Below, piece after piece: positions 1-64,000 of a stretch of 64,000 bases of DNA. The notes below the pieces were generated by a model. The model had not been told where the DNA came from. It saw nothing but the letters and a program-made list of their open reading frames with translations, and searched no databases. A program made the position numbers and the translations under genes. Source of the DNA: a virus; the IMG/VR virus record IMGVR_UViG_3300031578_000017, one strand, 5' to 3'. Positions within the stretch are counted from its first letter, which is position 1; the number at the start of each line of letters is the position of its first letter.

Positions 1-224
1 ATGGCTTCACCAGTTCCCAACGTTTGGCAAATTCCTGCCAAAAGTTCGGCCTCAGTTTTCCAAGGCTCATCTCCACACGAAAACTTTTGCATGAGTTCGA
101 AGCCGTCTCCGTAGTATGAAATGGTTGTAGTGCCAGAGTCCTCATGAACAATGGCATGGCCCATTTCAGTCTCCACTACTTTCATGGTGCATGTACTGAA
201 CTGCAAGTTTTTGAACTGTAACAT
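1..224 (-). CDS. hypothetical protein, runs off the window edge
   Basis: ATG at 224 with AAGGGG RBS; MLQFKNLQFSTCTMKVVETEMGHAIVHEDSG... open to position 1; promoter at 269-301. Confidence 0.6.
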   Translation of the reverse strand, partial: MLQFKNLQFSTCTMKVVETEMGHAIVHEDSGTTTISYYGDGFELMQKFSCGDEPWKTEAELLAGICQTLGTGEA

Positions 225-268
225 GTTTTGACCCCTTTATTCAGTGGGCACCCTATGTACCCAAATAC

Positions 269-301
269 AGTTTACCTTCCAAAACACCTCTAGGCAAGTC
301 C
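269..301 (-). promoter_or_regulatory. sigma70-like promoter
   Basis: GGAC-TTGCCT-N17-TAAACT; near-twin at 1033-1065. Confidence 0.6.
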
Positions 302-354
302 TAAACAGTTCCTATTTTAAATGCTTAGAATTCATTCAGATTCTATAATAAAAT

Positions 355-383
355 AATGGAGGTGGTTGTTAGCCACCTCCATT
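355..383 (-). terminator. intrinsic terminator
   Basis: 11-bp stem AATGGAGGTGG/CCACCTCCATT followed by ATTTT on the minus strand, just after the 403-963 stop. Confidence 0.7.
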
Positions 384-402
384 TTCACGACCCAAGGGTT
401 CC

Positions 403-963
403 TTACTGGCCCTTGGCCTTCAGGTTGGCCTCGACTTCGGCAAAGATGCCCTCAGTGCCGGTAGCGTTCACGCTACCAGTCTTTCCGTAGTACGCGAACA
501 CGCTTGCCGCGAAGGGCAGTAGCGTTTCCACCTTGCCGTGGTTGTCACCGCTGAGCTTTGCCCACCACGCCTTTTCAGGGGCGATATAGCCTGTACAGCC
601 CTTTTCCTCCTTGACCTCACCCTTCAAGGCATCCTGCGTACTGTGGCAGAACGCACCACCGGCGAACACAAACGCCAATGACGCGAGGCGTTGGGCCATC
701 TTGTTATTGGGGTTCACTGGCACCCCAATGACGTTACAGGCGGTTTCGTACAAGGCGACCGCCAGAGCCCGTTTGTTGAGTCCACCCTTGTTGTGGGTAG
801 GAACGGCAACCTTTTCGGTGCCAAGTTCCAATTCCGCAATAGGCAACTGCTTCGCGACTGCAAGCAGCACCTTGGAAGCGACTACCGGAGTCGATTCCGA
901 GTTGACCTTGGCCTTACGGCTCTTTTTGGCCTTGGTTTCCAACATGGCTTCCTGTTCACTCAT
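403..963 (-). CDS. early hypothetical protein with Lys-rich N-terminus (probable paralog of 15205-15732)
   Basis: 186 aa ORF, RBS and own promoter; KRALAVA motif shared with 15205-15732. Confidence 0.75.
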   Translation of the reverse strand: MSEQEAMLETKAKKSRKAKVNSESTPVVASKVLLAVAKQLPIAELELGTEKVAVPTHNKGGLNKRALAVALYETACNVIGVPVNPNNKMAQRLASLAFVFAGGAFCHSTQDALKGEVKEEKGCTGYIAPEKAWWAKLSGDNHGKVETLLPFAASVFAYYGKTGSVNATGTEGIFAEVEANLKAKGQ

Positions 964-1032
964 CCTACACCTGCCTTTCTTTTACAAACCTCACAGCGGT
1001 TTGGCTCGGCGCATTGCCTTGCCTATGTTTAC

Positions 1033-1065
1033 AGTTTACCTTCAACAGATTTTCATTGCAAGTCC
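1033..1065 (-). promoter_or_regulatory. sigma70-like promoter
   Basis: GGAC-TTGCAA-N17-TAAACT. Confidence 0.65.
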
Positions 1066-1319
1066 TTTATTGGGTTCTACGATAGGTTGTTTGAATTCGT
1101 TCAATCAATTCTTTTGAATCACACTATTCTATTAATCACTTGCCATCCCTTATGATAGAAATTAAAAATGAAATCAATTTTCTATAAACAACCAATAGAT
1201 AAAATATCCAAACCAGAATAGAATGTATGTGATTCCAAATATATACACGATTTCTCTAAAGATATTTTTGATGTTACTCCATTCACCACTGAATTTATAA
1301 TTTCTATTCATCAGTTTCC

Positions 1320-1595
1320 TCACTCACATTTATTTTTCACTCGTTTTCCCAATGTCTTCTCTAAGTCCTTATAAGTCTGTTCGTTACATCCTATTCCTAA
1401 CGATACTGACCACGGATCATCCATCCGAATATGATCTTCATAAACAGAAATGTATCCTGCAGAAATGATTTTTCTACCATTAGCCATACGAAAATGAGAT
1501 AAACCGAATTCTGTCACAAGTTCAAATTCAAATTCACAATCTTCTAATTGAATGAAACGGTAAAATTCTCCAACTTCTAACTCATTAGCCTTCAT
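1320..1595 (-). CDS. hypothetical protein
   Basis: 91 aa, ATGA overlap with upstream gene. Confidence 0.65.
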   Translation of the reverse strand: MKANELEVGEFYRFIQLEDCEFEFELVTEFGLSHFRMANGRKIISAGYISVYEDHIRMDDPWSVSLGIGCNEQTYKDLEKTLGKRVKNKCE

Positions 1596-1984
1596 TTCTC
1601 ACTCTCCTCAAAACAAGTATCACCAGATTCCTCGTCATATATTGCTTCATCTTCCGCTACATCATTTTCAAGTTTGTCTTGATCAGCTCTGTCATGTTGT
1701 ATATCAGGCCAATACACAATGATTCCACGCCCCATCGAGTCCTGGCAAGTATTCTGAATCATAGTTTCCATATCTTCAAGCAAAAATTCTTTAGTTTGAG
1801 CGCTTGCCTTTTGTGTCATTAAGAAAATGACATTCAACACCTCACCCATATTATCACAAACTAATCCAAGACATTCCTTTCCAAACATACACCTACCACT
1901 ATATGATCTGACACTTACACGTTCAAGATCAATTTCTTTAACAACTTCAAACATCAGCTTTGCCATGTTGCTTGCCATGATCAA
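1592..1984 (-). CDS. conserved phage hypothetical protein (YSGRxMFGxxCLG motif)
   Basis: motif recalled from small phage proteins; AAGGAGG RBS; coupled to neighbours. Confidence 0.7.
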   Translation of the reverse strand: MIMASNMAKLMFEVVKEIDLERVSVRSYSGRCMFGKECLGLVCDNMGEVLNVIFLMTQKASAQTKEFLLEDMETMIQNTCQDSMGRGIIVYWPDIQHDRADQDKLENDVAEDEAIYDEESGDTCFEESEK

Positions 1985-2412
1985 TCCTCCTTCTTAAATG
2001 GGGTTTCTTTTTGGCTGTGGCGGGTGAAATCAATATCAAAAAATTTCACTCCACGTGTGTAAGTACCATTGAGGCTTACCTTTACAATGACTCCAACAAA
2101 AACTTCAACACCATTATGCTCATCAATTTCAAACGGTACAAAGCATTCCCAACTCACACCCAAATGCCATTTTTGTTTCTTATTCTTATAAATCTTTGCC
2201 AATTCGGCACAAGCATTGTGGATAATCTTCTGTACATTTGGGTTTTCACTTAAAAGTAACCCAACATCACATGAATCAGGCCAAATTTGTTTCTGCTGCT
2301 TTGCCAAATCTTCGAGAACACAAAGTGCTTCTTTACCTGGAAACATTTGCTCACCCCTTTCTGCGGCAACCCTATGTTGCCTAAAAGGTTTATACTTTCT
2401 AAATGTATTCAT
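1981..2412 (-). CDS. hypothetical protein
   Basis: 143 aa, AGGAG RBS, ATGA overlap. Confidence 0.65.
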   Translation of the reverse strand: MNTFRKYKPFRQHRVAAERGEQMFPGKEALCVLEDLAKQQKQIWPDSCDVGLLLSENPNVQKIIHNACAELAKIYKNKKQKWHLGVSWECFVPFEIDEHNGVEVFVGVIVKVSLNGTYTRGVKFFDIDFTRHSQKETPFKKED

Positions 2413-2442
2413 TGCAACTCCTATTAAAACTATTACGAACCA

Positions 2443-2688
2443 TTATTTCTTAAAATTTCTAATATAACTTAATGTTCGTGAATTTCTGGCATGTTCTAAA
2501 GCTCTCATCCTAATAAAAACTTCAATATCTGTTTGATTCCATACACGAAATGGTTGTCTAATTCCTGGTATACGAATTATTGGTAAACCGTTTTTTCTCG
2601 CAAAGTATGAACATACATTAATTCCTACTCCAGTTTTATTAGAAACTTGTCCTGTTGTAAACAAAAGATTCTCGTATAATTTAGCCAT
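2443..2688 (-). CDS. MerR/excisionase-like HTH DNA-binding protein
   Basis: FTTGQVSNKTGV...Y....GL P..R..G...R.WNQTDI pattern. Confidence 0.6.
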   Translation of the reverse strand: MAKLYENLLFTTGQVSNKTGVGINVCSYFARKNGLPIIRIPGIRQPFRVWNQTDIEVFIRMRALEHARNSRTLSYIRNFKK

Positions 2689-2694
2689 TTTATT

Positions 2695-2997
2695 TCACTT
2701 TCCTGATTGTTTTCCCATTCTAAATATTAATGCTCTTTCGTGTTCGATAATAAAATCTGAAAGTTGTCTTGGCACTCTCATAACAGATCTTTCTTGATAA
2801 ATACCTTTCTTATATCTGTATCCATAATAATATCCACCAATAGGATTATACCAGAATCCCATTACTTGATTTTCATCAATCTGTATTTCTTTTAAAGGTT
2901 TATTCCTTTCATTCCATTCTTTATTATTTTTCTGTTCAACTTCAGATAATTCGTCCATGACACTAGTCCACTTTTCGTACCATGTTTCTTTTGCCAT
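2695..2997 (-). CDS. hypothetical protein
   Basis: 100 aa, GGAGGTG RBS. Confidence 0.65.
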   Translation of the reverse strand: MAKETWYEKWTSVMDELSEVEQKNNKEWNERNKPLKEIQIDENQVMGFWYNPIGGYYYGYRYKKGIYQERSVMRVPRQLSDFIIEHERALIFRMGKQSGK

Positions 2998-3046
2998 TCC
3001 ACACCTCCTTAAACACTTTTAACCCCTACCAGTACACCACTTTACA

Positions 3047-3484
3047 CTATTTGAGTGTCGTAGACGCATCTGTGCAAATGTGTTTTAGTTCCTGGCTGCT
3101 GGTTACACCACTACTTACTAACAACTCCCAAGTTTTGTGGAGTTCACTGAGCAAACTAATCACTTCTACGATTGGATCTTTTCTTCTTTCAACTATAGCG
3201 TCAGAAAGTCTATCTTGTACATATTCATAGATTTTTCTTAAGTTATTTGCTAGATCTTTTGTAGAATTATCTTTTGCATTACAATTCAAAGACTGATTTA
3301 AAACATTAATGATATATCGTGCATATGTAATATGTTGAAATCCATCAGCATAAGATTGTGCATCAGTTTTATCAAATAAATCTGCTGCTATTTTCAAATC
3401 TTTAAGTGCTTTGTCATAAAGCAGTTCAATTAATTTTCCTGGTGATGCATTATCAACCAGAGTTTTTATCTCATCGTTTGTCAT
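3047..3484 (-). CDS. fliS: flagellin export chaperone FliS homolog
   Basis: ASPGKLIELLYDKAL..L..A; YARYIINVLNQSL; LANNLRKIYEYVQDRL; PIVEVISLLSELHKTW match the FliS consensus along the whole length. Confidence 0.85.
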   Translation of the reverse strand: MTNDEIKTLVDNASPGKLIELLYDKALKDLKIAADLFDKTDAQSYADGFQHITYARYIINVLNQSLNCNAKDNSTKDLANNLRKIYEYVQDRLSDAIVERRKDPIVEVISLLSELHKTWELLVSSGVTSSQELKHICTDASTTLK

Positions 3485-3879
3485 GCATCCTCCCAGTATT
3501 TTTCAACTAAATCTTTGGAAGACTTCAAACACAGGTTGGTCAAAGAACGAATTTCTTTAATTGCTTGAATCTTACCACTGTGCATGTTTGTATGAGATCT
3601 AATTATTCTTTCATTACACTTACAAATTCTAACAATAGTTTTCACAACTTCAATTGTATCAAGACGTTGAGGTGGAATTATTTCTTGATATGTTTTAATT
3701 CCTGGAACATCTTTCTTTTCGAGACTAACAATTCTCTCTTCAACTATTTTTAAATAACTGTTCATCTCATCAATAGTGTTTTGTAAATCCATCAACTTAC
3801 GCTCAGTAGGACCCATTTCTATCTCCTTTGTAGCCCTTGCTGCACTAAAGGTATATAACCATCTGCGAAATTCTAACAC
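3481..3879 (-). CDS. coiled-coil protein with C-terminal ribosomal protein L7/L12-CTD-like domain
   Basis: KIQAIKEIRSLTNLCLKSSKDLVE resembles the bL12 motif KIxVIKxVRxxTGLGLKEAKDLVE; start codon uncertain. Confidence 0.7.
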   Translation of the reverse strand: MLEFRRWLYTFSAARATKEIEMGPTERKLMDLQNTIDEMNSYLKIVEERIVSLEKKDVPGIKTYQEIIPPQRLDTIEVVKTIVRICKCNERIIRSHTNMHSGKIQAIKEIRSLTNLCLKSSKDLVEKYWEDA

Positions 3880-3885
3880 AAATCC
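3848..3885 (-). promoter_or_regulatory. phage early promoter, ACCT family
   Basis: GGAT-TTGTGT-N17-TTATAT-ACCTT. Confidence 0.6.
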
Positions 3886-3902
3886 TTTATTGTTTTGTAA
3901 GA

Positions 3903-4121
3903 TTACATAACAACAGGTGAGATTCTTGTGAGATTTTTGCCTGAAGGCCAGTCTTGAACATCAATAGACTTTTTCTCTTTGAGTACCATATCACACAATT
4001 TCTTTTCTAATTCATATTTATTGTTTGCTTCTATATAATGGCCTTCTCTTGCTGTGACATCATTGTGTCCCAAACTACCTTCAGGGTAGAAATGAGGAAA
4101 CGTTACTCTTGCTTTAACCAT
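3903..4121 (-). CDS. hypothetical protein
   Basis: 72 aa with AGGAG RBS. Confidence 0.6.
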   Translation of the reverse strand: MVKARVTFPHFYPEGSLGHNDVTAREGHYIEANNKYELEKKLCDMVLKEKKSIDVQDWPSGKNLTRISPVVM

Positions 4122-4131
4122 GCCCCTCTCC

Positions 4132-4392
4132 TTAGTATCCGTACCTATTGTAAGGAAATGCTTTTCGAAGCACTTCCTTTCTTTCTTCTTTTTCTAAAAC
4201 CCTGAAAGCTGCAACTGCTTCTTCATCATCACCATACATACTAAAAGAATCTGCATCCAATACAACTTCAATGACAAGTTCTCTAGTTATGTCTTTTTTA
4301 CCATTAGCTTCTAAGATGTCAGCACCAATTGCATCCCATGTATTATTTAATGCATCTATTATACGACTTTCCATTGTTGAATCTAACTTCAT
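4132..4392 (-). CDS. hypothetical protein
   Basis: 86 aa with GGAGG RBS. Confidence 0.65.
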   Translation of the reverse strand: MKLDSTMESRIIDALNNTWDAIGADILEANGKKDITRELVIEVVLDADSFSMYGDDEEAVAAFRVLEKEERKEVLRKAFPYNRYGY

Positions 4393-4557
4393 TTATCCCT
4401 CCAATTCTTTAAGTTCTGACTGAGATTTCTTAAGAATTTCTTGCCTTGTTTTTATCTGTAATTCTAATACACGAATTTCTTCTTGTAACATAATAATCCT
4501 ATCTTCACGCTTTGTGTCTTTCAACAAACTTTCTGGCATCTTGTTCTTTAAATCCAC
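4393..4557 (-). CDS. small coiled-coil protein (not in ORF track)
   Basis: GGAG RBS plus GTG; 54 aa; TAA abuts the next ATG. Confidence 0.55.
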   Translation of the reverse strand: MDLKNKMPESLLKDTKREDRIIMLQEEIRVLELQIKTRQEILKKSQSELKELEG

Positions 4558-4568
4558 GATTTTCTCCT

Positions 4569-4784
4569 TTATCTCTCAACTATGCAGTAATTATCACTTC
4601 TTCCTGTTTCTGCCATGTATTTTTCAAGTTCAGGTATACGAGATTCACATTCTGCAAGAGAACCAAATCCACTCCAATCTCCATAATGACAAGTAATTAA
4701 GAAATTATAATTATTAACTGGTCCATTAGGTTTTCCAATCTTAACCATTTTGCCATCACGCGAATGCCAAATCGTATTTCCCAT
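4569..4784 (-). CDS. hypothetical protein
   Basis: 71 aa, GGAGG RBS. Confidence 0.6.
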   Translation of the reverse strand: MGNTIWHSRDGKMVKIGKPNGPVNNYNFLITCHYGDWSGFGSLAECESRIPELEKYMAETGRSDNYCIVER

Positions 4785-4785
4785 A

Positions 4786-5061
4786 TTACCCTCCTAACAC
4801 AATGTCAATGTGGCGACAATGCCCACGGTAACGGAAACCTGGACAAGAACACCTTACTTGTCCTTTTTTATCTGTAGAAACTACTTGGTAAGTTCCAGGT
4901 TTAGAACTACTTTCAACACGACCAAGGATTTTAGGTTGAAACAACTGTGGTTGTGGATTTTTAGCTTTTACTCTTTCGCGCCAACCAAGAGCAGCTTTCT
5001 GAAACATCGCCATCACTTGCGCATGGCGTTCCGTACTAATTGTAGAACCGATGGTTTCCAT
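4786..5061 (-). CDS. SWIM zinc-finger protein
   Basis: CSCPGFRYRGHCRHI = CxC-x7-CxH SWIM signature. Confidence 0.75.
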   Translation of the reverse strand: METIGSTISTERHAQVMAMFQKAALGWRERVKAKNPQPQLFQPKILGRVESSSKPGTYQVVSTDKKGQVRCSCPGFRYRGHCRHIDIVLGG

Positions 5062-5081
5062 TACCTAAACCCCTTTGCCTA

Positions 5082-5119
5082 AAGGTATAATATAATCTTG
5101 CCACATTCTAAACAAATCC
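5082..5119 (-). promoter_or_regulatory. phage early promoter, ACCT family
   Basis: GGAT-TTGTTT-N17-TATTAT-ACCTT; AAGATTATATTATACCTTT identical to the copy at 14926-14960. Confidence 0.7.
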
Positions 5120-5139
5120 TTTTACAACTCATTTGACAA

Positions 5140-5406
5140 TTATTGAGACATACTAATAAAGAAATCTTTAATCATTTCCCAACAACCAATTTCATACAAA
5201 TAATAGATTCCACCAGCAACCATTGTCATTAACAACATCTGAAATCGTGAATGTCTACGATGATACTTATCCATTGTTTCGTTGAGCTTTTTGGTTTTAG
5301 CTTCTTTCACCATATCTGCGATAATTAATCTTTCTGCATATCCATCAACTCTTGATGGTTTTTCATCAAAACTATCTTCAATTTCTAACCTAGTGTCTAA
5401 AGCCAT
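5140..5406 (-). CDS. small membrane protein
   Basis: one hydrophobic segment FQMLLMTMVAGGIYYLY; AAGGAG RBS. Confidence 0.6.
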   Translation of the reverse strand: MALDTRLEIEDSFDEKPSRVDGYAERLIIADMVKEAKTKKLNETMDKYHRRHSRFQMLLMTMVAGGIYYLYEIGCWEMIKDFFISMSQ

Positions 5407-5486
5407 GATTATCTCCTTTACCTATAAGCGGTTAACCTTAATCTAGTCGGCCCCGATAGCACCGCAAGGTTCTGAGGCGACAATCC

Positions 5487-5663
5487 TTACTCTTTAACTT
5501 CTTCCTTCGGATAGCGACGGTCAATTTCCTTCTTATTGCAGAAGCAACAGGTGGACTTTGAAATGTTGTGTCCATCAACAGAGTTTTTGATGCGAGCCCT
5601 TGTGAGACTCAAACCACACTTGGTCGTGGTTGCATTCTTCAGAACAACATGTTTCCTATTCAT
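5487..5663 (-). CDS. small Cys-containing basic protein (not in ORF track)
   Basis: MNRKHVVLKNATTTKCG...CCFCNKKEIDRRYPKEEVKE, 58 aa, GGGG RBS. Confidence 0.5.
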   Translation of the reverse strand: MNRKHVVLKNATTTKCGLSLTRARIKNSVDGHNISKSTCCFCNKKEIDRRYPKEEVKE

Positions 5664-5720
5664 TTTCTACCCCTTTGTTGATCGCAGCCTATTCTGCGAT
5701 GCCTTTACTACCCAAATACA

Positions 5721-5900
5721 CTATACAGTCTTGGGTTTTTCTTTGCTACTCTTTATTTGCTTTCTAATTAAGTTTGTAAGAGTGTTTTTCATTACAGTCT
5801 TATGGACTCTGATTTTTCCAGGTTCGTTTTTAGTCGGAATTTCTAGCTCTTTTTCTTTCTTGGTGATTCGTGGATAATGTAATCCTGAAAATCTGCGCAT
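5721..5900 (-). CDS. small basic protein (not in ORF track)
   Basis: 59 aa, AAGGAG RBS. Confidence 0.5.
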   Translation of the reverse strand: MRRFSGLHYPRITKKEKELEIPTKNEPGKIRVHKTVMKNTLTNLIRKQIKSSKEKPKTV

Positions 5901-5920
5901 GAGTTTTCTCCTTTATATTA

Positions 5921-6157
5921 TTACTTATTTCTACAATCTTTACACATATCTACAAAAATCAAATTTTCTAATAGTTCTCCTTCATTTTCTAATTGTTTTA
6001 CCTTTTCTAATGCGTCTGTAAATTTTTCATATTCTTCTCTATCTTTATCATAGAAATATGTATGATTGAATTCAATCATACATACACTACATTCAAATTT
6101 GATTGTTAATGGTGGATATTTCTTTAATAACTTAAAGAGTTTTGCATCCATTATCAT
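5921..6157 (-). CDS. small Zn-finger protein
   Basis: CSVC...CKDC. Confidence 0.55.
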   Translation of the reverse strand: MIMDAKLFKLLKKYPPLTIKFECSVCMIEFNHTYFYDKDREEYEKFTDALEKVKQLENEGELLENLIFVDMCKDCRNK

Positions 6158-6195
6158 ACAAATATAACTTTAGGAGATTATCTTATAAATAAAGC

Positions 6196-6225
6196 GGGAC
6201 CAGGAGCATAGGGTCTCCTGGTCCC
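6196..6225 (-). terminator. intrinsic terminator
   Basis: 11-bp stem GGGACCAGGAG/CTCCTGGTCCC then GCTTTATTT. Confidence 0.65.
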
Positions 6226-6259
6226 TAACCTACAGTCTAGTGCGAGGAGGAGGGGTGTC

Positions 6260-6544
6260 CTACCGCACTCTACTGTAGACTTCCATTGTGCCACGCATTT
6301 CAAGTTCTGCGATGGCTTGCTGTTTCAACCAAGTCCAACGCAACTGAAGTTTTGCAACGACTATCGGTCGGAACTCACCCTGCTCCAATTGCTGCTTAAT
6401 CGTTTGGTCAACGAGTTTCTCAATCTCAACATGCTTCCACATTAACAATTCCTCATCAGAGGTTTTGTTATTTATTCGCTGCCCAATCTCCTTTACAATA
6501 AATTCCGACTCCACGTTCTGGTTAACTAACTGGTTGACTGTCAT
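6260..6544 (-). CDS. hypothetical protein
   Basis: 94 aa, GGGG RBS, upstream promoter TTGTGT-N17-TAAGCT (6601-6633). Confidence 0.65.
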   Translation of the reverse strand: MTVNQLVNQNVESEFIVKEIGQRINNKTSDEELLMWKHVEIEKLVDQTIKQQLEQGEFRPIVVAKLQLRWTWLKQQAIAELEMRGTMEVYSRVR

Positions 6545-6651
6545 GGCCCAACCCCCTATCTTTTTAAGGGGTTCCTATTAACCCCTTACCCTACACTTGC
6601 AGCTTACAATCTAAAAACACTCAACACAAATCCTATTGCAAGTCTTTTGAA

Positions 6652-6930
6652 TTAGCTATTGTGTGCTGTTTCTATTTCTTTAAGTTTCTTTGCCTTTTCA
6701 ATTCCTAGTTCAGTCAAACAGATGGTTTCGCTTGTAGATTTCCAATAATTCATCATATCACCAATTTCCATCAGTTTATTAAAGTAATCAATATTATGTC
6801 CTTGGTGCATGAATCCTAAATACATTGGTCCCTTGGGAGTTGGTGTTGTGCCTTTATCAAGTTCATAGGCAGTAGAAAGAATAACAGATAAGTGAAGCAT
6901 TATTCGCTGTACTTCTGCATCTCTTGACAT
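6652..6930 (-). CDS. hypothetical (winged-helix-like C-terminus)
   Basis: ICLTELGIEKAK wing-like motif; promoter GAT-TTGCAA-N17-TATACT at 6979-7010. Confidence 0.55.
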   Translation of the reverse strand: MSRDAEVQRIMLHLSVILSTAYELDKGTTPTPKGPMYLGFMHQGHNIDYFNKLMEIGDMMNYWKSTSETICLTELGIEKAKKLKEIETAHNS

Positions 6931-7205
6931 GACTTTCTCCTTTCGTGTTAATCCTTGACAACCTTACTGCACAACCTAAGTATAAAATCTAACATTGTTC
7001 ATTGCAAATCAAATATAAACTTTTAAGACTAGATTTTTCCCGTAAAAGTTACCGATAATCAAATAATAAAGGTATGTATATAGCGATTGTTATGAGCATA
7101 GGGGAATTTTTATTTCTTCTCTTTTAAATATGAAATTATGAAAATATGGATATTGTATCGTAACTAGTCTGCATTGTCTTTCTCCTTTGCTTGGTCCACG
7201 GAAAA

Positions 7206-7709
7206 CTACTCCCTGATTGCGTTCTTCATGGCGTGTTCAATGGCTCGATTGCCTAGCCCGATGGCCGACAACTGTGCGCCCAACTCGCTCAACTCCTCAC
7301 TGACAACAGACTCTATGTACGAATCTTCACTGTCTGATTCAATTCCCCATAGGCCACCGCTTCGGATGGTTTGACATACTCCGCCTATTACAACTGTTGC
7401 CTTTGCGACGATTCCGAGAAAGCACCACCCGCCATTTTGCAAAGATTCCATGCGTGAAAAGTCCTGTTTCCCGTACGTGATGTATTCTTTTGTACCCGGC
7501 TTTTCTCCTCCCGCGTAGGGTATGAAGAACCGGTATTCCCGGCCCTTGTCTGGCGTCTCGTGTTCATCTCCGCATAGCGATAGGTACTCGCCGCAATGCC
7601 GGCAGATAGCCCAGTCGGACGCGGTATCCGTGTATTCCCCGATGTAGGATACGTCCGGGTCAACGTCCGACTCTGTTACGACTCTCACTTCGGTAATGTG
7701 CGCTTTCAT
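7206..7709 (-). CDS. conserved phage hypothetical protein
   Basis: 167 aa, AAGGAGG RBS, CxxC and GLWGIESDS motif. Confidence 0.7.
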   Translation of the reverse strand: MKAHITEVRVVTESDVDPDVSYIGEYTDTASDWAICRHCGEYLSLCGDEHETPDKGREYRFFIPYAGGEKPGTKEYITYGKQDFSRMESLQNGGWCFLGIVAKATVVIGGVCQTIRSGGLWGIESDSEDSYIESVVSEELSELGAQLSAIGLGNRAIEHAMKNAIRE

Positions 7710-7763
7710 CCGGCCTCCTTCGCGACTTTAACGCCCTGCGTCCCCTTAGCCTTTGTCGAGTCC

Positions 7764-8003
7764 TCACTGACAGCACTCGGCTTGATGTGGGCATCGGCGC
7801 TTGATCTTGTACGCTTCCGGCTGGCACGTTAGCCAAACAACATCGTCGGTGTGCTCAATCTTATCCAGCACGCAGCACCCGTGGTATCGCCAGTAAAATA
7901 CCGTGCCGTCTGCGGCTACATGTACCCTGGCTATCCCTTGATCTGCGCTATTGTGCCAGTGAATGTAGTCCCACCCAAACAGAAAATGAAGTAACCGCCA
8001 CAT
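7764..8003 (-). CDS. hypothetical protein (start MWRLLHF)
   Basis: AAGGAG RBS 6 nt before ATG at 8003. Confidence 0.65.
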   Translation of the reverse strand: MWRLLHFLFGWDYIHWHNSADQGIARVHVAADGTVFYWRYHGCCVLDKIEHTDDVVWLTCQPEAYKIKRRCPHQAECCQ

Positions 8004-8074
8004 CGCTAACTCCTTTCGGAGGTAATTTCGCTTTCGTTCCGACGTGCAACCGCTGCACGTCCGCGTGGTTCCTC
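8004..8074 (-). repeat. structured intergenic element, copy A (GAGGAAC-hairpin-AAAGnGAAATTACCT-hairpin/SD)
   Basis: 49/55 nt identical to 12785-12839; 8-bp stem GACGTGCA/TGCACGTC; CTCC-GAAA-GGAG hairpin contains the SD. Confidence 0.8.
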
Positions 8075-8077
8075 TGG

Positions 8078-8275
8078 TTATCTTAAACACCTGAACACTT
8101 TTGGAATGCGAAATCTACTCGGCATGTCGCTGTAAAGAGGCACGTCTCGTTCGTCGAAAAGCCGACGACTGAAACACCAGTCTGCAAAATCGAATCCGTG
8201 CCACGATCCGCAAGTAAACCATCTGTGCATCCACATTTTATTGCGGCGCTTACGTCTGGCTGCATTCTTGCCCAT
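8078..8275 (-). CDS. small basic hypothetical protein
   Basis: 65 aa, AGGAGG RBS. Confidence 0.6.
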   Translation of the reverse strand: MGKNAARRKRRNKMWMHRWFTCGSWHGFDFADWCFSRRLFDERDVPLYSDMPSRFRIPKVFRCLR

Positions 8276-8290
8276 GTGTGGTTCCTCCTA

Positions 8291-8498
8291 TTAACTTGCG
8301 CACGACGAAACGAAATGCACACCCTCGTCATCGAGAGGTATTTCAGTCAACGACCAATCTTCCTTTTCAGATTTCGGAAGCTCGTGCAGGGCCAAGCCCA
8401 AGGCCACGCTTTCACTTGTAGCCACAATCACAAACTCTTTATTCTCATATCCTCCGTACTTCAACTGACTGCTGTACGAGGCGTTAAACACTTTCATC
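8291..8498 (-). CDS. hypothetical protein (start MKVFNASY)
   Basis: GGAGG RBS before ATG at 8498. Confidence 0.6.
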
Positions 8499-8531
8499 TG
8501 GCGTCCTCCCTGACAGTTAATTGCATTTATC

Positions 8532-8807
8532 TTACATCCTATGTATACCAGATAACTCTCCAGCATACTTGCGCTCTTCTTCAAGCATTGCCTGTTCTTT
8601 GGCAACCTGATCTACGGTCTTAATAATCGGACCCTTAATAAAGGTTTTCATATATCCTGACTGCACCAAATCAGACTTAGTCAACGCGAATCTGCTACGT
8701 CGAAATCCAAACACTTTGGTAAGTTTAAGATCTGCTAATTCTGCCTTTTTCTTTCGTTGTGTAGCCAAGTCCAGATGAGAGAGTTTCGGTCTTCCACGTT
8801 TAGCCAT
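8532..8807 (-). CDS. basic hypothetical protein (AT-hook-like KRGRPK N-terminus)
   Basis: 91 aa; promoter GAT-TTGCTT-N17-TATATA-CCTT at 8851-8886. Confidence 0.6.
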   Translation of the reverse strand: MAKRGRPKLSHLDLATQRKKKAELADLKLTKVFGFRRSRFALTKSDLVQSGYMKTFIKGPIIKTVDQVAKEQAMLEEERKYAGELSGIHRM

Positions 8808-8891
8808 TTTCTTACCCCTGACTTGGACAACCCCTATTGGTTGCCGCTAAAAGGTATATACATTCTTGCACATCTTTAAGCAAATCTGTTT

Positions 8892-9164
8892 TTACTTTGT
8901 TTGAATTTTATGTACCTTTCCTTTGAATTTGACTTCCAACAATCCCTCAATTGGTATCATTCTATATCCAACTTTGTGCATATCAAATACTCCAATGAGA
9001 TCGTGTTCACTTGGCACATAATTCAACTTCTCACCTTTTGTGTATTTTCTCACACCAAGGCGTCCAACAAGAACACGCCTTTCTCCTGTGCTACGTTTGA
9101 TAAATGTAGCACGGAAGATCTTGCCGTGTGTACTACGGATTACGTCGGGAAGTGATTGTTTCAT
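8892..9164 (-). CDS. SH3/WYL-like beta-barrel phage protein
   Basis: IFRATFIKRSTGERRVL...VFDM.K.GYRMI pattern. Confidence 0.55.
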   Translation of the reverse strand: MKQSLPDVIRSTHGKIFRATFIKRSTGERRVLVGRLGVRKYTKGEKLNYVPSEHDLIGVFDMHKVGYRMIPIEGLLEVKFKGKVHKIQTK

Positions 9165-9382
9165 TTGTCACCCTTTCTTTGTATTTCACTACTCAAATCT
9201 TTTCTAAGTCTTCCATTTTCTTCCATCAATCTTGTTTTTTCTTCAAGCAATTCTGCAACAAAAACAGCTAATTCATATTCACAATATTCAGGATCGCTAA
9301 TTGCACCATCTGCTATAAGAACCATATTCTCCATCACATACCTTTTACTGTTTAATGTGAATGCAAAATTCGCTTTATCCAT
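9161..9382 (-). CDS. hypothetical protein
   Basis: 73 aa, coupled to the next gene. Confidence 0.5.
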   Translation of the reverse strand: MDKANFAFTLNSKRYVMENMVLIADGAISDPEYCEYELAVFVAELLEEKTRLMEENGRLRKDLSSEIQRKGDK

Positions 9383-9387
9383 TTTTC

Positions 9388-9636
9388 TTATCCTTTCAAA
9401 TCGCCCATTTTGTCTAACACCACCACATCGCCGTAAATCAACATTCCAACCAAATCAGATGCTTTTGTGTTTACTTCTGGATGAATTTTAAGTTTAGCTT
9501 CCTCATCTACAAGCATAAACTTTTTCTTTGGAAGTTTAATAACTTCGACGTAACCTTTCACAATACCTTGAGCTTCTTTCAAAGTAATAGTGTCTCCAGT
9601 TTGTACTTCACCACTTGTTTTTAGAATCCTATACAT
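9388..9636 (-). CDS. DUF3846-like protein
   Basis: TLKEAQGIVKGYVEVI...MLVDEEAKLK...VN..AS...IYGDVVV. Confidence 0.65.
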   Translation of the reverse strand: MYRILKTSGEVQTGDTITLKEAQGIVKGYVEVIKLPKKKFMLVDEEAKLKIHPEVNTKASDLVGMLIYGDVVVLDKMGDLKG

Positions 9637-9644
9637 TGCTCCTC

Positions 9645-9959
9645 CTAGAAAAATGGCAAATGGTTTTCCTTAGAAATCTTGTGCAACTCTGCAAACAATT
9701 TGCAGGACGCTTCATTCCTCATATCACAGTAACCTTTTTCATATTGATCTGCATAAAACGATATGATTTTCTGTATAAATCTTGCCATACTTTGTTGGTG
9801 AGTAGGATGTTGCCTGTTAATCATTTCAAAAATTTTAGCTAACGATTCGCTATCACCATTCCCAAAATTACGTATAGCACATTGATCAAACAGAATCTTA
9901 AAAGCTATCTCTGTTTGGTTCGCTGGTGTTAAATCATTTAGTGCTTTTTCCAAATCCAT
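9645..9959 (-). CDS. hypothetical protein
   Basis: 104 aa, AAGGAG RBS; promoter GAC-TTGTGT-N17-TTTAAT-ACCTA at 9988-10023. Confidence 0.65.
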   Translation of the reverse strand: MDLEKALNDLTPANQTEIAFKILFDQCAIRNFGNGDSESLAKIFEMINRQHPTHQQSMARFIQKIISFYADQYEKGYCDMRNEASCKLFAELHKISKENHLPFF

Positions 9960-10090
9960 GTTGCTCTCCTTTAAACCCTTAACCCATAGGTATTAAACAC
10001 TCTACACCGTTTCAACACAAGTCTTAAGTTAAATTGTTTGAAATTAAGGTCACGCCAGCAGCCTAATCGAAGCGACTAGGGGCAGTAAAC

Positions 10091-10381
10091 CTAGTCCCTA
10101 CTGGCGTGACCACTCTCCCTTGGGTAATGAAAGGGTCTAGAATCGGTATCGTTTGGATCTTCTAACTTTATATCACTTCCAGGAACTTGTTGCCATTTTT
10201 CACCACCCAATAATTCTTGTAAGACTATAACTGTTATCTTTTCATTATTTGTTGTGTCTGCCATCATTCTAAATATACGCAAAACTCCTTGGTCACAACA
10301 CATTTCATCACACAAGGTTGGTTTATCTTCAGAAGTATATGTTAAACCATCTTCCGTTTGATACATATAAATTGTTTTCAT
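10091..10381 (-). CDS. hypothetical protein
   Basis: 96 aa, GAGG RBS. Confidence 0.6.
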   Translation of the reverse strand: MKTIYMYQTEDGLTYTSEDKPTLCDEMCCDQGVLRIFRMMADTTNNEKITVIVLQELLGGEKWQQVPGSDIKLEDPNDTDSRPFHYPRESGHASRD

Positions 10382-10697
10382 TTTGCCTCTCCCATTGGTT
10401 CCTAGACAACTTTAAACCTTGCACTACCTGCCATACACAAACGGTTTAGAATATACTCCACGACACAGCTAAATAGTCGTTGATAACCATTTTATTGTTA
10501 GGCACAGCACATATAATGTACAAATTATTTCATTTTCCATCTTAAGCAAGAATGTGTTTCTACGTGAACTTTATTCGTGATCTTGCATTTTATCCAATTA
10601 ATGGGTCTATTAAACCATTTAGGATCAACATATCCAACAACATCTTTGTGATATTTGCAGTATCTACATATTTTTCTCATTTCGTTATTCCTTTAAG

Positions 10698-10770
10698 TGC
10701 GTTCGGTGGGGTTCGAACCCACGACCAACGGATTAAAAGTCCGCTACTCTACCAACTGAGCTACGAACGC
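10698..10770 (-). tRNA. tRNA-Lys(UUU)
   Basis: cloverleaf; anticodon arm GCGGA-CTTTTAA-TCCGT; GGTTCGAACC T-arm; no encoded CCA. Confidence 0.95.
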
Positions 10771-10776
10771 AGAACT

Positions 10777-10852
10777 TGGCATCCTCGGCAGGACTCGAAC
10801 CTGCAACCTACAGATTAGAAATCTGTTGCACTATCCATTGTGCTACGAGGAC
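10777..10852 (-). tRNA. tRNA-Arg(UCU)
   Basis: ACAGA-TTTCTAA-TCTGT; ends in GCCA. Confidence 0.95.
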
Positions 10853-10854
10853 AC

Positions 10855-10926
10855 AGCCACCTTCAGGACTCGAACCTGAAACCCCCGCATTACAAATGCG
10901 GAGCTCTACCATTGAGCTAAGGTGGC
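10855..10926 (-). tRNA. tRNA-Thr(UGU)
   Basis: CCGCA-TTTGTAA-TGCGG; GGTTCGAGTCC T-arm. Confidence 0.95.
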
Positions 10927-10928
10927 AA

Positions 10929-11231
10929 TTAATCTTCTTCCTCGTCGTTATCTTCATTATCTACAATTTTCTTTCTACAATCTTCTACAACATTCTTATC
11001 TTCTGTCTGTTTTTCAACTTCTGTCAAATCTTCATATTGTCTCAAAAAATCTCCTAAGATAGGAGCTAATTTAATTGTTTCATTATAAATAAGATCTTGT
11101 TCATCTTCTATATCTAATTTATTTATAAGTTTCCTAACTCTGAATTTAAAATCTGCTTTTAATGCTGAAAGTTTAGTTAAATATTCTGTTCCATTTATAG
11201 ATTTGTATCTTACAACTTTAACAATTTTCAC
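10929..11231 (-). CDS. hypothetical protein, acidic C-terminus
   Basis: 100 aa, AAGGAG RBS plus GTG. Confidence 0.6.
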   Translation of the reverse strand: MKIVKVVRYKSINGTEYLTKLSALKADFKFRVRKLINKLDIEDEQDLIYNETIKLAPILGDFLRQYEDLTEVEKQTEDKNVVEDCRKKIVDNEDNDEEED

Positions 11232-11253
11232 TTTCTTCTCCTTCTAAATTTAA

Positions 11254-11321
11254 GGGACCACACACCTCGGATGACTGTGGAGGAGGGGTTTCCAGGGACG
11301 CCATCCTTAGTGTGTGGTCCC
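11254..11321 (-). ncRNA. candidate structured RNA with apical anti-SD-like loop
   Basis: 12-bp outer stem GGGACCACACAC/GTGTGTGGTCCC, inner GGATG/CATCC, loop contains ACCCCTCCTCC. Confidence 0.45.
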
Positions 11322-11395
11322 AATCTTGTATTCAAAGAACAACCTACCCTACTTACATACAACATTTCACAACCCACTCAACATAAATCCTTTTA

Positions 11396-12061
11396 CTAAA
11401 ACAAATAATCTTCAAGATATTCTGGATTATCATGATGTTTTGACATTCTTTCTTTTACTCTCAAAGTCAAACCAGATTTATTATCAAATTTTGAATATGG
11501 AATTTTTATAAATATATCTATAAACATTATATAAGAAACAATGAAATCAATATTTCTATATTTAATATTTTCTAAATTTGAATGTTTTGTTCCATTTATA
11601 CTTACTTTTTCTCCATCAAAATTACAATTCTTACATTGTATAATTTCAAAACTCCCATTAATGCTTGAAATAAAATCTACTTCAGAACTTTCATTCAGTG
11701 GAATAAATATTTCATATCCTAACTGTATAAATCTACTCTGACATTTAGATTCTATAAAACTTCCAAGATGAAAAGTAGTAATTTCTTTTCCAACTATAGA
11801 CTTTAATATGTTCCAATTTTCAAATTTTCGTTTTTCTTCTTCAGTCAACAATTTTCGTTTATCCCAACCCCAACAAGATTTTTCATCTATATCTAGAATA
11901 TATCTTAAACTTTGTATCTTTTCTACAGATACGCCGTAAAAATCAGCAACTTCTTGAAATGACATAAATTCAAAATCTTTTATCAATTGTTCTTTTATAA
12001 TTGGTCTATTTTCATTATTTAATTGATCAGATCTTAATTTGATTAATTCTTTGATATTCAT
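11396..12061 (-). CDS. free-standing PD-(D/E)xK homing endonuclease (I-Ssp6803I/PDDEXK_5-like) with N-terminal HTH
   Basis: GSFIE...F..LGYEIFIP...EVDFI...IIQCK; N-terminal FQEVADFYGVS HTH; GGAG RBS before ATG 12061. Confidence 0.7.
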   Translation of the reverse strand: MNIKELIKLRSDQLNNENRPIIKEQLIKDFEFMSFQEVADFYGVSVEKIQSLRYILDIDEKSCWGWDKRKLLTEEEKRKFENWNILKSIVGKEITTFHLGSFIESKCQSRFIQLGYEIFIPLNESSEVDFISSINGSFEIIQCKNCNFDGEKVSINGTKHSNLENIKYRNIDFIVSYIMFIDIFIKIPYSKFDNKSGLTLRVKERMSKHHDNPEYLEDYLF

Positions 12062-12076
12062 GATTTTCTCCAAAAA

Positions 12077-12155
12077 TGGTTGGAGCGGAGAGGATCGAAC
12101 CCTTCTACGGACAGGTGTTTATAAGACACCTCGAGTCAACCAGACTTTCGCTCCA
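12077..12155 (-). tRNA. atypical tRNA-Ile(UAU)
   Basis: TGGAGCG/CGCTCCA acceptor plus ACCA; GGTGT-CTTATAA-ACACC; GGTTCGATC T-loop; short D-loop, long variable region. Confidence 0.75.
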
Positions 12156-12214
12156 ATGTACCTACCTTATGTACACTTGCTCTAACCGTCTTAAAATAAT
12201 ATTTCTATACAATT

Positions 12215-12301
12215 TGGTGCTCCGGGAGGGAGTCGAACCCTCATGGTCGTAAGACCAACGGTTCTTAAGACCGTTGCGTATCCCAATTCCGCCACCGGAG
12301 C
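12215..12301 (-). tRNA. tRNA-Leu(UAA)
   Basis: ACGGT-CTTAAGA-ACCGT, long variable arm GGTC-TTAC-GACC, ends in ACCA. Confidence 0.95.
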
Positions 12302-12307
12302 AACAGA

Positions 12308-12508
12308 TCAACTCACATCAAACCATTTCATGCATGTCTGCAACAAATGATCATAATCACCATTCATTGCTTCTTCAGTAAATTCATCAATTTGTTCTTT
12401 AGTCAATCCTGCTTTCTTTGCTGCCGATGTACATGCTCCCAAAACAACAAAAGCGTTTCCATTTTGACCAACCAATTCTACTTCAACATGTGGAAACTTA
12501 ATTTCCAT
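12308..12508 (-). CDS. conserved phage hypothetical protein
   Basis: LVGQNGNAF..LG...GDYDHLL motif widespread in phages. Confidence 0.75.
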   Translation of the reverse strand: MEIKFPHVEVELVGQNGNAFVVLGACTSAAKKAGLTKEQIDEFTEEAMNGDYDHLLQTCMKWFDVS

Positions 12509-12537
12509 TTTATTCTCCTTTGGTAAGGTAACTTAAT

Positions 12538-12753
12538 TTATCTTGACTGCATTCGTTTTACGGCATCGTGGGGAGCCTGCATGTCAACGCTAGTTGGATG
12601 CTCCAATTCCGCGACGCGGGCCTCCAGTTCCATGATTCGTTTATCCCTCGGGTCTTCGGGTGCAGTCAGAGATGGATCATCCGCGCACGGACACCCTTTT
12701 TCGTGTAGATGTGAGTAGAACATGTCGCCAACGCCACACTTGCACTTTCCCAT
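12538..12753 (-). CDS. small Cys/His protein
   Basis: CKCG...HEKGCPC; AAGGAG RBS. Confidence 0.6.
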   Translation of the reverse strand: MGKCKCGVGDMFYSHLHEKGCPCADDPSLTAPEDPRDKRIMELEARVAELEHPTSVDMQAPHDAVKRMQSR

Positions 12754-12839
12754 CGGATTCTCCTTTTACGCCACTAAAGGCGTCAGGTAATTTCTCTTTC
12801 CGTCCGCCGTGCAACCGCTGCACGGCCACGTGGTTCCTC
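12754..12839 (-). repeat. structured intergenic element, copy B
   Basis: 49/55 identity to copy A with a compensatory A-U to C-G stem change; second hairpin ACGCC/GGCGT before SD. Confidence 0.8.
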
Positions 12840-12878
12840 ACTTTACATTGCACTCCCCGCGTTGCGAAATACAGGATC

Positions 12879-13115
12879 TTACGCCCCGTACCCGTCCCCG
12901 TCCCCGGACCCGTCCCCGTCCCCGTCCCCGTACCCGGACCCGGACCCGTACCCGTACCCGTACCCGTACCCGGACCCGGACCCGTACCCGTCCCCGTCCC
13001 CGTACCCGTACCCGGACCCGTCCCCGGACCCGTACCCGTACCCGTACCCGGACCCGTACCCGTCCCCGTCCCCGTACCCGTACCCGGACCCGTCAAGCGT
13101 TACTTGCATTTCCAT
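12879..13115 (-). CDS. Gly-Tyr/Gly-Asp/Gly-Ser dipeptide-repeat protein
   Basis: hexamer repeats GGGTAC/GGGGAC/GGGTCC at about 12885-13094; overlaps the end of the DUF6948-like gene, a pairing recalled from other phages. Confidence 0.65.
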   Translation of the reverse strand: MEMQVTLDGSGYGYGDGDGYGSGYGYGYGSGDGSGYGYGDGDGYGSGSGYGYGYGYGSGSGYGDGDGDGSGDGDGYGA

Positions 13116-13372
13116 TTCGATTCCTCCGATTCAATGACTGCAATCACCGCACGCATAGGAATTCGCACCGTAGTGATTGGATCAAGTTTGGTTTTTTTGG
13201 TCGGTCCGTTCTGCGCCAACTCGCCAAGCCCATTCGTGGTGCCCCAATATCGCACGTTGTTCGCGTTCGTCACAATGCACCACTCGGGCGTAATTTCTAA
13301 ATTCCCGACGTAGACGAATCCACGATCAGCGACTACGATCCCGAATCCTGCCAACACTTTTTTCTCGGTCAT
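13100..13372 (-). CDS. DUF6948-like protein
   Basis: IVVADRGFVYVG...NANNVRYWGTTNGLGELAQNGP. Confidence 0.7.
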   Translation of the reverse strand: MTEKKVLAGFGIVVADRGFVYVGNLEITPEWCIVTNANNVRYWGTTNGLGELAQNGPTKKTKLDPITTVRIPMRAVIAVIESEESKWKCK

Positions 13373-13474
13373 TACTCACGTCCTTTCCGCGCCTCGTAGG
13401 CGCAAGGTAATTTCCTTTGTAACCCCATGAAGTATAGGGGGTTGACCCCTGATACTTCATGGGGTTAGTTCCTC
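13373..13474 (-). repeat. structured intergenic element, copy C
   Basis: GAGGAAC + perfect 16-bp stem (13420-13435/13452-13467) + CAAAGGAAATTACCT + GCGCC-TACGA-GGCGC + AAAGGA. Confidence 0.75.
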
Positions 13475-13483
13475 CGGTTGACT

Positions 13484-13636
13484 CTAGTCGTTCACATCTG
13501 TATCTTTTGCCAATCGCTCTGCCCATTTACGGATATTTGGTTTCCTCTTTGGCCGTAACGCACATTTTAATAACATGGTTACTTCAGTATACTTCACTAA
13601 CCGCTTTCGTTTGCGAAGCCGATCCAAGGCATCCAT
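13484..13636 (-). CDS. small basic protein (not in ORF track)
   Basis: MDALDRLRKRKRLVKY..., 50 aa, AAGGAG RBS. Confidence 0.55.
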   Translation of the reverse strand: MDALDRLRKRKRLVKYTEVTMLLKCALRPKRKPNIRKWAERLAKDTDVND

Positions 13637-13674
13637 GCAGGCTCTCCTTTCGTAAAGGTAATTATGATTACCTT
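13637..13674 (-). repeat. reduced copy D of the structured element
   Basis: AAGGTAAT-CATA-ATTACCTT palindrome; CCTT-TACGA-AAGG hairpin over the SD. Confidence 0.55.
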
Positions 13675-13921
13675 ACATGTGAACCATCACCTGTCTTGCT
13701 GCTTCTCCACCTTTACCTGTGACTTTGCAAATCCCATCTTCAATTTCAACATAACCATAGTCTTTTAGAACATGTACAATTTTCAAACTCTCTTGAACTG
13801 TGCAATGCATTTCTCTTTTCAAAGTTATATATAAGTCCCTTAAAGATATAGATTTAGAAGATTTTCTATAAATTATTACAAGTATTGAAACAGTTGTGTA
13901 CATCATTTCTTCTGGTTTCAT
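13673..13921 (-). CDS. winged-helix protein
   Basis: SISLRDLY...LKDYGYVEI...CKVTGKG. Confidence 0.6.
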   Translation of the reverse strand: MKPEEMMYTTVSILVIIYRKSSKSISLRDLYITLKREMHCTVQESLKIVHVLKDYGYVEIEDGICKVTGKGGEAARQVMVHM

Positions 13922-13922
13922 T

Positions 13923-14165
13923 TCATGTACTCCAAACTATTTGGTTTTCATTATCTTTCAATATCTGTTGTTTATCTAACAAACTTAAGAAGTTAATTTC
14001 TGACTTAGCACGAACAGTTGCTTTCAAAAATTGTTCTGGTGTGATAACAGGATCCTCAGTATTCAACTGATTATTAATTTCCTCAATGACCCCAAGAACT
14101 ACTAGACACGAATCTATGTAGTTATCGTGTTGTATTTTGCTCTGGTCTATTCTTAATTTTATCAT
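13923..14165 (-). CDS. hypothetical protein
   Basis: 80 aa, coupled. Confidence 0.55.
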   Translation of the reverse strand: MIKLRIDQSKIQHDNYIDSCLVVLGVIEEINNQLNTEDPVITPEQFLKATVRAKSEINFLSLLDKQQILKDNENQIVWST

Positions 14166-14166
14166 G

Positions 14167-14895
14167 TTACCCCCTATGTGTTAAATCTTTACTGACACCC
14201 AAATCTACTTTTTCAGCCTCACGTTGGCCGTGACGGTAAGCATCACCATTCCATTCTCCACCGCTACACCTAGCCTTAGATTTTCTAAGATGTAACACGT
14301 CTTTACCATATTTTTCAATGGCATTTTTCTTTTCAAATATAACCATTTCATACTTTTGATTACCAGTAGTTTCTTTCTTAAAACTATCAATTTGTTCTTT
14401 AACACGATGATAAAGTCTATTAACAAATCCTTCCATAAAGCATCTTTGGGACGGCATATCGCTTCCATAAAATTGCTTAGACATTTTATAAATCTTTTCA
14501 TGAAGATAAAGATAGAGCTCTTTAGCAATTGACCTATCCCATTCAGTTCCGATATAACCTACTTGCCATAGTATAGAATTACCACTTCTATATACCTTAT
14601 TAAAGTATCCATTTGTTTCTGTTGCTGTTCCGATCACAACTATTAATGTCTTTTCCCAAGATGACATACTACTACGTTTCAATTCAAACACAATTTCATT
14701 TTCAATCTCAATACCAACCACTTTTTCTTGAGTATTGTCAATCGCAATCTCTGACATATCAAGATTGTGTTTTTGTAATAATTCCTGTGCCTTCTGCAAA
14801 GCTGCTTCTGCTTCTGATTCAGAAGAATTGCGGTCCTTGTTTCCAAGGTTAAACAACTTGCGGATTAAAGCAATTACTTCTTCTTTTGACTTCAT
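14167..14895 (-). CDS. DUF2786-domain protein
   Basis: IRKLFNLG...SESEAEAALQKAQELLQKHNL; F.EGFV..L; AY..G..E. Confidence 0.8.
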   Translation of the reverse strand: MKSKEEVIALIRKLFNLGNKDRNSSESEAEAALQKAQELLQKHNLDMSEIAIDNTQEKVVGIEIENEIVFELKRSSMSSWEKTLIVVIGTATETNGYFNKVYRSGNSILWQVGYIGTEWDRSIAKELYLYLHEKIYKMSKQFYGSDMPSQRCFMEGFVNRLYHRVKEQIDSFKKETTGNQKYEMVIFEKKNAIEKYGKDVLHLRKSKARCSGGEWNGDAYRHGQREAEKVDLGVSKDLTHRG

Positions 14896-14925
14896 TATTA
14901 CACTCCTTTAAACTTTTACTGCCCA

Positions 14926-14960
14926 AAGGTATAATATAATCTTAGGTATTCTAAAACAAC
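14926..14960 (-). promoter_or_regulatory. phage early promoter, ACCT family
   Basis: TTGTTT-N17-TATTAT-ACCTT. Confidence 0.7.
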
Positions 14961-14964
14961 TCTT

Positions 14965-15177
14965 TTAATTATTCATTTGACTGTTAATAAATTCTTCATA
15001 GATTTCTATCAAAAGTTTATCTTGTTGTTCTTGTGGTTGTGATTTAATTTCTAAAAGTCGTTCATTAGCGATCTTTAAGGCACTATCTATTCCTATCTTA
15101 TCTATTACTTCTTGAAACCTGCGTTTATATTCGTTCTTCATTTTTCCCCACGATGGGTGGAGTATGGTATACTCCAC
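14965..15177 (-). CDS. hypothetical protein
   Basis: 70 aa. Confidence 0.5.
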   Translation of the reverse strand: MEYTILHPSWGKMKNEYKRRFQEVIDKIGIDSALKIANERLLEIKSQPQEQQDKLLIEIYEEFINSQMNN

Positions 15178-15204
15178 CCATCCATTAAACTCACTGAAGA
15201 AATC

Positions 15205-15732
15205 CTATTTAGTTACCTCCTTAGCAATTTCTTTTTGTGCTTCGATCTTAGCTTCTTTCTGCTTGGCCCGTTCTTCCTTATAGGCTTGCAAGAGTTCGTG
15301 TGCAAAAGCCTTACATTTTTCAACTTTCTCTGAAAACTTTTCCATATACACCTTACCTTCAGACGTGTTCGTTACGAAACGCACATAAGGTCGACCACTC
15401 CATTCAGATTGGGTAAGTGGATTGGTCTCTGCGTTTTCCTTATAACCTGCCTTAAACAAGATACCGCTAGATCGTACCATCAATCCAGCACGCACTTCAT
15501 CAAACTTACCGTCGCGTGTACATTCGGCAACGATTGCAACTGCCAGAGCACGTTTCAGACCTTTTGATTCGATCAGTGGGTTCGGAACATCTTTGAGACT
15601 GATTGGCGGTGGCGGAGGAGGAGTGAGAAGAATACGCTCACCACTTTTCTCTGCCTTACGCACTTTCTTGCGTTCCTTAATGATTTCCTTACCAACTTCT
15701 TCCTTTGTTACATTCCTCACTTCGCTTGACAT
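15205..15732 (-). CDS. early hypothetical protein, Lys-rich N-terminus with poly-Pro linker
   Basis: AGGAG RBS before ATG 15732; KRALAVA motif. Confidence 0.75.
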   Translation of the reverse strand: MSSEVRNVTKEEVGKEIIKERKKVRKAEKSGERILLTPPPPPPISLKDVPNPLIESKGLKRALAVAIVAECTRDGKFDEVRAGLMVRSSGILFKAGYKENAETNPLTQSEWSGRPYVRFVTNTSEGKVYMEKFSEKVEKCKAFAHELLQAYKEERAKQKEAKIEAQKEIAKEVTK

Positions 15733-15801
15733 GGTAAATCTCCTAACCATAATTTTCTGTAAGAAGGGTTAATCTGCATCTACAAATTACACCCAACCCA
15801 C

Positions 15802-15840
15802 AAAGGTAATAAACACTTCAAAGATAGTAACCGCAAATCC
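15802..15840 (-). promoter_or_regulatory. phage early promoter, ACCT family (leftward arm of divergent region)
   Basis: GGAT-TTGCGG-N17-TTTATT-ACCTT. Confidence 0.6.
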
Positions 15841-15992
15841 TTTTTATCTAACGAATATAAATTGTTTGAACTTATCTAAATATAGTATCGTAGAAACATA
15901 AAGACAATATTAGTAGTTGTTCTTTTAATACTTGTGGGGTTATATAAAGGTAGGCATGTAAGGGGTTTAACGATACAAGGAGACAAGACATC

Positions 15993-16181
15993 ATGGGATT
16001 GATTTTTACTACCCTTATATTACTTTTGGCTTTACCACTCATAATCTGTGCATTTTGTACAATAATCTGTTTAGTGATAGGACTTTCTAGAAATACACAG
16101 CACGTCGTAGATACAACAGGCAGAAATGAAGCTGGTAAAGCATGGACAATTAATCAATTTTTTGGAATAAAATTATGGTAA
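15993..16181 (+). CDS. small membrane protein
   Basis: long hydrophobic N-terminus; AAGGAG RBS. Confidence 0.65.
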   Translation: MGLIFTTLILLLALPLIICAFCTIICLVIGLSRNTQHVVDTTGRNEAGKAWTINQFFGIKLW

Positions 16182-16492
16182 CTGAACTGACTAAATATTG
16201 GAAAATGCGAAATAAAATTCCATATGGATTTATTGAAAATTCTGATCCAAAAATAACAGTCTATGTAATAGCTATATTTAGATTCAATAAAAAGCAAGCA
16301 CTACTTTCAAATAAAAACTTAGACATAATTGGTCACATGGAAACTCGTTATGCACAAAAACTCATAGATGAAGCGAAAGAAAACGGTTGGATCACTGTAG
16401 AAATGGAAGACACTAAATATGGACCACGCGATTGCGACTACCCAGAAATAGCTGATTATGTATGTTGGGTAGAAATCAAAAAACCCAATTAA
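16175..16492 (+). CDS. hypothetical protein
   Basis: 105 aa, overlaps the upstream stop. Confidence 0.6.
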   Translation: MVTELTKYWKMRNKIPYGFIENSDPKITVYVIAIFRFNKKQALLSNKNLDIIGHMETRYAQKLIDEAKENGWITVEMEDTKYGPRDCDYPEIADYVCWVEIKKPN

Positions 16493-16493
16493 T

Positions 16494-16530
16494 GATTTGT
16501 GTAAACCGGTCTAAGACTGTATATAACCTA
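16494..16530 (+). promoter_or_regulatory. phage early promoter, ACCT family
   Basis: GAT-TTGTGT-N17-TATATA-ACCTA. Confidence 0.65.
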
Positions 16531-16551
16531 TAGGTAAACAAGGGGGTTTGT

Positions 16552-18561
16552 ATGAACAATTTGGTCAAAACATCAACATTTCCAAACATGGGTTACAAAT
16601 TTTCTGAATTTAATCCATTCCAAAGCCAATTTTATCCGCATAAGGATGATGATAAAAATGTCGTCATAGCGGCACAAACAGGAAGTGGCAAATCTGTTAT
16701 AGCAGAACTCTGTATAAATAGTTCTATAACTAATGGTGCAAGAGCTATTTTTCTTGCTCCAATGCGAGCATTGGTTCAAGAAAAATACGACGATTGGACA
16801 AAAGAAGGCCATACCTTTAAACAATATGGCGTAAGCATTCTTTCAGGCGATTACAAACTTACGGACGCCAAAAAGAAAGAGTTGCTTGAAAACAAAATCA
16901 TTGTCATGACATCTGAAATGTTAGACAGTCGTTCACGGCGTATGAAGACAGAAGGTAATGTATGGTTGCTCGAAACGACTACACTTATTATTGACGAAGC
17001 ACACATTATTGGAATGCTTAACCAAGGTGAAGATTCATTAAAAGCGAGAGGTCACAAACTTGAAGCCGCAATCATGCGGTTTACTAATCTTAACCCTAAT
17101 TGCAGAATTGTTTTGTTGTCTGCTACATTGCCAAATCTACCTCAACTTGGTGAATGGTTAACTAAACTCAACAACAAAGAAACGATAACTATTGTGTCAG
17201 ATTGGCGTCCTCAACCTCTTGAATGGCATGTAGAAACGTACCAAGAATCTTCTGGTTACGGTTCGTACCATATAAACAAATCAAAAATGTTCCAAAAGGC
17301 AGAAGATGTGATTAAACAATATCCTAAAGATATGTGGTTAATTTTCTGCCATTCTAAAAACGATGGTAGAAGATTTGTAAATCAAATTTCCGATAGTAAA
17401 GTAATTAATCCAGATGGTGAAACAATACCTTTCCATTGTGCTGATTTGGAAAAAGGTGAACGTGTTAGTTTAGAAAATGGTTTTAGAACTAAATCTGCGA
17501 AGATTATGGTTGCTACCTCTACACTTGCCTATGGTGTTAATCTTCCAGCGAGACGTGTCATGATTCTAGACGATAAACGTGGCCTTTCCCCTGTACACCC
17601 TTACGACATCAAACAAATGGGTGGTCGTGCTGGTCGTCCTGGAATTGACCCACGCGGTGATGTCCATTGGATTGTTGGAGATAGGTCTGCAAGTGAAGCA
17701 GATTTCCTCATTAACAATATGCCTGAAGCAAAATCTCAAATGTTTGATTTGGATACCTTTGCCTTCCATGTTGTTGCAGAAATTGCTGAAGGTGATATCA
17801 CTAATGCACAAGGTGTATGGGATTTCTACAACCGTTGCCTAGCTCGTCATCAAGGTGCAGAAGTAAGTAAAGAATGGGTTACGCAACTAGTTGAAAAACT
17901 TATTGAAGTTAATGCAATTAAAGTTTTAGAAGATGGGCTTACACTGAAAGCTACTGGTTTAGGTCGCGTTGCTTCTTGGCTTTACTTTAGTCCTTTTGAT
18001 ATTTGGCATTGGTACAACAATCTTAGGATTTTAGTAGAATCAAAACGTACAGATGATGCTGCTATTGCTTGGATGTGGAGTTGTGTGCGTTCAAATGGTA
18101 TGAATTATATACCTAAGGATTGCCAAGACGAAGTACGTAATTTCCAAAACGAACTTTCTAATCTTGGACCTTGCCGTAGTGCTGAAACAATGGCACTAGG
18201 AATTTGGTTGCAGTTGAAAGGTACAGAAAACAAAGATTTCCCAAGTGGTTGTATCGCTATGGCTCGTAACTATATTTATGATACAGAGCGTGTAGCACAA
18301 GCTCTTATATTGATTGATAAAATGTATGCCAAACTTGATGCTGATAATTTCATCAAACAATGTGCTATTCGTGTTTCTTACGGTGTAGGTTGGGATGCAG
18401 CAAAACTCTGTATGCTTCCCGGCATTGGTAAGAAACGTTCCGAAAACTTGATTTCTAATGGTATTAAGTCTCGCGAAGATTTGATGCAAAAAGAAAAAGT
18501 TGGCAGAGCTGTGCTCGGTGATAAAATTTACGAAAAAGCATTGGAGATAGAAAATGGGTAA
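16552..18561 (+). CDS. Ski2/Hel308-like SF2 helicase
   Basis: AQTGSGKS, IIDEAH, LSAT, STLAYGVNLPAR, QMGGRAGRPG; winged helix/ratchet region; C-terminal HhH LPGIGKKRS. Confidence 0.9.
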   Translation: MNNLVKTSTFPNMGYKFSEFNPFQSQFYPHKDDDKNVVIAAQTGSGKSVIAELCINSSITNGARAIFLAPMRALVQEKYDDWTKEGHTFKQYGVSILSGDYKLTDAKKKELLENKIIVMTSEMLDSRSRRMKTEGNVWLLETTTLIIDEAHIIGMLNQGEDSLKARGHKLEAAIMRFTNLNPNCRIVLLSATLPNLPQLGEWLTKLNNKETITIVSDWRPQPLEWHVETYQESSGYGSYHINKSKMFQKAEDVIKQYPKDMWLIFCHSKNDGRRFVNQISDSKVINPDGETIPFHCADLEKGERVSLENGFRTKSAKIMVATSTLAYGVNLPARRVMILDDKRGLSPVHPYDIKQMGGRAGRPGIDPRGDVHWIVGDRSASEADFLINNMPEAKSQMFDLDTFAFHVVAEIAEGDITNAQGVWDFYNRCLARHQGAEVSKEWVTQLVEKLIEVNAIKVLEDGLTLKATGLGRVASWLYFSPFDIWHWYNNLRILVESKRTDDAAIAWMWSCVRSNGMNYIPKDCQDEVRNFQNELSNLGPCRSAETMALGIWLQLKGTENKDFPSGCIAMARNYIYDTERVAQALILIDKMYAKLDADNFIKQCAIRVSYGVGWDAAKLCMLPGIGKKRSENLISNGIKSREDLMQKEKVGRAVLGDKIYEKALEIENG

Positions 18562-18754
18562 ATGTAAAGATTGTAAATATTGGAATGTAGATTTAACAGA
18601 AGAAAATAGTTGTGATAAGGTAAATCATTATAGAAATAACTTCTTCACAATTAAAGCGACTGCTGATGATGATTCAGGATTAACTGCTAATCTTATCACT
18701 TCACCAGAATTTGGTTGTAATCAATTTGAAGCTAAGGAGATAAAAAATGGATAA
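18554..18754 (+). CDS. small Cys-rich phage protein
   Basis: CKDCKYW...C...PEFGCNQFE. Confidence 0.65.
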   Translation: MGKCKDCKYWNVDLTEENSCDKVNHYRNNFFTIKATADDDSGLTANLITSPEFGCNQFEAKEIKNG

Positions 18755-19838
18755 CAAACAGTTTCTCACTGAGTACGCAAAACAACGGAGCAGCCATTAC
18801 TTCGTTCAATTTTGGGGGAACGACACAGCACATTCTGGATTAACCATCAAGAAAGATGACGGTTCAGAAATTGTTGTGTTACCTAAAGACATTTACTGCA
18901 CTGATCTTGGTGCAATGTGTGGTCAATGTAGATGCGGACATGCAATTCGTTACGAATACTGGCTTAACGAATATGGACCAATTGGTTCTAGTTGTATTAA
19001 AACACTCACTGGTCTTGATGGTGCTGATTTGCGCAATCTTCTTCGTGGTGGACAGTTTGTTAAAAAAGATTTAGAAGATTTTACTAAGCTTCAAGAAGAA
19101 TTTGCTACTCTTAATGAACAGCTACTTAAAGATAATGTACTAAGAACAAGATTAGATTTTCTCAAAGAACAAAACCAAATTCCTCCAGAAGTACAACTCT
19201 TCATCGATAACAATAAACCTATTCCTAAAAACATCGCTCTTCTAATTTACCGTCTTGTAAACAAATACGACAAGAAGTCTAAGATTGCTGCAACCTATGG
19301 TGCTCTTGTAGCAAGAGCATTTACTGTTTATCCTGAACTTTGTGCTGAAGTAAAAGATATAATTTCTGTTAGTGATGTTTCTGACATAGATGTCGAATCT
19401 AAAATCTATAATACAGTTCGCGACATTGGTAGTAAGATCGAGAGTTTACGTGCTTCCCCTAAAGCAGTAGATTTCTTCATCAAACTTGTAACAAGAATGG
19501 AAAACCCACAGTTTATTGATGCACTGAATGTACTTGTTATCCTCAATAAGAATAAACAAAACTTTGAAGATTTCTGGCGTGATATAATTACTAATCAATT
19601 AAAGACAGCTCTTGTGTATGGGCTTACAGAAAAACAAATTGCTATGGTCATAGACAAGACTTCTTCTGGAGGACCAGGACTTTCTACAAGATTTAACGAT
19701 TATATTATCGGACAGATGTCTGGTGAAGACTATAAAAAACCCACTCCAGTTATCATTTCTACAATTTCTAAATCCATACCAGAAGAAGATAGTGACAATA
19801 TACTTGATTTAGATCCAGATATGCCTCCAGATTTGTAA
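18747..19838 (+). CDS. hypothetical protein with N-terminal Zn-binding motif
   Basis: CxCGHAIRYEY...IGSSCI; 363 aa. Confidence 0.7.
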   Translation: MDNKQFLTEYAKQRSSHYFVQFWGNDTAHSGLTIKKDDGSEIVVLPKDIYCTDLGAMCGQCRCGHAIRYEYWLNEYGPIGSSCIKTLTGLDGADLRNLLRGGQFVKKDLEDFTKLQEEFATLNEQLLKDNVLRTRLDFLKEQNQIPPEVQLFIDNNKPIPKNIALLIYRLVNKYDKKSKIAATYGALVARAFTVYPELCAEVKDIISVSDVSDIDVESKIYNTVRDIGSKIESLRASPKAVDFFIKLVTRMENPQFIDALNVLVILNKNKQNFEDFWRDIITNQLKTALVYGLTEKQIAMVIDKTSSGGPGLSTRFNDYIIGQMSGEDYKKPTPVIISTISKSIPEEDSDNILDLDPDMPPDL

Positions 19839-19947
19839 AATATTTGAATTTTTAGTATGTAAGCCATTAGCTTTAGAACTGCTACTGTGGTATGGTGTAT
19901 ATAAGCATACAGCGTATGTATGCGAAACAAAGCGAAAGGAGAATCAC

Positions 19948-20385
19948 ATGTCTTGGGAAGAAATACCGGCAGGACCAAGTGGTGGATTTGCAACAAGGAT
20001 GGCAGATGACGAAGTTGCAATTGTAATGTCTAAGGTGCGCGAAACACCTGTCTACAGGATTAATATGGCTCGTTCCTTATTTCCTGAAGGTGTGGTTGCT
20101 ATCATCATCAAAATTGACAAAGAAAAGAAACGCATTGGTTTCTTCCCTGCTAATGGTAAGAGCGATAGAAAGTTGAGCAGCTATGGCAAAAATTCACGTC
20201 TTGTTTATGTGTGTCTGCCAAAGAGTATTGCAGAGCTTGGATTTATTAAAGGCAGATATAAGTTCAAAAAGTTGGAAAAGGTGCCTGAATTGTATTTCAT
20301 GGTTCGCCCAGATGATAAAGTTGGTGATTTCCCAACAGAAGAAGAATTGATTAAAAAACAGAAAGCTGCGCTTGAGGCAAAATAG
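19948..20385 (+). CDS. hypothetical protein
   Basis: 145 aa, AAGGAG RBS. Confidence 0.7.
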   Translation: MSWEEIPAGPSGGFATRMADDEVAIVMSKVRETPVYRINMARSLFPEGVVAIIIKIDKEKKRIGFFPANGKSDRKLSSYGKNSRLVYVCLPKSIAELGFIKGRYKFKKLEKVPELYFMVRPDDKVGDFPTEEELIKKQKAALEAK

Positions 20386-20408
20386 GAATTAATATCTGAG
20401 CGTTTGGC

Positions 20409-20897
20409 ATGGTTATTCTCGTAGGTAAGGGGATAATCATGCCAAACAAAGAACCTAAAAAACGAGTTTTATTTCCTTGGCTTAAAAAACACCAAGGTAG
20501 AGCTTTCAAATGTTCCTTAGCTTTAGTAGCTGAAAAGGAAGGTTTTGAAAAAGTCATTAAAGGTGATATCGCTTTTAATGCACAATTAAAGATGATCGTA
20601 GATAAAACTAACACAATTTTCCCTTCAATGTACAGAATGGTTCGCAAATTTTACAATAAACGTGGACGTGAATTAAGTAAAAAAGAATTCATTATGGTTG
20701 CTGTAGCTAGGTTGACTTTTATGTTCAAATATGATAAAGAAACTAAATCTGTTATTCGTCTTTCTGAACATCCCAACAACGCAGAAAAGTTGAAACCAAT
20801 AGTTGGATTTTGCGAAAGGTTAATCAAAAGTGAAAAAACTTACAAAACGTACAGGACAGAAACAGAACCACCTGCGAGTCAAGTTACAAAAGGGTGA
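20409..20897 (+). CDS. basic hypothetical protein
   Basis: likely start MPNK after GGGG RBS. Confidence 0.6.
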   Translation: MVILVGKGIIMPNKEPKKRVLFPWLKKHQGRAFKCSLALVAEKEGFEKVIKGDIAFNAQLKMIVDKTNTIFPSMYRMVRKFYNKRGRELSKKEFIMVAVARLTFMFKYDKETKSVIRLSEHPNNAEKLKPIVGFCERLIKSEKTYKTYRTETEPPASQVTKG

Positions 20898-21234
20898 TGT
20901 TATACTTCTAGATTTTGATGGAACAATAACCGAATACGATTGTTATCCTGACATGGGTCCTCCTAAAAAAGGAATACGTGATTTCTTAATTAAATGCAAA
21001 GAAAAAGGAATTACAGTTTTCATTTGGGCAGCAAGATGTAACAATCACATTGGAATTAAAGAAAAGTATCCTATTTATGGAACAAAAGCTATGCACGAAT
21101 TAGAAGAATATATGCGCTGTTACGATCTTCCTTATACAGATATAGCTATTTTCAATAAACCCATTGGTGGACATTTCGCAAAATATTTGATAGATGATAG
21201 ATCTAGACCAGATCATTCATACTTTACATTCTAA
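20830..21234 (+). CDS. HAD-superfamily phosphatase (PNK-phosphatase/5'-nucleotidase-like)
   Basis: LDFDGTI motif I, FIWAAR motif II, KP...YLIDDR motifs III/IV; start uncertain. Confidence 0.75.
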   Translation: MKKLTKRTGQKQNHLRVKLQKGDVILLDFDGTITEYDCYPDMGPPKKGIRDFLIKCKEKGITVFIWAARCNNHIGIKEKYPIYGTKAMHELEEYMRCYDLPYTDIAIFNKPIGGHFAKYLIDDRSRPDHSYFTF

Positions 21235-21541
21235 GGAGATGACTATAATGTTTATTCCATTTACTCCACATAGCGTTTGTTTAAAATCTGAATTATTTAC
21301 AGAATTGACCAAACAAGATATTTTGGGGAAAAATATAACATGTACACATTTTCCCGTCATTGCTATGGATATAAAGACTAATAAAGAAAATGTGATTGAT
21401 AAAGAAAAATTTGATGAGGATGACGAGGACGATGTTCCATATAAAGAAATAGAAGTTGCAGAAATAATGCTACTTATAGGAATTCAAAATTATGGATATT
21501 ATTGGGTAGACCAAAATGAAACTATATTTTTTGTTCCTTAG
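21194..21541 (+). CDS. hypothetical protein
   Basis: likely start MTIMFI after AAGGAG. Confidence 0.6.
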   Translation: MIDLDQIIHTLHSKEMTIMFIPFTPHSVCLKSELFTELTKQDILGKNITCTHFPVIAMDIKTNKENVIDKEKFDEDDEDDVPYKEIEVAEIMLLIGIQNYGYYWVDQNETIFFVP

Positions 21542-21619
21542 CCATTTACTTACCCTACCAACATACCACCTGCTGCATTTAGAGGGTCGTAGACGCAATA
21601 GTGCAAAGGCAAAAAGGCT

Positions 21620-22621
21620 CTAAAAACCTACAAGTAACCGCTTTGTGGGTTTGGACTTAAATATCTTCCATAATTGCTCACTGTTGCAGACAGCAGGGTC
21701 TTTTCCTGGATATATAAATTGTGACATCTTATACGTTTGCATGTATTCTGTTAAAAGATTGTAAGCAGAATCTTGTCCATCTAATCCAGCTTTATCGTGA
21801 TCAAATAAGATATAACATGCACCAAACATCTTGCTTAATATTGATGCTCTTTCTTCAGTAACGTCTGTACCCATATTACTCACAAAAGCGTAATCTGTAA
21901 TATTATTCCTAATTGCAAAACTTTTCAATTGAAATACATTAAATGGACCTTCAACTAAGAAGCATTTCTTTTCACCATCTGTCTCATACAAACCATACAA
22001 ATGATTTGTTGCATCACTTCCCTTTTCAAATATATTTTTCTTTCTCCAAGATTGTGTTGCCCTATTTGTGAAGTATACAAACTTTCCATCTTTAGAACGT
22101 AATGGTAATATAATCCTATTCATGTATCTTCCAGAATCACAATAGTAAAGAGCATATTTGCTAACGATATATTTTACCATCATAATCCCATGTTGTTGTA
22201 ATCTATTTCTAGTATTTAAGTATTCAAACATTTGGTCTTCATTGACTGCTTTTGGTGGCATTTCCAGATTAAAAATATTTTCAATTTTATCTGGGCTTTT
22301 AAACTTTTTCATCATATCTTTTAAATATACTAATGAAATATCTGTCAGTAATGTTCGTTTCTTAAAAAGTTTTTCTGCCTTTTTGTATGTACAAGAATTT
22401 AGATGTGAAATTAACTTTATTACGTCACCTTTTTCTTTACAAGAAAAACATCTAAACCCAAATCCATTATCTTTATTAAATGAGATACTGAAAGCATCTG
22501 TGTTGTGTTTGGGCCAATGGAATGGACATTGACATCTAATATTTTCACCCACTATATGGATATTTTTACATCCAGCATTTGATAAAAGGTCTTGCATAAA
22601 TTCTCTAGGTTCTTGTTTCAT
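21620..22621 (-). CDS. dnaG: DNA primase (CHC2 Zn finger plus TOPRIM)
   Basis: CPFH...CFSC; LVEGPFN; FDHDKAG. Confidence 0.9.
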   Translation of the reverse strand: MKQEPREFMQDLLSNAGCKNIHIVGENIRCQCPFHWPKHNTDAFSISFNKDNGFGFRCFSCKEKGDVIKLISHLNSCTYKKAEKLFKKRTLLTDISLVYLKDMMKKFKSPDKIENIFNLEMPPKAVNEDQMFEYLNTRNRLQQHGIMMVKYIVSKYALYYCDSGRYMNRIILPLRSKDGKFVYFTNRATQSWRKKNIFEKGSDATNHLYGLYETDGEKKCFLVEGPFNVFQLKSFAIRNNITDYAFVSNMGTDVTEERASILSKMFGACYILFDHDKAGLDGQDSAYNLLTEYMQTYKMSQFIYPGKDPAVCNSEQLWKIFKSKPTKRLLVGF

Positions 22622-22763
22622 TTTTCAATACTTTAACTCCTACTGCTTTTTTATTTTCATCTTCCAATACTTTGTATGTTGTCTTGCAGACTTTACAAAT
22701 ATAAACATGTTCTCCTAATTTTTCTAAATCAAAACTTCTACAATATACGTGATTATTCGTCAA
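22605..22763 (-). CDS. small Zn-finger protein
   Basis: TTG start after AGGA; HxxC...CKVC; overlaps the primase start. Confidence 0.5.
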   Translation of the reverse strand: MTNNHVYCRSFDLEKLGEHVYICKVCKTTYKVLEDENKKAVGVKVLKNETRT

Positions 22764-23094
22764 ATTTTCCTGTATTGAATTGATGATTTTTAATCTTTTG
22801 GATAGTTTCTTTATCTTTGTACACGACTTTTTCTCGCTGTTCATCTTGTTCTTTCCTTTGTCTCTTAATCCTATTTGCTTCTGCATTTCTCCAGTAACTA
22901 GAAGGTTTTGCGCTGAACTCATCACCAGTTTCACCTACAATTACTCCTGGCATACCAAAAAGCATTTGCATCTTAGATTTACATTTGGGACATTGAATGT
23001 GGTCTTTATTTATTGATAGATCATCCGAGTCTTTGAACAGTAATTCTTGTTCAAAGCTGCACGATGTGCACTTAAAGTCTGAAGTTCGTGGCAT
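22753..23094 (-). CDS. FmdB-family zinc-ribbon protein
   Basis: MPRTSDFKCTSCSFEQE...CPKCKS.M. Confidence 0.8.
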   Translation of the reverse strand: MPRTSDFKCTSCSFEQELLFKDSDDLSINKDHIQCPKCKSKMQMLFGMPGVIVGETGDEFSAKPSSYWRNAEANRIKRQRKEQDEQREKVVYKDKETIQKIKNHQFNTGKFDE

Positions 23095-23264
23095 AATTTT
23101 TGGACCTCCTAGTCTTAAAAATGGTTGCGGTCCTGTGTAGTAGTCAACAGAGGTCAAGATTCCCAACAGACAGACTGGTACTACCTAGGATTTCCCAGTC
23201 GCTGCCCTGACGTGTCACACATGGCCGGATTCTCGGGCACTCTGGCACCGCAACCTATGGCTCT

Positions 23265-23891
23265 TTATTTCTTGTTCCCAACAGTTTCTTCTTCATCGTT
23301 TGTAACTTCAACATCTTCAGCAACCTTGCTATTATTCATTGGGATAAGCAAGTTTTCACCTTCATCTTCAGCATTGTCCAGAGGGATAAAATCATTTGCA
23401 TCCCTCTTTAACAATCCTGCCGTGCTATTTTCAAAAGAGAAAATCTCAACACGACACATTCCTTGTATATGTCGAACCACATCTAAATAATTTCCATTTC
23501 CAGAAACTAAAGCAATGCAATCCAATTTAGGTGCCCATTTGATCATATCAATTACAATACCAATTTCCCAACTAATTGTATTAACTTGTGTCTCAATACC
23601 AGTCGTAGGATTTTTACGTGATTTAAATTCCATAAATTTCTTTTTAACATCAAACCCATTTTCATAAAGCATATTCGTAAAATCAGAAACATTAACTTCT
23701 GTCTTAGATAGAACATAAGCATTAGCCACAATAATCGATCTTCCATTTGCAATGAATGGAAGAAGACGATTGTAGTTTAGCTTACTTTCATAAAGCGATT
23801 TGGCAGAATAATACATATTCTGCACATCAACAAAAACACCAACCCTAGTCCCACCGTTAAAATCTTTGATGTCCAAACTTTTTTCACCCAT
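23265..23891 (-). CDS. NYN/LabA (DUF88, PIN-like) domain protein
   Basis: VFVDVQN, GIVIDM, LVSGNGNY, GxxVEI, L...AN.FI.L. Confidence 0.85.
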   Translation of the reverse strand: MGEKSLDIKDFNGGTRVGVFVDVQNMYYSAKSLYESKLNYNRLLPFIANGRSIIVANAYVLSKTEVNVSDFTNMLYENGFDVKKKFMEFKSRKNPTTGIETQVNTISWEIGIVIDMIKWAPKLDCIALVSGNGNYLDVVRHIQGMCRVEIFSFENSTAGLLKRDANDFIPLDNAEDEGENLLIPMNNSKVAEDVEVTNDEEETVGNKK

Positions 23892-23935
23892 GACTATCTC
23901 CTTGCTAGATGTGCCATGTAACCCTTACATAGCCA

Positions 23936-23972
23936 TAGGTATATAACTATTCCTATAAATCTAAAACAAATC
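23936..23972 (-). promoter_or_regulatory. phage early promoter, ACCT family
   Basis: GAT-TTGTTT-N17-TTATAT-ACCTA. Confidence 0.6.
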
Positions 23973-23974
23973 TA

Positions 23975-24337
23975 TTACTTTTCAATGACACTATTATAAA
24001 TTTCTTGAGATACCTTACCCTCTTTTAAATAGTCTGTAAGTTTTTCTTTTGTATTATTGTATGCTTTCGCACCTTTTGCTATCTTCGCAAAATCTTTTTC
24101 AAAAACTAAAATATATTCTGGTCCAATTTCTATTTTGCCTGCTTTGGATTCTTGATTAGGTCCATTATCTAATGCTACGGTTATTTTCTGTCTCTTTGCT
24201 GGACGCAAAGATCCTTTTGTATCTTCTGGAACTTTATCTAAACGAACTTGAACATATTCGACCTTATTACCCAAGCAACTTGTCAATAGCATCATTGTCA
24301 AGCAAACTATCATCAGTTTCTTCGTAAATGTTACCAT
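23975..24337 (-). CDS. lipoprotein (o-spanin/Rz1-like candidate)
   Basis: basic N-terminus, hydrophobic core, lipobox LTSC. Confidence 0.6.
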   Translation of the reverse strand: MVTFTKKLMIVCLTMMLLTSCLGNKVEYVQVRLDKVPEDTKGSLRPAKRQKITVALDNGPNQESKAGKIEIGPEYILVFEKDFAKIAKGAKAYNNTKEKLTDYLKEGKVSQEIYNSVIEK

Positions 24338-24382
24338 CTTTCACCTCCACTGTTTCGCTAGAAGAAAACAATTTCGTAAGAA

Positions 24383-24414
24383 ATTCGGGGAGCTGTTTAA
24401 TCAGCTCCCCGAAT
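24383..24414 (-). terminator. intrinsic terminator
   Basis: 13-bp stem ATTCGGGGAGCTG/CAGCTCCCCGAAT plus TTCTT. Confidence 0.75.
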
Positions 24415-24455
24415 ATCATTGTTAACAACTGAAGAAGAAACTGCATGACTTACCT

Positions 24456-24959
24456 CTAAGCAGGAGTGGGCGTTCCAGGAACTTCTACTGCCTTGATTGC
24501 AGCCTTATCTTTGTTGCGTTTCGTCACAATGTCTCTAATCTTGGCAAATGCAATTTCCATGCCCCACTTGCCAAGAACTTTAACACCACCTGAACTCGCA
24601 ACCTGCTTCGCTTTAGCCCATGCCAATTCACGAAGCTGTTTCTTCTCTTCTGCTGTAAGTGAACCATCTGCAGATTTCTCTTTGAAAGATCTACCAAGCT
24701 CATTCCATGCAGCTTCAACACCAGCCTCAAGAGCAAGGATGGCGTCCTTAGTAGCCTGATCTAATGTAGATTTGGAAATAATCCAATTGACAAACCAAGC
24801 GAATACAGCAGTCAAGGTGGCGACAATAACTTCCATCAAATGGGAGAGTATTGTCAAAAAAGTAGAACCCTTTTCTTCAACCTTTACAACAGTGTCTTCC
24901 CCGAAAGCTACGAAGCATCCGAGTAGAAGAACCGGAACCAACCAAACAAACTTTCTCAT
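24456..24959 (-). CDS. membrane protein, holin LL-H-like candidate
   Basis: signal peptide, TM helix, then ALEAGVEAAW...EEKKQLRELAW; GGAG RBS before ATG 24959. Confidence 0.5.
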   Translation of the reverse strand: MRKFVWLVPVLLLGCFVAFGEDTVVKVEEKGSTFLTILSHLMEVIVATLTAVFAWFVNWIISKSTLDQATKDAILALEAGVEAAWNELGRSFKEKSADGSLTAEEKKQLRELAWAKAKQVASSGGVKVLGKWGMEIAFAKIRDIVTKRNKDKAAIKAVEVPGTPTPA

Positions 24960-24994
24960 TTTACTCTCCTTTTCAATGGACCTACTTCGTAAAC

Positions 24995-27253
24995 TTACAC
25001 AGAGCATCTATCACCATCACAAAACTTTTCACCTTGTGCTTGGTATTTTGATAATTTACTCCAATCAAATGGTGTTACTATCTTTTTCCAATTTTGATAT
25101 TCATCTTCTGTCATTTCTTCTTCTGGCATTTGCTTATAAACACCTTTAGAAGTATGGGGCAACATAGATATAGATTTTGTTAATGGAGCTATTGAAGACA
25201 GCACAGATTCTATTTCATCTTCTTCATTCTTTGTATTAAATTCATACAACTTAACTATGATTCTCTTATCATCAATATCTGATATCATCTTGTAAGAACA
25301 ATCGTGATCGAATGTTTCCCATATACCATAAAAACTATCAGGTTCTGCAACACCAAATTCTGTAACCATTTCTTCTAATAGATCCATAATATCTTTAATA
25401 TCTGGATTCTTTATACATGTTTCTTTTAGTAGAATCCACTTAGGTTTGAAACAAATTGTATTTGAAACTGCATTGTCAGCCCATTCACGCTGAACTAAAA
25501 CTATATTCATAGCCTGTTCCCAAATAGAAACATCTTTAGCTTCTTTTGGGCAATCGCTTTTTATTGCAAATTCAAATACTTCTGTGTTATCAGAATATAA
25601 ATCTTTTTCATGTGGGACATTATGCGCAACCAAGAATTTATGTATAGGAGAATTCATTTGTATTCTTACACGACGTTTCATTATTTTAAAGTTGGGATAA
25701 CCAATACCACTAGATTTTCCTGTAAGTTTAGGAACTGTTCCTCCAGGCTTCACTGTTGTCTTACGTATACTTTCGCGAATACCAGCTTCTATAGCTAATT
25801 CTTTATTTGTTTTTTCTACTATTTTATATCCTTCACGCATCCATCTTGTTGTTTTACAAACTCCATATGCATGTTTCCAACCAACAAAATCCATTAACGC
25901 AACACCAATCCTTCTATTTTTAAACATTATAGAATTTGTTTCTTGTCTATGCGTTGGAAGCAAGTTGACTGTAGAACAATAAAATGTTGCGTAGCGACAA
26001 GCATCATACCACTCTTCTACGTTTCTACATCTTGTTGGTATTGATTCTGCAAGATTACAAAGTTCATAACTTTCTAGCGGAATTTCGCCACATGGATTTA
26101 ACCCTTCTGCTTCATCGATTTGCACCCTATCATCTTTTCCTACTCTACCACAATTTCTGACATTCATTAAATTCAAATATCCAGGTTCTCCTCGTTTTAA
26201 TATAGACTTAGCCACATCATCTAATTTTTCAAAATCTTCTGCAGATTCAAGCCTTACTGTATTGTTGGACATCCATCCATGTTCTTTTCTATAATCAAAT
26301 TTTTCATCTTCATAATTCTTTAAATTTAAGAAATCTGTATCATCAATTGAACCTATAGCTATTTCAGCAGATCTTCTGACATTTCCAGCTACAACACAAC
26401 ATCCAATAAGGTTAGCCAAATCTGCTTTCAACATTGTGGAAGAATAATTATGACTGTTTGAACATAAATATCTAGAACAATATTTTCTTATATTTTCATG
26501 AAGCTTTATCAAAGGTTCTGGTCCAGAAGATATACCGCCGAATCTTTTAATTGGTAATCCAACTTTTCTTATTAATGAATAGTCAAATTTAACTGTTGGA
26601 TGTCCTGGCATTGTATAACTTTCAAGCAATATTTTTACAGAATCACACCAACCTTCTCTCGAATCATCGATAATAACTCTTATGTTTGTATCAGTAGGCG
26701 TCACACATGTTATTCTTGAATTTTTTGTGATTCCAAATCCGACACCTACTCCATTCATTAATGCATCCATCATCCAATGTAGGTTATTGGGAATATCGTT
26801 CAATGTTACAAACCCACAATTGAATAATGACATGCTGCCAGTATTATAAACATAATCAGTACCCATTGACCAAAGTCCACGTCCAGGTGGGAGCCAATGC
26901 ATATTAAACATACTAAATGAAAGATGTTTAGCAAAACCTTGCCATTTGATTTCATCCCAAAAGATATTATTCTTTATATACCAATCTTTACGAATAGACA
27001 TTACACCATTCACTACACGAATAACACAGTCTGCCCAATTTTCATTTGAATTGTCATCTTTTATTCTACTGTATGTTCTATAAAAAAGAAATTCACCAAA
27101 TCCATCATAACCAAAATTAGGTTTCAATGCTCTTAATAAATCAACAGTTTTCTTTTCTAATTCAAATCTTTCTTTAACGAAACAAGTTTTTTGTGGAGGA
27201 TTTGTCTTGAATAAATGATCACCTACATCTTCACATTTTTCAAAATGAAACAT
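24995..27253 (-). CDS. nrdJ: class II (B12-dependent) monomeric ribonucleoside-triphosphate reductase
   Basis: RTYSR, PPGRGLW, LFNC, GGISSGP, GNVRRSAEI, NPCGEI..LCNL, TTVKPGGT. Confidence 0.9.
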   Translation of the reverse strand: MFHFEKCEDVGDHLFKTNPPQKTCFVKERFELEKKTVDLLRALKPNFGYDGFGEFLFYRTYSRIKDDNSNENWADCVIRVVNGVMSIRKDWYIKNNIFWDEIKWQGFAKHLSFSMFNMHWLPPGRGLWSMGTDYVYNTGSMSLFNCGFVTLNDIPNNLHWMMDALMNGVGVGFGITKNSRITCVTPTDTNIRVIIDDSREGWCDSVKILLESYTMPGHPTVKFDYSLIRKVGLPIKRFGGISSGPEPLIKLHENIRKYCSRYLCSNSHNYSSTMLKADLANLIGCCVVAGNVRRSAEIAIGSIDDTDFLNLKNYEDEKFDYRKEHGWMSNNTVRLESAEDFEKLDDVAKSILKRGEPGYLNLMNVRNCGRVGKDDRVQIDEAEGLNPCGEIPLESYELCNLAESIPTRCRNVEEWYDACRYATFYCSTVNLLPTHRQETNSIMFKNRRIGVALMDFVGWKHAYGVCKTTRWMREGYKIVEKTNKELAIEAGIRESIRKTTVKPGGTVPKLTGKSSGIGYPNFKIMKRRVRIQMNSPIHKFLVAHNVPHEKDLYSDNTEVFEFAIKSDCPKEAKDVSIWEQAMNIVLVQREWADNAVSNTICFKPKWILLKETCIKNPDIKDIMDLLEEMVTEFGVAEPDSFYGIWETFDHDCSYKMISDIDDKRIIVKLYEFNTKNEEDEIESVLSSIAPLTKSISMLPHTSKGVYKQMPEEEMTEDEYQNWKKIVTPFDWSKLSKYQAQGEKFCDGDRCSV

Positions 27254-27300
27254 TGGTTTCCTCCAGACGCAACCCATTGTACATCAGACATTTATATTAA

Positions 27301-28365
27301 CTACGTCTTACATTCGTCTATACATTTATCAATTAATTCTCTGCCAGTATCTTTTTCTTTGAAAATATTTTTATGAACCCAATAATCACACGCGACTTTT
27401 AAATCTGTAAAAGATATCAGTTTCATTATATCTTTCCAAGTATCTTTTGAAATATCTCTCATCATATACCATTCAAGTAAATAGTATATCTGTTGTAGAT
27501 CTTTAAATTCAGTATAATATCTATTTTTATTATCACACAATACATCGCAACAATTTTCTATAGCAGATAGATAAATACCTAATTCTACTCCTTGTCTAGC
27601 AAACTCGAATGTTGGAAGATTAGGTAAATCTATATAATTTTTCAATAAATTTTTAGATTTTTCAATTCCTTCGAATCCATTAAAGTTTTCATAAACATGC
27701 ATTGAATCCGACATATGAAAATATTTACCAACATTTATGTTCAAACAATTCGCTATAATTTCTTGAATGACTGTAAATTCATATACATTAATCGCACTCA
27801 TACCAAAAATTAGATCATTTGAGCGAATCACAACACAACAATCCAATACATTATTTCTAACCATAAAATGTATCCAATTAGAACAACAATAATCACGAGT
27901 ATTATCAATCGTACATTCTTTAGCAGGATCCCAAATAGATATAACGGCTTGTCTAGAATTGAAATCTTTAAGTAATTGCTTTACCACAAATTTGATTTGA
28001 TCTACTTCTATAATTTCATTTTTATCATTAAATCCTTTCCAATTTCTAAGACGTGGGCCATATCCGGCACGCCAATCTAACCCATTATCACTGAAATCTT
28101 TAGCTCTAGGAAGAAATTTAGATAAAAAATCCATATCATTTCTTCCAGCTAACACCCATAAAGTCTCAGCCAAAGTCGCAAATGGATTATTTCCTCTTTT
28201 CGGGAAAAGCAATGTTCTTTTTCGGGGATTATTGATTTGGATAAAACAAGGATGAAGTTCTAATGTTTTTTTCTCTCTTACAATTATTTCACTTCCTTCT
28301 GTTAATAATTTTTTAAGAATCAGTTTGATACTTTCCTGTAAATTTTCCGCAATTATTGTAAACAT
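27301..28365 (-). CDS. thymidylate-synthase-fold pyrimidine hydroxymethylase (dUMP type)
   Basis: YGPRL, DQI, SRQAVISIWDP, catalytic C (YCCSN), RSNDLIFGMSAIN, SMHVYE. Confidence 0.8.
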   Translation of the reverse strand: MFTIIAENLQESIKLILKKLLTEGSEIIVREKKTLELHPCFIQINNPRKRTLLFPKRGNNPFATLAETLWVLAGRNDMDFLSKFLPRAKDFSDNGLDWRAGYGPRLRNWKGFNDKNEIIEVDQIKFVVKQLLKDFNSRQAVISIWDPAKECTIDNTRDYCCSNWIHFMVRNNVLDCCVVIRSNDLIFGMSAINVYEFTVIQEIIANCLNINVGKYFHMSDSMHVYENFNGFEGIEKSKNLLKNYIDLPNLPTFEFARQGVELGIYLSAIENCCDVLCDNKNRYYTEFKDLQQIYYLLEWYMMRDISKDTWKDIMKLISFTDLKVACDYWVHKNIFKEKDTGRELIDKCIDECKT

Positions 28366-28377
28366 TTTATTCCTTTC

Positions 28378-28869
28378 TTATCTCTGATTGTAATTAACAA
28401 TTCTACAAACTTGAACTCTACTAATTCCATATATTCTCATTAATTCACATTGTTTATAAATTTTATTTTCAAATAAATCTCTAATTTCAGAAACAAATTT
28501 GTTAGAAATTTTACACATAGGATTCAATTCATTACTTAACCTACTACATCTTCCCTTGTTTTTCTTATCTTGCATATTATCTAACGATGTTCCAATAAAT
28601 AAATGTTCTGGATTAAAACATTTAGGATTATCACACTTATGACAAACTAACGATTTGGAATCTAAATCGAATCCCAACCAAAGATGAGCGGCAAAACGAT
28701 GGATTCTTAAAACTTTTCCATCAAAATAATATGCTCCATAACCAGAAGAAAAACATACTCCAGTCCAATACCAACAATCTTGAAATTTACCATCAGGAGA
28801 AGGTTTAATAATTCTATTATCAAAAATCTTATAAAGATCCTGTAGTGATTCAGCCACTATGGTTTGCAT
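28378..28869 (-). CDS. HNH homing endonuclease (HNH_3 type)
   Basis: CWYWTG...GYG...IHR...VCHKCDNPKCFNPEHLFIGT..DNM.DK..KGR plus C-terminal HTH. Confidence 0.9.
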   Translation of the reverse strand: MQTIVAESLQDLYKIFDNRIIKPSPDGKFQDCWYWTGVCFSSGYGAYYFDGKVLRIHRFAAHLWLGFDLDSKSLVCHKCDNPKCFNPEHLFIGTSLDNMQDKKNKGRCSRLSNELNPMCKISNKFVSEIRDLFENKIYKQCELMRIYGISRVQVCRIVNYNQR

Positions 28870-30122
28870 TTGTCCTCCCTCACGCATTTGAACCTTGGGA
28901 ATCTTAATGACCCATCTGGGGTCACTGAATCGTACTCAATCTCAATCACCTTGCCTACATATAACTTTTGTGCCTCTTCTAAAGATACACGCTCATCATC
29001 TTTCAAACCACTCCCAACATTAATTGTTACTCCTTCACGTTCTACAATAAATGCTCCCAACTTGCCAGCATACTTACCTCTTCCTTCTTGAATTTCTGTC
29101 ACCTTTAGATCTATTGTGTCTGAAGGTTTCATCTTGATCCAGCTAACGCTACGTTTAAATTCATATTCACCTTCTAGATCTTTTATAATTATTCCTTCAA
29201 AACCTTCACCAACACAGCTATCATAATATGCCATCAATTGTTCTTCATTATAACACTTTACTCCGACAACTATGAATACACGCTTAGATTCTAATTCTGT
29301 TATTGTACATAATTCATCAAGATAGCTAGTTCTGTTTGTCTGTGTTAATGTTGTAGCTTGTCTTACAAAGTGATGCATTGGCATCCAATCAAACACATTA
29401 AAATTCAAACCTTTTGGTTCTACATCAAATTTCCTACGACACTGTTGCATAATTCCACGGAAATCATCACCTCTTGGACCAATAACTTCTCCATCAAACA
29501 TCTTAGGTTCTTTGTGTGCTAACTGTAGAAGTTCTTTATCAAAACAACTAAAATTCATAAACTGTTTTCCATTACGTGAATAATATGTGACACTATTTTC
29601 TTGTGGTTCTACTAGAGCCACTACTCGTACTCCATCATACTTCGCTTGTACAAGACAAGGATATTTTACACGTTTCAAAAACTTCGATGGTTGGGCAAGT
29701 TGAATTTCAAATTCAGGAATAAGTTTGGGGAAAACTTTGTTTACAATTCCCTCAGCTACTCCACATTTTAAATCTTTCTTGAGAATCTTATAAAATACTT
29801 CTTGTTCACTTTCTATCATAGCACTTGACAACAATCTAATTCTATTTCTAGCTGCATCACCCGTCACTTCACGTTTCATCAACGCATCGAGCAAATCAAA
29901 CATAGCTTCATATCTTTGTTGTTCAGTAGTACATACTTTTCCAAAATCTAATGGTTCTACAAACTCAAACTGTTTTATCCCAAAGACTTTAAATGGATCA
30001 AGAGTATAATTTAGAATTTTCTTCAGTTCTTCCGTACCGTTAGCCGCAAGTATGGCTTGCTTGGCAATGGTAGAGGTAATCTCTGAACATTGCCTTAGTG
30101 TCTCTGACGGTTGTAGTGGCAT
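28857..30122 (-). CDS. ATP-dependent DNA ligase
   Basis: KYDGVR, FDGE, FNVFD, EGIIIK, WIKMK, LRFPRF. Confidence 0.95.
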   Translation of the reverse strand: MPLQPSETLRQCSEITSTIAKQAILAANGTEELKKILNYTLDPFKVFGIKQFEFVEPLDFGKVCTTEQQRYEAMFDLLDALMKREVTGDAARNRIRLLSSAMIESEQEVFYKILKKDLKCGVAEGIVNKVFPKLIPEFEIQLAQPSKFLKRVKYPCLVQAKYDGVRVVALVEPQENSVTYYSRNGKQFMNFSCFDKELLQLAHKEPKMFDGEVIGPRGDDFRGIMQQCRRKFDVEPKGLNFNVFDWMPMHHFVRQATTLTQTNRTSYLDELCTITELESKRVFIVVGVKCYNEEQLMAYYDSCVGEGFEGIIIKDLEGEYEFKRSVSWIKMKPSDTIDLKVTEIQEGRGKYAGKLGAFIVEREGVTINVGSGLKDDERVSLEEAQKLYVGKVIEIEYDSVTPDGSLRFPRFKCVREDKCKP

Positions 30123-30186
30123 GGTTGCCCCCTTATGCACCTAACCTATTAACCAGTCTATTTAGCTTCTATGCTAATCTTTTGAT

Positions 30187-30846
30187 TTAAAAAGGTTTAT
30201 AGTTTGAATCAGTATTACTTCCAGCCCAATTCTTTAAACAATCTTCTATTGCTTGTGTTGATAATTCAAAATGTGAAAATAAATTCTTATAATGTTCTAT
30301 ATTTCCAAATTCACAAATATGATATTTTATTTTTCTAATTTTCAGAAATTCAATTGATTCATCACAATTTTCTTCCCATATTTTACCCAATTCTAAAAAT
30401 TTATCTGAAGAATTATATATCCTGTCGTCATACTTTTTCAACCACATTGGTCTATTTTTTCTATCTACATATATTTGTGCATGACTATAAATACTCGCAC
30501 TCTTTACCCAAGATTCTACTGGACGTTTACAAATTATAATTTCTGAAAACAAAATTAATTCTTTTCTAAGAAAACAAAGTTGAGGTTGTTTGTACATAAC
30601 TTCTGTATCGTCAGTTTTATCTTCTTTCCAAATTTCAGGAAGAGCTTGAAATAGATTTATCAACAAATAACCTTCAATTCCTCTATGGTAAGCATAAGAA
30701 ATTGCTTCTGCTTCATTAGTAGACCATGAACTATTAAAATTTGTATTATGACAATATATCTTTGGTTTCATATCTTTTCCATATTTGTTAAACATATTGA
30801 GCAGATATTTTGTTCCACTTCTAGGCATTCCACAAATTAATTTCAT
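30187..30846 (-). CDS. sulfotransferase-like P-loop protein
   Basis: ICGMPRSGTKYL (5'-PSB-like), KQP, RPVESWVKS (3'-PB-like). Confidence 0.6.
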   Translation of the reverse strand: MKLICGMPRSGTKYLLNMFNKYGKDMKPKIYCHNTNFNSSWSTNEAEAISYAYHRGIEGYLLINLFQALPEIWKEDKTDDTEVMYKQPQLCFLRKELILFSEIIICKRPVESWVKSASIYSHAQIYVDRKNRPMWLKKYDDRIYNSSDKFLELGKIWEENCDESIEFLKIRKIKYHICEFGNIEHYKNLFSHFELSTQAIEDCLKNWAGSNTDSNYKPF

Positions 30847-31508
30847 CGTTTTATCCCTACATAATTCAATCCCCACCCAAATGTTAGATGTTCTCCATTT
30901 TTATTAGAAGGAGGTGAATAAAATACTGTTATTTTTTCTAATTTATCAAACAAAGATACTAATCCTTCATGAGTAGATCTCCAATAATCACCTCCCATAT
31001 TTTGTCCTTCTCCACATGTAGGATGGTAAGGCCAACAGGCTGGAATACAACAAAACAATATTCCATCTTTAACCAATATTCTCTGTATCTCTTCTGCAGC
31101 TTTCCAAAATTTTGGTATATGTTCTAATACAGAAAAACAAGAAATAAAATCAAAACTTTCATTTGGAATTATTTTTGCATCACAAATGTCTACTCTATAA
31201 TCTATATCAACACGAGGATCGTATAAATCTAATACCTTAGAATTATAAAAAAATCTACCATTCCATCTATAACCAATTTCTAAATTTCTTTTATTTTTAA
31301 ATTTTTCTTTAAGATAAGACATTAGAAAATTGTGTTTCTTCCAATCTGTATCAAAATTAGGATGCCAATGTAACACAAAATTATCTTGCATATTTTGCGA
31401 TACATCTTCAGGAGCACCAATTTTTATTTCATCTACTAACATAACCACCTCGTTCTTTATATGTCTCTGTGATTTCAAATTCAGAATCTGTACTAAATCG
31501 TGACACAT
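30843..31508 (-). CDS. class I SAM methyltransferase (type 11)
   Basis: LEIG, SFDFISCFSVLEHI, EIQRILVKDGIL, YHP..DYWR; start uncertain. Confidence 0.8.
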   Translation of the reverse strand: MCHDLVQILNLKSQRHIKNEVVMLVDEIKIGAPEDVSQNMQDNFVLHWHPNFDTDWKKHNFLMSYLKEKFKNKRNLEIGYRWNGRFFYNSKVLDLYDPRVDIDYRVDICDAKIIPNESFDFISCFSVLEHIPKFWKAAEEIQRILVKDGILFCCIPACWPYHPTCGEGQNMGGDYWRSTHEGLVSLFDKLEKITVFYSPPSNKNGEHLTFGWGLNYVGIKR

Positions 31509-32199
31509 TAATTTTCATTGCATCTTTTGGATCTTTGAATATAGCAATAAACATTTGATATCTACAAGGATGTGGAGCTATTGTATCGTATGTCCATACA
31601 ATATTAGGATATGGACTTACCCAACTCATTATGTCTTTTACATTGAAGACCCATAACTGTTTCGCAAAATTTTCTATATTTGGAAACTGTGTAAGTTTTT
31701 CATGATCTATGTCTGTACAAAAGAATAAACATTTTCTTGCTTTTGCAAGTGCCGCTTCTACACATTGACGTGGATCTTTAACATATTCTAACACATTCAT
31801 AATGCTAACATAATCATATTCTCCACAATCTGGAACTATTTTTCCATCTTCAAATCCGCCTATAATTGCCTTGAGTTTATTGCCATACAATCCTCTATAC
31901 ATTCTATAATCTTCACTATAATCTTCTAATGGTTTGCCATATAGTAAAGGATTTACTGATTCGTTTTTATTTGTCCAATCTGGATGTACATCTAATCCAA
32001 ATGCTTCTCCACCACTCTGTTCAAATCTATGCATGAAAACTCCATTACAACATCCAATATCAAGATAAGTTAAACCTTTTGTATTCATTGGTACAATTCT
32101 GTTCCAACATGCATCGTTCCAAAATTGTACTTGTCTCACAAAAGGATCATCATTTTTAAATAATCTCTTACCATTCGTATCGTAACCACACTGAAACAT
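31429..32199 (-). CDS. class I SAM methyltransferase
   Basis: YLDIGCCNG, FGLD, YDYVSIMNVLEYV. Confidence 0.75.
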   Translation of the reverse strand: MFQCGYDTNGKRLFKNDDPFVRQVQFWNDACWNRIVPMNTKGLTYLDIGCCNGVFMHRFEQSGGEAFGLDVHPDWTNKNESVNPLLYGKPLEDYSEDYRMYRGLYGNKLKAIIGGFEDGKIVPDCGEYDYVSIMNVLEYVKDPRQCVEAALAKARKCLFFCTDIDHEKLTQFPNIENFAKQLWVFNVKDIMSWVSPYPNIVWTYDTIAPHPCRYQMFIAIFKDPKDAMKINVSRFSTDSEFEITETYKERGGYVSR

Positions 32200-32208
32200 T
32201 TTTATCTC

Positions 32209-32547
32209 CTAGTTCTCTTTTTCTGCCTTAATTGCAGATTCATCGGTTTTCCAATTTAAATCACCATTATCTTTTTTATATAGATGGTTCCATTCATGTC
32301 TTAGTAATTCCTTATTTCTTTCTAAACCTTGATCTAATATAACAATTCTTCTTTCCTCAACAGGATCTTCACACCAAGCTGATGCATCAGCTCTAACAAC
32401 CCAAACTAATGTTTTCTTTTTTAAAGGATATTTCTTCATCAATTTTTCTATCTCTGGTAATAACTCTCTAGTATTGGATGGATTTACTGTTTCTTCACAG
32501 TATCCAAATAAAGAAATAAAACATAAGAATAATATTATCTTTTTCAT
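32209..32547 (-). CDS. exported zincin-like protein
   Basis: signal peptide; LRHEWNH (HExxH) plus distal E. Confidence 0.55.
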   Translation of the reverse strand: MKKIILFLCFISLFGYCEETVNPSNTRELLPEIEKLMKKYPLKKKTLVWVVRADASAWCEDPVEERRIVILDQGLERNKELLRHEWNHLYKKDNGDLNWKTDESAIKAEKEN

Positions 32548-34931
32548 TTTATCAACACCATGCGAATCTCACCTGGAGAATATTCTCTGCCATTAAACGG
32601 TTGACAATATCTAAATCCAATCTTTCTGCTTATATTTACTAACGTCTTTGAATCTAAACAAAGGTTATGAAAATTCGCAGCATAAGTCTGTCCACTAAAT
32701 AATTTCAAATTTGCCCACATACTTGGACTTAAATCTCCATAATATTTCCTTATATTTGTTTCGTCGTCTGGATGTTCTTTTGAAATTTTATTATTTCTAT
32801 ACATGTTTGCAATATATTCAAGATTAGGAGTGCGAATAAATAATTTTCCATTGGTACAAAGTAAACGATACCAATCTTCTAAAACTGGAATCAATTTTAA
32901 CCAACCCAAATGTTCTATAACATGATTGGCTAATATTTCTGAAACTTTTTGATCGCCTATAGGAATCTTTTTACTAATATCCCAATTTATTTCTAAATGA
33001 GGTAGTTGCCCACGTTCATCTATACTTTGTATATCTACATGTATGTATCCTTTATTTGGATCAAACCCAGAACCAAATTCCAAACGATAAGGTGGAAAAA
33101 TTGGTACATTAAATTCTCTTTCACAATATACAGGCATTTCGTTTATAAATTTATCTTTCCATTTTTCTTTCAAAAGGTAAACATTGTTTTGATCAAATTC
33201 TTTTTCTAATCCATACGTTATTCCTTCATAATGAATAAATTCTATACGATTATCGTAAATAACTGCTTTGTTTTTTTCAAAACACATACGCAAACAAAAA
33301 TCTGTATCTTCAGCAGATTGATTAAATCTTTCATCAAAACCGTTTAAATCTATCCAATCTTTTTTACGCACAGCTATGAATGCACCTGTGACACAATCAT
33401 AATTTCTTCTTTCACAAGCATACTTATAATTTCTTGGAAGATGTTTATAGATATGCCTAAAATGTTTACCATCACAAACACATCCAGCATGTTGAATTGT
33501 CATGTTTGGATACAATAACTTAGCTCCCACTATACCAACTTTTTCATCTTCCAGATTTTCCCATACATACTTTAACCAATCTTTAGTTAATAATTCTGTA
33601 TCGTTATTTAATAGAATTATTGTCTCACCTTTTGCTTCTTTTACTGCTCTATTACAATTCTTTGTAAATCCTACTTTCTCTTCATAATATTTTACATTGC
33701 ATAGCTTGTCAAATATTTTTAATCTATTTCTTGTATCTTCTTTAGAAGAATCATCTGCTATTATTATTTCAGCACAACTCATCCACTCGCTTTGCATCAA
33801 AATTGACATTATGCATCTATAAGTATACTCGTATTTATTGTACGACGGGACTATAATTGAAAAATTTGGTCTAATGTTTCCATAAAATTCTTTGATCTTT
33901 GTATGTATAAGTTTGCTATCTAAATTTTTCATATCATCAATACATTCTTGTATATTTTTAGGTTCAAATTCAGATGGTATAGGATTCAAATGGTGGATGC
34001 CTGAGGTATGTCCATCATGTTGTGTAGCTAAAGGTATCCACCTTTGAGGCAATCTCTTGTTTGGATCTGTGATACCAAATATAGAAAACACTGGCTTATT
34101 CAAAGCGACACCTAAATGCATAATTCCAGAATCTATACAGATTAATCCTTCAGAATGTTGGATAATTGCAGCTATTATACGAATATTATTATGCTTCAAC
34201 ATTGGTATATTCAATTGTGAAAACTTTTGTTCACCTCTTCCAACCTCTATAATATTATAATCTTTAAACATTTTTTCTGCCATTATTTTCTTTATAAGAT
34301 CTTCCCAATTGTGCCATCTTCTTGTCAACCAATCACATTCTGTATGAATGACAAAAAATTTTTTATGATTTATTTTATTCAATATCATGCTTGCTTCTTT
34401 TAATTCTTGTTCTGTTAAATAAAGTTCCGGTTTATAATCATCTACATCTATTCCAATTCTTTCAGCATAAGCCTTTACTACGTGTACACTTGGATTAAAT
34501 TCATAAGATAAAAAATATGTTCTATCAAATTTAGAATAATCTTCTTTTATGGGAATAATATTGTCAACGTTTGGATTATTTTGTAACATCTGTGGATGAT
34601 CTGTAGATACAGTTATATGAATGTCCTTATATATTTCTTTTATCTTTTTAATGATAGGCGTTACAAGTAACACATCTCCTCTTGCACCATATCTAACTAG
34701 ACATATTTTTATATTTGAATCTTTTTTCTCTTCATAAAGTTTTGGAATATCTTTAATAAAATCTTCTATTTTAAATCTACAAAATGATTTCTTTAAATCA
34801 AGCAAATGTTTTTCTAAACAGATATTGAATTTTTCACCCATAATATTTTTCCCTACAAATAAAACATGGGCTGACGTTCTGTCAACCCATGCTTTTGAAT
34901 AATCAAAATTATTACGCTGAATGTGCAACAA
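32544..34931 (-). CDS. tri-domain glycan enzyme: GT9 (heptosyltransferase-like) + GT2 + SAM methyltransferase
   Basis: RYGARGDVLLVTP and IDSGIMHLGVAL..P..SIFG (GT9); IIVPSYN, DDSS, LLNNDT, VTGAF, EDTDFCLR (GT2); LEFGSG, NHVIEHL, WYRLL (MTase). Confidence 0.85.
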   Translation of the reverse strand: MLHIQRNNFDYSKAWVDRTSAHVLFVGKNIMGEKFNICLEKHLLDLKKSFCRFKIEDFIKDIPKLYEEKKDSNIKICLVRYGARGDVLLVTPIIKKIKEIYKDIHITVSTDHPQMLQNNPNVDNIIPIKEDYSKFDRTYFLSYEFNPSVHVVKAYAERIGIDVDDYKPELYLTEQELKEASMILNKINHKKFFVIHTECDWLTRRWHNWEDLIKKIMAEKMFKDYNIIEVGRGEQKFSQLNIPMLKHNNIRIIAAIIQHSEGLICIDSGIMHLGVALNKPVFSIFGITDPNKRLPQRWIPLATQHDGHTSGIHHLNPIPSEFEPKNIQECIDDMKNLDSKLIHTKIKEFYGNIRPNFSIIVPSYNKYEYTYRCIMSILMQSEWMSCAEIIIADDSSKEDTRNRLKIFDKLCNVKYYEEKVGFTKNCNRAVKEAKGETIILLNNDTELLTKDWLKYVWENLEDEKVGIVGAKLLYPNMTIQHAGCVCDGKHFRHIYKHLPRNYKYACERRNYDCVTGAFIAVRKKDWIDLNGFDERFNQSAEDTDFCLRMCFEKNKAVIYDNRIEFIHYEGITYGLEKEFDQNNVYLLKEKWKDKFINEMPVYCEREFNVPIFPPYRLEFGSGFDPNKGYIHVDIQSIDERGQLPHLEINWDISKKIPIGDQKVSEILANHVIEHLGWLKLIPVLEDWYRLLCTNGKLFIRTPNLEYIANMYRNNKISKEHPDDETNIRKYYGDLSPSMWANLKLFSGQTYAANFHNLCLDSKTLVNISRKIGFRYCQPFNGREYSPGEIRMVLIK

Positions 34932-35217
34932 CTTTGCGAGGCGGACCCCACAGACCGGCAGACATCAGATAACAAACAGAGCTCGCTTCAATGTAGAAGT
35001 GAACCATGCCATTTTGATCTGCCACAAGACCGGCAGTCTTGGCAGTCTGACTAACTGCATCACCTTCTGCGCCAGTTAACGGAGCCATCGCCGCAATTGT
35101 AGCAAGACCAGTCGCAGCATGAGCAAGAGCGTTTGCATATGTATCGTACACGTTCACAGTCTTGCCTTCCATAAATTTGTTCGGACCAACAAAAACCTGA
35201 ACGAGAACCTTAGCCAT
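34912..35217 (-). CDS. small Ala/Thr/Gly-rich protein, virion-like
   Basis: 101 aa, AAGGAG RBS, codon usage GC-richer than neighbours. Confidence 0.7.
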   Translation of the reverse strand: MAKVLVQVFVGPNKFMEGKTVNVYDTYANALAHAATGLATIAAMAPLTGAEGDAVSQTAKTAGLVADQNGMVHFYIEASSVCYLMSAGLWGPPRKVVAHSA

Positions 35218-35288
35218 TTTACATCTCCTTTTCTGAAAAAATGAGGGTTGACATGTCCCCTCAACAAAGAATATATCATTCTATAATT

Positions 35289-36380
35289 CTAAACTAAAGT
35301 AAATCTCATATTAAAGCTATCAAATACTTTTTCACAATTCTTAATCCATTTCATATTGTAATAAATTGGATTATCAAGATCATTATGTTCAGCCCATTTT
35401 CTTATATTGCTGACTGCATTATATAAATTATTATCAAATTCAAACATAATGTTTTTAAACAATTTAGAACCATCTGTCCTATATGTTCTGATATCTTTTG
35501 GCATATCATATCTTGCCTTTACTGGAACATCCAAAATTCCAGCTATTTGCAATCCTAATTCAGACATCCTATAATTACAACCGACTACATTGTATATTTT
35601 CCCCTTGCTAAATTTGTTATATTCATTTTCAGACATCATCACGATTTTCATATACAGGCGCACAGCGTCTGATACGTGAACTAAAGGTCTCCAATTTTCA
35701 CCACCACCCCACAATTCTATTTTCTTGAATCTTACAGCATTAGTAACCATTGTGTTGATAGCAAGATCTAATCTCATCCTAGGTGATACACCATACAGTG
35801 TTCCTTTCCTTAATATAACTGGTTTTAATCCTTTCTTATTTAGAATATATTTTTCGCCCATAGCTTTGGATAAAGCGTAGTTTGATTTAGGACTTATTGG
35901 ACCATCTTCTATACAAAGATTTTCTTCCATGTCTCCATATACAGAAGCGGAACTAGCAAACACAAATCTCGGTACACCAAACTCGACACACCTATCAACG
36001 ATCATTTCTGTTTGTAAACAATTCATGTCTTTATTTGCTATTGCATCATAATCTGCCATTGGATCATTAGATAAACCTGCTAAATGAATAACAATTTTTG
36101 TCTGGCTCAACAGCTTTGCCATAAGAGTTCTGTTAGCAGTAAAAGATCTAACAGAAGTCTTATATAAATTTTCAGGATGAGCACATTTCTTATGAACTTC
36201 ATTGAATCCAAACAATCCTTGATCAACACAAATAAGATTTTCTCTTGTGAAGTGTTTGTTTTGTAATTCTTGGATTAGGAGCGATCCAACAAATCCCGCT
36301 CCGCCAGTTACTATTATCTTCTCTCTTTTTTCTTTCATTTGTTCTGTGTCTCCCATACTCCAGCGCCGTATGTATCCCAA
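35289..36380 (-). CDS. NAD-dependent nucleotide-sugar epimerase/dehydratase (extended SDR)
   Basis: TGGAGFVGS, HLAGLSNDP, ASSASVYG, YALSK, RPLVHVSD. Confidence 0.9.
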   Translation of the reverse strand: MGYIRRWSMGDTEQMKEKREKIIVTGGAGFVGSLLIQELQNKHFTRENLICVDQGLFGFNEVHKKCAHPENLYKTSVRSFTANRTLMAKLLSQTKIVIHLAGLSNDPMADYDAIANKDMNCLQTEMIVDRCVEFGVPRFVFASSASVYGDMEENLCIEDGPISPKSNYALSKAMGEKYILNKKGLKPVILRKGTLYGVSPRMRLDLAINTMVTNAVRFKKIELWGGGENWRPLVHVSDAVRLYMKIVMMSENEYNKFSKGKIYNVVGCNYRMSELGLQIAGILDVPVKARYDMPKDIRTYRTDGSKLFKNIMFEFDNNLYNAVSNIRKWAEHNDLDNPIYYNMKWIKNCEKVFDSFNMRFTLV

Positions 36381-36829
36381 GGAATTCTGAATTCATCTAA
36401 TCCAAACGCTTTATTCTCCCCCTTATATAGTGTGCTTGCGCCAGAAATAAGAATAGTGCCAATGTCTGCCTTCCAACCATGGAATACACCTGTAGGAACT
36501 GTAATTAATTGCAATCTTTGATCTGTAACATTTATAATTTCCATATTTTCAAATGTCTTCGAATCTGGTCTGTCGTCTACAAAAACGAATTTACCATTTC
36601 CTTGAATGATACAAAAATAATCAACAAGCCTATCATGTTTATGAAATGCTCTAACCGCCTTTGTCTTGTTTGCAACAAGATAAATTTGTTTCAAACTTAT
36701 CTTATTAAAATATTCATCACACCAATCGTCACGCATAAGCTCAACAAGAATTCCTCGATCATCTACATTTACATGTAGATCTCGAACGTGTATCCCATCA
36801 ATTTTACCTACCTTAAAAGTTGTAGTCAT
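36335..36829 (-). CDS. rmlC: dTDP-4-dehydrorhamnose 3,5-epimerase family (cupin)
   Basis: DDRGILVEL, VRAFHKH, FVDDRPDSKTF, VPTGVFHGW. Confidence 0.85.
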   Translation of the reverse strand: MTTTFKVGKIDGIHVRDLHVNVDDRGILVELMRDDWCDEYFNKISLKQIYLVANKTKAVRAFHKHDRLVDYFCIIQGNGKFVFVDDRPDSKTFENMEIINVTDQRLQLITVPTGVFHGWKADIGTILISGASTLYKGENKAFGLDEFRIPWDTYGAGVWETQNK

Positions 36830-37607
36830 TGCCCAAAATTCCTTTCATTTTTGTCAAATCAAAACTTGTATCGCGAGGAACATCTGAACCTTCTTGTATC
36901 TTGTTTGGTTTTACATCTGGTTTGATATTCTGTGCTAATTCATAAAAACTTTTTCTTTCTGTACCAACATGCAAAATACCACTCCACAATTTATAAAGCA
37001 AGGAACAATGTACTATCAATGGAACTATTTTTTTAACCGTATCTCTTGAAGAATATTTATCTTCATACGCAAAATCGTAAGGCCAAGTTGGTCCACAGAA
37101 ACTTGTGCGTATAACTCTATGTCCGCTAGATAAAAATATTCCTTCAGCGTACCATTTTGTCTTAGCATAAAATCCTAAAGGATTTGGAACATCTCCTTCA
37201 CAATAATTTCCAACAGTACCATCAAACACATAATCTGTTGAAATATAAATTATCTTTACATCTTTAGCTTCTCTACAAACTACAGACGGTGATTCACAGT
37301 TGACAATATAGGTTTTGTTACGTCCATATTTCTTGAATCTTTCTTGAGTATACGATGCAGCATGGATTACAATATCAAGATTGTATTTGAAAAATGAATT
37401 CGATAAATCTATTGGTGAATTAAGATCACAGTCTGAATGATATGGGAACATAACCATCATATTATCATTTTCTAATATAGTTCCAAATGGATATTTAGTT
37501 TCTCTCAAATTAAAGTTTCTAACAAAATAATTCTTTATTTCCGTTCCTAATAAACCTGTACCTCCTAAAATACCAATCCTCATGTCTTTATTTCTCCTCC
37601 AATGCAA
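36813..37607 (-). CDS. rmlD: dTDP-4-dehydrorhamnose reductase family
   Basis: GGTGLLG, HAASYT, ISTDYVFDG, YAKTK. Confidence 0.85.
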   Translation of the reverse strand: MHWRRNKDMRIGILGGTGLLGTEIKNYFVRNFNLRETKYPFGTILENDNMMVMFPYHSDCDLNSPIDLSNSFFKYNLDIVIHAASYTQERFKKYGRNKTYIVNCESPSVVCREAKDVKIIYISTDYVFDGTVGNYCEGDVPNPLGFYAKTKWYAEGIFLSSGHRVIRTSFCGPTWPYDFAYEDKYSSRDTVKKIVPLIVHCSLLYKLWSGILHVGTERKSFYELAQNIKPDVKPNKIQEGSDVPRDTSFDLTKMKGILGNDYNF

Positions 37608-38566
37608 CCGCTTACATTACCGATAACTTTAACACCCAATCTACGTAATACCGTTGGAATATTAACTAATTTAATTTCCAGATCACTATTAATTCTCATG
37701 ACTTTTTTAACTTTGATTTGATTTTGTTGTATTGCTTTATCTACCAAACCCTTTAGCAATTCTTTTTCCCAATCTTCATACATTTCTTCTTTAGTTCTAA
37801 TCCTAGCCAATTTGTAAGACATCATTATATTTTTTCGCTTTTTTTTCAATCTATCTTTCCACTTATCTATCGTACAATTATCTATTGCATCTGCTAAATT
37901 TTTCTTTCCATCTAATACCTTCTTGGCTGCTGCTTCACCAAATTTGCATTTTATAAGTTTCATATTTGTTTCATCGACATCCAGACAACCTGGAATAAAA
38001 TCGCTATCTTCACCCATTAATGCTTTCATTCTGATCAATTGTTTTGGATTCACACCAAACTCTTCCATAATATCACGTTCTGTTTTAAAATGATCCATAA
38101 TTGGCCTATAGATTCTAATATCTTCTTTCTTTAAAACTTGATAAAAATCTTTATCGTTTGAAATTATTACTACTCTATGCCCTTGATTCTTTAATGACCA
38201 CGCTAAATATCCCATAACATCATCTGCTTCAATACCTTTAGCAATACACTGATTGATCCCGAATATTTCAAGATACTTACGCGCAGAATCTAGTTCGGCA
38301 AAATAATCTTTCATATCTATATATTTTCGATGTTTCTTGTAAAGAGGATATAATTTTCTACGATAATAGGATCCACTTACGTCCCAACAAATAGCTATCC
38401 TATCGAATTCTGTTTTCTTTACTAACGCATCTAGTGTGCGAAGTAATCCAAAGATAACAGTGGTGGGAATACCCATTGAAGTTTTGAGTAACCCACCCCT
38501 GCTCTCTTTAAATTGAGAATAGATGGCGAACGACATATTGTTGCCATCTAAAATTGCCACTTTCAT
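37580..38566 (-). CDS. 5'-3' exonuclease / RNase H (PolI N-terminal-like)
   Basis: ILDGNN, YRRKLYPLYKKHR, GIEADD, SNDKDFYQ, LMGEDSDFIPG. Confidence 0.9.
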   Translation of the reverse strand: MKVAILDGNNMSFAIYSQFKESRGGLLKTSMGIPTTVIFGLLRTLDALVKKTEFDRIAICWDVSGSYYRRKLYPLYKKHRKYIDMKDYFAELDSARKYLEIFGINQCIAKGIEADDVMGYLAWSLKNQGHRVVIISNDKDFYQVLKKEDIRIYRPIMDHFKTERDIMEEFGVNPKQLIRMKALMGEDSDFIPGCLDVDETNMKLIKCKFGEAAAKKVLDGKKNLADAIDNCTIDKWKDRLKKKRKNIMMSYKLARIRTKEEMYEDWEKELLKGLVDKAIQQNQIKVKKVMRINSDLEIKLVNIPTVLRRLGVKVIGNVSGCIGGEIKT

Positions 38567-38895
38567 TTTTTTCTTTCTTTATCTATGTCTTGCCTTCGTT
38601 TGTACACTGGATCACCATGTGTGTCTACTGCAACTGGCAAAAGTTCTGACTCTTCAATTTTATCTTTATCTTGAAAAACTTTAATGATTGAATTTGTTAA
38701 TTCTTTTACATCGGCATCTTCCTCTTTTGTCATTTTTACATCGAGCCTTATTTGAAAATCAAAATTTTCATCCTGCTTGGCTCTTTGTCCAACCATTAAT
38801 TCGATGTTTTCAAAAACTTCAACTAGGTTTTGCTTAATAGTCTTGTCTCCACACATTGTGTACAAGAAAGTTTGTACGTCATGGATTTTTGGCAT
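38563..38895 (-). CDS. hypothetical protein
   Basis: 110 aa, AGGAG RBS. Confidence 0.6.
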   Translation of the reverse strand: MPKIHDVQTFLYTMCGDKTIKQNLVEVFENIELMVGQRAKQDENFDFQIRLDVKMTKEEDADVKELTNSIIKVFQDKDKIEESELLPVAVDTHGDPVYKRRQDIDKERKK

Positions 38896-38979
38896 TCCCT
38901 TCTCCTAAAATGGTTGCCTACCTGCACTTATAAAGTAAACAACTATAGATAAATCTAAAGCAAATCAATTGACATTTTA

Positions 38980-39615
38980 TTAATGTCTTTTGATTTCTCC
39001 ATCTTGTATCTTCGACATCGTATATGCAAAACCTTCTTCTAAAGATACATTAAATTTATTCGCAAGTCTGCAACAACAAAACATTATATCTGTATACTGT
39101 CCAACAAATTCTTGTTCATTCCAACGCTTAGTTCTGCCCATATGTTCATAAAGAATCCATCGTTGATATTTAAACATCGCTTCACTCAATTTTAAAAGAA
39201 TCTCATTATATTCATATGCATGATTAGAACAATTTAATATTCTACAAAGTTCAGACCATTTTCCATGACTACATATTATTTTTATATTCTGTGTTCCTCT
39301 TCCAGTCATTTCGTAAGAAGCTATTGTGTGTAGCAAAATACTTGCCAATCCCTCACTCATAAATTTATAGAAAGCATCATCTTTTTTCATTTCAACATAA
39401 TCGAACAAATATCCTATCTGGTAAGCAGCTATCACACATCTTTCTAATGGGATTCCTACATCGCTTAACAATCTATGATTACCTGAAAATTTTTCTGCCC
39501 ACTCTATAACATTAGTTATTGAATTACAATTTATTTTATAATTCCAATCTGCTCTATGGTGTAAACCACTAATTTCATCTTCTCTCCAAGCATAGACAAC
39601 AGGAAGTTCTACCAT
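38980..39615 (-). CDS. all-alpha NTP pyrophosphohydrolase (MazG/dUTPase-like) candidate
   Basis: two helical repeats; C-terminal DIMFCCCRLANKFNVSLEEGF resembles MazG-type D..(I/L)A....IDLEEA. Confidence 0.45.
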   Translation of the reverse strand: MVELPVVYAWREDEISGLHHRADWNYKINCNSITNVIEWAEKFSGNHRLLSDVGIPLERCVIAAYQIGYLFDYVEMKKDDAFYKFMSEGLASILLHTIASYEMTGRGTQNIKIICSHGKWSELCRILNCSNHAYEYNEILLKLSEAMFKYQRWILYEHMGRTKRWNEQEFVGQYTDIMFCCCRLANKFNVSLEEGFAYTMSKIQDGEIKRH

Positions 39616-39642
39616 TTTATGTCTCCTTAGCTACTATAATAA

Positions 39643-40284
39643 CTACACTTCTAAGTCTGCAGATAATGTACAACTTACTCTACCAGAATCTGTTAACCTA
39701 AAATAATCTTCATTAGATATATTCATAATCTTTTGTACTAGCGGCCAGATATAACGAACACGGATAACACTAATGTAGCTTGCCGAGAATCCCAATTCTT
39801 GAGCAATTTCTATATTTGATTTTCCTTCTATAATATGCAAAAATATTTCTCTATGTACTTCGCGTTTTAGAGATCTAGTAACTGCTTCAACAATATCTTT
39901 AGATTCTATACTACTCAAAGGATTAGTTTCACGTTTTGTATCTATTGCAATCTGTTGAAGAATAGTATGGTCGTCGTGCGAAAAATCTTGTCCTGGAAGA
40001 TTAAAACTTGCACTTGAAATCGTTACATGAAATTTATGGAATTTTATTTCTTTTTTACGTATATCACGCATCAAATTTTTAATAACAGAAAACATAAACC
40101 TAAGATATTGTTGGTCGTCATTATAATAGTCAAAAAGTTTAATGAATTTTGCTTGAGATTCATTCATTATTTCATCAGTATCGTAATATAAACCCAACTG
40201 CATCTTAAGGGTTATAATAATCTTACGTACCTGCGCCTGTAATCTTACGTAAACTTTTTCTGCAGTTGAACCTCTGGTTGACAT
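39643..40284 (-). CDS. ECF-like RNA polymerase sigma factor
   Basis: region 2 (DEIMNE..F..F...VIKNLMRD..KKE) and region 4 HTH (EGKSNIEIAQELGFSASYIS); promoter TTGCAT-N17-TATAAT at 40321-40349. Confidence 0.75.
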   Translation of the reverse strand: MSTRGSTAEKVYVRLQAQVRKIIITLKMQLGLYYDTDEIMNESQAKFIKLFDYYNDDQQYLRFMFSVIKNLMRDIRKKEIKFHKFHVTISSASFNLPGQDFSHDDHTILQQIAIDTKRETNPLSSIESKDIVEAVTRSLKREVHREIFLHIIEGKSNIEIAQELGFSASYISVIRVRYIWPLVQKIMNISNEDYFRLTDSGRVSCTLSADLEV

Positions 40285-40364
40285 TTATAAAACCCTTTCT
40301 TTAATGCCCCCACTATTTTAATTATATAGTCTGCTGGCAGTCTATGCAACTGTTTAAAAAACAA

Positions 40365-40392
40365 AAAAGAGTAGGTTTTACCCTACTCTTTT
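40365..40392 (-). terminator. intrinsic terminator (bidirectional-looking)
   Basis: AAAAGAGTAGG/CCTACTCTTTT stem with T-tracts on both strands. Confidence 0.7.
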
Positions 40393-40426
40393 GGTGTACT
40401 TCTCTTAAGTTGTAGGACTTTTTAGA

Positions 40427-40975
40427 TCAACCTTCTTTTTCTTTCTTAGAAGGCTTCTCTCCATCAACTTTCTTTTCTTTCTTGTCTCCTGCAACCTTTT
40501 CCTTCTTGTCTGCGGCTTCCTTACGGCGTTTCTCACGAGCCTCTTCAGCCTTCTTCTTCTTCGCTGCCTTCTCTTCTTCCAGTTTCTTAGCAGCTTCCGG
40601 ATCCGGCTTAGGCTGAGCAATCATCTCAACTTTACCGTTATTGTAGACCTTAAACATCTCAGGATGAGTTGCGTAAACGTAGTTCAGGTAGCCAGCGTCC
40701 AAGCTGAACTTTGCGCCCTTTTCCTTCTTGGTGCCAGCAAGAATGGCACGAATGTCTTTGGCATTCTTACCTTCCTTGACAGCGTTGGCAATGATCTCGA
40801 AAGCCACCTGTCGAGCCGATCCCGGCTCAAACCTTGTACCAGTCGCCGGATGGATAGCTGTCTTGGAGTTAGCCTTGGCTGCTCTCAAGATAACTTCCTT
40901 TACCTCGACCACTTTCTCCTTCTTGGGTTCCTTCTCAGCCTTAACTTCACCTTTGGGTTCCTTCTCGTCAGACAT
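40427..40975 (-). CDS. Lys/Glu-rich nucleoid/histone-like protein candidate
   Basis: folded core flanked by KE-rich tails; biased AAG/GAG codons. Confidence 0.65.
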   Translation of the reverse strand: MSDEKEPKGEVKAEKEPKKEKVVEVKEVILRAAKANSKTAIHPATGTRFEPGSARQVAFEIIANAVKEGKNAKDIRAILAGTKKEKGAKFSLDAGYLNYVYATHPEMFKVYNNGKVEMIAQPKPDPEAAKKLEEEKAAKKKKAEEAREKRRKEAADKKEKVAGDKKEKKVDGEKPSKKEKEG

Positions 40976-41144
40976 TTTGCTTCTCCTTGCCTATGGGGTT
41001 TCTCTCTTACCTACACATTTAACCACACTATCCGATCAAGCGTTTACGATCTTTTTACTTTTTTATCCTCCTTTCTTTAACCAGATAGACAACTTACCTA
41101 CATACCAGTATAACATATCTAGAAAATTTTAAACAAGTCTTTTA

Positions 41145-42305
41145 TTAAGGTAAACTTTCAGCGATTGAATTAATTCTTTCAGCTATCTTCGCACATTCAA
41201 AATTTTCTTTTGTTCTAACAAAAGCCTTTTGTCTTATTCCTTCTTTGTCTTTTTCTGGCAGGTCTATAAAGTCGTTGATTGATTTAGTAACATCTGCCAC
41301 ATCTATAGGCCAATATTCTCCATCAAAAATGTGGTTATATGGTCCCTGTCTACATTCTTCTGTGCAAAGAAGAACACATCCATATAAGCTACATTCATGA
41401 TGTGTATAGTTCTGGTAAGTACGAGTAGTCATATCTATACTACCTAAAGATTTTTTGTAAACACTCTTAATCACATCATAAGATTGAAAACCGTGATACT
41501 CATGCTTGTTTTCTTTTGTGACATAACAATCTTCTACCCAATCAACTCTAATAGAACTGTTCCAATCAGAAGTCCATACAAGTTTGTGATATTCCATGCC
41601 ACCATTATAAAAATGAATTGGAACCTTTATATCGTTACCAGTTTCAAGGATCATCATGTGGTTTTTCCACTTGATCCACTGTGGACACATGCACAATCTT
41701 TGTTCTCTTTGTATGTCAGGATAATTTGTAGCACAGTTATCTGTATCTATTGGGAAATACAACCAATCTGTTAGAATCTTTTTTCCAGGAAGATTGGCAT
41801 AACTTTCCACAGATTCTATAAAATTATGCTGTGCAGCAAGTATAACATCTATATAATCGTGAACTTCTATAAACCATTCATTAGTCTTGTGCCATTTCTT
41901 ATCATGGAAGATAACAACTTTTGGTTTGTTACATAAGGTATATAAATCTTTCCATTCTGACATTCCTTCTGCTGCAAGATTCCCTTTTGTAGGGTGTGGT
42001 GAAGGATGAACAAATATTACGTAATCATAGTTTTCTAACAACTGCACATAATATTCTTTATTCCAAGCACCTTTAAATCCTAAAGATTTAGAAGGCACTT
42101 TTTCTCCACGTTTAAACTTATCACCTATAGGTGTAAAATCTGTTTCTGAACATTTAAATCTGCCTGTTCGTGTAGCATAATAATGATCTGCCTGCCACCC
42201 AATTTTTTCAAACCCCTTAACTATTTGGTGGGACCATGTGGTAATCCCACCAACATCAAGAAGTACCCAATTAATCAACAAAACTCTTTTCTTTTCTAAT
42301 TTCAC
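41145..42305 (-). CDS. DNA alpha-glucosyltransferase-like GT-B (T4 AGT family)
   Basis: GGITTW, VVIFHD, WIKWKN, NYTHHECSLYG parallel T4 AGT GCGVTKF, VVYQHD, TTTWKG, EYTHLELGACG; promoter GAC-TTGTTT-N18-TATACT lies downstream at 41107-41139 and serves the next gene. Confidence 0.75.
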   Translation of the reverse strand: MKLEKKRVLLINWVLLDVGGITTWSHQIVKGFEKIGWQADHYYATRTGRFKCSETDFTPIGDKFKRGEKVPSKSLGFKGAWNKEYYVQLLENYDYVIFVHPSPHPTKGNLAAEGMSEWKDLYTLCNKPKVVIFHDKKWHKTNEWFIEVHDYIDVILAAQHNFIESVESYANLPGKKILTDWLYFPIDTDNCATNYPDIQREQRLCMCPQWIKWKNHMMILETGNDIKVPIHFYNGGMEYHKLVWTSDWNSSIRVDWVEDCYVTKENKHEYHGFQSYDVIKSVYKKSLGSIDMTTRTYQNYTHHECSLYGCVLLCTEECRQGPYNHIFDGEYWPIDVADVTKSINDFIDLPEKDKEGIRQKAFVRTKENFECAKIAERINSIAESLP

Positions 42306-42317
42306 TTTATCATCCTT

Positions 42318-42929
42318 TTAAATTTCTTCCACATTAAAATAACTGTGTAGCTTTGTCCTAAGAGATAGTAGTTTTGAATTAAATTGTGCTGTCTCACCTT
42401 TTTCATAACCCATACATTCCATAATATCTTTCTTATCTAATTCTGAATCGAGATCATACAATTCTAATACTACTTCCATATATTCCCTATCCCACTCTGT
42501 AAAGAAAGTATACAGTGGTGGAACTTTAATTTTTTCGTACATATCTTTCACATTATCTATTGTTTCTTTCAATAATCTATTTTTTGTTTCATCGTTTACA
42601 GTCTTATGTTTAATATATTCATAAGTCTTTTCATCTACATTAAAATCAGATTCATTACCATGATCTTCTTCATTATCTTTTTTGTTACCAGAAGGGAATA
42701 CTAACTTTTTGTTTTTTCTAATATAAGTTGCTACATAGTGCAATACTTTTCTTCTAATCACACATCTTACAACCCAATCAAAATCTGTATATTTATTTCT
42801 TTTATGAAAAAGTGCTATCAATTCTGTACAAACAAAAGAATCCATATCTTCAAATTGATTCTTCAAAAACTGTTTTTTCTCACAACAGAATTTTATATAT
42901 GGTCTATATTCTTCTAAAAATTCTACCAA
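42318..42929 (-). CDS. second, divergent sigma70-like factor
   Basis: FLEEYRPYI...EDM.S...LI.LF...DW...VIRRKV (region 2-like); C-terminal HTH-like segment. Confidence 0.5.
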   Translation of the reverse strand: MVEFLEEYRPYIKFCCEKKQFLKNQFEDMDSFVCTELIALFHKRNKYTDFDWVVRCVIRRKVLHYVATYIRKNKKLVFPSGNKKDNEEDHGNESDFNVDEKTYEYIKHKTVNDETKNRLLKETIDNVKDMYEKIKVPPLYTFFTEWDREYMEVVLELYDLDSELDKKDIMECMGYEKGETAQFNSKLLSLRTKLHSYFNVEEI

Positions 42930-42930
42930 T

Positions 42931-43164
42931 TCATTTTGAAACTTGGTTAATTTCTCTACGAAAAAAGTCGGCTACCGTGCCAGTCCCTCCTATACCAAAT
43001 GTTTGTGCAGATAATCCAAATAATCTTTTCCCCAGATTGACAATACTTTCTTCATCTTTTGATATTGCTAACACTATAGATTTTGTACAATCATCACAAA
43101 TAGTTAATTCTTGCTCTGTGTTGAATTGAATTTTACAAACTCTACACACTTTTATCATTTTCAT
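42931..43164 (-). CDS. small Zn-finger protein
   Basis: CRVC...CDDC. Confidence 0.55.
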   Translation of the reverse strand: MKMIKVCRVCKIQFNTEQELTICDDCTKSIVLAISKDEESIVNLGKRLFGLSAQTFGIGGTGTVADFFRREINQVSK

Positions 43165-43197
43165 TCTCCTTGTGTGATATAACTTGAAACTACTTCA

Positions 43198-43563
43198 TTA
43201 TAAAATTCTTTTGGTGTACGAATTGTTTAACTTTTTTCTTAATCTTTGTTCGTTCTTTTCAATTTTGTCTTGCAGTAATGCTTTCATGTTTCCTAATTTC
43301 CCGTGTACACCTTCGTTTCCAGTATGGTGTGTTTCACATAAAGTGATTAAATTATTTGCAGAATTCTTTCCACCTAAACTTTTATATATGACATGATGTG
43401 TGTGGTCACCTTGCATACCACACATTTGACACAAATCATTATCTCTAGTCAAGACATAATTTCTTAGTTCTTTCGTTATTTCAAGATATTCTTTGTTCGG
43501 GTTTAAAGTTGAAAGACTAGTAACACTCATTGACATTCTTCTACTAACTTTTCTACTGCCCAT
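43198..43563 (-). CDS. HNH endonuclease
   Basis: RDN..CQMCG...HTHH.IYKS.GG.N...NLITLCE.HH. Confidence 0.85.
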   Translation of the reverse strand: MGSRKVSRRMSMSVTSLSTLNPNKEYLEITKELRNYVLTRDNDLCQMCGMQGDHTHHVIYKSLGGKNSANNLITLCETHHTGNEGVHGKLGNMKALLQDKIEKNEQRLRKKLNNSYTKRIL

Positions 43564-43985
43564 CTTGTTTTTCCTCCTATCTTAAATCTACCCATTTCTG
43601 TTGTGTGATTTCTAAAATCTTCTATTGTTAGTCTATCTGACATCTTTTTCTCTTCCATATACCCAATCTTACTTGGAGTACAAATGAAAGATGTTTCATG
43701 TTTTCTAAAACAAATAAGAAAGAATGCTTTACCTCCAGCCTTTTCTACACCGAATAGGCATGGAATTTGATGAGGTCTAACATCATTAACAATGTTAAAT
43801 GAATTTCCATCTGACAATTTACATTCTATAGCTATAAAAATAGAATTGTAAACAAAAAAGAAATCAAATGGTTTTTTACCTGTTCTACGCATATCTGGAA
43901 GTAACTGAACGAAACACTCATCACCATAAACTAATTTTAATTCTTTTCTTACTTGTGCAGAAAATATTGATTCAGTCTTTGCCAT
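43527..43985 (-). CDS. Holliday junction resolvase (RecU/PD-(D/E)xK type)
   Basis: E..FS...PFDFF...AIECK...HQI..L...GGKAFFLI. Confidence 0.75.
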   Translation of the reverse strand: MAKTESIFSAQVRKELKLVYGDECFVQLLPDMRRTGKKPFDFFFVYNSIFIAIECKLSDGNSFNIVNDVRPHQIPCLFGVEKAGGKAFFLICFRKHETSFICTPSKIGYMEEKKMSDRLTIEDFRNHTTEMGRFKIGGKTRWAVEKLVEECQ

Positions 43986-44571
43986 TATTAATGCTTTCTA
44001 AATCAATCCTTTTAGAAGCATATTCAGTTAATTCTTCACTATGTGTAACAATTATCAATTGAATTCCAAACTTTAAACATATTTCGCTTAAAAACCTACT
44101 CATCAATTCTTGACGCTCTCCTTCAATGCCACCAGTAGGTTCATCGAGGATAACTATTTTTCTACTATTCTTGTCTAGTTTAACTAATACAATCCTAAAT
44201 ATTGTACCTATAATTTCTTGCACTGATCTTCCTTGACACATCTTTATATCTGTCCACATATCACATGCATCGGTCTTAATTAAAAAATCACATGAAGAAG
44301 AATTTCCTCTAGTCTTCATATCGAATTTAAAATCATAATCATCGCTAAAAAGATCTTTAAGTCCTGCTGCTATAGTGTGTTGAAATAATTCTATTATTTT
44401 ATCTTGATTAAGGTTGCTTATGAATGTTAATAACTGTATACATCTTTCCAACTCTTCTTTATCTTTTTCGTGCAACCTATATTCTACTTCATTTTCTTTT
44501 ATCCTACCTTTAATTTCATTCTTTCTACCACGCAATTCTGCTACTTTAGTTTTGATTTCTTGCAAGTACAT
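43972..44571 (-). CDS. SbcC/Rad50 C-terminal ATPase half
   Basis: coiled coil, signature position CQGRS, Walker B ILDEP, H-loop IVTH. Confidence 0.85.
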   Translation of the reverse strand: MYLQEIKTKVAELRGRKNEIKGRIKENEVEYRLHEKDKEELERCIQLLTFISNLNQDKIIELFQHTIAAGLKDLFSDDYDFKFDMKTRGNSSSCDFLIKTDACDMWTDIKMCQGRSVQEIIGTIFRIVLVKLDKNSRKIVILDEPTGGIEGERQELMSRFLSEICLKFGIQLIIVTHSEELTEYASKRIDLESINNGKD

Positions 44572-44788
44572 CTTCTGCCTCCTTTAATACTTTTTCTAAT
44601 TCTTTTTCTAATTTTTCTTTTTGCTCCTGTTTATCATTAATTGTTTTTTCTAAATCTTCTATCTTAACCCCCATAACATTTAATTCTACAATAACTTCCT
44701 CTTTTGATTTCTCTGCAGAAATTTTCTGTGCTTTCAAATTATTTATCTTTTCTTGAATCTTACGTATGCGTTTCGCTGGATCTTCCAT
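44546..44788 (-). CDS. short coiled-coil protein within the SbcCD cluster
   Basis: heptad-rich 80 aa. Confidence 0.65.
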   Translation of the reverse strand: MEDPAKRIRKIQEKINNLKAQKISAEKSKEEVIVELNVMGVKIEDLEKTINDKQEQKEKLEKELEKVLKEAEDVLARNQN

Positions 44789-45808
44789 TTATGTCTCCTC
44801 GCCTAATGCTGCCACCTTATCTTTACAACGTTTAATGATTTTCTCTGTTATTATTTTTTTTAAATCAGTTGGAAGCTTGTTTATATCAAAGTTGTCTAAA
44901 ATAGAAAGTATATTTCCTGCCATAATCTCATCGTCTTTCAATGAATCTAATGCATCAATAAATTTTTGTTTTTCTTCTTCTGAAGAATTAATTTTGTTTT
45001 TTGAATCTATATTAAACACATCTTTTTTGTATGGTAAATCTACATATCTAATGTCTATCTTGCCAGAGTCTATGTTTATTAATGCAAATTTTGGAACACG
45101 ATTCATTTCTATTTTTGATGCTTCCAACCTTACCATAGATCCTGGATTAACAAAATAGGTTCCTAATGAATTTTGTTTTATATCAAAACCTGGATGATAA
45201 TGTCCTGTCATTACTATATCTACAGCAGTTTGTATTGAACACCAATTAACAGTCTTACTTTTTCCATTCACAATTACTGCATTGTCATCTGTTATCATAC
45301 TGTGAACTATTGCTATTCTAATCTTTTTTAATTTTATATCTTCACAAGGTATATGTTCTGGACACTCTAATTCGCGTGAAAAATCATAACCTTCTACTAT
45401 AACATCGTCTGTTTCTATTGGATTAGTGGCCAAGAATTTAAACCAAGAATAATATTTGAAAAGTCCCAATTTACCTTCTTTGTAAGACGATTCAATATTA
45501 CCTCCTATACAATCATGATTCCCTATTAAGAAGTATGTTGTTAGATTATATTTTTCAAATAGTTCTGCAACCCTTACTGCAACGAAATCTGGTTGTGAAG
45601 GCGTGTGCCAAAAATCTCCACCACAAATCGGTATACATCCTTCAGACTTAGCAAACCTTAATATAAATTCCATCTTACTTAACGCAGTTTCTAATATATC
45701 ATCTGTTCTATTTAAAGGTGTCCTATGGCGAAAATGACAATCAGTAAAAAACAATAATTTTGTCATTGCTTTACCCCACACAAAGGACAAACACCTAATT
45801 CTTTCCAT
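44789..45808 (-). CDS. SbcD/Mre11 metallophosphoesterase nuclease
   Basis: DCH, GGDFWH, GNHD, VHSM, GHYH, NPGS. Confidence 0.9.
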   Translation of the reverse strand: MERIRCLSFVWGKAMTKLLFFTDCHFRHRTPLNRTDDILETALSKMEFILRFAKSEGCIPICGGDFWHTPSQPDFVAVRVAELFEKYNLTTYFLIGNHDCIGGNIESSYKEGKLGLFKYYSWFKFLATNPIETDDVIVEGYDFSRELECPEHIPCEDIKLKKIRIAIVHSMITDDNAVIVNGKSKTVNWCSIQTAVDIVMTGHYHPGFDIKQNSLGTYFVNPGSMVRLEASKIEMNRVPKFALINIDSGKIDIRYVDLPYKKDVFNIDSKNKINSSEEEKQKFIDALDSLKDDEIMAGNILSILDNFDINKLPTDLKKIITEKIIKRCKDKVAALGEET

Positions 45809-46854
45809 AAATCTTTCAATTCTTTTTTAACCAATGGCATATGTGTATTTACTATTTCCAATTCTATTTCACTATCATTCAATTTGCTTCTTTGTCTTTT
45901 AAGATTTTCACATTTATCTTTTAACTCTGAAATCTTTTCCATATTGTCTACTGCTTTTGATAAATCAATATTTGGTATTTCTGCAACTTTTATTGATTTG
46001 TCGTATTTAAATTTCAAGTCTTTACAAATTTTTAGATTAACCGAACAATCTTCTAATCTTTCTTTTAATTTTATTAACTTATCTGTATCTATGTGTTGAT
46101 CATCAATTTTTTTAATTAATTCAATTGCAAGTTTATATTTATCTTTCAATGTTCTTAAACTATCGATTCCAGATTTTACTTTATCTAATTTTTCTTGTAT
46201 TACTTCTGCTTGTTTTACTAATTCATTTGCTTTTTTCAAATCTGGTAAAGATTCTAATAAACTTTTGTCTTCATCGATCTGATCAGAAAGTTGTTTGCTT
46301 AGTTTTGAATTTTCTAATCGTTCTTTATTAAATTCGGTAATAGATTTCTGTAATAAAGATACTCCAGTTAACACGTCTATGACACTAGCTTTAACTGGAC
46401 CAGTTTCGTGGATTAAAAATGGTTGGTCATCTTGCATGAATATATTAAGTGGAAATTCAAACTTATTAGTTTTGAATTGGTGTACGTTTAGAATTTCTTT
46501 TACTCTTTGTGGTACACCATAACCAAAGTTTTCAAACTCTTCATCATTCACCACATATTTATTTAATCCTGTACCTTTTATTCTTTTAACAACGTCTCCA
46601 TTGAAGTATGTTATCTTTACTAAAGTTTCAAGCATTTCTCCATCTTCTATTCTACGCATCCAATCTCCAACAGGTTCATTATAAAATGCCCAATATAAAG
46701 CTCTAATGATAGAACTCTTGCCAGCATTATTGTGTCCAACAATGACATTAAATTTTTCATCAAATTCTATTGTAATCTTTTTGTGTATTTGAAAATTGAT
46801 TAATTTTAATTTCTTTATCATCACACAAACTCTGGAGTAGTAGCAGACAACCAC
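45763..46854 (-). CDS. SbcC/Rad50 N-terminal ATPase half with zinc hook
   Basis: NFQIH, Walker A GHNNAGKS, Q-loop MQDD, coiled coil, terminal CPLCG. Confidence 0.9.
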   Translation of the reverse strand: MVVCYYSRVCVMIKKLKLINFQIHKKITIEFDEKFNVIVGHNNAGKSSIIRALYWAFYNEPVGDWMRRIEDGEMLETLVKITYFNGDVVKRIKGTGLNKYVVNDEEFENFGYGVPQRVKEILNVHQFKTNKFEFPLNIFMQDDQPFLIHETGPVKASVIDVLTGVSLLQKSITEFNKERLENSKLSKQLSDQIDEDKSLLESLPDLKKANELVKQAEVIQEKLDKVKSGIDSLRTLKDKYKLAIELIKKIDDQHIDTDKLIKLKERLEDCSVNLKICKDLKFKYDKSIKVAEIPNIDLSKAVDNMEKISELKDKCENLKRQRSKLNDSEIELEIVNTHMPLVKKELKDLWKELGVCPLCGVKQ

Positions 46855-47171
46855 ACCCTAAAATCAACCTTCCCGCCACACTTAGGACAAGTGACCTCAT
46901 CACCTTTATTAAATTTCTTGAAATCAATTTCATATTCTTTACTTCTAAATTTACAAACTTCTGGATACCAATGATCTTTAATAACTTGTTTTTGTATTAT
47001 TCCAAATTTACAAGTCAGCATATTATAAGAAACTCCAATAAACTTTTTTTCTTCAATGCAGAAAATAGCAGGCCATCTTTTATTTTTACTATTTCTTTTT
47101 TTAGACAATTTCTTCTGTTTCTTTTTCTCTCTATCTAGAGATTTGAGTTTCTTTTTCCATTCGCGCTTCAT
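46821..47171 (-). CDS. basic Zn-ribbon hypothetical protein
   Basis: Lys-rich N-terminus, CPKCG. Confidence 0.6.
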   Translation of the reverse strand: MKREWKKKLKSLDREKKKQKKLSKKRNSKNKRWPAIFCIEEKKFIGVSYNMLTCKFGIIQKQVIKDHWYPEVCKFRSKEYEIDFKKFNKGDEVTCPKCGGKVDFRVWLSATTPEFV

Positions 47172-47665
47172 TTTTTATCACTACTCCCAAATCCTTTTTC
47201 ACCACGTTCTGTCTTTGTTAATTCATCTAAAGTTTTAACATATTCAACCAAAGGTTCATCATGATTCAATATTAACATCTGCGCTATTTTATCACCTTCT
47301 TTAAATTCAGGTTCCTGCAAGTCTTCAATTGTAGACATCTCACGTGTTAAGTCACAAAAGAACATTGCACTTCTTTGAAGCAATACACAAATTTGACCAC
47401 GATAAGGAGAATCTATAACTCTACCTAATATAGAAATTCCTCTACTACCTAATCCAGATCGTTCTAAAACAATGCCACATTTTCCAAGAGGAATTTCTAC
47501 ATACAAACTCGTAGGTATCTTATACACTACATGTTGTCTAATCCTAATTGGACCTTTCACTGCTATCTTCAAATCCAAACCAGCATCACCTGTATTGGCT
47601 ACAGATGGCATACATATTCTTTTATCAACAAAACCTTTAATCATTACCTTAAACCCCTTAACCAT
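47168..47665 (-). CDS. dut: trimeric dUTPase
   Basis: AGLDL, RSGLG, VIDSPYRG, GDKIAQ, ERGEKGFGSS. Confidence 0.9.
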   Translation of the reverse strand: MVKGFKVMIKGFVDKRICMPSVANTGDAGLDLKIAVKGPIRIRQHVVYKIPTSLYVEIPLGKCGIVLERSGLGSRGISILGRVIDSPYRGQICVLLQRSAMFFCDLTREMSTIEDLQEPEFKEGDKIAQMLILNHDEPLVEYVKTLDELTKTERGEKGFGSSDKK

Positions 47666-47723
47666 GCCTAACTAACTGTAGGCGAGCCATTTTGTGTTTG
47701 CACAATTTGTTCTACGAACACGT

Positions 47724-47769
47724 TTTTAGGGTGGGTGGTATGTTGGCACCACCACAAAACACCCTAAAA
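47724..47769 (-). terminator. hairpin/terminator after recA
   Basis: TTTTAGGGTG/CACCCTAAAA outer stem, GGTGGT/ACCACC inner stem. Confidence 0.5.
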
Positions 47770-47781
47770 CTACAGAACACG

Positions 47782-49959
47782 CTAATCGACATCATCACCT
47801 ATTTCTTTTGCTTCAGTTGTATCGTCACTGTCTTCTTCAGAAGCTGGTAAATCACCACCCTCTTTTATTTTATCTATTATGAAATCATATATACTTTTTT
47901 CACCATTTTCTTTTGAAGATTTTTCAAATTCTTCTATGAAACTGATAGCAGAATTTTTTCCTACTCCTAGTTGCATTTTATCTTCCTTAAGACCTGTAAT
48001 TGAGTATGTCTTACCTTCCTTAACTATTACTCCCATCAACAATCCTGTACTTAATAAATTTCTTGCAAGATCGAATCCTTTACTAAAAATTAAATCTGCT
48101 TCACAAATTCTAAATGGTGGAGCAACTTTATTTTTCTTAATCGTAAGTTTAGTTGTACATCCTATTGATTTACCTTTAGTTCCTATCTCACCAGTTCTAC
48201 GTACATCTACACGAACCGATGCATAGAATTTCAAAGCTCTTCCACCAGAAGTTGTTTCAGGTGAATTGTGAACTATGACACCATTTGGTCCACCGACAAT
48301 ATAGTTGTGATTATCTTCAATTTCTAAATCATATTTATATCGTTTTCTACCTTTGGTATGTCTATAATTTATTTCTTTTTTAAGAATTTCTACTGGAATG
48401 TTTTCATTCACAATGTCTATTTCACACTTATTTTCTAATTTAGGAATATTGCAAAATTTTGAATGTAATTTATAATGCATACATTCAGGCACATATTTGG
48501 ATATTGCTTTATGAAAAGAAAATGTTTGTTCACCACCATTAAAATACAATCCTTTTCCAATTTTTACCTGTGGTTTTTTAATTCCTAAAGATTCTATCCA
48601 ATTTGCTGCACAATTTAATTGTTCTTCATTCATCAATTTAGAACAAATTGATGTTCTACCAGCACCCCACAATTCTTTAGTTAGTACATAAGTTCCATCG
48701 TCTAAATACCAAATAGTCAAAGCTAATAAACCACATTCTTTAAATCCAAACCAATCGTTTTTAAATTTATAATTCCCATTACAAATTTCTTTTCTATATT
48801 TTTCTAATCTGATATCTGCATTAGTATCATATCTAAAATTTGTTGTATTGTTTTCTTGCTTTACTTCTCCACCTAAAATTGGTTTAAATAAATTTGCTTT
48901 CCATCTAATATATCCTTCTTGTTCTTTACAATGACCCAACCTAAATCCAGATTTATGATAACTAATTTTTCTTAAAGAACCGTCTCCCAACATAGAACCT
49001 ATAAGTAAATCTTTAAAATATTTACAATCTTTATGTGAATCATAACTTAACAAAAAATCTCCAACTCTAAAATCACCAGCATTTTTTTCTATATATTTTC
49101 CATTGTCACATAAAATCATTTTATGATTAGATGTTACTCTAAATTTAGAATATCCACATTTATTTGGAGCAGTTGTTTTGAATTCTAAAAAATTATCTTC
49201 TACACCATTATTAAACCATCCAATTATGTTTTTAGATTCTATAGTATTTGATTCTTTATTTAAAGATAATACCTTAACGTCTTTTTTCTGATTTACTATT
49301 TTACCGATTTTTTCAGTAGTACCATCTGCTAAACAAATTCGCGAATCATAATCAAAACATCCCCATCGAACTCCAATCTTTTCACGTATTTGATTGATGA
49401 ATATGGCGGTACATTCTGTGCGTGAAATTATTGAAGTCAGTTTTCGCATTGCCTGTGACATTAATCTTGCTTGTAACCCCATATGTGACTCGCCATACTC
49501 ACCTTCTAATTCTGCCCTTGGTACTAATGAAGATACTGAATCTACCACAACTATATCAATTACACCACTTTCAATAAAATGCTGTGTCAATGTTAAACAT
49601 TCTTCGGCATGAGATGGTTGACTTAAAAGTAACTTATCTAAATCCACACCTAATCGTTTACACCAAGCTGGATCTAAAGAATGTTCCATATCACCATACC
49701 ATGCCCAAGCTCCCTGTTTTTGTGCTTGTGCAATCGTAGTCAAAGCAGCAGTTGTCTTACCTGAAGATTCAGGTCCATAAATTTCTATGATACGTCCTTT
49801 AGGAAAACCTCCTACACCTATAGCTAAATCAAGTTGAGGTATTCCTGTTTTCCAAGCTGGTACTATCTTAATAGCCTTTTCTGTCAATTTCATTACTATC
49901 GAATTCTCACTGAACTTTTCGCGAGTCTTCGCAATTAAGTCGTCTAACGAAATTCCCAC
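47782..49959 (-). CDS. recA: RecA recombinase (intein-containing)
   Basis: [55 protein letters not shown]. Confidence 0.95.
48265..49359 (-). mobile_element. 365-aa intein with LAGLIDADG homing endonuclease in RecA
   Basis: begins CFDYDSRI after GVRWG, ends VIVHN before S; [11 protein letters not shown] and IWYLDDG motifs. Confidence 0.95.
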
Positions 49960-49982
49960 AGTGAACTCCTTTTTATCTACAA

Positions 49983-50014
49983 AAATGTGCTGTAATCCGA
50001 AGACTACAGCACAT
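49983..50014 (-). terminator. intrinsic terminator with C(UUCG)G loop
   Basis: AATGTGCTGTAGTC-TTCG-GATTACAGCACATT-TTTG. Confidence 0.8.
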
Positions 50015-50028
50015 TCCTGCCCACCACA

Positions 50029-50481
50029 TTACTTCTCTTCTGTCTTAGGTCTCGGACGCTTGATTCCATCAATGACCTGATAGCGTGGAGCTGATTTATC
50101 TTGATTCTTTTTCTTGTCACGAATCAGAATACGAAACTTATCACCGTAAAATGCTGTGAGATCGTAATTCTGACCAATCTTGGGTTCTTCATTAATCATG
50201 ACTTTCAACCATTCCCACAGTTTCTTTCCAGGAGAAAGGTTTGCATCAATGATTGTTTGCATCTGAACGCCTTTGGCAGATTCAGAACTATTCTCAAGTT
50301 GACCATCGATCAACTTAAAGAAAAACTTGATGTAAGGTCCGTAGTTACCAGATCCAGGTTCTGCCTTTTCCAAGGTAGCTTTGTACCATTCATCTGGTTC
50401 AACGTACTTACGAGGTTCTGCGTCTGTAGCTAACAGGCTGCTCACAGAAACCTTTTTCACCTTCGTCTCTTTTTCTGGCAT
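50029..50481 (-). CDS. OB-fold ssDNA-binding protein candidate (DUF669-like)
   Basis: PDEWYKATLEKAE...YIKFFFKL pattern; sits upstream of recA. Confidence 0.55.
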   Translation of the reverse strand: MPEKETKVKKVSVSSLLATDAEPRKYVEPDEWYKATLEKAEPGSGNYGPYIKFFFKLIDGQLENSSESAKGVQMQTIIDANLSPGKKLWEWLKVMINEEPKIGQNYDLTAFYGDKFRILIRDKKKNQDKSAPRYQVIDGIKRPRPKTEEK

Positions 50482-50532
50482 GTTTATTTCTCCTTTGCCT
50501 TGTTTTAAAACTAAAATCGCAATCCTAAAACG

Positions 50533-51174
50533 CTAACTACCTATTCTTAAATTTGTTATATCTAAACTTTTAGTTTCTTTTGTTTCTATTTCCAAAGTTG
50601 GCACATCTGTTATTGGCATCTTTGTATTTCCACCTTGAATTATATTTCTTAATGTTTGTAACATCTTTCCTTTGGTTACCAAAGAAGCATGACATGCATT
50701 ACATAACAATCTATATCTATATTCTGCATCTCTTAATTTTTTCTTCTTTCTTTCCATTATTTCTTTATACTTAAAAGATATTCTAGCTTCCACTTCTTTC
50801 TGTATAGGTTTGGGTACGCCATTCATTTGTAATTCATTAAAGCATCTTGAATATTTTGATTCATACCACCAATTGAATTTATCTTGTTCTAGCATTAATT
50901 CATATCTTGATTTTTCAGCAATCGCCGACCAATATGATTCTAATGTTGCTTGTTCGTCTACATGTACAGCAAGTTCAGGGAGGGGCATTTCTCCTCCCTG
51001 AACTTTCAGTATGTCTAAACTGAAACCTAAGTGATCGAGATCAGAAATAATTTGTTTGTTTTCATAAACAAATTTTATACCTGTCCTAGTTTTTTCCATT
51101 TCTATCCCAACTGACTTCAGTTGAGATTTTGCTATTATTTCTTTTTTTACTGGATCTCTTTCAGAAATTGCCAT
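50533..51174 (-). CDS. helical recombination-mediator-like (UvsY-like) protein candidate
   Basis: coiled coil with KPIQKEVEARI; context next to SSB and RecA. Confidence 0.4.
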   Translation of the reverse strand: MAISERDPVKKEIIAKSQLKSVGIEMEKTRTGIKFVYENKQIISDLDHLGFSLDILKVQGGEMPLPELAVHVDEQATLESYWSAIAEKSRYELMLEQDKFNWWYESKYSRCFNELQMNGVPKPIQKEVEARISFKYKEIMERKKKKLRDAEYRYRLLCNACHASLVTKGKMLQTLRNIIQGGNTKMPITDVPTLEIETKETKSLDITNLRIGS

Positions 51175-51183
51175 TTGGTTTCC

Positions 51184-51936
<753 letters not shown>

Positions 51937-52012
51937 CTCGATTCTCCTTGTTCGTTGACCGTTTACCTGCACTTTACTACAACTGTTTTCTGACAAAAAC
52001 TAACAACTCCTT

Positions 52013-55000
52013 TTAAAGTCCTAACTTTATTACCTTTGATTTTATTGGACCTCTATCTACATATAAAAGGTTATTTCCACGATTTTTCTTAGCGAGAACT
52101 ATGTAACAACAATTCTTAGTGATTTCGTTTTGCAGTTTTTCCCATGCACTTGCAAAAACTGTCATACTACAATCGAACTCTCCATCCGATAAATCGACAA
52201 ATGCCATTTCTCCACCTTTCTTATCTGTCCACTTTTTTATATTCTTAACATATGCTGCGACAACAAGCATAACATCATTTTCGTAATCATCTATTGCGCT
52301 TAAATATTCTGCATCATAATGTGAAATAATATCTACATATCTTTTCAAAGGATTATCCATTACAGCAAAACCATAAATTTGATTTTGAATAAAAATCTTG
52401 TTGAATAAAGATTTCTTAGACTTTTCGCTTTCGAAATCAAAAGTAACATCTCCACTTCCACAATTACTACAAGCAGCAGTTTCTAAATCTTCAGCCTTTA
52501 TTACGCAAGGGAATCTAAACTTACAGTCTGGGCAATAGTATTGTCTAAACACTTTCTTCTCATTTCTACTATCTATAAAATCACTATATATTTCTTCAAT
52601 AGTCTTTTCTTCAATATTGTTGAATGTTCCTGCTAATATTAGATTAACCAAAACTCTAACATTGCAAACCCTTAAATCTATTCTACCCATAAAATCTTCG
52701 AAAGATTTAAACTTACCATTACCTCTTTCTTTTAAGATTTCTGTTATTACTTTTTCTCCCACATTTGATACAATAGAAAATGGTTGTATCACCTTTTGTT
52801 TTCCTAAAACAAAGTTTACATCTGAAAGATTTATATTAGGTCTACTAATCTTTATCTTTAATTTTTTACATTCTTCTAGATATTTAGGCATCATATCTTT
52901 ATCACCAGAATTATAAGACATTAATGATGCCATGTATTCACGTGGATAATATGTCTTTAACCATCCGGTCGTATAAGTTATCAATCCATAAGCTGTTGCA
53001 TGGCTGATGTTGAAACCGTAACCTGCCCACTTTATACACCACGCCCAAAGTTCTCTAGCAGTAGATTCATCAACCTTATTCTTTACGCATCCTTCTATAA
53101 ACCTATTTTCCCACTTTTTAAATTTTTCTAAATCTTTTAACTTTGTTGCCTTTCTAAAATTATCTGATTCTGATCTTGTCATTCCTGCTGCGACAACACC
53201 AATTTCCATTAACTGTTCTTGGAATACTAGACATCCTAACGTATCTCTTAACACTGGCTCTATAATTGGATGCATGTAATCAAAATTTCTACCATTACGC
53301 CTATTAACGTATTCGTCTGCCATTCCTGCCTTCAAGATAGCAGTTCTATATAAACTAATCAACATAACAATATCATAGAAACATTTTGGCTGTAATTTCT
53401 TGACAAGCTCTGCCATTCCTTCTGAAGTTTCTAATTGGAACATTCCTATAATCTTGCCTTCACAAATAGTCTTAAACACTTCTTCATTTTCTAAATCGTT
53501 TAAACATGTATTCCATATATTATCTATTTTCTTTTCACCAACATTTATCATATCTACAGTTGTCTCAATGACATCTAATGTTTGTAATCCTAAAAAATCT
53601 ATCTTTAATATATTTAAATCTTCAAGACCATACATATCCCATTCTGAAACTTTAACAGGCTTTCTTTCATCTGATGCAGTTTCGATTGTAAATGCTGTCG
53701 GAACCCAGTCTTCTAGTTTTGTTGGTGTCAATATCATTCCAGATGCATGTACACCCTTTGCTCTATTAACACTTTCTAACTTTAATGCAGGTTCATAAAT
53801 TTCTTTATTCTCACCTAACCAAATCAATGTTTCTGGACTCATAGGATATTCATCATCGTTAAATTTTCTTGTTTTATCATTAATCTTTTTAGTTACCGCA
53901 TTCATCTCTTGGAAATCGTGTCCTAATACTTTACCTATGTCTTTAATAAGGTTACGTGGTTTCCAATCTTGATATGTTATGATCGCTGCAAATTTTTCTT
54001 CACCATATAATTCCTTAACTGCATTCTTCACTTTTTCTCTGCCGTCTCTACCAAAGTCCATATCGATATCTGGCAATGAAAGTCTATCTTCTGTTAAAAA
54101 TCTTTCAAATATAATGTTAAATCTTATTGGATCTATTTGTGTTATATCCATTAAGAATGCAACTAAACTTCCACAAACTGAACCACGTCCCGGACCTACT
54201 GGTATTTTCATTTCTCTTGCTCTTCTAATAATATCAGCACAGACTAACATATAAGATTCCATTTTTAACTTACCAATAACTCCTCTCTCCATTTTCAATC
54301 TATCTTGATATACATTAGAACATTGTTGTACTGGAGTTAATTTCTTCTGCCAACCAAAATCTATTAACTTATCAAATTCTTCGTGAGGCTTTGCACAAAA
54401 TTCTGGTAAACAAACCCTATCAGTAGGTGTTAAATCTACTTTTTCAATTTTATTAGAAATCTCCACTGAATGTTTCAAACCTAACAACACATCTTCTTCA
54501 CTTAAATAATCATCGTGAAACGCTTGCCATGAGTTATAATTTTGTTCTCCACTCTTTAAATATACTTCATGTGTAGGATAAGTACCATTGTTTTCTTCAG
54601 ATAATGTTTTCTTTCTACTGTAACACTTTACTATATCATGTTCGTGAAAATCTTTTCTATAAATATAGTGGCTATCACAAGTTATAAGCAATTTCCCATT
54701 AAACTTTTTGCAGAGTTTCACAATATACTTATTCAGCTTTCTTTGTATTTCTAAATCGTTTAATGATATTTCAAAATAGAAATCTTCGCCAAATAAATCG
54801 GTAAAGAATTTTATTCTTTCTAAAAGTATTCTCTTCTTAACATCTTTATCTGTATGGAATTTATCCATTTCTTCAAGGTGATTCCAGCCTATCAATCCTC
54901 CTACACATGCAGTAGAACATATTAGCCCTTCTCTATGATCTTTCAACATTTTCATATCTATTCTTGGTTTTTTAAAATAGCCTTTCTCCCACGATAATGC

Positions 55001-55345
55001 TTGCAATGTCTTTAGGTTGAACCAACCTTGATTATTCTTGGCAAGCAAAACTGTGTGAGCATAATTGTATGGAATTGATGATGCTTGGTTTTCTATGTCA
55101 TCTACGTAATACGCTTCTAAACCTGCGACTGGTCTTATGTCTTTACCTTTACATTCTTTAAATAATTCATACACACCACCTAATGTTCCGTGATCACATA
55201 TAGTTACTGTTTTTCTTTTTAATTCTATGGATCTCTTTACAAGATCAGATATTTTTATAATACAATCTCCAACGCTAAAATGGGTATGACAGTGGTGTTC
55301 ATTATACTCAAGATTTTTCACGCAATGCCTTTCCTTTATTGACAA
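52013..55345 (-). CDS. dnaE: DNA polymerase III alpha subunit (family C)
   Basis: PHP HCHTHFS/DHG/DSHY, GPGRGS, PDIDMDF, HASG, LKIDFLG, YGFNISHA, OB fold. Confidence 0.95.
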   Translation of the reverse strand: MSIKERHCVKNLEYNEHHCHTHFSVGDCIIKISDLVKRSIELKRKTVTICDHGTLGGVYELFKECKGKDIRPVAGLEAYYVDDIENQASSIPYNYAHTVLLAKNNQGWFNLKTLQALSWEKGYFKKPRIDMKMLKDHREGLICSTACVGGLIGWNHLEEMDKFHTDKDVKKRILLERIKFFTDLFGEDFYFEISLNDLEIQRKLNKYIVKLCKKFNGKLLITCDSHYIYRKDFHEHDIVKCYSRKKTLSEENNGTYPTHEVYLKSGEQNYNSWQAFHDDYLSEEDVLLGLKHSVEISNKIEKVDLTPTDRVCLPEFCAKPHEEFDKLIDFGWQKKLTPVQQCSNVYQDRLKMERGVIGKLKMESYMLVCADIIRRAREMKIPVGPGRGSVCGSLVAFLMDITQIDPIRFNIIFERFLTEDRLSLPDIDMDFGRDGREKVKNAVKELYGEEKFAAIITYQDWKPRNLIKDIGKVLGHDFQEMNAVTKKINDKTRKFNDDEYPMSPETLIWLGENKEIYEPALKLESVNRAKGVHASGMILTPTKLEDWVPTAFTIETASDERKPVKVSEWDMYGLEDLNILKIDFLGLQTLDVIETTVDMINVGEKKIDNIWNTCLNDLENEEVFKTICEGKIIGMFQLETSEGMAELVKKLQPKCFYDIVMLISLYRTAILKAGMADEYVNRRNGRNFDYMHPIIEPVLRDTLGCLVFQEQLMEIGVVAAGMTRSESDNFRKATKLKDLEKFKKWENRFIEGCVKNKVDESTARELWAWCIKWAGYGFNISHATAYGLITYTTGWLKTYYPREYMASLMSYNSGDKDMMPKYLEECKKLKIKISRPNINLSDVNFVLGKQKVIQPFSIVSNVGEKVITEILKERGNGKFKSFEDFMGRIDLRVCNVRVLVNLILAGTFNNIEEKTIEEIYSDFIDSRNEKKVFRQYYCPDCKFRFPCVIKAEDLETAACSNCGSGDVTFDFESEKSKKSLFNKIFIQNQIYGFAVMDNPLKRYVDIISHYDAEYLSAIDDYENDVMLVVAAYVKNIKKWTDKKGGEMAFVDLSDGEFDCSMTVFASAWEKLQNEITKNCCYIVLAKKNRGNNLLYVDRGPIKSKVIKLGL

Positions 55346-55658
55346 CTAAAGATCTATTAACCAAACTCCTCAAAGAAGAAGATGCTTTAAATTTCACAGA
55401 ATAAGAAATTGGTATTTCTACCATTATTCCTTTGAAATTTTTAAACTTAGCACGTTTCCTCTTACATATATAAAACCTGCCGAACTTTCTTATATTTACT
55501 ACCCCATTTGTCTCTAGATTCTTTTTAATACCATTCATTATATAATCTATGATTGTCTTTACTTCTTGTACTGGTAATTTCATAATCCTAGATAATTCAG
55601 ATACCAATTCTGGATCAGTCTTAGATCCTAACCCTTTTTCTATCTTATAATTTTTCAC
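55308..55658 (-). CDS. HU/IHF-like DNA-binding protein
   Basis: VNIRKFGRF...KFKASSSLR. Confidence 0.85.
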   Translation of the reverse strand: MKNYKIEKGLGSKTDPELVSELSRIMKLPVQEVKTIIDYIMNGIKKNLETNGVVNIRKFGRFYICKRKRAKFKNFKGIMVEIPISYSVKFKASSSLRSLVNRSLVVNKGKALREKS

Positions 55659-56725
55659 TTCTTTTCTCTTTCCATTTTTTCTATTATTTCTTTCTTAAAA
55701 CCTCCATTCTCCATGGAATCTAAAACATCTTCTATGTAATTTTGATAATTGCTTTCGCCATATTTTAACAAACTGCATATCAAAATTGTCTTTCCAAAAT
55801 CTTGCCAGAATGCATCTTCAATTGGATCTATAAATTTATCCATTAACATCCTACAATGATTTTCCAAATCAATCTGTTCTGAATGTACAGATTCTTTGAA
55901 AACAGCACAACGAAGATGTTTTTCAAAATCATATAATCTAAATATATTATCCCAGAAAGCATCTATCAAAAAATCTTGCGGCATTAAATCATTACATTTA
56001 TAATTGTAATCATAAAATTCATTTTTTTCTTCACCGAATTTTGGATTAGCTATACAGAAATAGATAAACCCTTTCTTATTCATCAATGAACACATGCAAG
56101 CATGAAGCAAAGATAAGAAGAAATAATCGTTTACAAATTCTCCATCCAATTGCACTGTTCCAAAATTAGCTATCATATCTAATCTATCGCCAATACGTTT
56201 GAATGTTATGGAAATCAAATCAGGTATATTATTACTATCTTCAAAATCTAATGATGGATCAAATATAATACAACTACTTGTTTCTATGCCACCAGATTCT
56301 AAGTCTTCAAAACATTTCTGCAATTGATCTACGCCCATAGGTTTAACAAAATCTTCAGGATCATCTATTCTAGAATTTGTATTTATTGCTTCTTGCAATT
56401 GATCTGCACCAATCCAAAATCTCATCCTTGGCCCATATGCTCCACGCAATGTTATGTTGTCGTCTGTAAGATTGTTGACATGTTTACTATAATAGCTTAG
56501 TGGAGCCAACATATTGCTACCCTTCAAATTCCAAAGAAAATAAGCTAATCTAAATCCAAGATTTGTATGTTTTGAATTTACAAAACAATCATATATTCCT
56601 AAAGAACCATTTTTCTTAAAGATTATAGGTTCTCCACAAACATAATCTAAATTTTTTGTTGCCAATTTCTTATGCTGTTCATAAGAAATTATTTCTTTAA
56701 TGTTTTCAATCGGAACCACTATCAT
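55655..56725 (-). CDS. degenerate thymidylate-synthase-fold protein
   Basis: LW.LKGSN, GAYGPRMRFW, DQL, IFDP retained; PC changed to PD, RSxD absent. Confidence 0.7.
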   Translation of the reverse strand: MIVVPIENIKEIISYEQHKKLATKNLDYVCGEPIIFKKNGSLGIYDCFVNSKHTNLGFRLAYFLWNLKGSNMLAPLSYYSKHVNNLTDDNITLRGAYGPRMRFWIGADQLQEAINTNSRIDDPEDFVKPMGVDQLQKCFEDLESGGIETSSCIIFDPSLDFEDSNNIPDLISITFKRIGDRLDMIANFGTVQLDGEFVNDYFFLSLLHACMCSLMNKKGFIYFCIANPKFGEEKNEFYDYNYKCNDLMPQDFLIDAFWDNIFRLYDFEKHLRCAVFKESVHSEQIDLENHCRMLMDKFIDPIEDAFWQDFGKTILICSLLKYGESNYQNYIEDVLDSMENGGFKKEIIEKMEREKK

Positions 56726-58122
56726 GTTTTTATGTTTCCTCCTATTTCTTCTTTCATTTTTACTTCAACCTTGTCCTTACTAGCACTGTTTTTGCTTGTC
56801 CTAATAAAAGTCATTTTTGACTTATCTGCCTGTAAAACAAATCCTTTAGCTGCAAAGTCTCTGGTTTTGATAAAATCTATATTATAAATTTCATCTTGTT
56901 CACTTTCATCTGTCAATCCGATACTTATACCAACGTCAATATTGTCAATAATATTCTTTGCAAACGCCAAATCTGATGCTTTCAAATGTTCTTTTTCAGC
57001 TTTTGCAACTGCCATCTGATTAGCTGACCATGTTGGAATTTTGAAATAACGCGCTATTTCTTGCTTGATACCTACAGCTATTTCTAATTGTTTCTGCCAA
57101 TCATATCCACCTTTTAAAATATTCATGTAATCAATCACTATTAATTTCGGCGGCTTATTTTTCTTAATAAATGATTCTATTTCATTCTTCAATATTGTAA
57201 CTGTACAAGATTGAGGAATATCCATTACGTTAAATTTGTATGGATGTTCAGTCATGAACTTATTTACTTTTCTTTCTAAAATATTAAAATGATCTGTAGA
57301 TAATGTGTAGTCTCTAAAGAATTTATAATTGATTCCAGATAATCTGCAATACAATCTTATCATGACCTGACTGGCTGGCATTTCAATAGTCACATACAAT
57401 GCGTCTCCAAAACAAAGAAAGCAATTGTAAGAAAAATCTAAAAGCATTATAGACTTACCACGACCAGGAGGTGCAGAAATTAAACCAAATTCTGATGGAC
57501 GCAAACCACCCATAACATTATCTAATTGTTCTATTCCAGTTTTAATACCTAAGTATTCTCTTGGATTTAATTGTATTTTCATATGTTCTTTTTTGAAATC
57601 TTGGAATTTAGATATAGGATCAGACAATGTGATGAACATTGGTTTTTCTTCTAGATTGCCAGTTATTGACATATAATCTTTAACTGCATAATCAATATAT
57701 TGTTGTCCACCCTCTAGAGCTTTGGTTAGATTATTAAGTATTCTAGATATAGTTGCCTCCATAGTTCTTGCTTTTTCAAGTTTAGCAATTTTCATAATCG
57801 CTGCCATACAAGTTGTCAAATTTGCTTTCTTTTTTAACAACAATGTGCTTTCCCATAATCTTAAAAAAGATTTTCTTAATTTTAATGGTTTAGATTCTAA
57901 GTGAATTTTGAATGCATCTGTATTTAAAACTAAATCTTGACTTTCATAGAATGATATTATTTGTTCATATATCCATTTTAATTTACTGCTACTAAAGAAA
58001 TCAGGTCTTATATTTTCTTTACACTTAACTATTACTTCACTATTTCTTAGACATCCAGCAATTATAATTTTTTCCGATTCTATATCTCTAAAATCGGAAA
58101 CTTTAACTTCACCTTTTTTCAA
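56722..58122 (-). CDS. DnaB-like replicative helicase
   Basis: TGIEQLD...APPGRGKS, TIEM, VIDYMN, ANQ. Confidence 0.9.
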   Translation of the reverse strand: MKKGEVKVSDFRDIESEKIIIAGCLRNSEVIVKCKENIRPDFFSSSKLKWIYEQIISFYESQDLVLNTDAFKIHLESKPLKLRKSFLRLWESTLLLKKKANLTTCMAAIMKIAKLEKARTMEATISRILNNLTKALEGGQQYIDYAVKDYMSITGNLEEKPMFITLSDPISKFQDFKKEHMKIQLNPREYLGIKTGIEQLDNVMGGLRPSEFGLISAPPGRGKSIMLLDFSYNCFLCFGDALYVTIEMPASQVMIRLYCRLSGINYKFFRDYTLSTDHFNILERKVNKFMTEHPYKFNVMDIPQSCTVTILKNEIESFIKKNKPPKLIVIDYMNILKGGYDWQKQLEIAVGIKQEIARYFKIPTWSANQMAVAKAEKEHLKASDLAFAKNIIDNIDVGISIGLTDESEQDEIYNIDFIKTRDFAAKGFVLQADKSKMTFIRTSKNSASKDKVEVKMKEEIGGNIKT

Positions 58123-59054
58123 TTGTATCTCTCTTTCATTCTTTCTACTAATTCTTTATCGCAACTAATGTTTGATTTTTCTAATTCACATTTTTCATCC
58201 TTCATATAAGAACAAAATATATTGTTGAATTTACAATATTTTAGATCCACAATTTTACACCCCTTACCATCTAAAAATTTCCTTATAGAAACTGGTTCCA
58301 ACAACATGCTTGGATTAATTAAAGTTTTTAATTCTACACATTCATTCATCCTTTTTGAAATATAATGTTTAACCACATAACGCCATTTACTCTCACGAAC
58401 CTTCTCTCTAATAAGCTTCATTAGCTTCTTCATATTTAACCTGATCGATAACATTTCTGTTTGTGCTATTGCATCTGGAAAATGAATTTTAAACTGCTCC
58501 ATGTAGAATAATACAAAATCTTTATAGGACCATTCGTTAATATCATCTTTTGTTTGTCCACCTTTTCCTATATTACCACGCAAATTTTCTAACGCATTAA
58601 TTTCTTCATATTCTTGTTTCATTAAATTACAAATTCCATGTCCTATTCTATATTTATCATACAAACATTTTATCTTTTCTAGACCACATAAATATATTCC
58701 TTTATCTACACTAGAATATTTACATTCATTACATGGTTCTATAGAATTATATCTTTTACTTATAATTAAACGAACACTATTATTTGTCTTATGTCTCATT
58801 CTTTTAACAAGACCTCTTTCTATTAATCTAGTTAAAGATTTTTGTAAAGTCTTAACACTTATTCTTAAATTAGATGTTATCGTTTCTTCATCTAACATAT
58901 TAAAATTTAAAATCATTAACATTATTCTAATATCCATCTTTGTTTTTAATCTTAATAATTCATCAAACATATCACTTCCAATAACTATACCCATTTTAAC
59001 CTCCGAACACTTAACTATTTTCGCCACACAAAAGGCTAACATTACACAAGCCAC
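58119..59054 (-). CDS. winged-helix replication/initiator-like protein with Cys clusters
   Basis: N-terminal wHTH (ISVKTLQKSLTRLIERGLV), Cys-rich segments; directly upstream of dnaB; start uncertain. Confidence 0.45.
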   Translation of the reverse strand: MACVMLAFCVAKIVKCSEVKMGIVIGSDMFDELLRLKTKMDIRIMLMILNFNMLDEETITSNLRISVKTLQKSLTRLIERGLVKRMRHKTNNSVRLIISKRYNSIEPCNECKYSSVDKGIYLCGLEKIKCLYDKYRIGHGICNLMKQEYEEINALENLRGNIGKGGQTKDDINEWSYKDFVLFYMEQFKIHFPDAIAQTEMLSIRLNMKKLMKLIREKVRESKWRYVVKHYISKRMNECVELKTLINPSMLLEPVSIRKFLDGKGCKIVDLKYCKFNNIFCSYMKDEKCELEKSNISCDKELVERMKERYN

Positions 59055-59118
59055 ACAGTTAAACGGTCGTAGAACAATCTATGCAAGCGCCGACACTATT
59101 TTTAAACACACACCAACC

Positions 59119-60960
59119 CTAAAAGGTTGGTTTTTTATTCAGTATGTTCAACATATCTTCTAACGATAGTGTTGGCTTAGATCCTAACGATGCACCTAGG
59201 AATTTTTCGAATATCTTTCTCTTAAAACTTAATTTCTCTAGAATCATATCTTCTATAGTACCCTGTGTTACAAGATTAATAACTGTCACTGTATGCTTTT
59301 GTCCTTTCCTATATACACGTCTTATTCTTTGATCTATTTTTGCAGGATTCCAAGGAAGATCAAAATTAACCACATATCTTGCAGCCTGCAAATTTGCTCC
59401 ATACGCCATACTATCGCTACAGATTAAAAATTTATAATCTTCAATTTCTATAAATTTTTTCTTTATCTTTTCTGCTTCTTCTGGTCCAGTCTTACCAGTA
59501 ATAGAAAGACACTTACCATATTTTTCCATCTCTCTTATAATAATTGGAATCATCTTATTGGCAAAGAAACTAAATATAAGAATCTTGTGCTTTTTCCCGA
59601 TATCATTTTCTACTTTATCTTTCAATACTTCTAATTTACCACTCTCTTTTATTTCTGGATCAACTGTTTCTGTTGAATCGCATATTTGAATCAGATAAAT
59701 TAACAATGCTCCTATCTCTGCCATATTAATTTTATTCTGTTTAGATTTATCTTTCAATTCTGCAAGCATACCTTCTCTTGCATCAAGATAAATTTTTCTT
59801 TGCATTTCCGTCATTGGACAAACTTCTGTCATTTCAATAAGTGGTGGTCTATCTTTCCACACTTCATCTACCGATCTTCTTATAATCCAAGATTTAATTA
59901 TCTTCTTTAATCTATTTTCGTTTCTGTGTCCAACCACATTACCAAAGTAATCACGAACCAGATAATTGTTTTGAAAACTATGGTACTCACCAAGCAAACC
60001 TTTATGAACAAAAGTTAAAGAAGGATATATCTCGTCAATTTTGTTCTCAATAAATGTACCTGACATTGGTATGACAATTCTATCTCTAGGCATTTCTTCA
60101 GTGATTTTTATAATTGCTTTTGTAGTGATTGCTTTTATATTCTTAACTCTAGATGCTTCATCTATAAATATTCCTTGAAAATGTTGCCCAATTATTATAT
60201 CTTTAAATTTATCAATAACTTCAAAATTAACTATTGCTATCATTTTATCTACTATTTGTGAACGAAACCTAACAAGAGGATCATACCTTTCACGTTTACA
60301 TTTTTCATTTCTATCACAATTCTTGCAACATATGGTCCTTAAATTCAATGTATTTGTTATTCCCAGTGGACAAACAAAATCTTTATAAGAATCAAATACA
60401 GATACTTGCTTAGGATCAATCTTTGTAAAACTTAATATTTCATCTCTCCATTGATATTTTAATCTATTTGGACAAACAATTAAGAATTTCTTATAATCAT
60501 CTTCTATTGCCTTACATATAATTCCAATTGCTTCAATCGTTTTCCCTAATCCCATATCATCACCTACCAGATATCTCTTTGCTTCAATACACACATTTAT
60601 AGCCTGTGCCTGATAAGATAAAACTTTTTTTGTTTCATCATCTGTCCATAGTTTAGATTCAAATTCAATATTTTGTTTTGCATTTTCTATTCTTTTCATT
60701 TTACCTTTATATGTCTTTTCTGCATTTAATACTTTTTCTGAAAAGAATAATCTTATATTGGATTCTAAACAAATCTTACGCAATTTATCTATATGATGTA
60801 TAAAAGTTACATATTGATCCCTTCTTTTTTCAACAGCAGAGATTACTGGCATTTGCCTTAAACTATCTACTAATTTGTCTTTCATGTGAGAGTTCTTGCA
60901 TTTAGCTGTTAACAAAAGCTCCCAATTTGGATTTAAAGTTGTGTATATTTTTGATGCCAT
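59119..60960 (-). CDS. SNF2-family helicase/ATPase
   Basis: DDMGLGKT, IDEASR, SGTFIEN, GANLQ, FDLPWNP..DQR..R..R.GQ. Confidence 0.9.
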   Translation of the reverse strand: MASKIYTTLNPNWELLLTAKCKNSHMKDKLVDSLRQMPVISAVEKRRDQYVTFIHHIDKLRKICLESNIRLFFSEKVLNAEKTYKGKMKRIENAKQNIEFESKLWTDDETKKVLSYQAQAINVCIEAKRYLVGDDMGLGKTIEAIGIICKAIEDDYKKFLIVCPNRLKYQWRDEILSFTKIDPKQVSVFDSYKDFVCPLGITNTLNLRTICCKNCDRNEKCKRERYDPLVRFRSQIVDKMIAIVNFEVIDKFKDIIIGQHFQGIFIDEASRVKNIKAITTKAIIKITEEMPRDRIVIPMSGTFIENKIDEIYPSLTFVHKGLLGEYHSFQNNYLVRDYFGNVVGHRNENRLKKIIKSWIIRRSVDEVWKDRPPLIEMTEVCPMTEMQRKIYLDAREGMLAELKDKSKQNKINMAEIGALLIYLIQICDSTETVDPEIKESGKLEVLKDKVENDIGKKHKILIFSFFANKMIPIIIREMEKYGKCLSITGKTGPEEAEKIKKKFIEIEDYKFLICSDSMAYGANLQAARYVVNFDLPWNPAKIDQRIRRVYRKGQKHTVTVINLVTQGTIEDMILEKLSFKRKIFEKFLGASLGSKPTLSLEDMLNILNKKPTF

Positions 60961-61001
60961 ATATATATAACATTTGGATAGCGCAATTTAATTAATCATT
61001 T

Positions 61002-62051
61002 TTATGCAATTTGTTTTTTCAAAATCCTACCAAATGCACACAGATATATATAATTTCCACAAGTTATAAATCGATGAGATCCACTATATGGAGCTCTAGC
61101 ACCTTCAGTAATAAATAAACTGTCTACAACAAAAGTCAAACCATCCCATTTGTATATTATATGTTCATAACTACCAGCATAGGCAGAAATATATAAATAC
61201 GATCCATATCCATAGCAAGATTGAAAATATGTACCCAATCCTGTATCTGTAATAACCCACGCAGAATCTAAAGAAGGAAGTTTCCATAAATCATCATTTA
61301 AAGGTGAAGCACCGTTGCATGTATATAATTCGCCATTAAAAATACCCATATTTTGACCATTAGGTGCATATCCAGAAACATATTGATTCTGTGTTAAAAT
61401 ATTATCATCTCCTGTATAATACCGACTTCTTGCCATTATAGCATTTTGGAATCTTTGATCTAAAAAAGAAGCACAAACCTCATTATAATCTGATGGCGGT
61501 ATTTCAAAAGTTTCTTTATCCCAATTTGATTGACTTATTCTTCGAAAACGATTTGTATAATGCATTGTTGTGGGTGAATAGGTTAACCAATTATGTGAAT
61601 GCATCCAAAATAAATACGTTCCATTATTGACAAGACCAGCATAACCTTGTGATGTAAATTCAGCATCTGGCATTTCTTCTAAAGTTAGTGTTCCATCATC
61701 ATCCAACTTGTAAACTTTATCTCTACCTGAATGTTGAGAATCTATTAATAATTGACCATTATCATTGCCAAGACTCGGAATAGTAGAACCTGCCATACTT
61801 AATCCGGTTTTTATTGTAGAGTAATTTCCAGCAGAATCTCTTTTTATTATTGAACTATTTGACATCTGCATATAAATACTAGAACCAATTGCCAACATAA
61901 ATTGTGGATAAATTCCAGTACCATAAAAATCATGATCTATTTGCCATTCTGGATTAATATATTTAGGACGTCCCCTCATACCTGCTGGAGACTTAATAAA
62001 TCCCCCTCTTCTTGTTCTATAAAAACTGCCGTATGGAAATCCATCAGCCAT
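61002..62051 (-). CDS. virion-associated beta-rich (propeller-like) protein
   Basis: repeated ..LY/..IY strand motifs; follows the fibre gene. Confidence 0.55.
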   Translation of the reverse strand: MADGFPYGSFYRTRRGGFIKSPAGMRGRPKYINPEWQIDHDFYGTGIYPQFMLAIGSSIYMQMSNSSIIKRDSAGNYSTIKTGLSMAGSTIPSLGNDNGQLLIDSQHSGRDKVYKLDDDGTLTLEEMPDAEFTSQGYAGLVNNGTYLFWMHSHNWLTYSPTTMHYTNRFRRISQSNWDKETFEIPPSDYNEVCASFLDQRFQNAIMARSRYYTGDDNILTQNQYVSGYAPNGQNMGIFNGELYTCNGASPLNDDLWKLPSLDSAWVITDTGLGTYFQSCYGYGSYLYISAYAGSYEHIIYKWDGLTFVVDSLFITEGARAPYSGSHRFITCGNYIYLCAFGRILKKQIA

Positions 62052-62062
62052 TTATATTATCC

Positions 62063-63988
<1,926 letters not shown>

Positions 63989-64000
63989 TTGTCCTTTTTT

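Follow-up and report, generated by a model that had tools for sequence, protein, structure and literature searches.

The question raised by this locus is what kind of FliS, the flagellin chaperone, a phage would encode and what it could gain from doing so. The window, by which we mean the whole stretch of DNA that was analysed, comprises 64,000 nucleotides of the IMG/VR virus record IMGVR_UViG_3300031578_000017, and an earlier note made from its sequence had proposed that a phage-encoded FliS lies in its early region. The gene and its two neighbours are as follows.

3047..3484, minus strand: the FliS-like gene, whose product P0001 has 145 aa, comprising a four-helix FliS core between an N-terminal helix that is shortened and a tail of 20 disordered residues.
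3481..3879, minus strand: the upstream ORF, encoding 132 aa with a coiled coil and a segment resembling the C-terminal part of bL12 (Pfam Ribosomal_L12, E 1.3e-6).
2695..2997, minus strand: the downstream ORF, encoding 100 aa, conserved in the related phage L105 and also lying beside fliS on an independent 1-kb contig.

There is little difficulty in assigning P0001 to its family. The Pfam FliS profile PF02561, for which the gathering score is 26.7 bits, matched the protein with an E value of 1.5e-21 and 77.3 bits, and sequence matches were also found among the solved FliS chains of Aquifex (1ORJ/1ORY), Salmonella (6CH3) and B. subtilis (5MAW). An AlphaFold2 model, built on an alignment containing 118 relatives, has a mean pLDDT of 89.7 and places helices at residues 3-12, 15-38, 42-64, 73-99 and 103-124. 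The predicted fold is an antiparallel four-helix bundle with a short N-terminal cap helix, and it superposes on solved FliS. When the model was compared with the PDB by Foldseek all 15 of the 15 best matches were FliS, with TM-scores of 0.87-0.91 by target and rmsd values of 1.7-1.9 A; the comparison with 6GOW_E gave a TM-score of 0.90 by target and an rmsd of 1.7 A. Together the HMM, PDB sequence and model-fold matches put the FliS family and fold of P0001 beyond doubt, and on both the profile hit and the four-helix fold (TM ~0.9 to solved FliS) the earlier note was right. Its statement that the protein follows the FliS consensus from end to end holds for the core, which is covered by profile positions 8-112 of 115, but fails at the N-terminus, where the docking motif is absent. 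P0001 also scores under the NCBIfam TIGR00208 equivalog cut-off (41.8 vs 53.75 bits), has features of its own, namely four residues inserted in a loop at 71-74 and a novel tail at the C-terminus, and is 36-49% identical to the cellular FliS of Planctomycetota, the nearest standing at 49%. It is a FliS by homology, but the equivalog score, the docking tyrosine and the operon context, taken as tests of functional equivalence, all tell against its being an ordinary one.

The window is a novel AT-rich large soil phage. Its genes include those for a DnaE-type polymerase, RNR, a ligase, a UvsX with an intein, DnaB, two helicases and a collagen-like tail fibre, and there are five tRNAs. Known phage polymerases share no more than 30% identity with the DnaE enzyme, and no near relative of the phage was found in 50,697 phage records or in IMG/VR by a 20-kb megablast and a polymerase peptide scan. 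A LAGLIDADG homing-endonuclease or intein-like segment, at residues of about 313-499, splits the UvsX-like recombinase gene (window 47782-49959).

Within this genome fliS belongs to a run of about 45 small ORFs on the same strand (1-16 kb), an arrangement typical of early regions. Its GC content of 32.6% and GC3 of 21.9% lie close to the medians for the window ORFs (32.9% and 25.8%, respectively), in agreement with the AT-rich, phage-like codons described earlier, and a gene with the phage's own composition is therefore an old resident and no stray host fragment. The soil runs X1-X4 contain contigs as long as 110-140 kb. One 10.3-kb contig from the X1 soil run covers window positions 1-7164, and in three soil runs the region is found on single contigs with a flat depth over 20 kb, so that a chimera with host DNA, which had been kept in mind as a threat to the phage origin, is excluded for practical purposes. 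It was correct as well that no other flagellar gene lies nearby: of 43 ORFs between 1 and 16 kb that were compared with Pfam, none belonged to another flagellar family, and 12 bacterial FlgL, FliW, CsrA, FlaG, FliD and FliT proteins gave no phmmer match to the six-frame translation of the 64 kb. The idea of a promoter-driven early operon found no support, since the 32 sigma-70-like sites observed are barely above the 21.9 +/- 4.3 seen in shuffles. The TGA of the 132-aa ORF overlaps the fliS start codon (ATGA), from which it follows that the two are probably co-translated.

The phage, at 33% GC, also contains GC-rich islands, comprising an ORF at 403-963 (GC 56.5%, GC3 69.5%) and ORFs at 7206-8605 (GC 46-53%), which have the appearance of recent acquisitions from DNA of high GC content. 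The ORF at 403-963 is 89% identical in L105, and a search of one planctomycete order with two of these GC-rich genes returned no match.

A related phage, represented by L105/L106, which are part of a 116-kb contig with a GC content of 38.8%, proved informative about the behaviour of the gene. The early region of L105 is collinear with that of the window at 50-89% amino acid identity, and its FliS (P0169) is 48% identical to P0001 and is its sister in the tree (support 97/88). In L105 the gene, at 10001-10387, has an unrelated 113-aa ORF after it and lies between ORFs homologous to window 5921-6157 and to window 5721-5900, while in the window fliS follows the ORF with the bL12-CTD-like segment. 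This 132-aa ORF is not conserved beside fliS in L105, having no similarity to the ORF after the L105 gene. That the slot of fliS and its neighbours differ in phages which are otherwise collinear points to a mobile single-gene unit.

The most telling difference between P0001 and its cellular counterparts is at the N-terminus, for which the following features of the sequence are relevant.

3449..3484, minus strand: codons 1-12, the remnant of the FlhA-docking helix (from the alignment; PMC5932034, PMC6070490).
3488..3494, minus strand: GGGAGGA, a Shine-Dalgarno-like motif 4 nt 5' of the ATG (read from the sequence).
3503..3505, minus strand: an in-frame TGA seven codons 5' of the start (read from the sequence and the ORF list).

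It has been established for Salmonella FliS that Ile7, Tyr10 and Val13 insert in a cleft of FlhA, that FlhA binding requires Tyr10, a residue said there to be absolutely conserved, and that in free FliS the same N-terminal helix is buried and autoinhibitory (PMC5932034). In B. subtilis, strains with the fliS delta2-18 or Y7A/Y10A allele behave as fliS deletion strains do when swarming and the secretion of flagellin are scored (PMC6070490). In P0001 the position of the conserved tyrosine (Tyr10 in Salmonella and Tyr10 in B. subtilis) is occupied by Glu5, encoded at 3470-3472, the hydrophobic positions on either side of it are taken by Thr2 and Thr8, and the residues which precede the tyrosine position are deleted. 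A glutamate facing the FlhA cleft, where the only charged residue in Salmonella is Asp456, would if anything repel. A longer N-terminus bearing the tyrosine is ruled out for P0001 by the upstream in-frame TGA, because neither a canonical start nor a tyrosine occurs between it and the ATG.

Among the 150 best relatives, in an alignment from an exhaustive HMMER search, the docking column is Tyr in 134, and the remaining 16 consist of 10 members of the query's own subfamily, 5 sequences which are cut at the N-terminus and 1 with Phe. P0001 retains nearly all of the core residues conserved in cellular FliS, and surface-forming conserved residues are also retained. Across the Tyr-less members L18, L22, Y23, A26, L30, A33, A55, I58, L62, L66, N81, L82, Y86, Y88, L93, E107, L115 and W119 are each kept in 7-10 of the 10. 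The docking residue has been removed selectively, while the core of FliS is intact.

A profile of the ten Tyr-less sequences from the query's subfamily was used to find further members and revealed a sharply bounded group, in which 27 clusters reached E <= 1e-40 while the one that came after them stood at 1e-20. It comprises 20 Tyr-less clusters and a set of Tyr-bearing proteins of 142 residues, to which the Tyr-less clusters are 41-84% identical, many of them 70-84%, with P0157 and P0160 at 80-84%. All of the Tyr-less clusters start a few residues before the tyrosine position, with a short acidic N-terminus and T, S, A, D or E in place of the tyrosine, and the start codons of these relatives are backed by Shine-Dalgarno motifs or upstream stops. 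The clear separation of the two sets extends to their gene contexts. Tyr-bearing members adjoin housekeeping genes and are found in fliD-fliS-fliT operons, with fliD directly upstream in 10 of 11 loci and fliT downstream in most, whereas in the same joint test none of the 20 Tyr-less loci had a flagellar neighbour. The docking tyrosine is missing in every relative found outside a flagellar operon, which amounts to 16 sequence types including the window protein.

Three of these 16 types have clear phage hallmarks, namely the window, L105/L106 and L010, the last being a contig of 55 kb that encodes a large terminase (phrog_675, E 6e-48) together with a protein resembling tail fibres. Other Tyr-less contigs carry thymidylate kinase, TSCPD, Sequestin, GmrSD_N or HD phosphohydrolase genes and dense small ORFans; most of the loci are short contigs that may be viral. 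No partner gene is conserved beside fliS across the Tyr-less loci, and the GC content of the relatives, 55-65%, is far from the composition of the window gene. In close pairs from three lineages the dN/dS of the Tyr-less genes is 0.14-0.16, 0.24 and 0.40, and this purifying selection identifies them as genes for working proteins.

Some of the Tyr-less loci have further peculiarities. P0005 (L006 1654-2319) and P0010 (L093 4267-4932) are Tyr-less fusions, one with a 100-residue N-terminal extension and the other with a 90-residue Cys-rich C-terminal extension, and no Pfam match is on record for these additions. TnpB/IS605-type genes are located 2-3 kb from a Tyr-less fliS in two unrelated phage-like contigs (L010 6035-7258 and L120 7248-8705). 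Nuclease-dead relatives of TnpB (TldR) are reported to repress flagellin genes from prophages (PMC13418256).

The view in the earlier note that FliS is not known as a characterised phage gene was borne out by the survey. P0001 belongs to no PHROG family, its model has no match at E <= 0.001 among the viral predicted structures of BFVD, and IMG/VR peptide scans with P0001, P0008 and P0010 returned no FliS relative. When four different FliS queries were compared with 50,697 phage records by tblastn, the only matches were two 'UNVERIFIED' faecal contigs, MT836588.1 and MT836129.1. The first of these (L100, 1-5748), a human faecal sequence entered as 'UNVERIFIED Bacteriophage sp.', was rejected as a source of phage FliS, as it is in fact a bacterial late-flagellar locus with the order flgL-fliW-csrA-flaG-fliD-fliS-fliT and probably represents bacterial DNA within a virome. 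The same study is the source of MT836129.1, which has a FliS match that is 67% identical. With one of the two matching contigs inspected (MT836588.1), no bona fide phage FliS was found among the 50,697 records. A full-text search found no papers on phage fliS, and the paper on flagellin-remodelling prophages makes no mention of FliS (PMC13418256). FliS itself is a known family; what is new is a phage FliS without the export-gate tyrosine.

It is suggested here that P0001 is a phage-adapted derivative of FliS, which serves as an export-incompetent trap for flagellin and stops filament growth during infection, and we would put the probability of this at about one half. Early in infection P0001 would bind the C-terminal D0 segment of the host's new flagellin, as FliS does. 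The resulting complex would be unable to dock on FlhA, the flagellin would stay in the cytoplasm and the growth of the filament would halt, P0001 acting in effect as a dominant-negative chaperone. Binding of flagellin may be expected from the fold, core and surface residues that have been kept. In free FliS the N-terminal helix acts as an autoinhibitory cap, so that its shortening may make binding easier. The presence of the same change in FliS copies outside flagellar operons speaks for removal of the docking residue as the very point of the adaptation, and such Tyr-less copies probably trap flagellin without any help to its export.

The earlier note had listed several ways in which a phage might manipulate host flagella, and among these sequestration of flagellin fits best, because the docking tyrosine is replaced by Glu5 and the segment before it deleted, and mutation or deletion of this segment abolishes export in Salmonella and B. 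subtilis (PMC5932034, PMC6070490); the purpose then given for it, a block to superinfection, stays a candidate. The shifts of FlgM/sigma28 or FliW/CsrA control that were also considered drew no support from the analysis. Possible gains to the phage are the saved cost of flagellin and type III export, the absence of new filament that could act as a decoy or as an entry route for flagellotropic phages, and an indirect shut-off of late flagellar genes. Flagella serve as phage receptors, and we know of no phage protein that acts on the flagellar export pathway itself.

Although trapping of flagellin is the reading we prefer, the most plausible of its rivals, doubtful as we find it, is that the client has changed. 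The FliS fold could hold some other amphipathic-helix protein in place of flagellin. This might be a host partner such as an anti-sigma factor, or a phage protein made early or destined for the virion, for which the translationally coupled 132-aa ORF with its coiled coil may be a candidate. With its nearest cellular FliS at just 49% identity, the protein could have exchanged its client, and the sub-threshold TIGR00208 score (41.8 vs 53.75 bits), the loop insertion at 71-74 and novel C-terminal tail of P0001, the ATGA overlap with the coiled-coil ORF and the extra N- and C-terminal extensions in P0005 and P0010 can all be read in the same way. However, identity to the host-type core is as high as 70-84% in many Tyr-less copies, which is hard to square with a new client, and the conserved surface-forming residues are kept. 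Nor is there a common neighbour across the loci to take the part of such a client, the partner ORF being different even between the window and L105.

Next in plausibility is a plain helper, an extra FliS which stabilises or exports flagellin so that the infected cell stays motile, and which docks by another route or in mixed complexes with the host FliS. A FliS-family protein with an intact core might be expected to do just this, and it is known that phages can remodel flagella to the benefit of the host, as with TldR and phage flagellin (PMC13418256). It is nevertheless improbable when it is considered that no copy found outside a flagellar operon has kept the docking tyrosine or the residues preceding it, that the same changes abolish export in two model bacteria (PMC5932034, PMC6070490), and that no flagellin or other flagellar gene lies alongside.

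More improbable still is a role in the modification of flagellin, in which Tyr-less FliS would present unfolded flagellin to phage glycosyl- or methyltransferases and the host FliS would export the product, with a seroconversion-like change of the filament. This possibility is raised by a GT9 (heptosyltransferase-family) domain, the only similarity other than fliS between the window (32544-34931) and the unrelated L010 (4400-5959), by the large glycan island in the window and by the Methyltransf_21 gene found directly before fliS in L095. GT9 is common, however, and the stretch shared with L010 is short and weak (26% over 132 aa, E 1e-7). The glycan genes of the window are 27-34 kb away from fliS, no Maf- or FlmG-like recognition protein is present, and at the other Tyr-less loci no glycosyltransferase lies within reach. 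Finally, an artefact, whether host DNA misassembled in a phage contig or a decaying pseudogene, would suit the absence of FliS from phage catalogues otherwise, but it can safely be set aside given the single contigs that span fliS and its phage neighbours at flat depth in three soil runs, the phage-like GC3 so far from relatives of 55-65% GC, the orthologue in the related 116-kb phage, the intact reading frame and the purifying selection on the relatives.

Comparison with known systems helps to define the proposed trapping of flagellin more closely. P0001 has the same fold and the same conserved core as cellular FliS (PF02561; 1ORY from Aquifex, 5MAW/6GOW from B. subtilis and 6CH3 from Salmonella with FlhA), but differs from it in having Glu5 for the docking tyrosine and the preceding residues gone, in its score below TIGR00208, in standing outside a fliD-fliS-fliT operon and in being encoded by a phage among early-type small genes. 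The phage proteins, with their truncation and loss of the tyrosine, carry the natural equivalent of the laboratory alleles, that is, B. subtilis fliS delta2-18 and Y7A/Y10A and the Salmonella Tyr10 substitutions. Tested as the only copy, those alleles are recessive nulls, and dominance over wild-type FliS when in excess is not reported for them in the two studies (PMC6070490, PMC5932034).

A natural antagonist of the same step, delivery of the FliS-flagellin complex to FlhA, is found in FlaG of Campylobacter jejuni, which limits filament growth (PMC11536152), and the delivery step is therefore a natural control point. FlaG is a host protein of unrelated sequence and competes at FlhA, whereas the phage FliS is predicted to compete for flagellin. 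The prophages that carry TldR and a phage flagellin likewise manipulate the host's flagellin supply, but do so by RNA-guided transcriptional repression, swapping in the phage flagellin to the benefit of the lysogen (PMC13418256). The window has neither a flagellin gene nor TldR, and the action proposed for its FliS is post-translational.

As to the origin of the gene, the Tyr-bearing members of the subfamily are the chromosomal FliS of one order of Planctomycetota. The 4.2-Mb genome G708 has two full-length FliS of the subfamily, at C122:2305-2730 and C1:22603-23028, which are 80% and 67% identical, respectively, to P0153, a cellular FliS like P0158; the first of these is the copy in its fliD-fliS-fliT operon. 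Four further genomes of this 20-genome order have copies at 47-54%. Searches of 151 Verrucomicrobiota and 151 Nitrospirota yielded no subfamily FliS at E <= 1e-25, and in 201 genomes of Acidobacteriota the best FliS match was 40% identical. On these sequence relationships it can be argued that the copies outside flagellar operons derive from the FliS of one planctomycete order, and plausibly the hosts of the phages with Tyr-less FliS are planctomycetes; for the AT-rich window phage a planctomycete host is only a lead. A flagellated host may reasonably be inferred, and the nearest cellular FliS is in Planctomycetota. No Tyr-less copy was seen in 401 sampled planctomycete genomes, so that there is no link through a prophage.

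The tyrosine may have been lost once or several times. The best tree needs at least 6 changes, but a single Tyr-less clade is not rejected (AU p 0.13). More tentatively than for the window protein, and as a proposal we would ourselves lean against, the Tyr-less FliS may constitute an undescribed anti-flagellar family of phages, in which planctomycete-type FliS was captured, perhaps repeatedly, made into dominant-negative traps by the same N-terminal change and used by unrelated phages to stop filament assembly within minutes. If this were true, Tyr-less FliS would mark large hostless phages of soil and freshwater as viruses of flagellated Planctomycetota.

The sequence alone yields a specific and testable mechanism, that of a natural chaperone stripped of its delivery signal. 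If confirmed, P0001 and its Tyr-less relatives would constitute a new class of proteins for taking over the host, as well as a compact, naturally occurring inhibitor of flagellin export, in which a phage has turned a chaperone of its host into that chaperone's own antagonist. It would also provide a first handle on the hosts of a large uncultured group of soil phages.

Follow-up and report, generated by a model that had tools for sequence, protein, structure and literature searches.

The stretch analysed here, referred to as the window, comprises 64,000 nucleotides of a large phage with a GC content of about 32%. Two GC-rich islands of orphan ORFs (45-55% GC) lie on its minus strand, and all elements described below are confined to them. 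Island 1 (7206..8524) encodes proteins of 68 aa (8291-8497), 65 aa (8078-8275), 79 aa (7764-8003) and 167 aa (7206-7709). Island 2 (12509..13672) encodes a 50-aa protein (13484-13636), a DUF6948-like protein of 90 aa (13100-13372), a 78-aa protein with a GYG repeat (12879-13115) and a 71-aa protein (12538-12753). GC3 values of the island ORFs ranged from 0.45 to 0.94 (0.52-0.61 in island 1) versus 0.13-0.37 for the flanking genes. Two AT-rich relatives with about 80% amino-acid identity to the window, L014 and L015, lack island 2, and their ORF82 homologue directly adjoins the ORF66 homologue; by this comparison island 2 is an insertion. Based on the GC3 contrast and the lack of island 2 in both relatives, the islands were judged to be foreign to the window phage. 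The island sequence was identical in three independent assemblies with even depth and is therefore not an assembly artefact.

Four elements (A-D) had been reported by the first-pass annotation as minus-strand structures, and each was indeed located 3' of a stop codon and 5' of the next ribosome-binding site (RBS). Element A (8001..8080) separates ORF65 from ORF79 and consists of the stop codon TAA (8080-8078), GAGGAAC (8074-8068), a first hairpin (8063-8039), the box GAAATTACCT (8029-8020), the RBS AAAGGAG (8016-8010) and the ATG (8003-8001). Element B (12751..12853), between the GYG-repeat ORF78 and ORF71, contains GAGGAAC (12839-12833), hairpin 1 (12828-12804), the box (12794-12785), a second hairpin (12783-12768), the RBS (12766-12760) and the ATG (12753-12751). 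In element C (13370..13486), which separates ORF50 from ORF90, the stop codon TAG (13486-13484) is followed by GGAGGAAC (13475-13468), a 48-nt palindrome (13467-13420), the box (13414-13405), hairpin 2 (13403-13389), the RBS (13387-13381) and the ATG (13372-13370). Element D (13634..13675), which marks the left border of island 2, has the form AAGGTAAT-CATA-ATTACCTT, the first bases of which overlap the stop codon (TAA 13675-13673, AAGGTAAT 13674-13667, ATTACCTT box 13662-13655), with an RBS at 13650-13644 and an ATG at 13636-13634.

The sequence GAAATTACCT occurs exactly three times in the 64 kb, every time within the elements. A search for TTACCT followed by an RBS and a start codon returned five sites, all on the minus strand of the islands, and exposed a further copy, element E (12506-12535; 12506..12540 with the stop codon included), at the right border of island 2, with the stop codon TAA at 12540-12538, the box AAGTTACCT at 12534-12526, an RBS at 12521-12515 and the ATG of ORF66 at 12508-12506. 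ORF66 is AT-rich, and its N-terminal part is replaced in comparison with L014 and L015, which keep that part. A degenerate copy, element F (8495-8524; 8495..8534 with the stop codon included), could be added on the same strand, bordering island 1 on its left (stop codon TAA 8534-8532, box GCAATTAACT 8524-8515, RBS GGGAGG 8510-8505, ATG 8497-8495).

Elements A and B form a 72-nt direct repeat with 81% identity. The annotated match of 49 out of 55 nt between them, from GAGGAAC to ACCT, was reproduced on recalculation, as was the single compensatory change (A-U to C-G) in their 10-bp hairpin. Element C shares the ends of A and B and contains a perfect palindrome with 16-nt arms (fold z-score -6.2); both this stem and the palindrome of D agreed with their earlier description. 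Compared with shuffled sequences, A, B and D fold only slightly better (z -1.6 to -2.0). Covariation, proposed as a check, was not significant for hairpin 1, where one compensatory pair in three copies was equalled or bettered by 155 of 500 shuffles. Hairpin 2 was rejected as a single covarying helix, since its two versions cannot be aligned in register.

The same linker was found in a lineage of uncultured soil phages with 55-57% GC (L016, L031, L033 and L034), represented by contigs of 1.7-7.3 kb and hereafter called the donors. Their non-overlapping genes are joined by a stop codon, (A)GGCAATC, a box RRTTAMSW (variants AATTACC(T/A), AATTAACT and GAGTTACGT), an RBS and a start codon. In the short form the box is followed after 1-8 nt by a GGAG-type RBS and, 5-8 nt further, by the start codon. 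Element D fits this short pattern (stop, AGGYAATC, NNN, RTTACS). In the long form GGAGGAAC and AAAG precede the box. GC-rich hairpins may occupy two fixed slots, the first from GGAAC to AAAG (A, B and C), the second from the box to the RBS (B and C). Upstream of the ORF90 orthologue, L033 carries GGAGGAAC-AAAG-GGAATTACCT with no hairpin 1; this empty scaffold indicates that the hairpins are dispensable, and it bears out the proposal of conserved ends with an exchangeable core. A third module of the A/B type stands 5' of the 97.5% identical cassette gene in L016 (90% identity to A, 88% to B).

In 15.3 kb of donor and island sequence, the coding strand has 17 arrangements of box, RBS and start codon and the opposite strand has none, while shuffles gave 0.56 arrangements, with a maximum of 3. 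Elsewhere it occurred only at background level (10 and 2 in 521 kb of IMG/VR loci, 5 and 1 in 311 kb of genome loci), and it was not found in L014 and L015. By these counts the arrangement is lineage-specific. Like linkers stand 5' of non-homologous ORFs, and the linker is independent of the gene downstream.

Homology to the donors begins and ends at these linkers. One cassette of island 1, that of ORF68, is 97.5% identical to L016 (window 8522-8285, L016 4313-4550). The similarity opens at AATTAACT in the box (8522) and closes 6 nt beyond the stop codon, at 8285, in the ORF68/ORF65 junction (8273..8293, minus strand), where GAGGAACCAC (8287-8278), the 5' end of the A/B module, acts as the RBS of ORF65. 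Homology to L031 (85%) opens at the box of C. L021, a natural variant of L016, lacks 266 bp of it and is otherwise equal, and at the crossover two boxes overlap by the 5 nt AATTA. For the ORF68 cassette, three differing upstream contexts join within about 2 nt of one point. In the approximately four junctions examined, sequence comparison thus located the 5' breakpoints in the box and the 3' breakpoints at the stop codon. The first-pass annotation had suggested cassette junctions and recommended looking for gene gain and loss at the elements; the L021 deletion with its crossover inside two boxes, donor homology running from box to stop, and the lack of island 2 in relatives all support that suggestion. 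The coincidence of breakpoint and box is partly expected from selection, because a transferred gene survives only if the break hits the short intergenic gap. No box is present at the island 2 site of L014 and L015, which implies that the island's first entry was not a box-to-box recombination.

We consider it probable that A-F are linkers native to the small 55-57% GC clade of soil phages, imported with small-gene cassettes, and that the mosaic breakpoints fall at the linker. That the linkers entered the ~32% GC phage along with orphan-gene cassettes of the donor pool is taken as shown by the homologies above. The 20-60 nt of linker similarity could serve as patches of short homology, at which crossovers would be made by phage-encoded recombination systems, represented by RecA in the window and RecT in L033; cassettes would then be gained, lost and reshuffled with genes unbroken. 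Such gene swaps are a known kind of phage mosaicism, and the sequence form is new. Any role at the RNA level, RNase III processing included, is putative. The strict coding-strand orientation and the fixed place just 5' of the RBS suggest that the transcribed box might be a leader signal for translation initiation or intercistronic processing, and the flanking hairpins might add stability to the upstream 3' and downstream 5' ends.

A possible though less favoured reading is that the elements are pure expression signals (translational leader, enhancer or RNA processing) with no part in recombination, the breakpoints coinciding with them through survival of leader plus gene. The confinement of the box to the coding strand just 5' of the RBS is consistent with this, and a predicted sigma-70 promoter upstream of one L016 box, outside the linker, implies that the box is transcribed. 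RNase E sites usually consist of an A/U-rich island flanked by hairpins, and the box is such an A/U-rich island in GC-rich RNA with hairpins on either side. The epsilon motif of T7 gene 10, a translational enhancer placed 5' of the RBS, is quoted as UUAACUUUA in PMC9590205, and the box resembles it, by eye only, in the TTAAC/TTAC-TTTA type sequence directly 5' of a strong RBS, e.g. GAGTTACGTTTA-GGAG in L016. However, the L016/L021 crossover lies in register within two boxes, and the spread of ~2 nt over three upstream contexts is narrower than selection for RBS integrity would demand.

Another reading, which we regard as unlikely, treats the hairpin cores as small mobile palindromic insertions targeting GGAAC/AAAG of the linker; the cores in question are a 33-nt module shared by A, B and L016 and, in C, the 48-nt palindrome. 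The site is empty in L033 and filled in C, both 5' of orthologous genes, GGAAC stands on both hairpin flanks in A, and A, B and the L016 copy are nearly equidistant (88-90%), as members of a multi-copy family would be. Against this, a single empty site is known, the 3' side reads GGACG rather than GGAAC in B and L016, and pattern scans of the metagenome and IMG/VR yielded no additional copies. Somewhat more doubtful still is a dedicated cassette-mobility system, with a phage nuclease or recombinase recognising AATTAMC or with hairpin cores inserting themselves by homing to the linker; if true, an AATTAMC-targeted enzyme would drive orphan-gene exchange between unrelated, GC-divergent phages with a common host.

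Little probability is given to riboregulators that switch translation of the downstream ORF, with ACCU of the box pairing to the RBS or GGA motifs binding CsrA. Pairings such as CUCC-GAAA-GGAG (A) and CCUU-UACGA-AAGG (D) are possible, and the box of D could pair either upstream or with the RBS; but the candidate RBS-burying hairpins of A and D have just 4-5 bp, and the RBS is free in the minimum-energy fold of D, which uses none of them. ACCU is missing from boxes such as AATTAACT or AATTACCA, and in L033 (800) the box runs directly into GGAGG, which leaves no space for a loop. As several donor linkers leave too little space, RBS sequestration, on the spacing seen, cannot be general. In agreement with the earlier statement that no known riboswitch or ribozyme could be recognised, only tRNAs matched Rfam at the gathering threshold, and nothing was found on A-E at E <= 1.

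By comparison with known systems, the linkers act like promoter-early stem-loops and Start-Associated Sequences (SAS) while lying outside both families; likeness to the former and to integron attC sites had been proposed by the first-pass annotation. Promoter-early stem-loops (PeSLs) of T4-type phages (Arbiol et al. 2010, PMC2839356; Comeau et al. 2014, PMC4122927) are likewise short conserved intergenic motifs with a hairpin that flank orphan genes in variable regions, and in both systems crossovers of insertions, deletions and replacements between related phages map to the motif. The junction behaviour is thus PeSL-like, as is the presence of a hairpin 3' of the stop codon in A, B and C. It is nevertheless very improbable that the elements are terminator and early-promoter cassettes of this type: scans of 6900-14200 gave no sigma-70-like promoter in A-E and no U-run after the hairpins of A, B and C (hairpin 1 continues with GGAACGAAAG or similar), and the one promoter-like site close to a box, that of L016, is located 5' of the linker and outside it. 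Moreover, the conserved part here is an 8-10 nt box beside the RBS with an optional hairpin, and it is native to the GC-rich donors and foreign to its present carrier. Membership in the integron attC family, as dedicated site-specific recombination sites, is the least probable, in spite of conserved ends and a foldable variable centre at cassette borders, as the ends are GAGGAAC and ATTACCT instead of inverse RYYYAAC/GTTRRRY cores, the sites lie 5' of genes adjoining the RBS, most copies have no palindrome, and no integrase was found among the 20 window ORFs scanned against Pfam.

A second parallel is offered by the SAS of Cluster K mycobacteriophages and their extended form, described by Pope et al. 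2011 (PMC3203893) as a 13-bp sequence, GGGATAGGAGCCC, 3-7 bp upstream of start codons, about half of the copies having an upstream inverted repeat with a variable spacer. Both are lineage-specific repeats in one orientation shortly upstream of the starts of unrelated genes (non-structural ones for SAS), with a presumed role in translation initiation. The two differ in that GGGATAGGAGCCC, which is absent here, contains the RBS, whereas the RRTTAMSW box lies 5' of it, and in the host group; mosaic breakpoints at SAS are not reported in the available text of Pope et al.

In IMG/VR, neither the hairpin core nor the two-end pattern nor a shared donor leader gave more than chance matches, a metagenome scan tolerating stem covariation returned the L016 lineage alone, and a covariance model derived from the A, B and L016 copies detected no further strong copies in 660 kb. 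A flanking 242-aa protein had no relative in IMG/VR, L016 protein look-ups retrieved only L016 itself, and 50,697 phage records contained no similar DNA except tRNAs. The window tRNAs read A/U-ending codons, which fits both phage types sharing a fairly GC-rich host. Several other candidates were dropped: L035 as box carrier (its phage is AT-rich and lacks the box); a small ORF within A, B and their L016 counterpart (start codon in L016 alone, stem change compensatory and not synonymous); an ECF-sigma promoter with GGAAC as -35 (no workably spaced -10, and L016 reads TGAAC); a promoter for a T7/T3-like single-subunit RNA polymerase (box-to-GGAG spacing from 1 to 20 nt); and pairing of GUUACCUU with 16S rRNA AAGGUAAC, a stretch inside helix 45.

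Taken as imported linkers, the elements represent a clean natural example of orphan-gene trade among phages. A phage with 32% GC carries cassettes that still share 85-97.5% identity with cassettes found in 55-57% GC phages of the same soil. Their junctions fall within a gene-start box of 8 nt, and one of the crossovers can be seen directly in a pair of natural variants. After PeSLs and SAS, this would be the third, sequence-unrelated case of "standard connectors" that couple expression to modular exchange.

Comparison of the intergenic elements A-D with contigs from soil metagenomes showed that they are gene-start linkers of a donor lineage, that they were imported together with their cassettes and that mosaic junctions coincide with them. 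The window belongs to a large AT-rich phage (~32% GC) and encodes a RecA with an intein, a class II ribonucleotide reductase, DnaB, helicases and five tRNAs, with a minus-strand gene run from ~4.7 to 15 kb. Two islands of four small ORFs each, island 1 (7206-8524) and island 2 (12509-13672), are set apart by composition, with GC3 values of 0.45-0.94 against 0.13-0.37 for the neighbouring genes. Searches against Pfam and PHROGs named none of the island ORFs, except for a weak DUF6948 match of the 90-aa ORF (ORF90). The window sequence could be found at 100% identity and even depth in ENA, JGI and Logan soil-metagenome assemblies, and therefore the islands are not assembly chimeras. Contig L011, otherwise identical to the window, carries 530 bp (17732-18261) that are absent from the window at 7164/7165. 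Owing to this deletion, a 182-aa ORF at the right edge of island 1 is truncated; its first ~35 codons are GC-rich and the rest is AT-rich, which marks the gene as a chimera. A Logan contig breaks at this very position, which suggests that the two forms occur side by side in a single sample. The region 12879-13372 of the window and 3010-3566 of contig L009 contain a conserved two-gene module, a DUF6948-like gene overlapping a Gly-Tyr-Gly/Asp repeat gene (labelled "lamprin" in MW202613), which recurs in many other genomes of temperate phages, among them Rhodobacter phage RcapNL and the Rheinheimera Barba phages.

All four elements described in the first-pass annotation are present in the window. 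A (8001-8080) and B (12751-12853) form a true repeat, with 49 of 55 positions matching from GAGGAAC to ACCT and a common 10-bp hairpin in which one A-U pair is exchanged for C-G. In C, these ends enclose a perfect palindrome of 48 nt (fold z-score -6.2), and D is a small palindrome overlapping a stop codon. The pattern TTACCT, ribosome-binding site and start codon has five occurrences in the 64 kb, every one of them in the islands and on the minus strand; it revealed that the right edge of island 2 holds a further copy, E (12506-12540). On the left edge of island 1 lies F (8495-8534), a degenerate copy with the box GCAATTAACT.

Contigs of neighbouring soil samples showed a joint between 8517 and 8023, as well as diverged copies of the ORF90 region. 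ORF68 could be traced to a contig family of 57% GC (L016-L021), whose genes code for a protein carrying DNA polymerase III beta domains, an ECF-like sigma factor and a DUF6094 protein. Window 8522-8285 and L016 4313-4550 share 97.5% identity. Upstream of the gene in this stretch, L016 has the A/B module for a third time (90% identity to A, 88% to B), which explains the joint. ORF90 was traced to L031 and L032 from the same study and to L033 and L034 from two other studies, all with 55-56% GC. In these donor contigs one stereotyped linker stands before almost all genes that are free of overlap with the gene upstream, in the order stop codon, (A)GGCAATC, RRTTAMSW box, a few nucleotides, GGAG and start codon, the box taking the forms AATTACC(T/A), AATTAACT or GAGTTACGT. 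Over 15.3 kb of donors and islands, the box was counted 21 times on the coding strand and three times on the other, and the box followed by ribosome-binding site and start codon 17 times against none (shuffles: mean 0.56, maximum 3). This arrangement stayed at background level in 521 kb of IMG/VR loci with DUF6948 homologues, in 311 kb of bacterial genome loci and in the AT-rich related phages L014 and L015, so that the linker is specific to the GC-rich donor lineage and foreign to the window phage. Similar linkers precede non-homologous ORFs, and A, B and the L016 copy each have unrelated genes on both sides. At 1138-1170 of L022, an AT-rich contig, an ORF68 homologue (85% nucleotide identity) has no box upstream, while a GGAGTTACCTTTG box directly follows its stop codon; it may represent an older, separate acquisition of the same cassette.

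The conserved ends and exchangeable core noted at first reading recur in the donors. Before the ORF90 orthologue, L033 reads GGAGGAAC-AAAG-GGAATTACCT, followed by a small hairpin and a ribosome-binding site, which is the proposed scaffold with its first hairpin slot empty. C is an L033-type leader with the 48-nt palindrome in this slot, and in A, B and the L016 copy the slot holds a 33-nt hairpin module. The second slot, between box and ribosome-binding site, contains differing 5-bp GC hairpins in B, in C and L031, and in L033 and L034; no hairpin fills it in A, D, E, F or the majority of donor linkers. D corresponds almost base for base to a short donor linker; near-complementarity of the post-stop AGGYAAT to the box ATTACCT makes it palindromic. 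The hairpin cores may themselves be small mobile palindromes, as both empty and filled sites exist and GGAAC flanks the hairpin of A on both sides. In L006, an unrelated IMG/VR contig of 60% GC, a terminator-like hairpin (2409-2431) has a 22-nt core identical to hairpin 1 of B, which could reflect chance or a shared hairpin module.

The earlier reading of the elements as cassette junctions is borne out by related phages without island 2, by donor homology starting at the box and by a crossover within two boxes. L014 and L015, with ~80% amino acid identity in the flanking DUF2786 protein, were compared with the window. In both, the ORF82 homologue is directly followed by the ORF66 homologue and tRNA-Leu, and island 2 is missing. 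ORF66 of the window has lost an N-terminal extension present in these phages and starts right after E; together with the relatives lacking island 2, this indicates that D and E mark the two edges of the insertion. The two islands are insertions. Homology between the window and L016 starts at AATTAACT and ends 6 nt past the stop codon, and that with L031 (85%) starts at the box of C. Upstream of the ORF68 cassette, three different contexts (window, L016, L021) join within ~2 nt of one point; downstream of it, three contexts part right after TAA(TA)GGAG, the next linker then following in a GAAC, TTACC or TTACG variant. L021 equals L016 minus 266 bp, having lost one gene and the hairpin module: its positions 1-100 and 96-2410 match L016 3947-4046 and 4313-6627, and the two matches overlap by 5 nt, AATTA, part of two boxes. 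Selection alone could place breakpoints in such a short intergenic gap; the crossover in register between L016 and L021 and the agreement of the three upstream contexts to within 2 nt, both from a small sample, argue that more than selection is at work.

Sequestration of the ribosome-binding site, CsrA binding and membership of the T4-type promoter-early stem-loops (PeSLs) or of integron attC sites are weak or fail on testing. The stems proposed to bury the ribosome-binding site have 4-5 bp. For A, B and D the fold is little better than that of shuffled sequences, and one compensatory pair in three sequences falls short of significance. The Rfam search of the elements gave no match even at E <= 1, and neither a sigma-70 promoter nor an intrinsic terminator consensus was found within them.

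As gene-start connectors, the linkers would serve as short-homology crossover points for the recombination systems of the phages; a RecT gene adjoins such cassettes in L033, and RecA is encoded in the window. The first entry into the AT-rich phage was not box-to-box, since the relatives have no box at that site. More tentatively, the box in RNA might be a leader signal for translation initiation or intercistronic processing, with stabilising hairpins alongside. One box in L016 would be transcribed, as a sigma-70 promoter is predicted upstream of it.

All five tRNAs of the window (10697-12301; Lys-UUU, Arg-UCU, Thr-UGU, Ile-UAU and Leu-UAA) serve A/U-ending codons. This points to a host with a higher GC content than the window phage, and the set fits an AT-rich phage in a GC-richer host, possibly common to the donors. 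L014 (11665-12012) and L015 (12217-12564) encode a tmRNA (tag ANDNIVRG...AIAA) shortly after tRNA-Leu. ARAGORN detected no tmRNA in the 64-kb window, where tRNA-Ile(UAU) and a PD-(D/E)XK endonuclease gene (11396-12061) occupy this position.

In their proposed role the linkers resemble the PeSLs of T4-type phages, which are thought to act as short-homology crossover points (PMC2839356, PMC4122927). In its orientation and its fixed position beside the ribosome-binding site, the box recalls the Start-Associated Sequences of Cluster K mycobacteriophages, whose role is presumed to lie in translation initiation (PMC3203893). A PeSL-like array is present in L035 (1400-8300), an unrelated phage contig of 38% GC, where many small genes are preceded by a recurring module made up of a promoter (TTGCAT...TAGTATAGT-like), a hairpin and a ribosome-binding site. 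The linkers belong to a known type of element, conserved connectors that stand at the starts of phage genes and also act as sites of exchange, and the sequence described here is new. Particular to this case are the transfer across a 25-point GC gap and the fact that donor and recipient were both caught in one soil.

Follow-up and report, generated by a model that had tools for sequence, protein, structure and literature searches.

A phage tRNA-Ile(UAU) gene whose non-canonical body is conserved in a small family

The DNA analysed here, referred to below as the window, is a stretch of 64,000 nucleotides from a virus (IMGVR_UViG_3300031578_000017). Positions 12077–12155 of its minus strand hold a real tRNA gene with the anticodon UAU, which is non-canonical by objective measures. 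The odd body of this tRNA is the conserved design of a small phage family, and not the outcome of decay. Taken together, the sequences indicate that the gene probably encodes a working elongator tRNA-Ile for AUA codons, independent of TilS and built on a compensated non-canonical scaffold.

The window belongs to a phage, with genes for a UvsX-like recombinase, ribonucleotide reductase, helicases and a tail fibre, and a mean GC content of about 35%. Helicase homologues at 90%, 85% and 53–62% identity were found in Logan/ENA assemblies only, and the IMG/VR relatives reached by protein-anchored searches, at most 41% identical, are without such a tRNA. Within the ORF of the UvsX-like recombinase (47782–49959, minus strand), residues 313–499 match a LAGLIDADG homing endonuclease, which suggests that the ORF contains an intein. 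Five tRNA genes form a cluster on the minus strand. Canonical genes for tRNA-Thr(UGU), tRNA-Arg(UCU) and tRNA-Lys(UUU) occupy 10697–10926 and are recognized by both ARAGORN and the Rfam model RF00005; a canonical class II tRNA-Leu(UAA) (12215–12301; ARAGORN 125.6, RF00005 56.6 bits) is the upstream neighbour of the tRNA-Ile(UAU) gene, from which it is separated by 59 nt. The cluster is split by a PD-(D/E)XK endonuclease gene (11396–12061, minus strand; PF11645, E 4.8e-10) that starts 15 nt after the CCA of tRNA-Ile(UAU). It looks like an independent mobile insert, and no homologue of it was found beside the other family members. Abutting the 5′ end of the tRNA, at 12156–12175 of the minus strand, is a hairpin of 5 bp (UGUAC/GUACA) with a loop of 9 nt, which is not conserved at the other family loci. 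No promoter or terminator specific to the tRNA-Ile(UAU) gene was found.

ARAGORN, whose score had been proposed as a check when the gene was first noticed, does call it, as a 79-nt tRNA-Ile(tat) including an encoded CCA. The score is 103.3, against 121.6–126.7 for the four neighbouring tRNAs. When the 64-kb window was shuffled 150 times with dinucleotides preserved, ARAGORN called one tRNA in total, scoring 102.9; this rate, together with the location 59 nt behind a tRNA-Leu(UAA) on the same strand, excludes a chance match. At its gathering threshold of 29 bits, RF00005 reports the four neighbours and not tRNA-Ile(UAU), which is still missed when a 501-nt stretch is searched at E ≤ 10. Within a 93-nt stretch, the top match of the tRNA clan is the tRNA-Sec model RF01852 at 23.1 bits (gathering 47), RF00005 falling below this value and being suppressed. 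The better fit of the Sec model comes from the features it anticipates, namely an anticodon stem of 6 bp, a very small D-loop and a short T stem. With R1, a covariance model built on the family described below, the window gene scores 103.1 bits.

Relatives of the gene were sought with sequence patterns. A search by architecture held the three loops (D, anticodon and T) constant, at the spacings of the window gene, and placed no constraint on the stems. In JGI metagenomes it retrieved 11 stretches, nine of them homologous genes that ARAGORN also calls as tRNA-Ile(tat). These nine represent four distinct sequences: L020; L021, shared by L023 and L030; L022, shared by L025, L027 and L029; and L028. 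The first architecture pattern had no match in IMG/VR, nor did an exact 22-mer of the T arm and acceptor, and a pattern based on the variable region yielded there the sixth distinct sequence, L037, on a 132-kb contig (record G001). In total, the family comprises the window gene and five other distinct 79-nt sequences of the same architecture. All productive patterns fixed the anticodon loop, with the exception of one scan with a single match: an anticodon-free pattern that returned L037 again from IMG/VR, its anticodon being also UAU, and nothing else. An earlier anticodon-free pattern had no true match in IMG/VR or in 185,579 species-representative genomes; three GTDB matches, in Gemmata and Pyrinomonadaceae MAGs, are due to chance and are not tRNAs. 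The Gemmata MAG contains a near-identical element of about 60 nt at L031:1897–1960 and L032:2147–2210, in which the 16-mer of the family D arm is followed by a GC-rich hairpin, a genomic repeat and not a tRNA. When three family members were compared by blastn with 50,697 GenBank phage records, the only similarity found was that of the T arm to other tRNAs, and a match in a Microcystis phage was discarded as not being a tRNA.

The tRNA-Ile(UAU) family is rare and was seen only in phage-like contigs. The L028 contig carries virion-protein and HNH endonuclease genes together with 16 tRNAs, the L029 contig has a protease/tail gene and the family tRNA as the only tRNA found, and G001 is a 132-kb virus record with 23 tRNAs; two members thus sit in arrays of 16 and 23 otherwise canonical tRNAs. 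The GC content of the member loci ranges from 34% to 56%, and neither proteins nor similar flanking DNA common to the window and the other family loci were found. A single-read error turning CAT into TAT, named at the outset as something that could undo the finding, is unlikely, given that five independent assemblies carry the scaffold with TAT, an argument limited by search patterns that fixed the anticodon loop.

Several other tRNA-like genes were observed at these loci and in related searches. In L021 and L030, a tRNA with the anticodon UAA lies just upstream of the family tRNA. A decayed, 67-nt tRNA-like copy lies in L021 (3207–3273, plus strand), 38 nt after the family tRNA; it keeps the CUUAUAA loop, an intact T arm and ACCA, is without a D arm, scores 19.5 bits with R1 and appears to be a defunct duplicate of the UAU tRNA. 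L037 contains a second non-canonical tRNA (6369–6441, minus strand) with the anticodon CAU, a C1xA72 mismatch, a 4-nt D-loop, a 4-bp T stem and one unpaired U before the acceptor strand; ARAGORN gives it 103.2 and R1 36 bits, and it lies below the Rfam gathering threshold. Finally, three tRNA-Leu (UAA/UAG) calls are only 75–77 nt long, one in L021 (2903–2977) and two in L046, Bacillus phage P59 (1734–1810 and 1812–1888). They are without the long variable arm typical of bacterial tRNA-Leu, and such short phage genes may encode Leu tRNAs of class I shape.

The six sequences align without gaps. The cloverleaf used for counting pairs has 7 bp in the acceptor stem, 4 bp in the D stem, 6 bp in the anticodon stem and 4 bp in the T stem; all 21 pairs are standard in every sequence, 11 of them changing on both sides. 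None of the shuffles matches the observed pairing or covariation score, and on the other measures at most 1 in 500 does so. When partners were slid by 1–3 columns as a control, pairing was 40–53%. RNAalifold, given the six members and no fold, returned the same fold as consensus. While the stems drift, three elements are near-constant: the D arm (raw positions 9–24), the variable-region motif G-U-C-Y-G..G and an unpaired C before the 3′ acceptor strand. The low scores are also a family trait. None of the other five members reaches the RF00005 gathering threshold, which 30 neighbouring tRNAs in those loci do, and their ARAGORN scores of 101.8–104.7 are at or near the bottom of each array. With R1, family members score 87–104 bits and all other tRNAs at most 40 bits, the best non-family match being a canonical tRNA-Ile(GAU). 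The compensatory changes, and the fact that the same “defects” are kept in all six sequences, exclude decay and a false positive. The unusual features, which could have been taken for idiosyncrasies of one gene, are therefore the conserved design of a small family; the association of the scaffold with UAU, seen in six sequences retrieved with patterns that mostly fixed the anticodon loop, may not be exclusive.

All features listed in the sequence-only reading were found again on the reverse complement: the U1-A72 pair, A73 and CCA, the UGGUU D-loop, the CUUAUAA loop with U33, A37 and A38, the 6-bp anticodon stem, the variable region of 8–9 nt, the A.C mismatch at 49:65, and the presence of U12-A23 along with the absence of C4-G69 and C29-G41. 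Every part described here is on the minus strand. The 5′ strand of the acceptor stem (12149–12155) pairs with 12081–12087; its seven pairs are kept in all six sequences, four with two-sided changes. A linker, A8 A9 (12147–12148), precedes the D arm, so that the near-universal U8 is replaced by A8 in the family. The D arm (12134–12146), which lies in its usual place 5′ to the anticodon arm, consists of a 4-bp stem (A10-U25, G11-C24, U12-A23 and C13-G22) and a 5-nt loop, and is near-invariant among the six members, the sole change in a pair being one-sided. The loop retains the GG for contact with the T-loop, and its GGUU is also found in the canonical tRNA-Ile(GAU) of L037. The D arm as drawn by ARAGORN, with A9-C23 as the fourth “pair”, was rejected, the 10–13/19–22 stem being paired in all six members. 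The D and anticodon stems are joined by a C-G dinucleotide (12132–12133), invariant in the family, in place of the lone nucleotide 26 of canonical tRNAs. A 2-bp pairing of this dinucleotide with Y47-G48 of the variable region, spanning the anticodon arm, is possible (C-G in six sequences; G-C in three and G-U in three), with no two-sided change.

The anticodon arm (12113–12131) comprises a 6-bp stem and the 7-nt loop. All six pairs are kept in all sequences and five change two-sidedly, including the extra pair at the top of the stem, which covaries (A-U in three, G-U in two and G-C in one). The anticodon UAU (12121–12123), which reads AUA, is identical in all members, as found with search patterns that fixed the anticodon loop. 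The variable region (12104–12112) is 8–9 nt long; G44, U45, C46, G48 and G51 (raw numbering) of its conserved motif are invariant, and it contains neither a hairpin nor a GAU motif. The T arm (12088–12103) has a 4-bp stem, kept in all six sequences with two pairs changing two-sidedly, and a canonical T-loop with the sequence UUCGAUC; an unpaired C (12088), invariant in the family, separates this stem from the acceptor strand. The fifth T-stem position (49:65; raw 52:68) is unpaired throughout, as A.C in three sequences, U.C in two and C.C in one, and raw 8:68, an A.C or C.C combination, is unpaired in all six as well. The 3′ end (12077–12087) includes the acceptor strand, the discriminator A73 at 12080, invariant in the family, and the CCA at 12077–12079, which is encoded in five of the six members. 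Three possible pairings can be drawn, namely C23-G48 with G24-Y47 (the pairing of the C-G dinucleotide mentioned above), G51-C68 with one bulged nucleotide, and one involving a duplicated G-U-C in the variable region; in all three the partners are invariant or changed on one side only.

Regarding isoleucine identity, the nucleotides invariant in all six sequences are A73, G2-C71, G3-C70, U12-A23, C13-G22, the D-loop GGUU, C32, U33, A35, U36, A37 and A38. They match tRNA-Ile, as judged by the identity set of E. coli IleRS and tRNA-Ile consensus sequences. In work of Nureki et al. from 1994, A73 and U12-A23 were reportedly defined as identity elements of the E. coli enzyme; C4-G69 and C29-G41 are identity pairs of this enzyme. 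In the family, position 4:69 is A-U in four sequences and G-C in two, and the equivalent of 29:41 is U-A, A-U, C-G or G-U. The anticodon loop has the form expected of an elongator tRNA-Ile, a 7-nt loop with an NAU anticodon and U33, A35, U36, A37 and A38, and reads CUUAUAA in every member. No class I synthetase was found in the 132-kb phage G001, and no TilS-like PP-loop motif in the 64-kb window; the tRNA must depend on the IleRS of the host.

AUA is an ordinary codon of the window phage. In 80 ORFs of the window it makes up 42% of isoleucine codons, or 32.6 per 1000 codons. AUA is used without avoidance, as it represents a fraction of 0.425 of the AUH codons, equal to that of A at four-fold sites (0.426). 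The five phage tRNAs read AAA, AUA, UUA, ACA and AGA, the leading A-ending codons of the phage. On the L029 contig AUA is the commonest isoleucine codon (46%; share 0.456 versus 0.487 expected) and is likewise not avoided; in G001, with 56% GC, it accounts for 9% of isoleucine codons and is strongly avoided (0.088 versus 0.259 expected), and the tRNA is kept. The 30 AUA codons of the window's ribonucleotide reductase gene were compared with 93 homologues of less than 70% identity. The residues aligned to them are Ile in 28%, Val in 18% and Leu in 15% of cases, at 21 of the 30 positions the most frequent residue is among these three, and several positions have Ile in 70–80 of the 93 homologues. 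The AUA codons of a helicase gene agree, with only 10 codons. These alignments indicate that AUA is isoleucine in the window phage, where, given its frequency and the Ile/Val/Leu positions it occupies, insertion of any other residue would be ruinous.

Other explanations of the gene have to be weighed against this evidence. The transcript might be a processed, tRNA-shaped RNA that does not decode, acting as a decoy for an anticodon nuclease or another tRNA-targeting defence, as a sponge for modification enzymes, or as a processing (punctuation) signal for the endonuclease mRNA. A non-canonical core rejected by RF00005 would agree with such a role, as would an endonuclease gene that begins 15 nt past the CCA, and an invariant D arm and variable-region motif amid drifting stems is what recognition by a protein would produce. 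The decoding parts are nevertheless all conserved (the 7-nt loop of Ile type, A73-CCA, the T-loop and the GG of the D-loop), and codon use matches the tRNA set of the phage. The downstream context differs in every family member, which makes a cis role for one mRNA unlikely, and no tRNA-Ile-specific nuclease is in evidence here. We regard a non-decoding RNA as unlikely; both versions of it put forward in the sequence-only reading, the nuclease decoy and the tRNA-like RNA with another role, gained no support. Much less probable is a UAU tRNA of another amino-acid identity that recodes or mistranslates AUA, in the manner of serine-identity allo-tRNA(UAU). UAU is indeed among the predominant allo-tRNA anticodons (PMC5389517), and the best match in the Rfam clan is tRNA-Sec, a group with which the gene shares a longer anticodon stem and a small D-loop. 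The long variable arm is missing, however, the discriminator is A73 and not G73 or U73, and the acceptor and T stems are 7+4 and not 8/4 or 9/3. At 32.6 AUA codons per 1000, located at conserved Ile/Val/Leu positions, a residue other than isoleucine would damage most proteins.

A decaying pseudogene, or a marginal false positive of ARAGORN, is more improbable again. The score of 103.3 lies just above that of the single shuffle call, the Rfam gathering threshold is not reached, and a genuinely decayed copy does exist beside the L021 member. Yet pairing is 100%, with 11 doubly changed pairs in six lineages whose flanks are unrelated, and the diverged stems argue against recent copies. The least credible possibility is an initiator-type tRNA that would let the phage start genes at AUA. 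Both structural marks of an initiator, a 1x72 mismatch and three consecutive G-C pairs at 29-31:39-41, are lacking: position 1:72 is paired in all six members (as U-A, G-U, G-C, A-U or U-G), and the foot of the anticodon stem in the window copy reads U-A/G-C/U-A. The neighbouring gene begins with ATG. The TilS-independent AUA decoder is the favoured reading, to which the covariation over six lineages, the frequent and unavoided AUA codons, their Ile/Val/Leu positions and the invariant nucleotides of Ile type all point.

A phage tRNA-Ile(UAU) is in itself already known, and it is the scaffold that is new. We found no description of it in the literature searched, nor in a review of non-canonical tRNAs (PMC7609411). 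The rarity ascribed to UAU tRNAs in the sequence-only reading holds for bacteria and not for phages, as the Synechococcus phage S-SSM7 has a canonical one (GU071098.1, “codon recognized: AUA”). It shares with the window gene the anticodon, the Ile-type loop, a similar small cluster with Leu(UAA), Arg(UCU) and Thr(UGU) tRNAs, an AT-rich phage genome and, presumably, the task of decoding AUA. The S-SSM7 gene, however, is a standard cloverleaf of 73 nt, with an RF00005 score of 56.6 bits and an R1 score of only 26.8 bits, whereas the window gene is below the RF00005 gathering threshold and has a 6-bp anticodon stem, a 5-nt D-loop, the inserted C-G, a long variable region and a 4-bp T stem. The tRNA-Ile2(UAU) of Mycoplasma mobile likewise combines UAU with A37 and A38 and is read as isoleucine without lysidine (PMC3575796). 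It is drawn as a cloverleaf (PMC3575796, Figure 1B legend), and M. mobile has an adapted IleRS (Arg865) and an adapted ribosome (PMC3575796), whereas the phage must use whatever enzymes its host provides.

The gene also departs from the tRNA classes that its proportions recall. Anticodon stems consistently have 5 bp, the exceptions being tRNA-Sec, allo-tRNA, tRNA-Pyl and one mitochondrial tRNA (2020 review, PMC7609411). The known tRNAs with a 6-bp anticodon stem, that is, tRNA-Sec, allo-tRNA, tRNA-Pyl and mitochondrial tRNA-Ser(UCN), all have a D-loop of 4–5 nt and an L shape (PMC7609411). The longer anticodon stem, small D-loop and shortened T stem are shared with tRNA-Sec, allo-tRNA and the selC* tRNA-Cys (RF01852; Mukai et al. 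2017, PMC5389517). An assignment to tRNA-Sec was rejected on the score (23.1 bits against a gathering value of 47), the anticodon UAU instead of UCA, the missing variable-arm helix, a D stem of 4 bp instead of 6 bp, and acceptor/T stems of 7+4 instead of 8/5 or 9/4. For allo-tRNA, the 12-bp branch (8/4 or 9/3) is excluded by the unpaired raw 8:68, and the stemless variable region of 8–9 nt and A73 also speak against it. The canonical RF00005 form does not apply either, given six covarying anticodon pairs, a T stem of four pairs and C-G in place of nucleotide 26. Also comparable are tRNA-Pyl and the mammalian mitochondrial tRNA-Ser(UCN), which likewise combine a 6-bp anticodon stem with a 4–5-nt D-loop in an L shape, the latter also keeping G18 G19 and the T-loop sequence (PMC7609411). 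In these two, a single nucleotide links the acceptor stem to the D stem and the variable loop has 3 nt (PMC7609411), whereas the window family has two linker nucleotides, the extra C-G and a variable region of 8–9 nt, and differs from them in domain of life and amino acid.

In the favoured reading, the tRNA would be processed, charged with isoleucine by the IleRS of its host and employed by the ribosome, where it would read AUA through an anticodon with U34 of the unmodified type. Independence from TilS would follow from U34, TilS acting on C34. The phage, for which AUA is an ordinary and frequent codon, would in this way bypass the scarce lysidine-containing tRNA-Ile2 of the host and TilS; the host tRNA-Ile2 could in principle read AUA alone. 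In E. coli, a tRNA with a UAU anticodon is a poor substrate of IleRS and misreads AUG on the ribosome (PMC3575796), so function in the phage host is not assured. Also counting against this reading are the absence of C4-G69 and C29-G41, the A8 in place of U8, the low use of AUA in G001 and the small size of the family. Longer-anticodon-stem tRNAs do work in the E. coli translation system (PMC5389517). Missing from the D-loop are the nucleotides by which the 8-14 and 15-48 layers are usually formed, and the anticodon/D helix gains a Watson-Crick pair and the inserted C-G. The longer anticodon helix and the shortened D-loop may offset each other and keep the distance from anticodon to elbow, a compensation that resembles tRNA-Sec, tRNA-Pyl and mitochondrial tRNA-Ser(UCN).

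The most speculative part of the proposal is that the stiffer D/anticodon junction and the invariant core might address the poor recognition by IleRS and the misreading of AUG. It is conceivable, though we hold it doubtful, that the conserved body is purpose-built for the use of a bare U34 on AUA in hosts that otherwise depend on lysidine. With a minimal D-loop and a rigid, extended anticodon/D helix, bending during ribosomal selection could become costlier, such that U34 would accept A and not G, and the invariant core might give IleRS a handle that offsets the poorly recognized UAU anticodon. Mutations in the tRNA body, for example the Hirsh suppressor, loosen decoding. The restriction of U34 proposed here would be the opposite of that effect and of “superwobble” tRNAs with 4-bp stems. 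A link between 4-bp anticodon stems and wider wobble is described in a 2026 paper that does not cover 6-bp stems (PMC13092985).

The family represents a covariation-supported tRNA with a 6-bp anticodon stem for a standard amino acid in phages of bacteria. The scaffold is a candidate orthogonal scaffold for the reassignment of AUA and, as a natural body kept across unrelated phages, an object on which the tuning of identity and wobble by the tRNA body can be tested. All six members lie below threshold in Rfam and barely pass ARAGORN, which means that annotation pipelines can be expected to under-count the AUA decoders of phages.

Follow-up and report, generated by a model that had tools for sequence, protein, structure and literature searches.

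We found that an uncultured soil phage carries, on the minus strand between positions 30187 and 37607, a nine-gene island encoding a pathway for a methylated, possibly sulfated glycan. The window analysed is a stretch of 64,000 nucleotides. Our best explanation, to which we assign a probability of roughly 45%, is that this pathway serves the cytoplasmic O-glycosylation of the phage's own particle proteins. ORF positions, together with Pfam and structural matches, bore out the nine genes and family assignments of the original prediction, and the claim of a phage-encoded glycan pathway is well supported. The order on the minus strand is an RmlD-like reductase, an RmlC-like cupin, an extended SDR, a 101-aa protein, a GT9-GT2-methyltransferase fusion, a mini-zincin, two methyltransferases and a sulfotransferase-fold protein; the earlier labels, which put the extended SDR first and RmlD third, are swapped. 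The same order was found in at least four further phage lineages (L001/L002, L003, L010 and L009), whose fusion proteins are 74, 47, 45 and 40% identical to the window copy, respectively. In every lineage whose contig extends far enough, the island lies between a 5'-3' exonuclease and DNA ligase. This shared arrangement is far beyond chance. Accessory tailoring genes differ by lineage, consisting of extra GT2s or of an SDR, cupin and DegT set. In homolog alignments, the catalytic and cofactor motifs of the SDR, the cupin, the sulfotransferase-like protein and each of the three domains of the fusion are invariant.

The genes had been described as contiguous and overlapping. ATGA stop/start overlaps among the enzyme genes, with no minus-strand terminators between them, suggest that these are co-transcribed. 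The 101-aa gene is non-overlapping and is set apart by its own Shine-Dalgarno sequence and terminator, both of them strong. These overlaps and the called homologs were used to choose the likely true starts of the RmlD, SDR, fusion and sulfotransferase genes. RmlA and a clear RmlB were reported missing from the window, and our scan of ORFs of at least 145 aa agreed, with no NTP_transferase and no dehydratase-type SDR. As the island contains no nucleotidyltransferase, obvious priming enzyme, transporter or ligase, calling it self-contained was too strong. No transmembrane segment was predicted in any of its enzymes, all of which are predicted to be soluble.

The first three genes are predicted to remodel a nucleotide-sugar. 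The RmlD-like NDP-4-keto-sugar reductase (36813..37607, minus strand; Pfam RmlD_sub_bind, E = 1e-23) probably starts at ATG 37583, which gives 256 aa and an ATGA overlap with the exonuclease stop. It matches TIGR01214 (E = 5e-24) far below the equivalog cut-off, and contains GxxGxxG. Its best solved relative is 2ggs, an RmlD homolog from Sulfolobus (E = 2.5e-20), to which it aligns at STDYVFDG and YxxxK. The cupin (36335..36829, minus strand; Pfam dTDP_sugar_isom, E = 2e-11) is a predicted 3-, 5- or 3,5-epimerase of an NDP-4-keto-sugar. Its five-sequence profile matched RmlC 3,5-epimerases in the PDB at 4.5e-6 and Campylobacter jejuni GDP-heptose epimerases at 3.7e-5, with ketoisomerases above 0.01, and H63, K64, H65 and Y135 are invariant across five lineages. 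The extended SDR (35289..36380, minus strand; Pfam Epimerase, E = 3.5e-37) probably starts at ATG 36338, giving 349 aa and an ATGA overlap with the cupin stop; FASSASxYG, YxxxK and GVSPRMRxDL are invariant among its homologs. The TDE dehydratase pair was not found in this protein, which carries the epimerase/C4-oxidase motif ASSASVYG instead. It is predicted to be an NDP-sugar 4-epimerase or C4-dehydrogenase, not a dehydratase. Its best PDB match is 6vo6 (E = 6.5e-24), which we take to be C. jejuni Cj1427, followed by UDP-GlcNAc and UDP-GlcA 4-epimerases. Given this motif and kinship, the triad may take a plentiful NDP-hexose or NDP-heptose of the host through oxidation, epimerisation and reduction, and the product could be a sugar other than the rhamnose given earlier as an example.

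The fusion gene (32544..34931, minus strand) was assigned by Pfam (Glyco_transf_9 and Glycos_transf_2), NCBIfam and phrog_6636, and its called start at ATG 34841 gives 765 aa. The domains span approximately 34053-34706 (GT9), 33147-33875 (GT2) and 32544-33089 (methyltransferase). The C-terminus is a class-I methyltransferase (phrog_6636) whose E/GxGxG motif is invariant in 11 homologs. Other invariant motifs are R..GD and DSG..H in GT9, DD.S, NDT and EDTD in GT2, and E.G.G and ANHVxEH in the methyltransferase. The architecture is common to homologs P0002-P0013 (34-74% identity), and GT2 relatives fused to sulfotransferase domains were also found. The nearest cellular homolog, P0012, adjoins an RgpF/WbsX rhamnan-synthesis gene and PAPS-synthesis genes.

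Downstream lie further tailoring genes. Two class-I SAM methyltransferases, one of 256 aa (31429..32199, minus strand; Methyltransf_23, E = 3e-8, and Methyltransf_11) and one of 221 aa or shorter (30843..31508, minus strand; Methyltransf_11, E = 8.6e-8, and Methyltransf_23), precede the sulfotransferase-fold protein (30187..30876, minus strand; probable ATG 30846, 219 aa, ATGA overlap with the methyltransferase stop). The last has no Pfam match itself; its L003 homolog (32% identical) matches Sulfotransfer_1 at 26.2 bits against a cut-off of 22. PRSGT (5'-PSB-like) and R118...S126 are invariant, and the top 31 PDB neighbours of its model (pLDDT only 60) are all sulfotransferases, led by TPST2 and HS 3-OST (Foldseek E = 3e-4). 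The exported HExxH protein noted earlier, a 112-aa mini-zincin (32209..32547, minus strand), does have an N-terminal hydrophobic signal-like segment and an HEWNH motif, with SprT-like, M78, M48 and M56 proteins as Atlas structural neighbours. It is missing from the L003, L009 and L010 islands and is probably a passenger gene.

The 101-aa gene (34912..35217, minus strand) is present in every island version and encodes a predicted beta-sandwich (AF2 pLDDT 90.9). Collagen-like GXT and poly-Ser tails are classic O-glycan acceptors, and among 68 homologs of this gene some carry such tails at the C-terminus (GXT in P0159 and P0164; poly-Ser in P0180, P0186 and P0189). In another phage, such homologs have GT2 and Methyltransf_24 genes close by. 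The tailspike N-domains of P22 (Z = 5.6) and Sf6 (Z = 5.3) are the folds nearest to the model, which in BFVD and AFDB also matches the N-terminal ends of tail fibres, spikes and depolymerases from phages; Atlas features agree. We consider the protein a candidate virion-anchored acceptor or whisker base. Against this, each structural match is weak when taken alone (Z below 8, Foldseek E 0.02-0.3), the beta-sandwich is a common fold, and the window's own copy lacks a Ser/Thr-rich tail.

This gene also differs from its neighbours in composition, with a GC of 0.49 and a GC3 of 0.39 in the window (neighbours' GC3 0.16-0.27) and a GC3 of 0.39-0.52 across lineages (neighbours 0.16-0.31). An AGGAG ribosome-binding site precedes it, and directly 3' of it lies an intrinsic terminator, a hairpin with a U-run (34852..34895, minus strand; -23.5 kcal/mol, z -5.1), as good as which none of 200 shuffles was. 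L001, L003, L009 and L010 each have an equivalent hairpin whose stem sequence differs. The high GC3, the ribosome-binding site and the strong lineage-specific terminators suggest that the gene is expressed separately and, apparently, highly. The high GC3 could alternatively reflect import from GC-rich phages.

A second possible glycan acceptor is encoded at 62063..64000 (minus strand), a collagen-like fibre with a Gly-rich C-terminal domain (Pfam Collagen, 3e-19; Gly_rich_2). Its translation contains about 65 GXY triplets, mostly GPT, GAT, GIT and GET. The GXT collagen-like protein BclA of Bacillus anthracis bears an O-glycan with L-rhamnose and a 2-O-methylated cap (PMC6222408). The complete, distantly related phage G001 and phage G006 have no collagen-like gene, indicating that collagen is not a general partner.

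The original prediction named the virion, host LPS and DNA as possible targets. The anchor-like 101-aa protein with its tailed homologs and the collagen-like fibre of the same genome lead us to favour virion protein. On this reading, the island would share its transcription with the replication genes, and its products would build glycans in the cytoplasm and attach them to proteins of the phage particle itself. By homology, the three translationally coupled enzymes would remodel a host nucleotide-sugar: the SDR would oxidise C4 or act as a 4-epimerase, the cupin would epimerise C3 and/or C5 of the 4-keto intermediate, and the RmlD-like enzyme would reduce C4, yielding an L-configured or otherwise epimerised sugar. 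For the sugar to be L-rhamnose, dTDP-4-keto-6-deoxyglucose would have to come from the host. The GT9-like (GT-B) and GT2 (GT-A) domains would add two sugars successively, and the C-terminal methyltransferase of the fusion would cap the terminal one. The two free-standing methyltransferases and a PAPS-type sulfotransferase would complete the decoration. The acceptors would be Ser/Thr residues of phage proteins, mainly the 101-aa protein and/or the Thr-rich collagen-like fibre, and the virion would thus carry glycan-bearing whiskers or fibres. Further points against this reading are that no enzyme attaching the first sugar to protein is known, and that the island sits in a replication and nucleotide-metabolism block near a predicted dUMP hydroxymethylase, the layout of known DNA-glycosylation clusters.

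DNA is the main rival target, and a serious one, though we rate it less likely than virion protein. Two genes from the island lies a thymidylate-synthase homolog (27301..28365, minus strand; best PDB match MilA at E = 7.6e-23, compared with 7e-14 for ThyA) that aligns end to end with SPO1 gp29 at 37% identity. Judged by published rules for the signature residues (PMC13326640), it is a predicted dUMP hydroxymethylase, with the catalytic Cys present, L143 changed to Asp, and D169 and N177 kept. Such an enzyme would make 5-hydroxymethyl-dUMP for phage DNA, on which the GT9-like or GT2 domain would glycosylate 5-hydroxymethyluracil as in base J; the second glycosyltransferase would extend the glycan, and the methyltransferases and sulfotransferase would tailor it, shielding the DNA from host nucleases. 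The position between exonuclease and ligase, hydroxymethylase and RNR genes, in lineages whose contig reaches there, fits this scheme, as do the soluble enzymes and lineage-variable tailoring genes, the latter suiting an arms race with restriction systems. There are also parallels: T4 b-gt adjoins gene 42, RB69 and DLP3 have genes of their own for making the NDP-sugar used in DNA arabinosylation, and G006, which has a homolog of the small protein, encodes 5-HMUDK, a dNMP kinase, a ThyA homolog, Dam and a GT2 consecutively next to ligase. A similar layout was described by Pyle et al., who showed that DNA is decorated with mono- to trisaccharides, heptose among them, by phage GT-A (TarP/JGT-like) and GT-B enzymes encoded beside ThyS or 5mYOX; epimerases and secondary glycosyltransferases are frequent companions in these clusters.

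Several observations argue the other way. The window yielded no dNMP kinase, the only proteins in it with Walker A motifs being SbcC and UvsX, and no 5-HMUDK match was found among the ORFs of the 64-kb window scanned with Pfam. Six-base palindromes are avoided (O/E 0.84, mean z -1.13), T-containing sites as much as GC-only ones, at a level close to that of SPO1 and stronger than in T4 (O/E 0.94; one control genome each), which speaks against fully shielded DNA. A cellular enzyme from a polysaccharide cluster shares the complete three-domain architecture of the fusion and is 34% identical to it, suggesting a sugar acceptor. We know of no report of O-methylation or sulfation of DNA-linked glycans. 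DNA modification also leaves the conserved anchor-like small protein, with its GXT- and poly-Ser-tailed homologs, unexplained, and the complete phage G001, which has a distant GT2-MT-GT9 fusion, lacks a ThyA homolog. A Tet_JBP search of G001 gave no match; none of 14 control genomes matched either, so absence is not demonstrated.

Conversion of the host envelope is improbable, and host LPS is the weakest of the three targets originally named. Here the enzymes would act at the inner membrane face on a glycan that the host carries on undecaprenyl, such as O-antigen, S-layer glycan, teichoic acid or capsule, and the host would export the capped, methylated or sulfated motif, altering the cell surface to exclude superinfection or to stop progeny being trapped on debris. 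P0012 lies in a cluster that also holds Bac_transf, Wzy_C, GT4s and CysNC/CysD, GT9 is the LPS heptosyltransferase family, WsaE-type enzymes use lipid-linked chains, and the islands of the closest relatives include the exported protein. However, that protein is missing in three lineages, and the island encodes neither a membrane protein nor a flippase, an ABC transporter, a ligase or a priming transferase. The phage also looks lytic, with no integrase seen in 64 kb and a large replication module, and the anchor-like protein is again unexplained. RecU, a DnaE polymerase nearest those of Bacillus and Geobacillus phages and the SPO1-like hydroxymethylase are faint signs that the host may be Gram-positive and lack LPS. 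Glycosylation of a host protein or soluble metabolite is very improbable: flagellin O-glycosylation is comparable in being cytoplasmic, using soluble glycosyltransferases and often involving rhamnose or methylated sugars, yet such a target explains neither the conserved small protein nor the conserved island position.

The proposal that a three-domain enzyme builds and caps a glycan has exact precedents. In PBCV-1, A064R (GT-GT-MT) works with a free methyltransferase, A061L, to assemble the capsid glycan's rhamnose cap and methylate it twice (PMC9614988), and Geobacillus WsaE combines two rhamnosyltransferase activities and a chain-terminating methyltransferase in one protein (PMC3898925). Together with C. 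jejuni Cj1427/1430/1428, these two systems are the closest analogues of the island.

We found that the glycan island (window 30187-37607, minus strand) sits inside a replication and nucleotide-metabolism block made up of the minus-strand genes at 24995-64000 of this phage contig, which comes from soil metagenomes. The block encodes a DnaE-type polymerase, DnaB, an SNF2 helicase, UvsX with a LAGLIDADG insert, SbcCD, RecU, dUTPase, a 5'-3' exonuclease, an ATP-dependent ligase, a ThyA homolog and a class II RNR. The exonuclease (37580-38566, minus strand) flanks the island upstream and the ligase (28857-30140, minus strand) flanks it downstream. In transcription order the island encodes an RmlD-like reductase, an RmlC-like cupin, an extended SDR, a 101-amino-acid protein, a GT9-GT2-methyltransferase fusion, an exported 112-amino-acid HExxH protein, two class-I methyltransferases and a sulfotransferase-fold protein. 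These results confirm the island as it had been observed in the original prediction; the gene families listed there stand, except that the labels 'extended SDR' and 'RmlD' were swapped, the first gene being RmlD-like and the third the SDR. The reported lack of RmlA and RmlB also held, as there was no nucleotidyltransferase and no dehydratase-type SDR in any scanned window ORF of at least 145 amino acids. Counted from the probable true starts, ATGA stop/start overlaps join the exonuclease and RmlD-like genes, the cupin and SDR genes, the fusion and 112-amino-acid genes, and a methyltransferase gene and the sulfotransferase-like gene (coordinates and called homolog lengths). No minus-strand terminators were found between the enzyme genes of the island, no membrane segments were predicted in its enzymes, and sigma-70-like sites were not above chance (61, with 65 expected). 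No match turned up when the island was compared by megablast with 50,697 phage records. Elsewhere in the block, the UvsX-like recombinase (47782-49959, minus strand) has a LAGLIDADG homing-endonuclease-like interruption at residues ~313-499 (phrog_11023) that is intein-like.

Exact-protein look-ups of the fusion homologs revealed that the order exonuclease, RmlD-like reductase, cupin, SDR, ~100-amino-acid protein and fusion is kept in four further phage lineages, with fusion identities of 74% (loci L001/L002), 47% (L003), 45% (L010/L011) and 40% (L009). The genes that follow the fusion vary. In the window and L001 they encode the 112-amino-acid protein, two methyltransferases and the sulfotransferase-like protein; in L003 the sulfotransferase-like protein comes directly after the fusion and the two methyltransferases lie beyond the ligase; L009 has two extra GT2 genes; and L010 has a GT2 and a second sugar pathway (SDR, small cupin and DegT aminotransferase). 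This variation separates a fixed core, made up of the triad of sugar enzymes, the small protein and the fusion, from a tailoring shell that differs between lineages. The 112-amino-acid mini-zincin is regarded as a passenger within that shell. A search of IMG/VR with the single fusion sequence found no relatives, and a profile of 11 fusion homologs recovered only fragments and one distant complete phage. A group of phages that is not related to these lineages and has a family-A DNA polymerase (L004/L005/L006/L015, ~63 kb, and L012) possesses an early/replication region that encodes GT2, methyltransferase and GT9 domains, either as one 710-amino-acid fusion or as two adjacent genes, and has neither sugar-synthesis genes nor a ThyA homolog; IMG/VR rates the L015 record as 100% complete.

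The first three genes encode the sugar-remodelling triad. The RmlD-like protein scored 84.8 bits against TIGR01214 (equivalog cut-off 224), over profile positions 1-148 of 285 only, and 84 bits against Pfam RmlD_sub_bind (cut-off 27), making it a family member and not an equivalog. Its GILGGTGLLG (Rossmann GxxGxxG), ISTDYVFDG and YAKTK (S/T-Y-K triad) motifs align with 2ggs, a short archaeal RmlD homolog to which residues 67-262 of 264 could be aligned, and it is probably the C4 reductase of an NDP-4-keto-sugar. The cupin reached 24.7 bits against TIGR01221 (RmlC), below the equivalog cut-off of 155.75, and 44 bits against Pfam dTDP_sugar_isom (cut-off 27). A profile of five cupins matched RmlC 3,5-epimerases best (E 4.5e-6), then C. 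jejuni GDP-4-keto-heptose 3- and 3,5-epimerases (E 3.7e-5), with 3,4-ketoisomerases much weaker. In HMMER alignments the invariant H63 (AFHKH) aligns with the RGLH histidine, the invariant Y135 (LYKG) is the candidate tyrosine, and the Lys73 equivalent is not conserved.

The 363-amino-acid SDR has an invariant FASSASxYG where dehydratases carry TDE and scored 73 bits against TIGR01181 (cut-off 365). The absence of the TDE motif ruled out a rhamnose pathway in which this SDR serves as RmlB. Its best PDB match was 6vo6 (88 bits, E 6.5e-24), titled by its depositors 'Putative sugar-nucleotide epimerase/dehydratease' and which we take to be C. jejuni Cj1427, with UDP-GlcNAc and UDP-GlcA 4-epimerases behind at 72-74 bits. 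The SDR and 6vo6 have in common the motif SPRMRLDL and an S/T-Y-K triad without the dehydratase pair. The SDR is predicted to be a Cj1427-type C4-dehydrogenase or a true 4-epimerase, two activities that its sequence cannot separate. Previous work demonstrated that Cj1427 oxidises GDP-heptose at C4 and that the 4-keto sugar is taken over first by an RmlC-like epimerase and next by a C4 reductase, the 4-keto product being released and the tightly bound NADH recycled by alpha-ketoglutarate (PMC10680097). Since the phage SDR is not a dehydratase and has a probable Cj1427-type relative, two routes both fit, and sequence alone does not decide between them. In route (a) the triad would be self-sufficient, oxidising, epimerising and reducing an NDP-hexose or NDP-heptose that is abundant in the host. 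Such a pathway would account for the missing RmlA and RmlB and for the strict coupling of the three genes. In route (b) the SDR would be a plain 4-epimerase for a second sugar, and the cupin and RmlD-like protein would finish L-rhamnose from host dTDP-4-keto-6-deoxyglucose; this route agrees with the rhamnan-synthesis gene that adjoins a cellular homolog of the fusion.

The fusion (32544-34931, minus strand) has an architecture that recurs in metagenomic proteins at 34-74% identity. Its GT9 domain (PF01075) scored 43.2 bits against a cut-off of 22 and carries the motifs R..GD and DSG..H, with R50/G55/D56 and D237/H242 invariant among 11 homologs; its scores against all NCBIfam heptosyltransferase equivalogs did not exceed 52 bits, far below cut-offs that start at 134. 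The GT2 domain (PF00535) scored 71 bits (cut-off 23.3), and DD.S, NDT and EDTD are invariant in the alignment of the same 11 homologs, as are E.G.G (E588/G590/G592) and ANHVxEH in the methyltransferase domain. These invariant motifs suggest that all three domains are probably active. A class-I SAM motif I (E/DxGxGxG) and a Methyltransf_11/23 match were found for the fusion C-terminus and for the free 256- and 221-amino-acid proteins, the last of which matched only the C-terminal half of the profiles. A 34% identical fusion homolog, P0012, sits in a cellular polysaccharide cluster together with RgpF/WbsX, CysNC and CysD (PAPS synthesis), GT2s, GT4s, a methyltransferase, an initiating Bac_transf and Wzy_C, and several relatives of the GT2 domain, P0074, P0077 and P0088 among them, are fused to sulfotransferase domains. 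This cluster and these fusions indicate that the fusion family belongs to the synthesis of methylated, sulfated, rhamnose-type glycans. The 'build-and-cap' synthesis that had been proposed for the three-domain enzyme has precedents in PBCV-1 A064R with A061L (PMC9614988) and in Geobacillus WsaE (PMC3898925).

The 229-amino-acid protein of the window had no match to the Pfam sulfotransferase families (PF00685/PF13469). Its L003 homolog (32% identity) passed Pfam Sulfotransfer_1 (26.2 bits, cut-off 22), and its L001 homolog scored 18.3 bits against Sulfotransfer_4, below the cut-off. PRSGT (5'-PSB, PxxGTT-like) and R118/S126 (3'-PB Arg...Ser) are invariant in these proteins. The top 31 PDB neighbours in Foldseek were all sulfotransferases (E 3e-4 to 5e-3, TM 0.37-0.47), obtained with a mediocre model (pLDDT 60), and a three-sequence profile gave only noise against the PDB. 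We therefore call the protein a putative PAPS-dependent sulfotransferase, a designation that rests on the invariant motifs, the Pfam-passing homolog and the fold search.

The key new observation of the analysis is the 101-amino-acid small protein (34912-35217, minus strand). It had no match in Pfam or PHROG, and it was found in every version of the island at 41-52% identity. Across five lineages its gene has a GC content of 0.49-0.51 and a GC3 of 0.39-0.52, compared with a GC3 of 0.16-0.31 for its neighbours. An AGGAG ribosome-binding site precedes it, and in the same number of lineages (window 34852-34895, minus strand; L001, L003, L009 and L010) it is followed by a strong hairpin and U-run with a different stem in each (-19.5 to -23.5 kcal/mol, z -4.6 to -5.9, 0 of 200 shuffles as good), whereas a hairpin upstream of the gene was not significant (z -0.13). 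We infer that the gene is separately terminated and highly expressed; so strong a terminator would imply attenuation or a separate promoter for the fusion gene downstream. The two L010 ORFs flanking the 101-amino-acid gene (8786-9058 and 9519-10001) were considered as pathway genes and rejected, being His-Me/HNH endonuclease-like remnants, which suggests homing-endonuclease traffic around the gene in that lineage.

AlphaFold with a 60-sequence alignment predicted the small protein to be a confident beta-sandwich (pLDDT 90.9). In an exhaustive PDB search (VIA-align) the N-terminal particle-binding domains of the P22 gp9 and Sf6 gp14 tailspikes, of the PF09008 Head_binding-like type, ranked top with Z scores of 5.6 and 5.3, a rank they shared with beta-sandwiches of pilins and CBMs. 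Its BFVD neighbours were tail fibres, tail spikes and depolymerases of 600-1000 amino acids, and in AlphaFold DB it matched large proteins over their initial 80-97 residues, among them a protein with a lambda-like tail-fibre N-terminal domain; the matches in both databases to the N-termini of fibres and spikes had E values of 0.02-0.3. Furthermore, Atlas language-model features pointed to the Head_binding and phage_tail_N families. Each match is weak and the theme is consistent, suggesting that the small protein may resemble a tailspike N-terminal anchor. Among 68 homologs, two carry collagen-like GXT repeats (P0159 and P0164) and at least three have long poly-Ser tails (P0180, P0186 and P0189). 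A further homolog, P0122, is 97% identical to the small protein and is encoded on a contig of ~116 kb. In another phage the small protein occurs in tandem copies, with Methyltransf_24 genes close by and a GT2 gene ~10 kb away.

O-glycans are classically attached to Thr-rich collagen-like repeats and to Ser-rich tails. The genome in the window itself encodes a 640-amino-acid fibre with ~65 GXY triplets, mostly GPT, GAT, GIT and GET; its ORF (62063-64000, minus strand) runs past the window end, and its C-terminal part is extremely Gly-rich (PF21722). Our preferred reading is that the island glycosylates proteins of the phage particle in the cytoplasm, to which we assign a probability of about 0.45. 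Among tailed phages, mycobacteriophages reportedly glycosylate their capsid proteins by means of glycosyltransferases that they encode (Freeman et al. 2023, as cited in PMC11256854). Collagen is not a universal partner of such glycosyltransferase/methyltransferase enzymes, as neither a complete 63-kb phage with a distant GT2-methyltransferase-GT9 fusion (G001) nor a 110-kb phage with a small-protein homolog (G006) had a collagen match. The interpretation in the original prediction, a glycan destined for the virion, the host LPS or the DNA, is partly supported: virion protein is favoured, DNA is a rival, and LPS or the envelope is the weakest of the three.

That the island instead glycosylates hydroxymethyluracil in the phage DNA is unlikely, and it is the rival with most in its favour. 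Two genes past the island, beyond the ligase and an HNH endonuclease, lies the ThyA homolog (27301-28365, minus strand), a predicted dUMP hydroxymethylase. Its best PDB match was the CMP hydroxymethylase MilA (E 7.6e-23; true ThyA 7e-14), and its best phage relatives include the dUMP hydroxymethylase SPO1 gp29, to which it is 37% identical and with which it is collinear through the C-terminal extension. In the ThyA family an acidic residue at E. coli L143 is diagnostic of a hydroxymethyl product and Asn at N177 of dUMP, while Asp at D169 sets an enzyme apart from 5-hydroxycytosine synthases (PMC13326640). HMMER alignments to ThyA structures and our own alignment (A4) showed that the phage protein keeps the catalytic Cys and has Asp at L143, Asp at D169 and Asn at N177; the Asp at D169 means that it is not a 5-hydroxycytosine synthase. 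This signature suggests that the phage makes 5-hydroxymethyl-dUMP and probably puts 5-hydroxymethyluracil into its DNA. A second ThyA-fold paralog (55655-56725, minus strand) is degenerate, lacks the catalytic Cys and the RSxD motif in alignment A4, and has no Pfam match. The HNH endonuclease (28378-28887, minus strand) lies between the ligase and the hydroxymethylase, a place occupied in L001 by an 83-amino-acid ORF.

Built on the adjacent hydroxymethylase, the modification could in principle be base-J-like, with O-methyl and sulfate groups on a disaccharide of remodelled (L- or heptose-type) sugar carried by 5-hydroxymethyluracil, a proposal we regard as unlikely. To our knowledge such a sulfated glycan would be the first on DNA, and the most elaborate DNA-linked glycan known. 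Clustering of this kind has precedents: T4 b-gt abuts gene 42, and GT-A/GT-B enzymes encoded next to ThyS or 5mYOX, and accompanied by secondary glycosyltransferases and epimerases, put up to trisaccharides, heptose included, on DNA (Pyle et al., bioRxiv 10.1101/2023.12.21.572611). In addition, G006 has a 5-HMUDK, a dNMP kinase, a ThyA homolog, Dam and a GT2 beside its ligase. This row (L029, G006:C1:92000-110384) runs on one strand as DNA ligase, two small ORFs, 5-hmdU DNA kinase (PF18723, 9e-62), dNMP kinase, ThyA homolog, D12 adenine methyltransferase and GT2, and resembles a thymidine-hypermodification cluster with an attached glycosyltransferase; the 101-amino-acid homolog of G006 lies ~11 kb from it, near Capsule_synth and BNR_2 genes.

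Several observations speak against the DNA reading. No dNMP kinase was found within the 64-kb window, where Walker A motifs occur only in SbcC and UvsX, and no scanned ORF matched 5-HMUDK. The complete phage G001 has no ThyA homolog, so that a hydroxymethylase as universal partner of GT9/GT2/methyltransferase fusions was rejected for the distant family; a Tet_JBP search of G001 also had no match, and since none of 14 control genomes matched either, that search shows nothing. Six-base palindromes are under-represented in the window (O/E 0.84, mean z -1.13, Mann-Whitney p 4e-14), T-containing and GC-only ones equally, a value similar to that of SPO1 (0.85) and a stronger avoidance than in T4 (0.94; one genome each). 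This avoidance suggests that type II restriction can still reach the DNA, in a test that partial modification would escape. GGTACC, GCATGC, CAGCTG, ACGCGT, AGTACT and AGGCCT are absent from the window, and TGGCCA occurs once against 7.7 expected; four-base palindrome avoidance was discarded as an indicator because T4 shows it too. Furthermore, glycosylation of DNA leaves the small protein without a role. Conversion of the host envelope is improbable, the weakest reading, as membrane components, transporters, ligases and priming transferases are all missing from the island, no lysogeny genes were seen in the 64 kb, and RecU, a DnaE closest to those of Geobacillus/Bacillus/Staphylococcus phages and the SPO1-like hydroxymethylase hint at a Gram-positive host and hence no LPS. 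What probability remains belongs to some other acceptor.

Giant viruses of algae and amoebae and a few mycobacteriophages are known to encode host-independent glycosylation, and T-even-like phages and some metagenomic phages to glycosylate DNA. The island is a variant of virus-encoded glycosylation, set apart by the triad, the GT9-GT2-methyltransferase fusion, the putative sulfotransferase and the anchor-like protein. New here would be a lineage of tailed soil phages that encodes its own triad for nucleotide-sugar remodelling, a build-and-cap enzyme that it shares with cellular rhamnan and sulfated-polysaccharide clusters, and a putative sulfotransferase and dedicated small protein whose homologs have collagen-like or poly-Ser tails. 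If the acceptors are particle proteins, the phage would bear a glycan-carrying whisker or fibre, with a bearing on adsorption, soil stability and antigenicity; if the acceptor is DNA, a methylated and sulfated glycan on hydroxymethyluracil would be a new anti-restriction chemistry. Because the module is compact and its enzymes soluble, the question of the acceptor is directly testable by heterologous expression.

Among known systems, phage DNA-glycosylation clusters (T4 gene 42 with a-gt/b-gt, RB69/DLP3 arabinosyl-5hoC and ThyS/5mYOX-linked GT-A/GT-B) similarly place a ThyA-family base-modifying enzyme a few genes from GT-A/GT-B transferases and NDP-sugar enzymes in a replication module, and DNA carrying disaccharides, trisaccharides or heptose has been documented (bioRxiv 10.1101/2023.12.21.572611; PMC13326640). 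The island differs in having no dNMP or DNA kinase in the window, in a genome that avoids palindromes, and in glycosyltransferases that are fused to a methyltransferase, are closest to polysaccharide enzymes and have two further methyltransferases and a putative sulfotransferase alongside. The triad resembles C. jejuni Cj1427/Cj1430/Cj1428 (C4-dehydrogenase, C3/C5-epimerase and C4-reductase; PMC10680097), as both combine a non-dehydratase SDR, an RmlC-like cupin and an SDR reductase in a possible oxidise-epimerise-reduce route that uses an existing NDP-sugar without 6-deoxygenation. The phage cupin profile also matches the C. jejuni GDP-heptose epimerases, and a GT9 (heptosyltransferase-family) domain lies next door, although identity is only ~30% and the phage reductase is RmlD-type, not GDP-fucose-synthase-type.

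The window fibre resembles BclA of the Bacillus anthracis exosporium, a bacterial spore protein, in its Thr-rich collagen-like (GXT) sequence; the BclA O-glycan consists of L-rhamnoses with a 2-O-methylated cap sugar (PMC6222408). WsaE of the Geobacillus stearothermophilus S-layer polyrhamnan (PMC3898925) likewise joins two transferase activities to a chain-terminating methyltransferase domain and uses dTDP-L-rhamnose from RmlABCD, and the cellular homolog P0012 adjoins RgpF/WbsX. The WsaE chain is, however, lipid-linked, exported by an ABC transporter and ligated by WsaB, partners that the phage island lacks. PBCV-1 A064R (PMC9614988) also unites two glycosyltransferase domains with a class-I SAM methyltransferase at the C-terminus of one polypeptide, and the free methyltransferase A061L acts on its terminal sugar, much as the island has stand-alone methyltransferases. 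Soluble, early-expressed enzymes, virus-encoded NDP-sugar enzymes for L-rhamnose-type sugars and, on our preferred reading, assembly and capping of the end of a virion glycan complete the likeness. There is no detectable sequence kinship: A064R has a GT-A (GT34-like) D1 and a D2 of a new family, whereas the island has GT9-like (GT-B) and GT2 domains. PBCV-1 further differs in its eukaryotic algal host and N-linked glycan, and the island has, in addition to what PBCV-1 encodes, a sulfotransferase-fold enzyme and a dedicated small protein.
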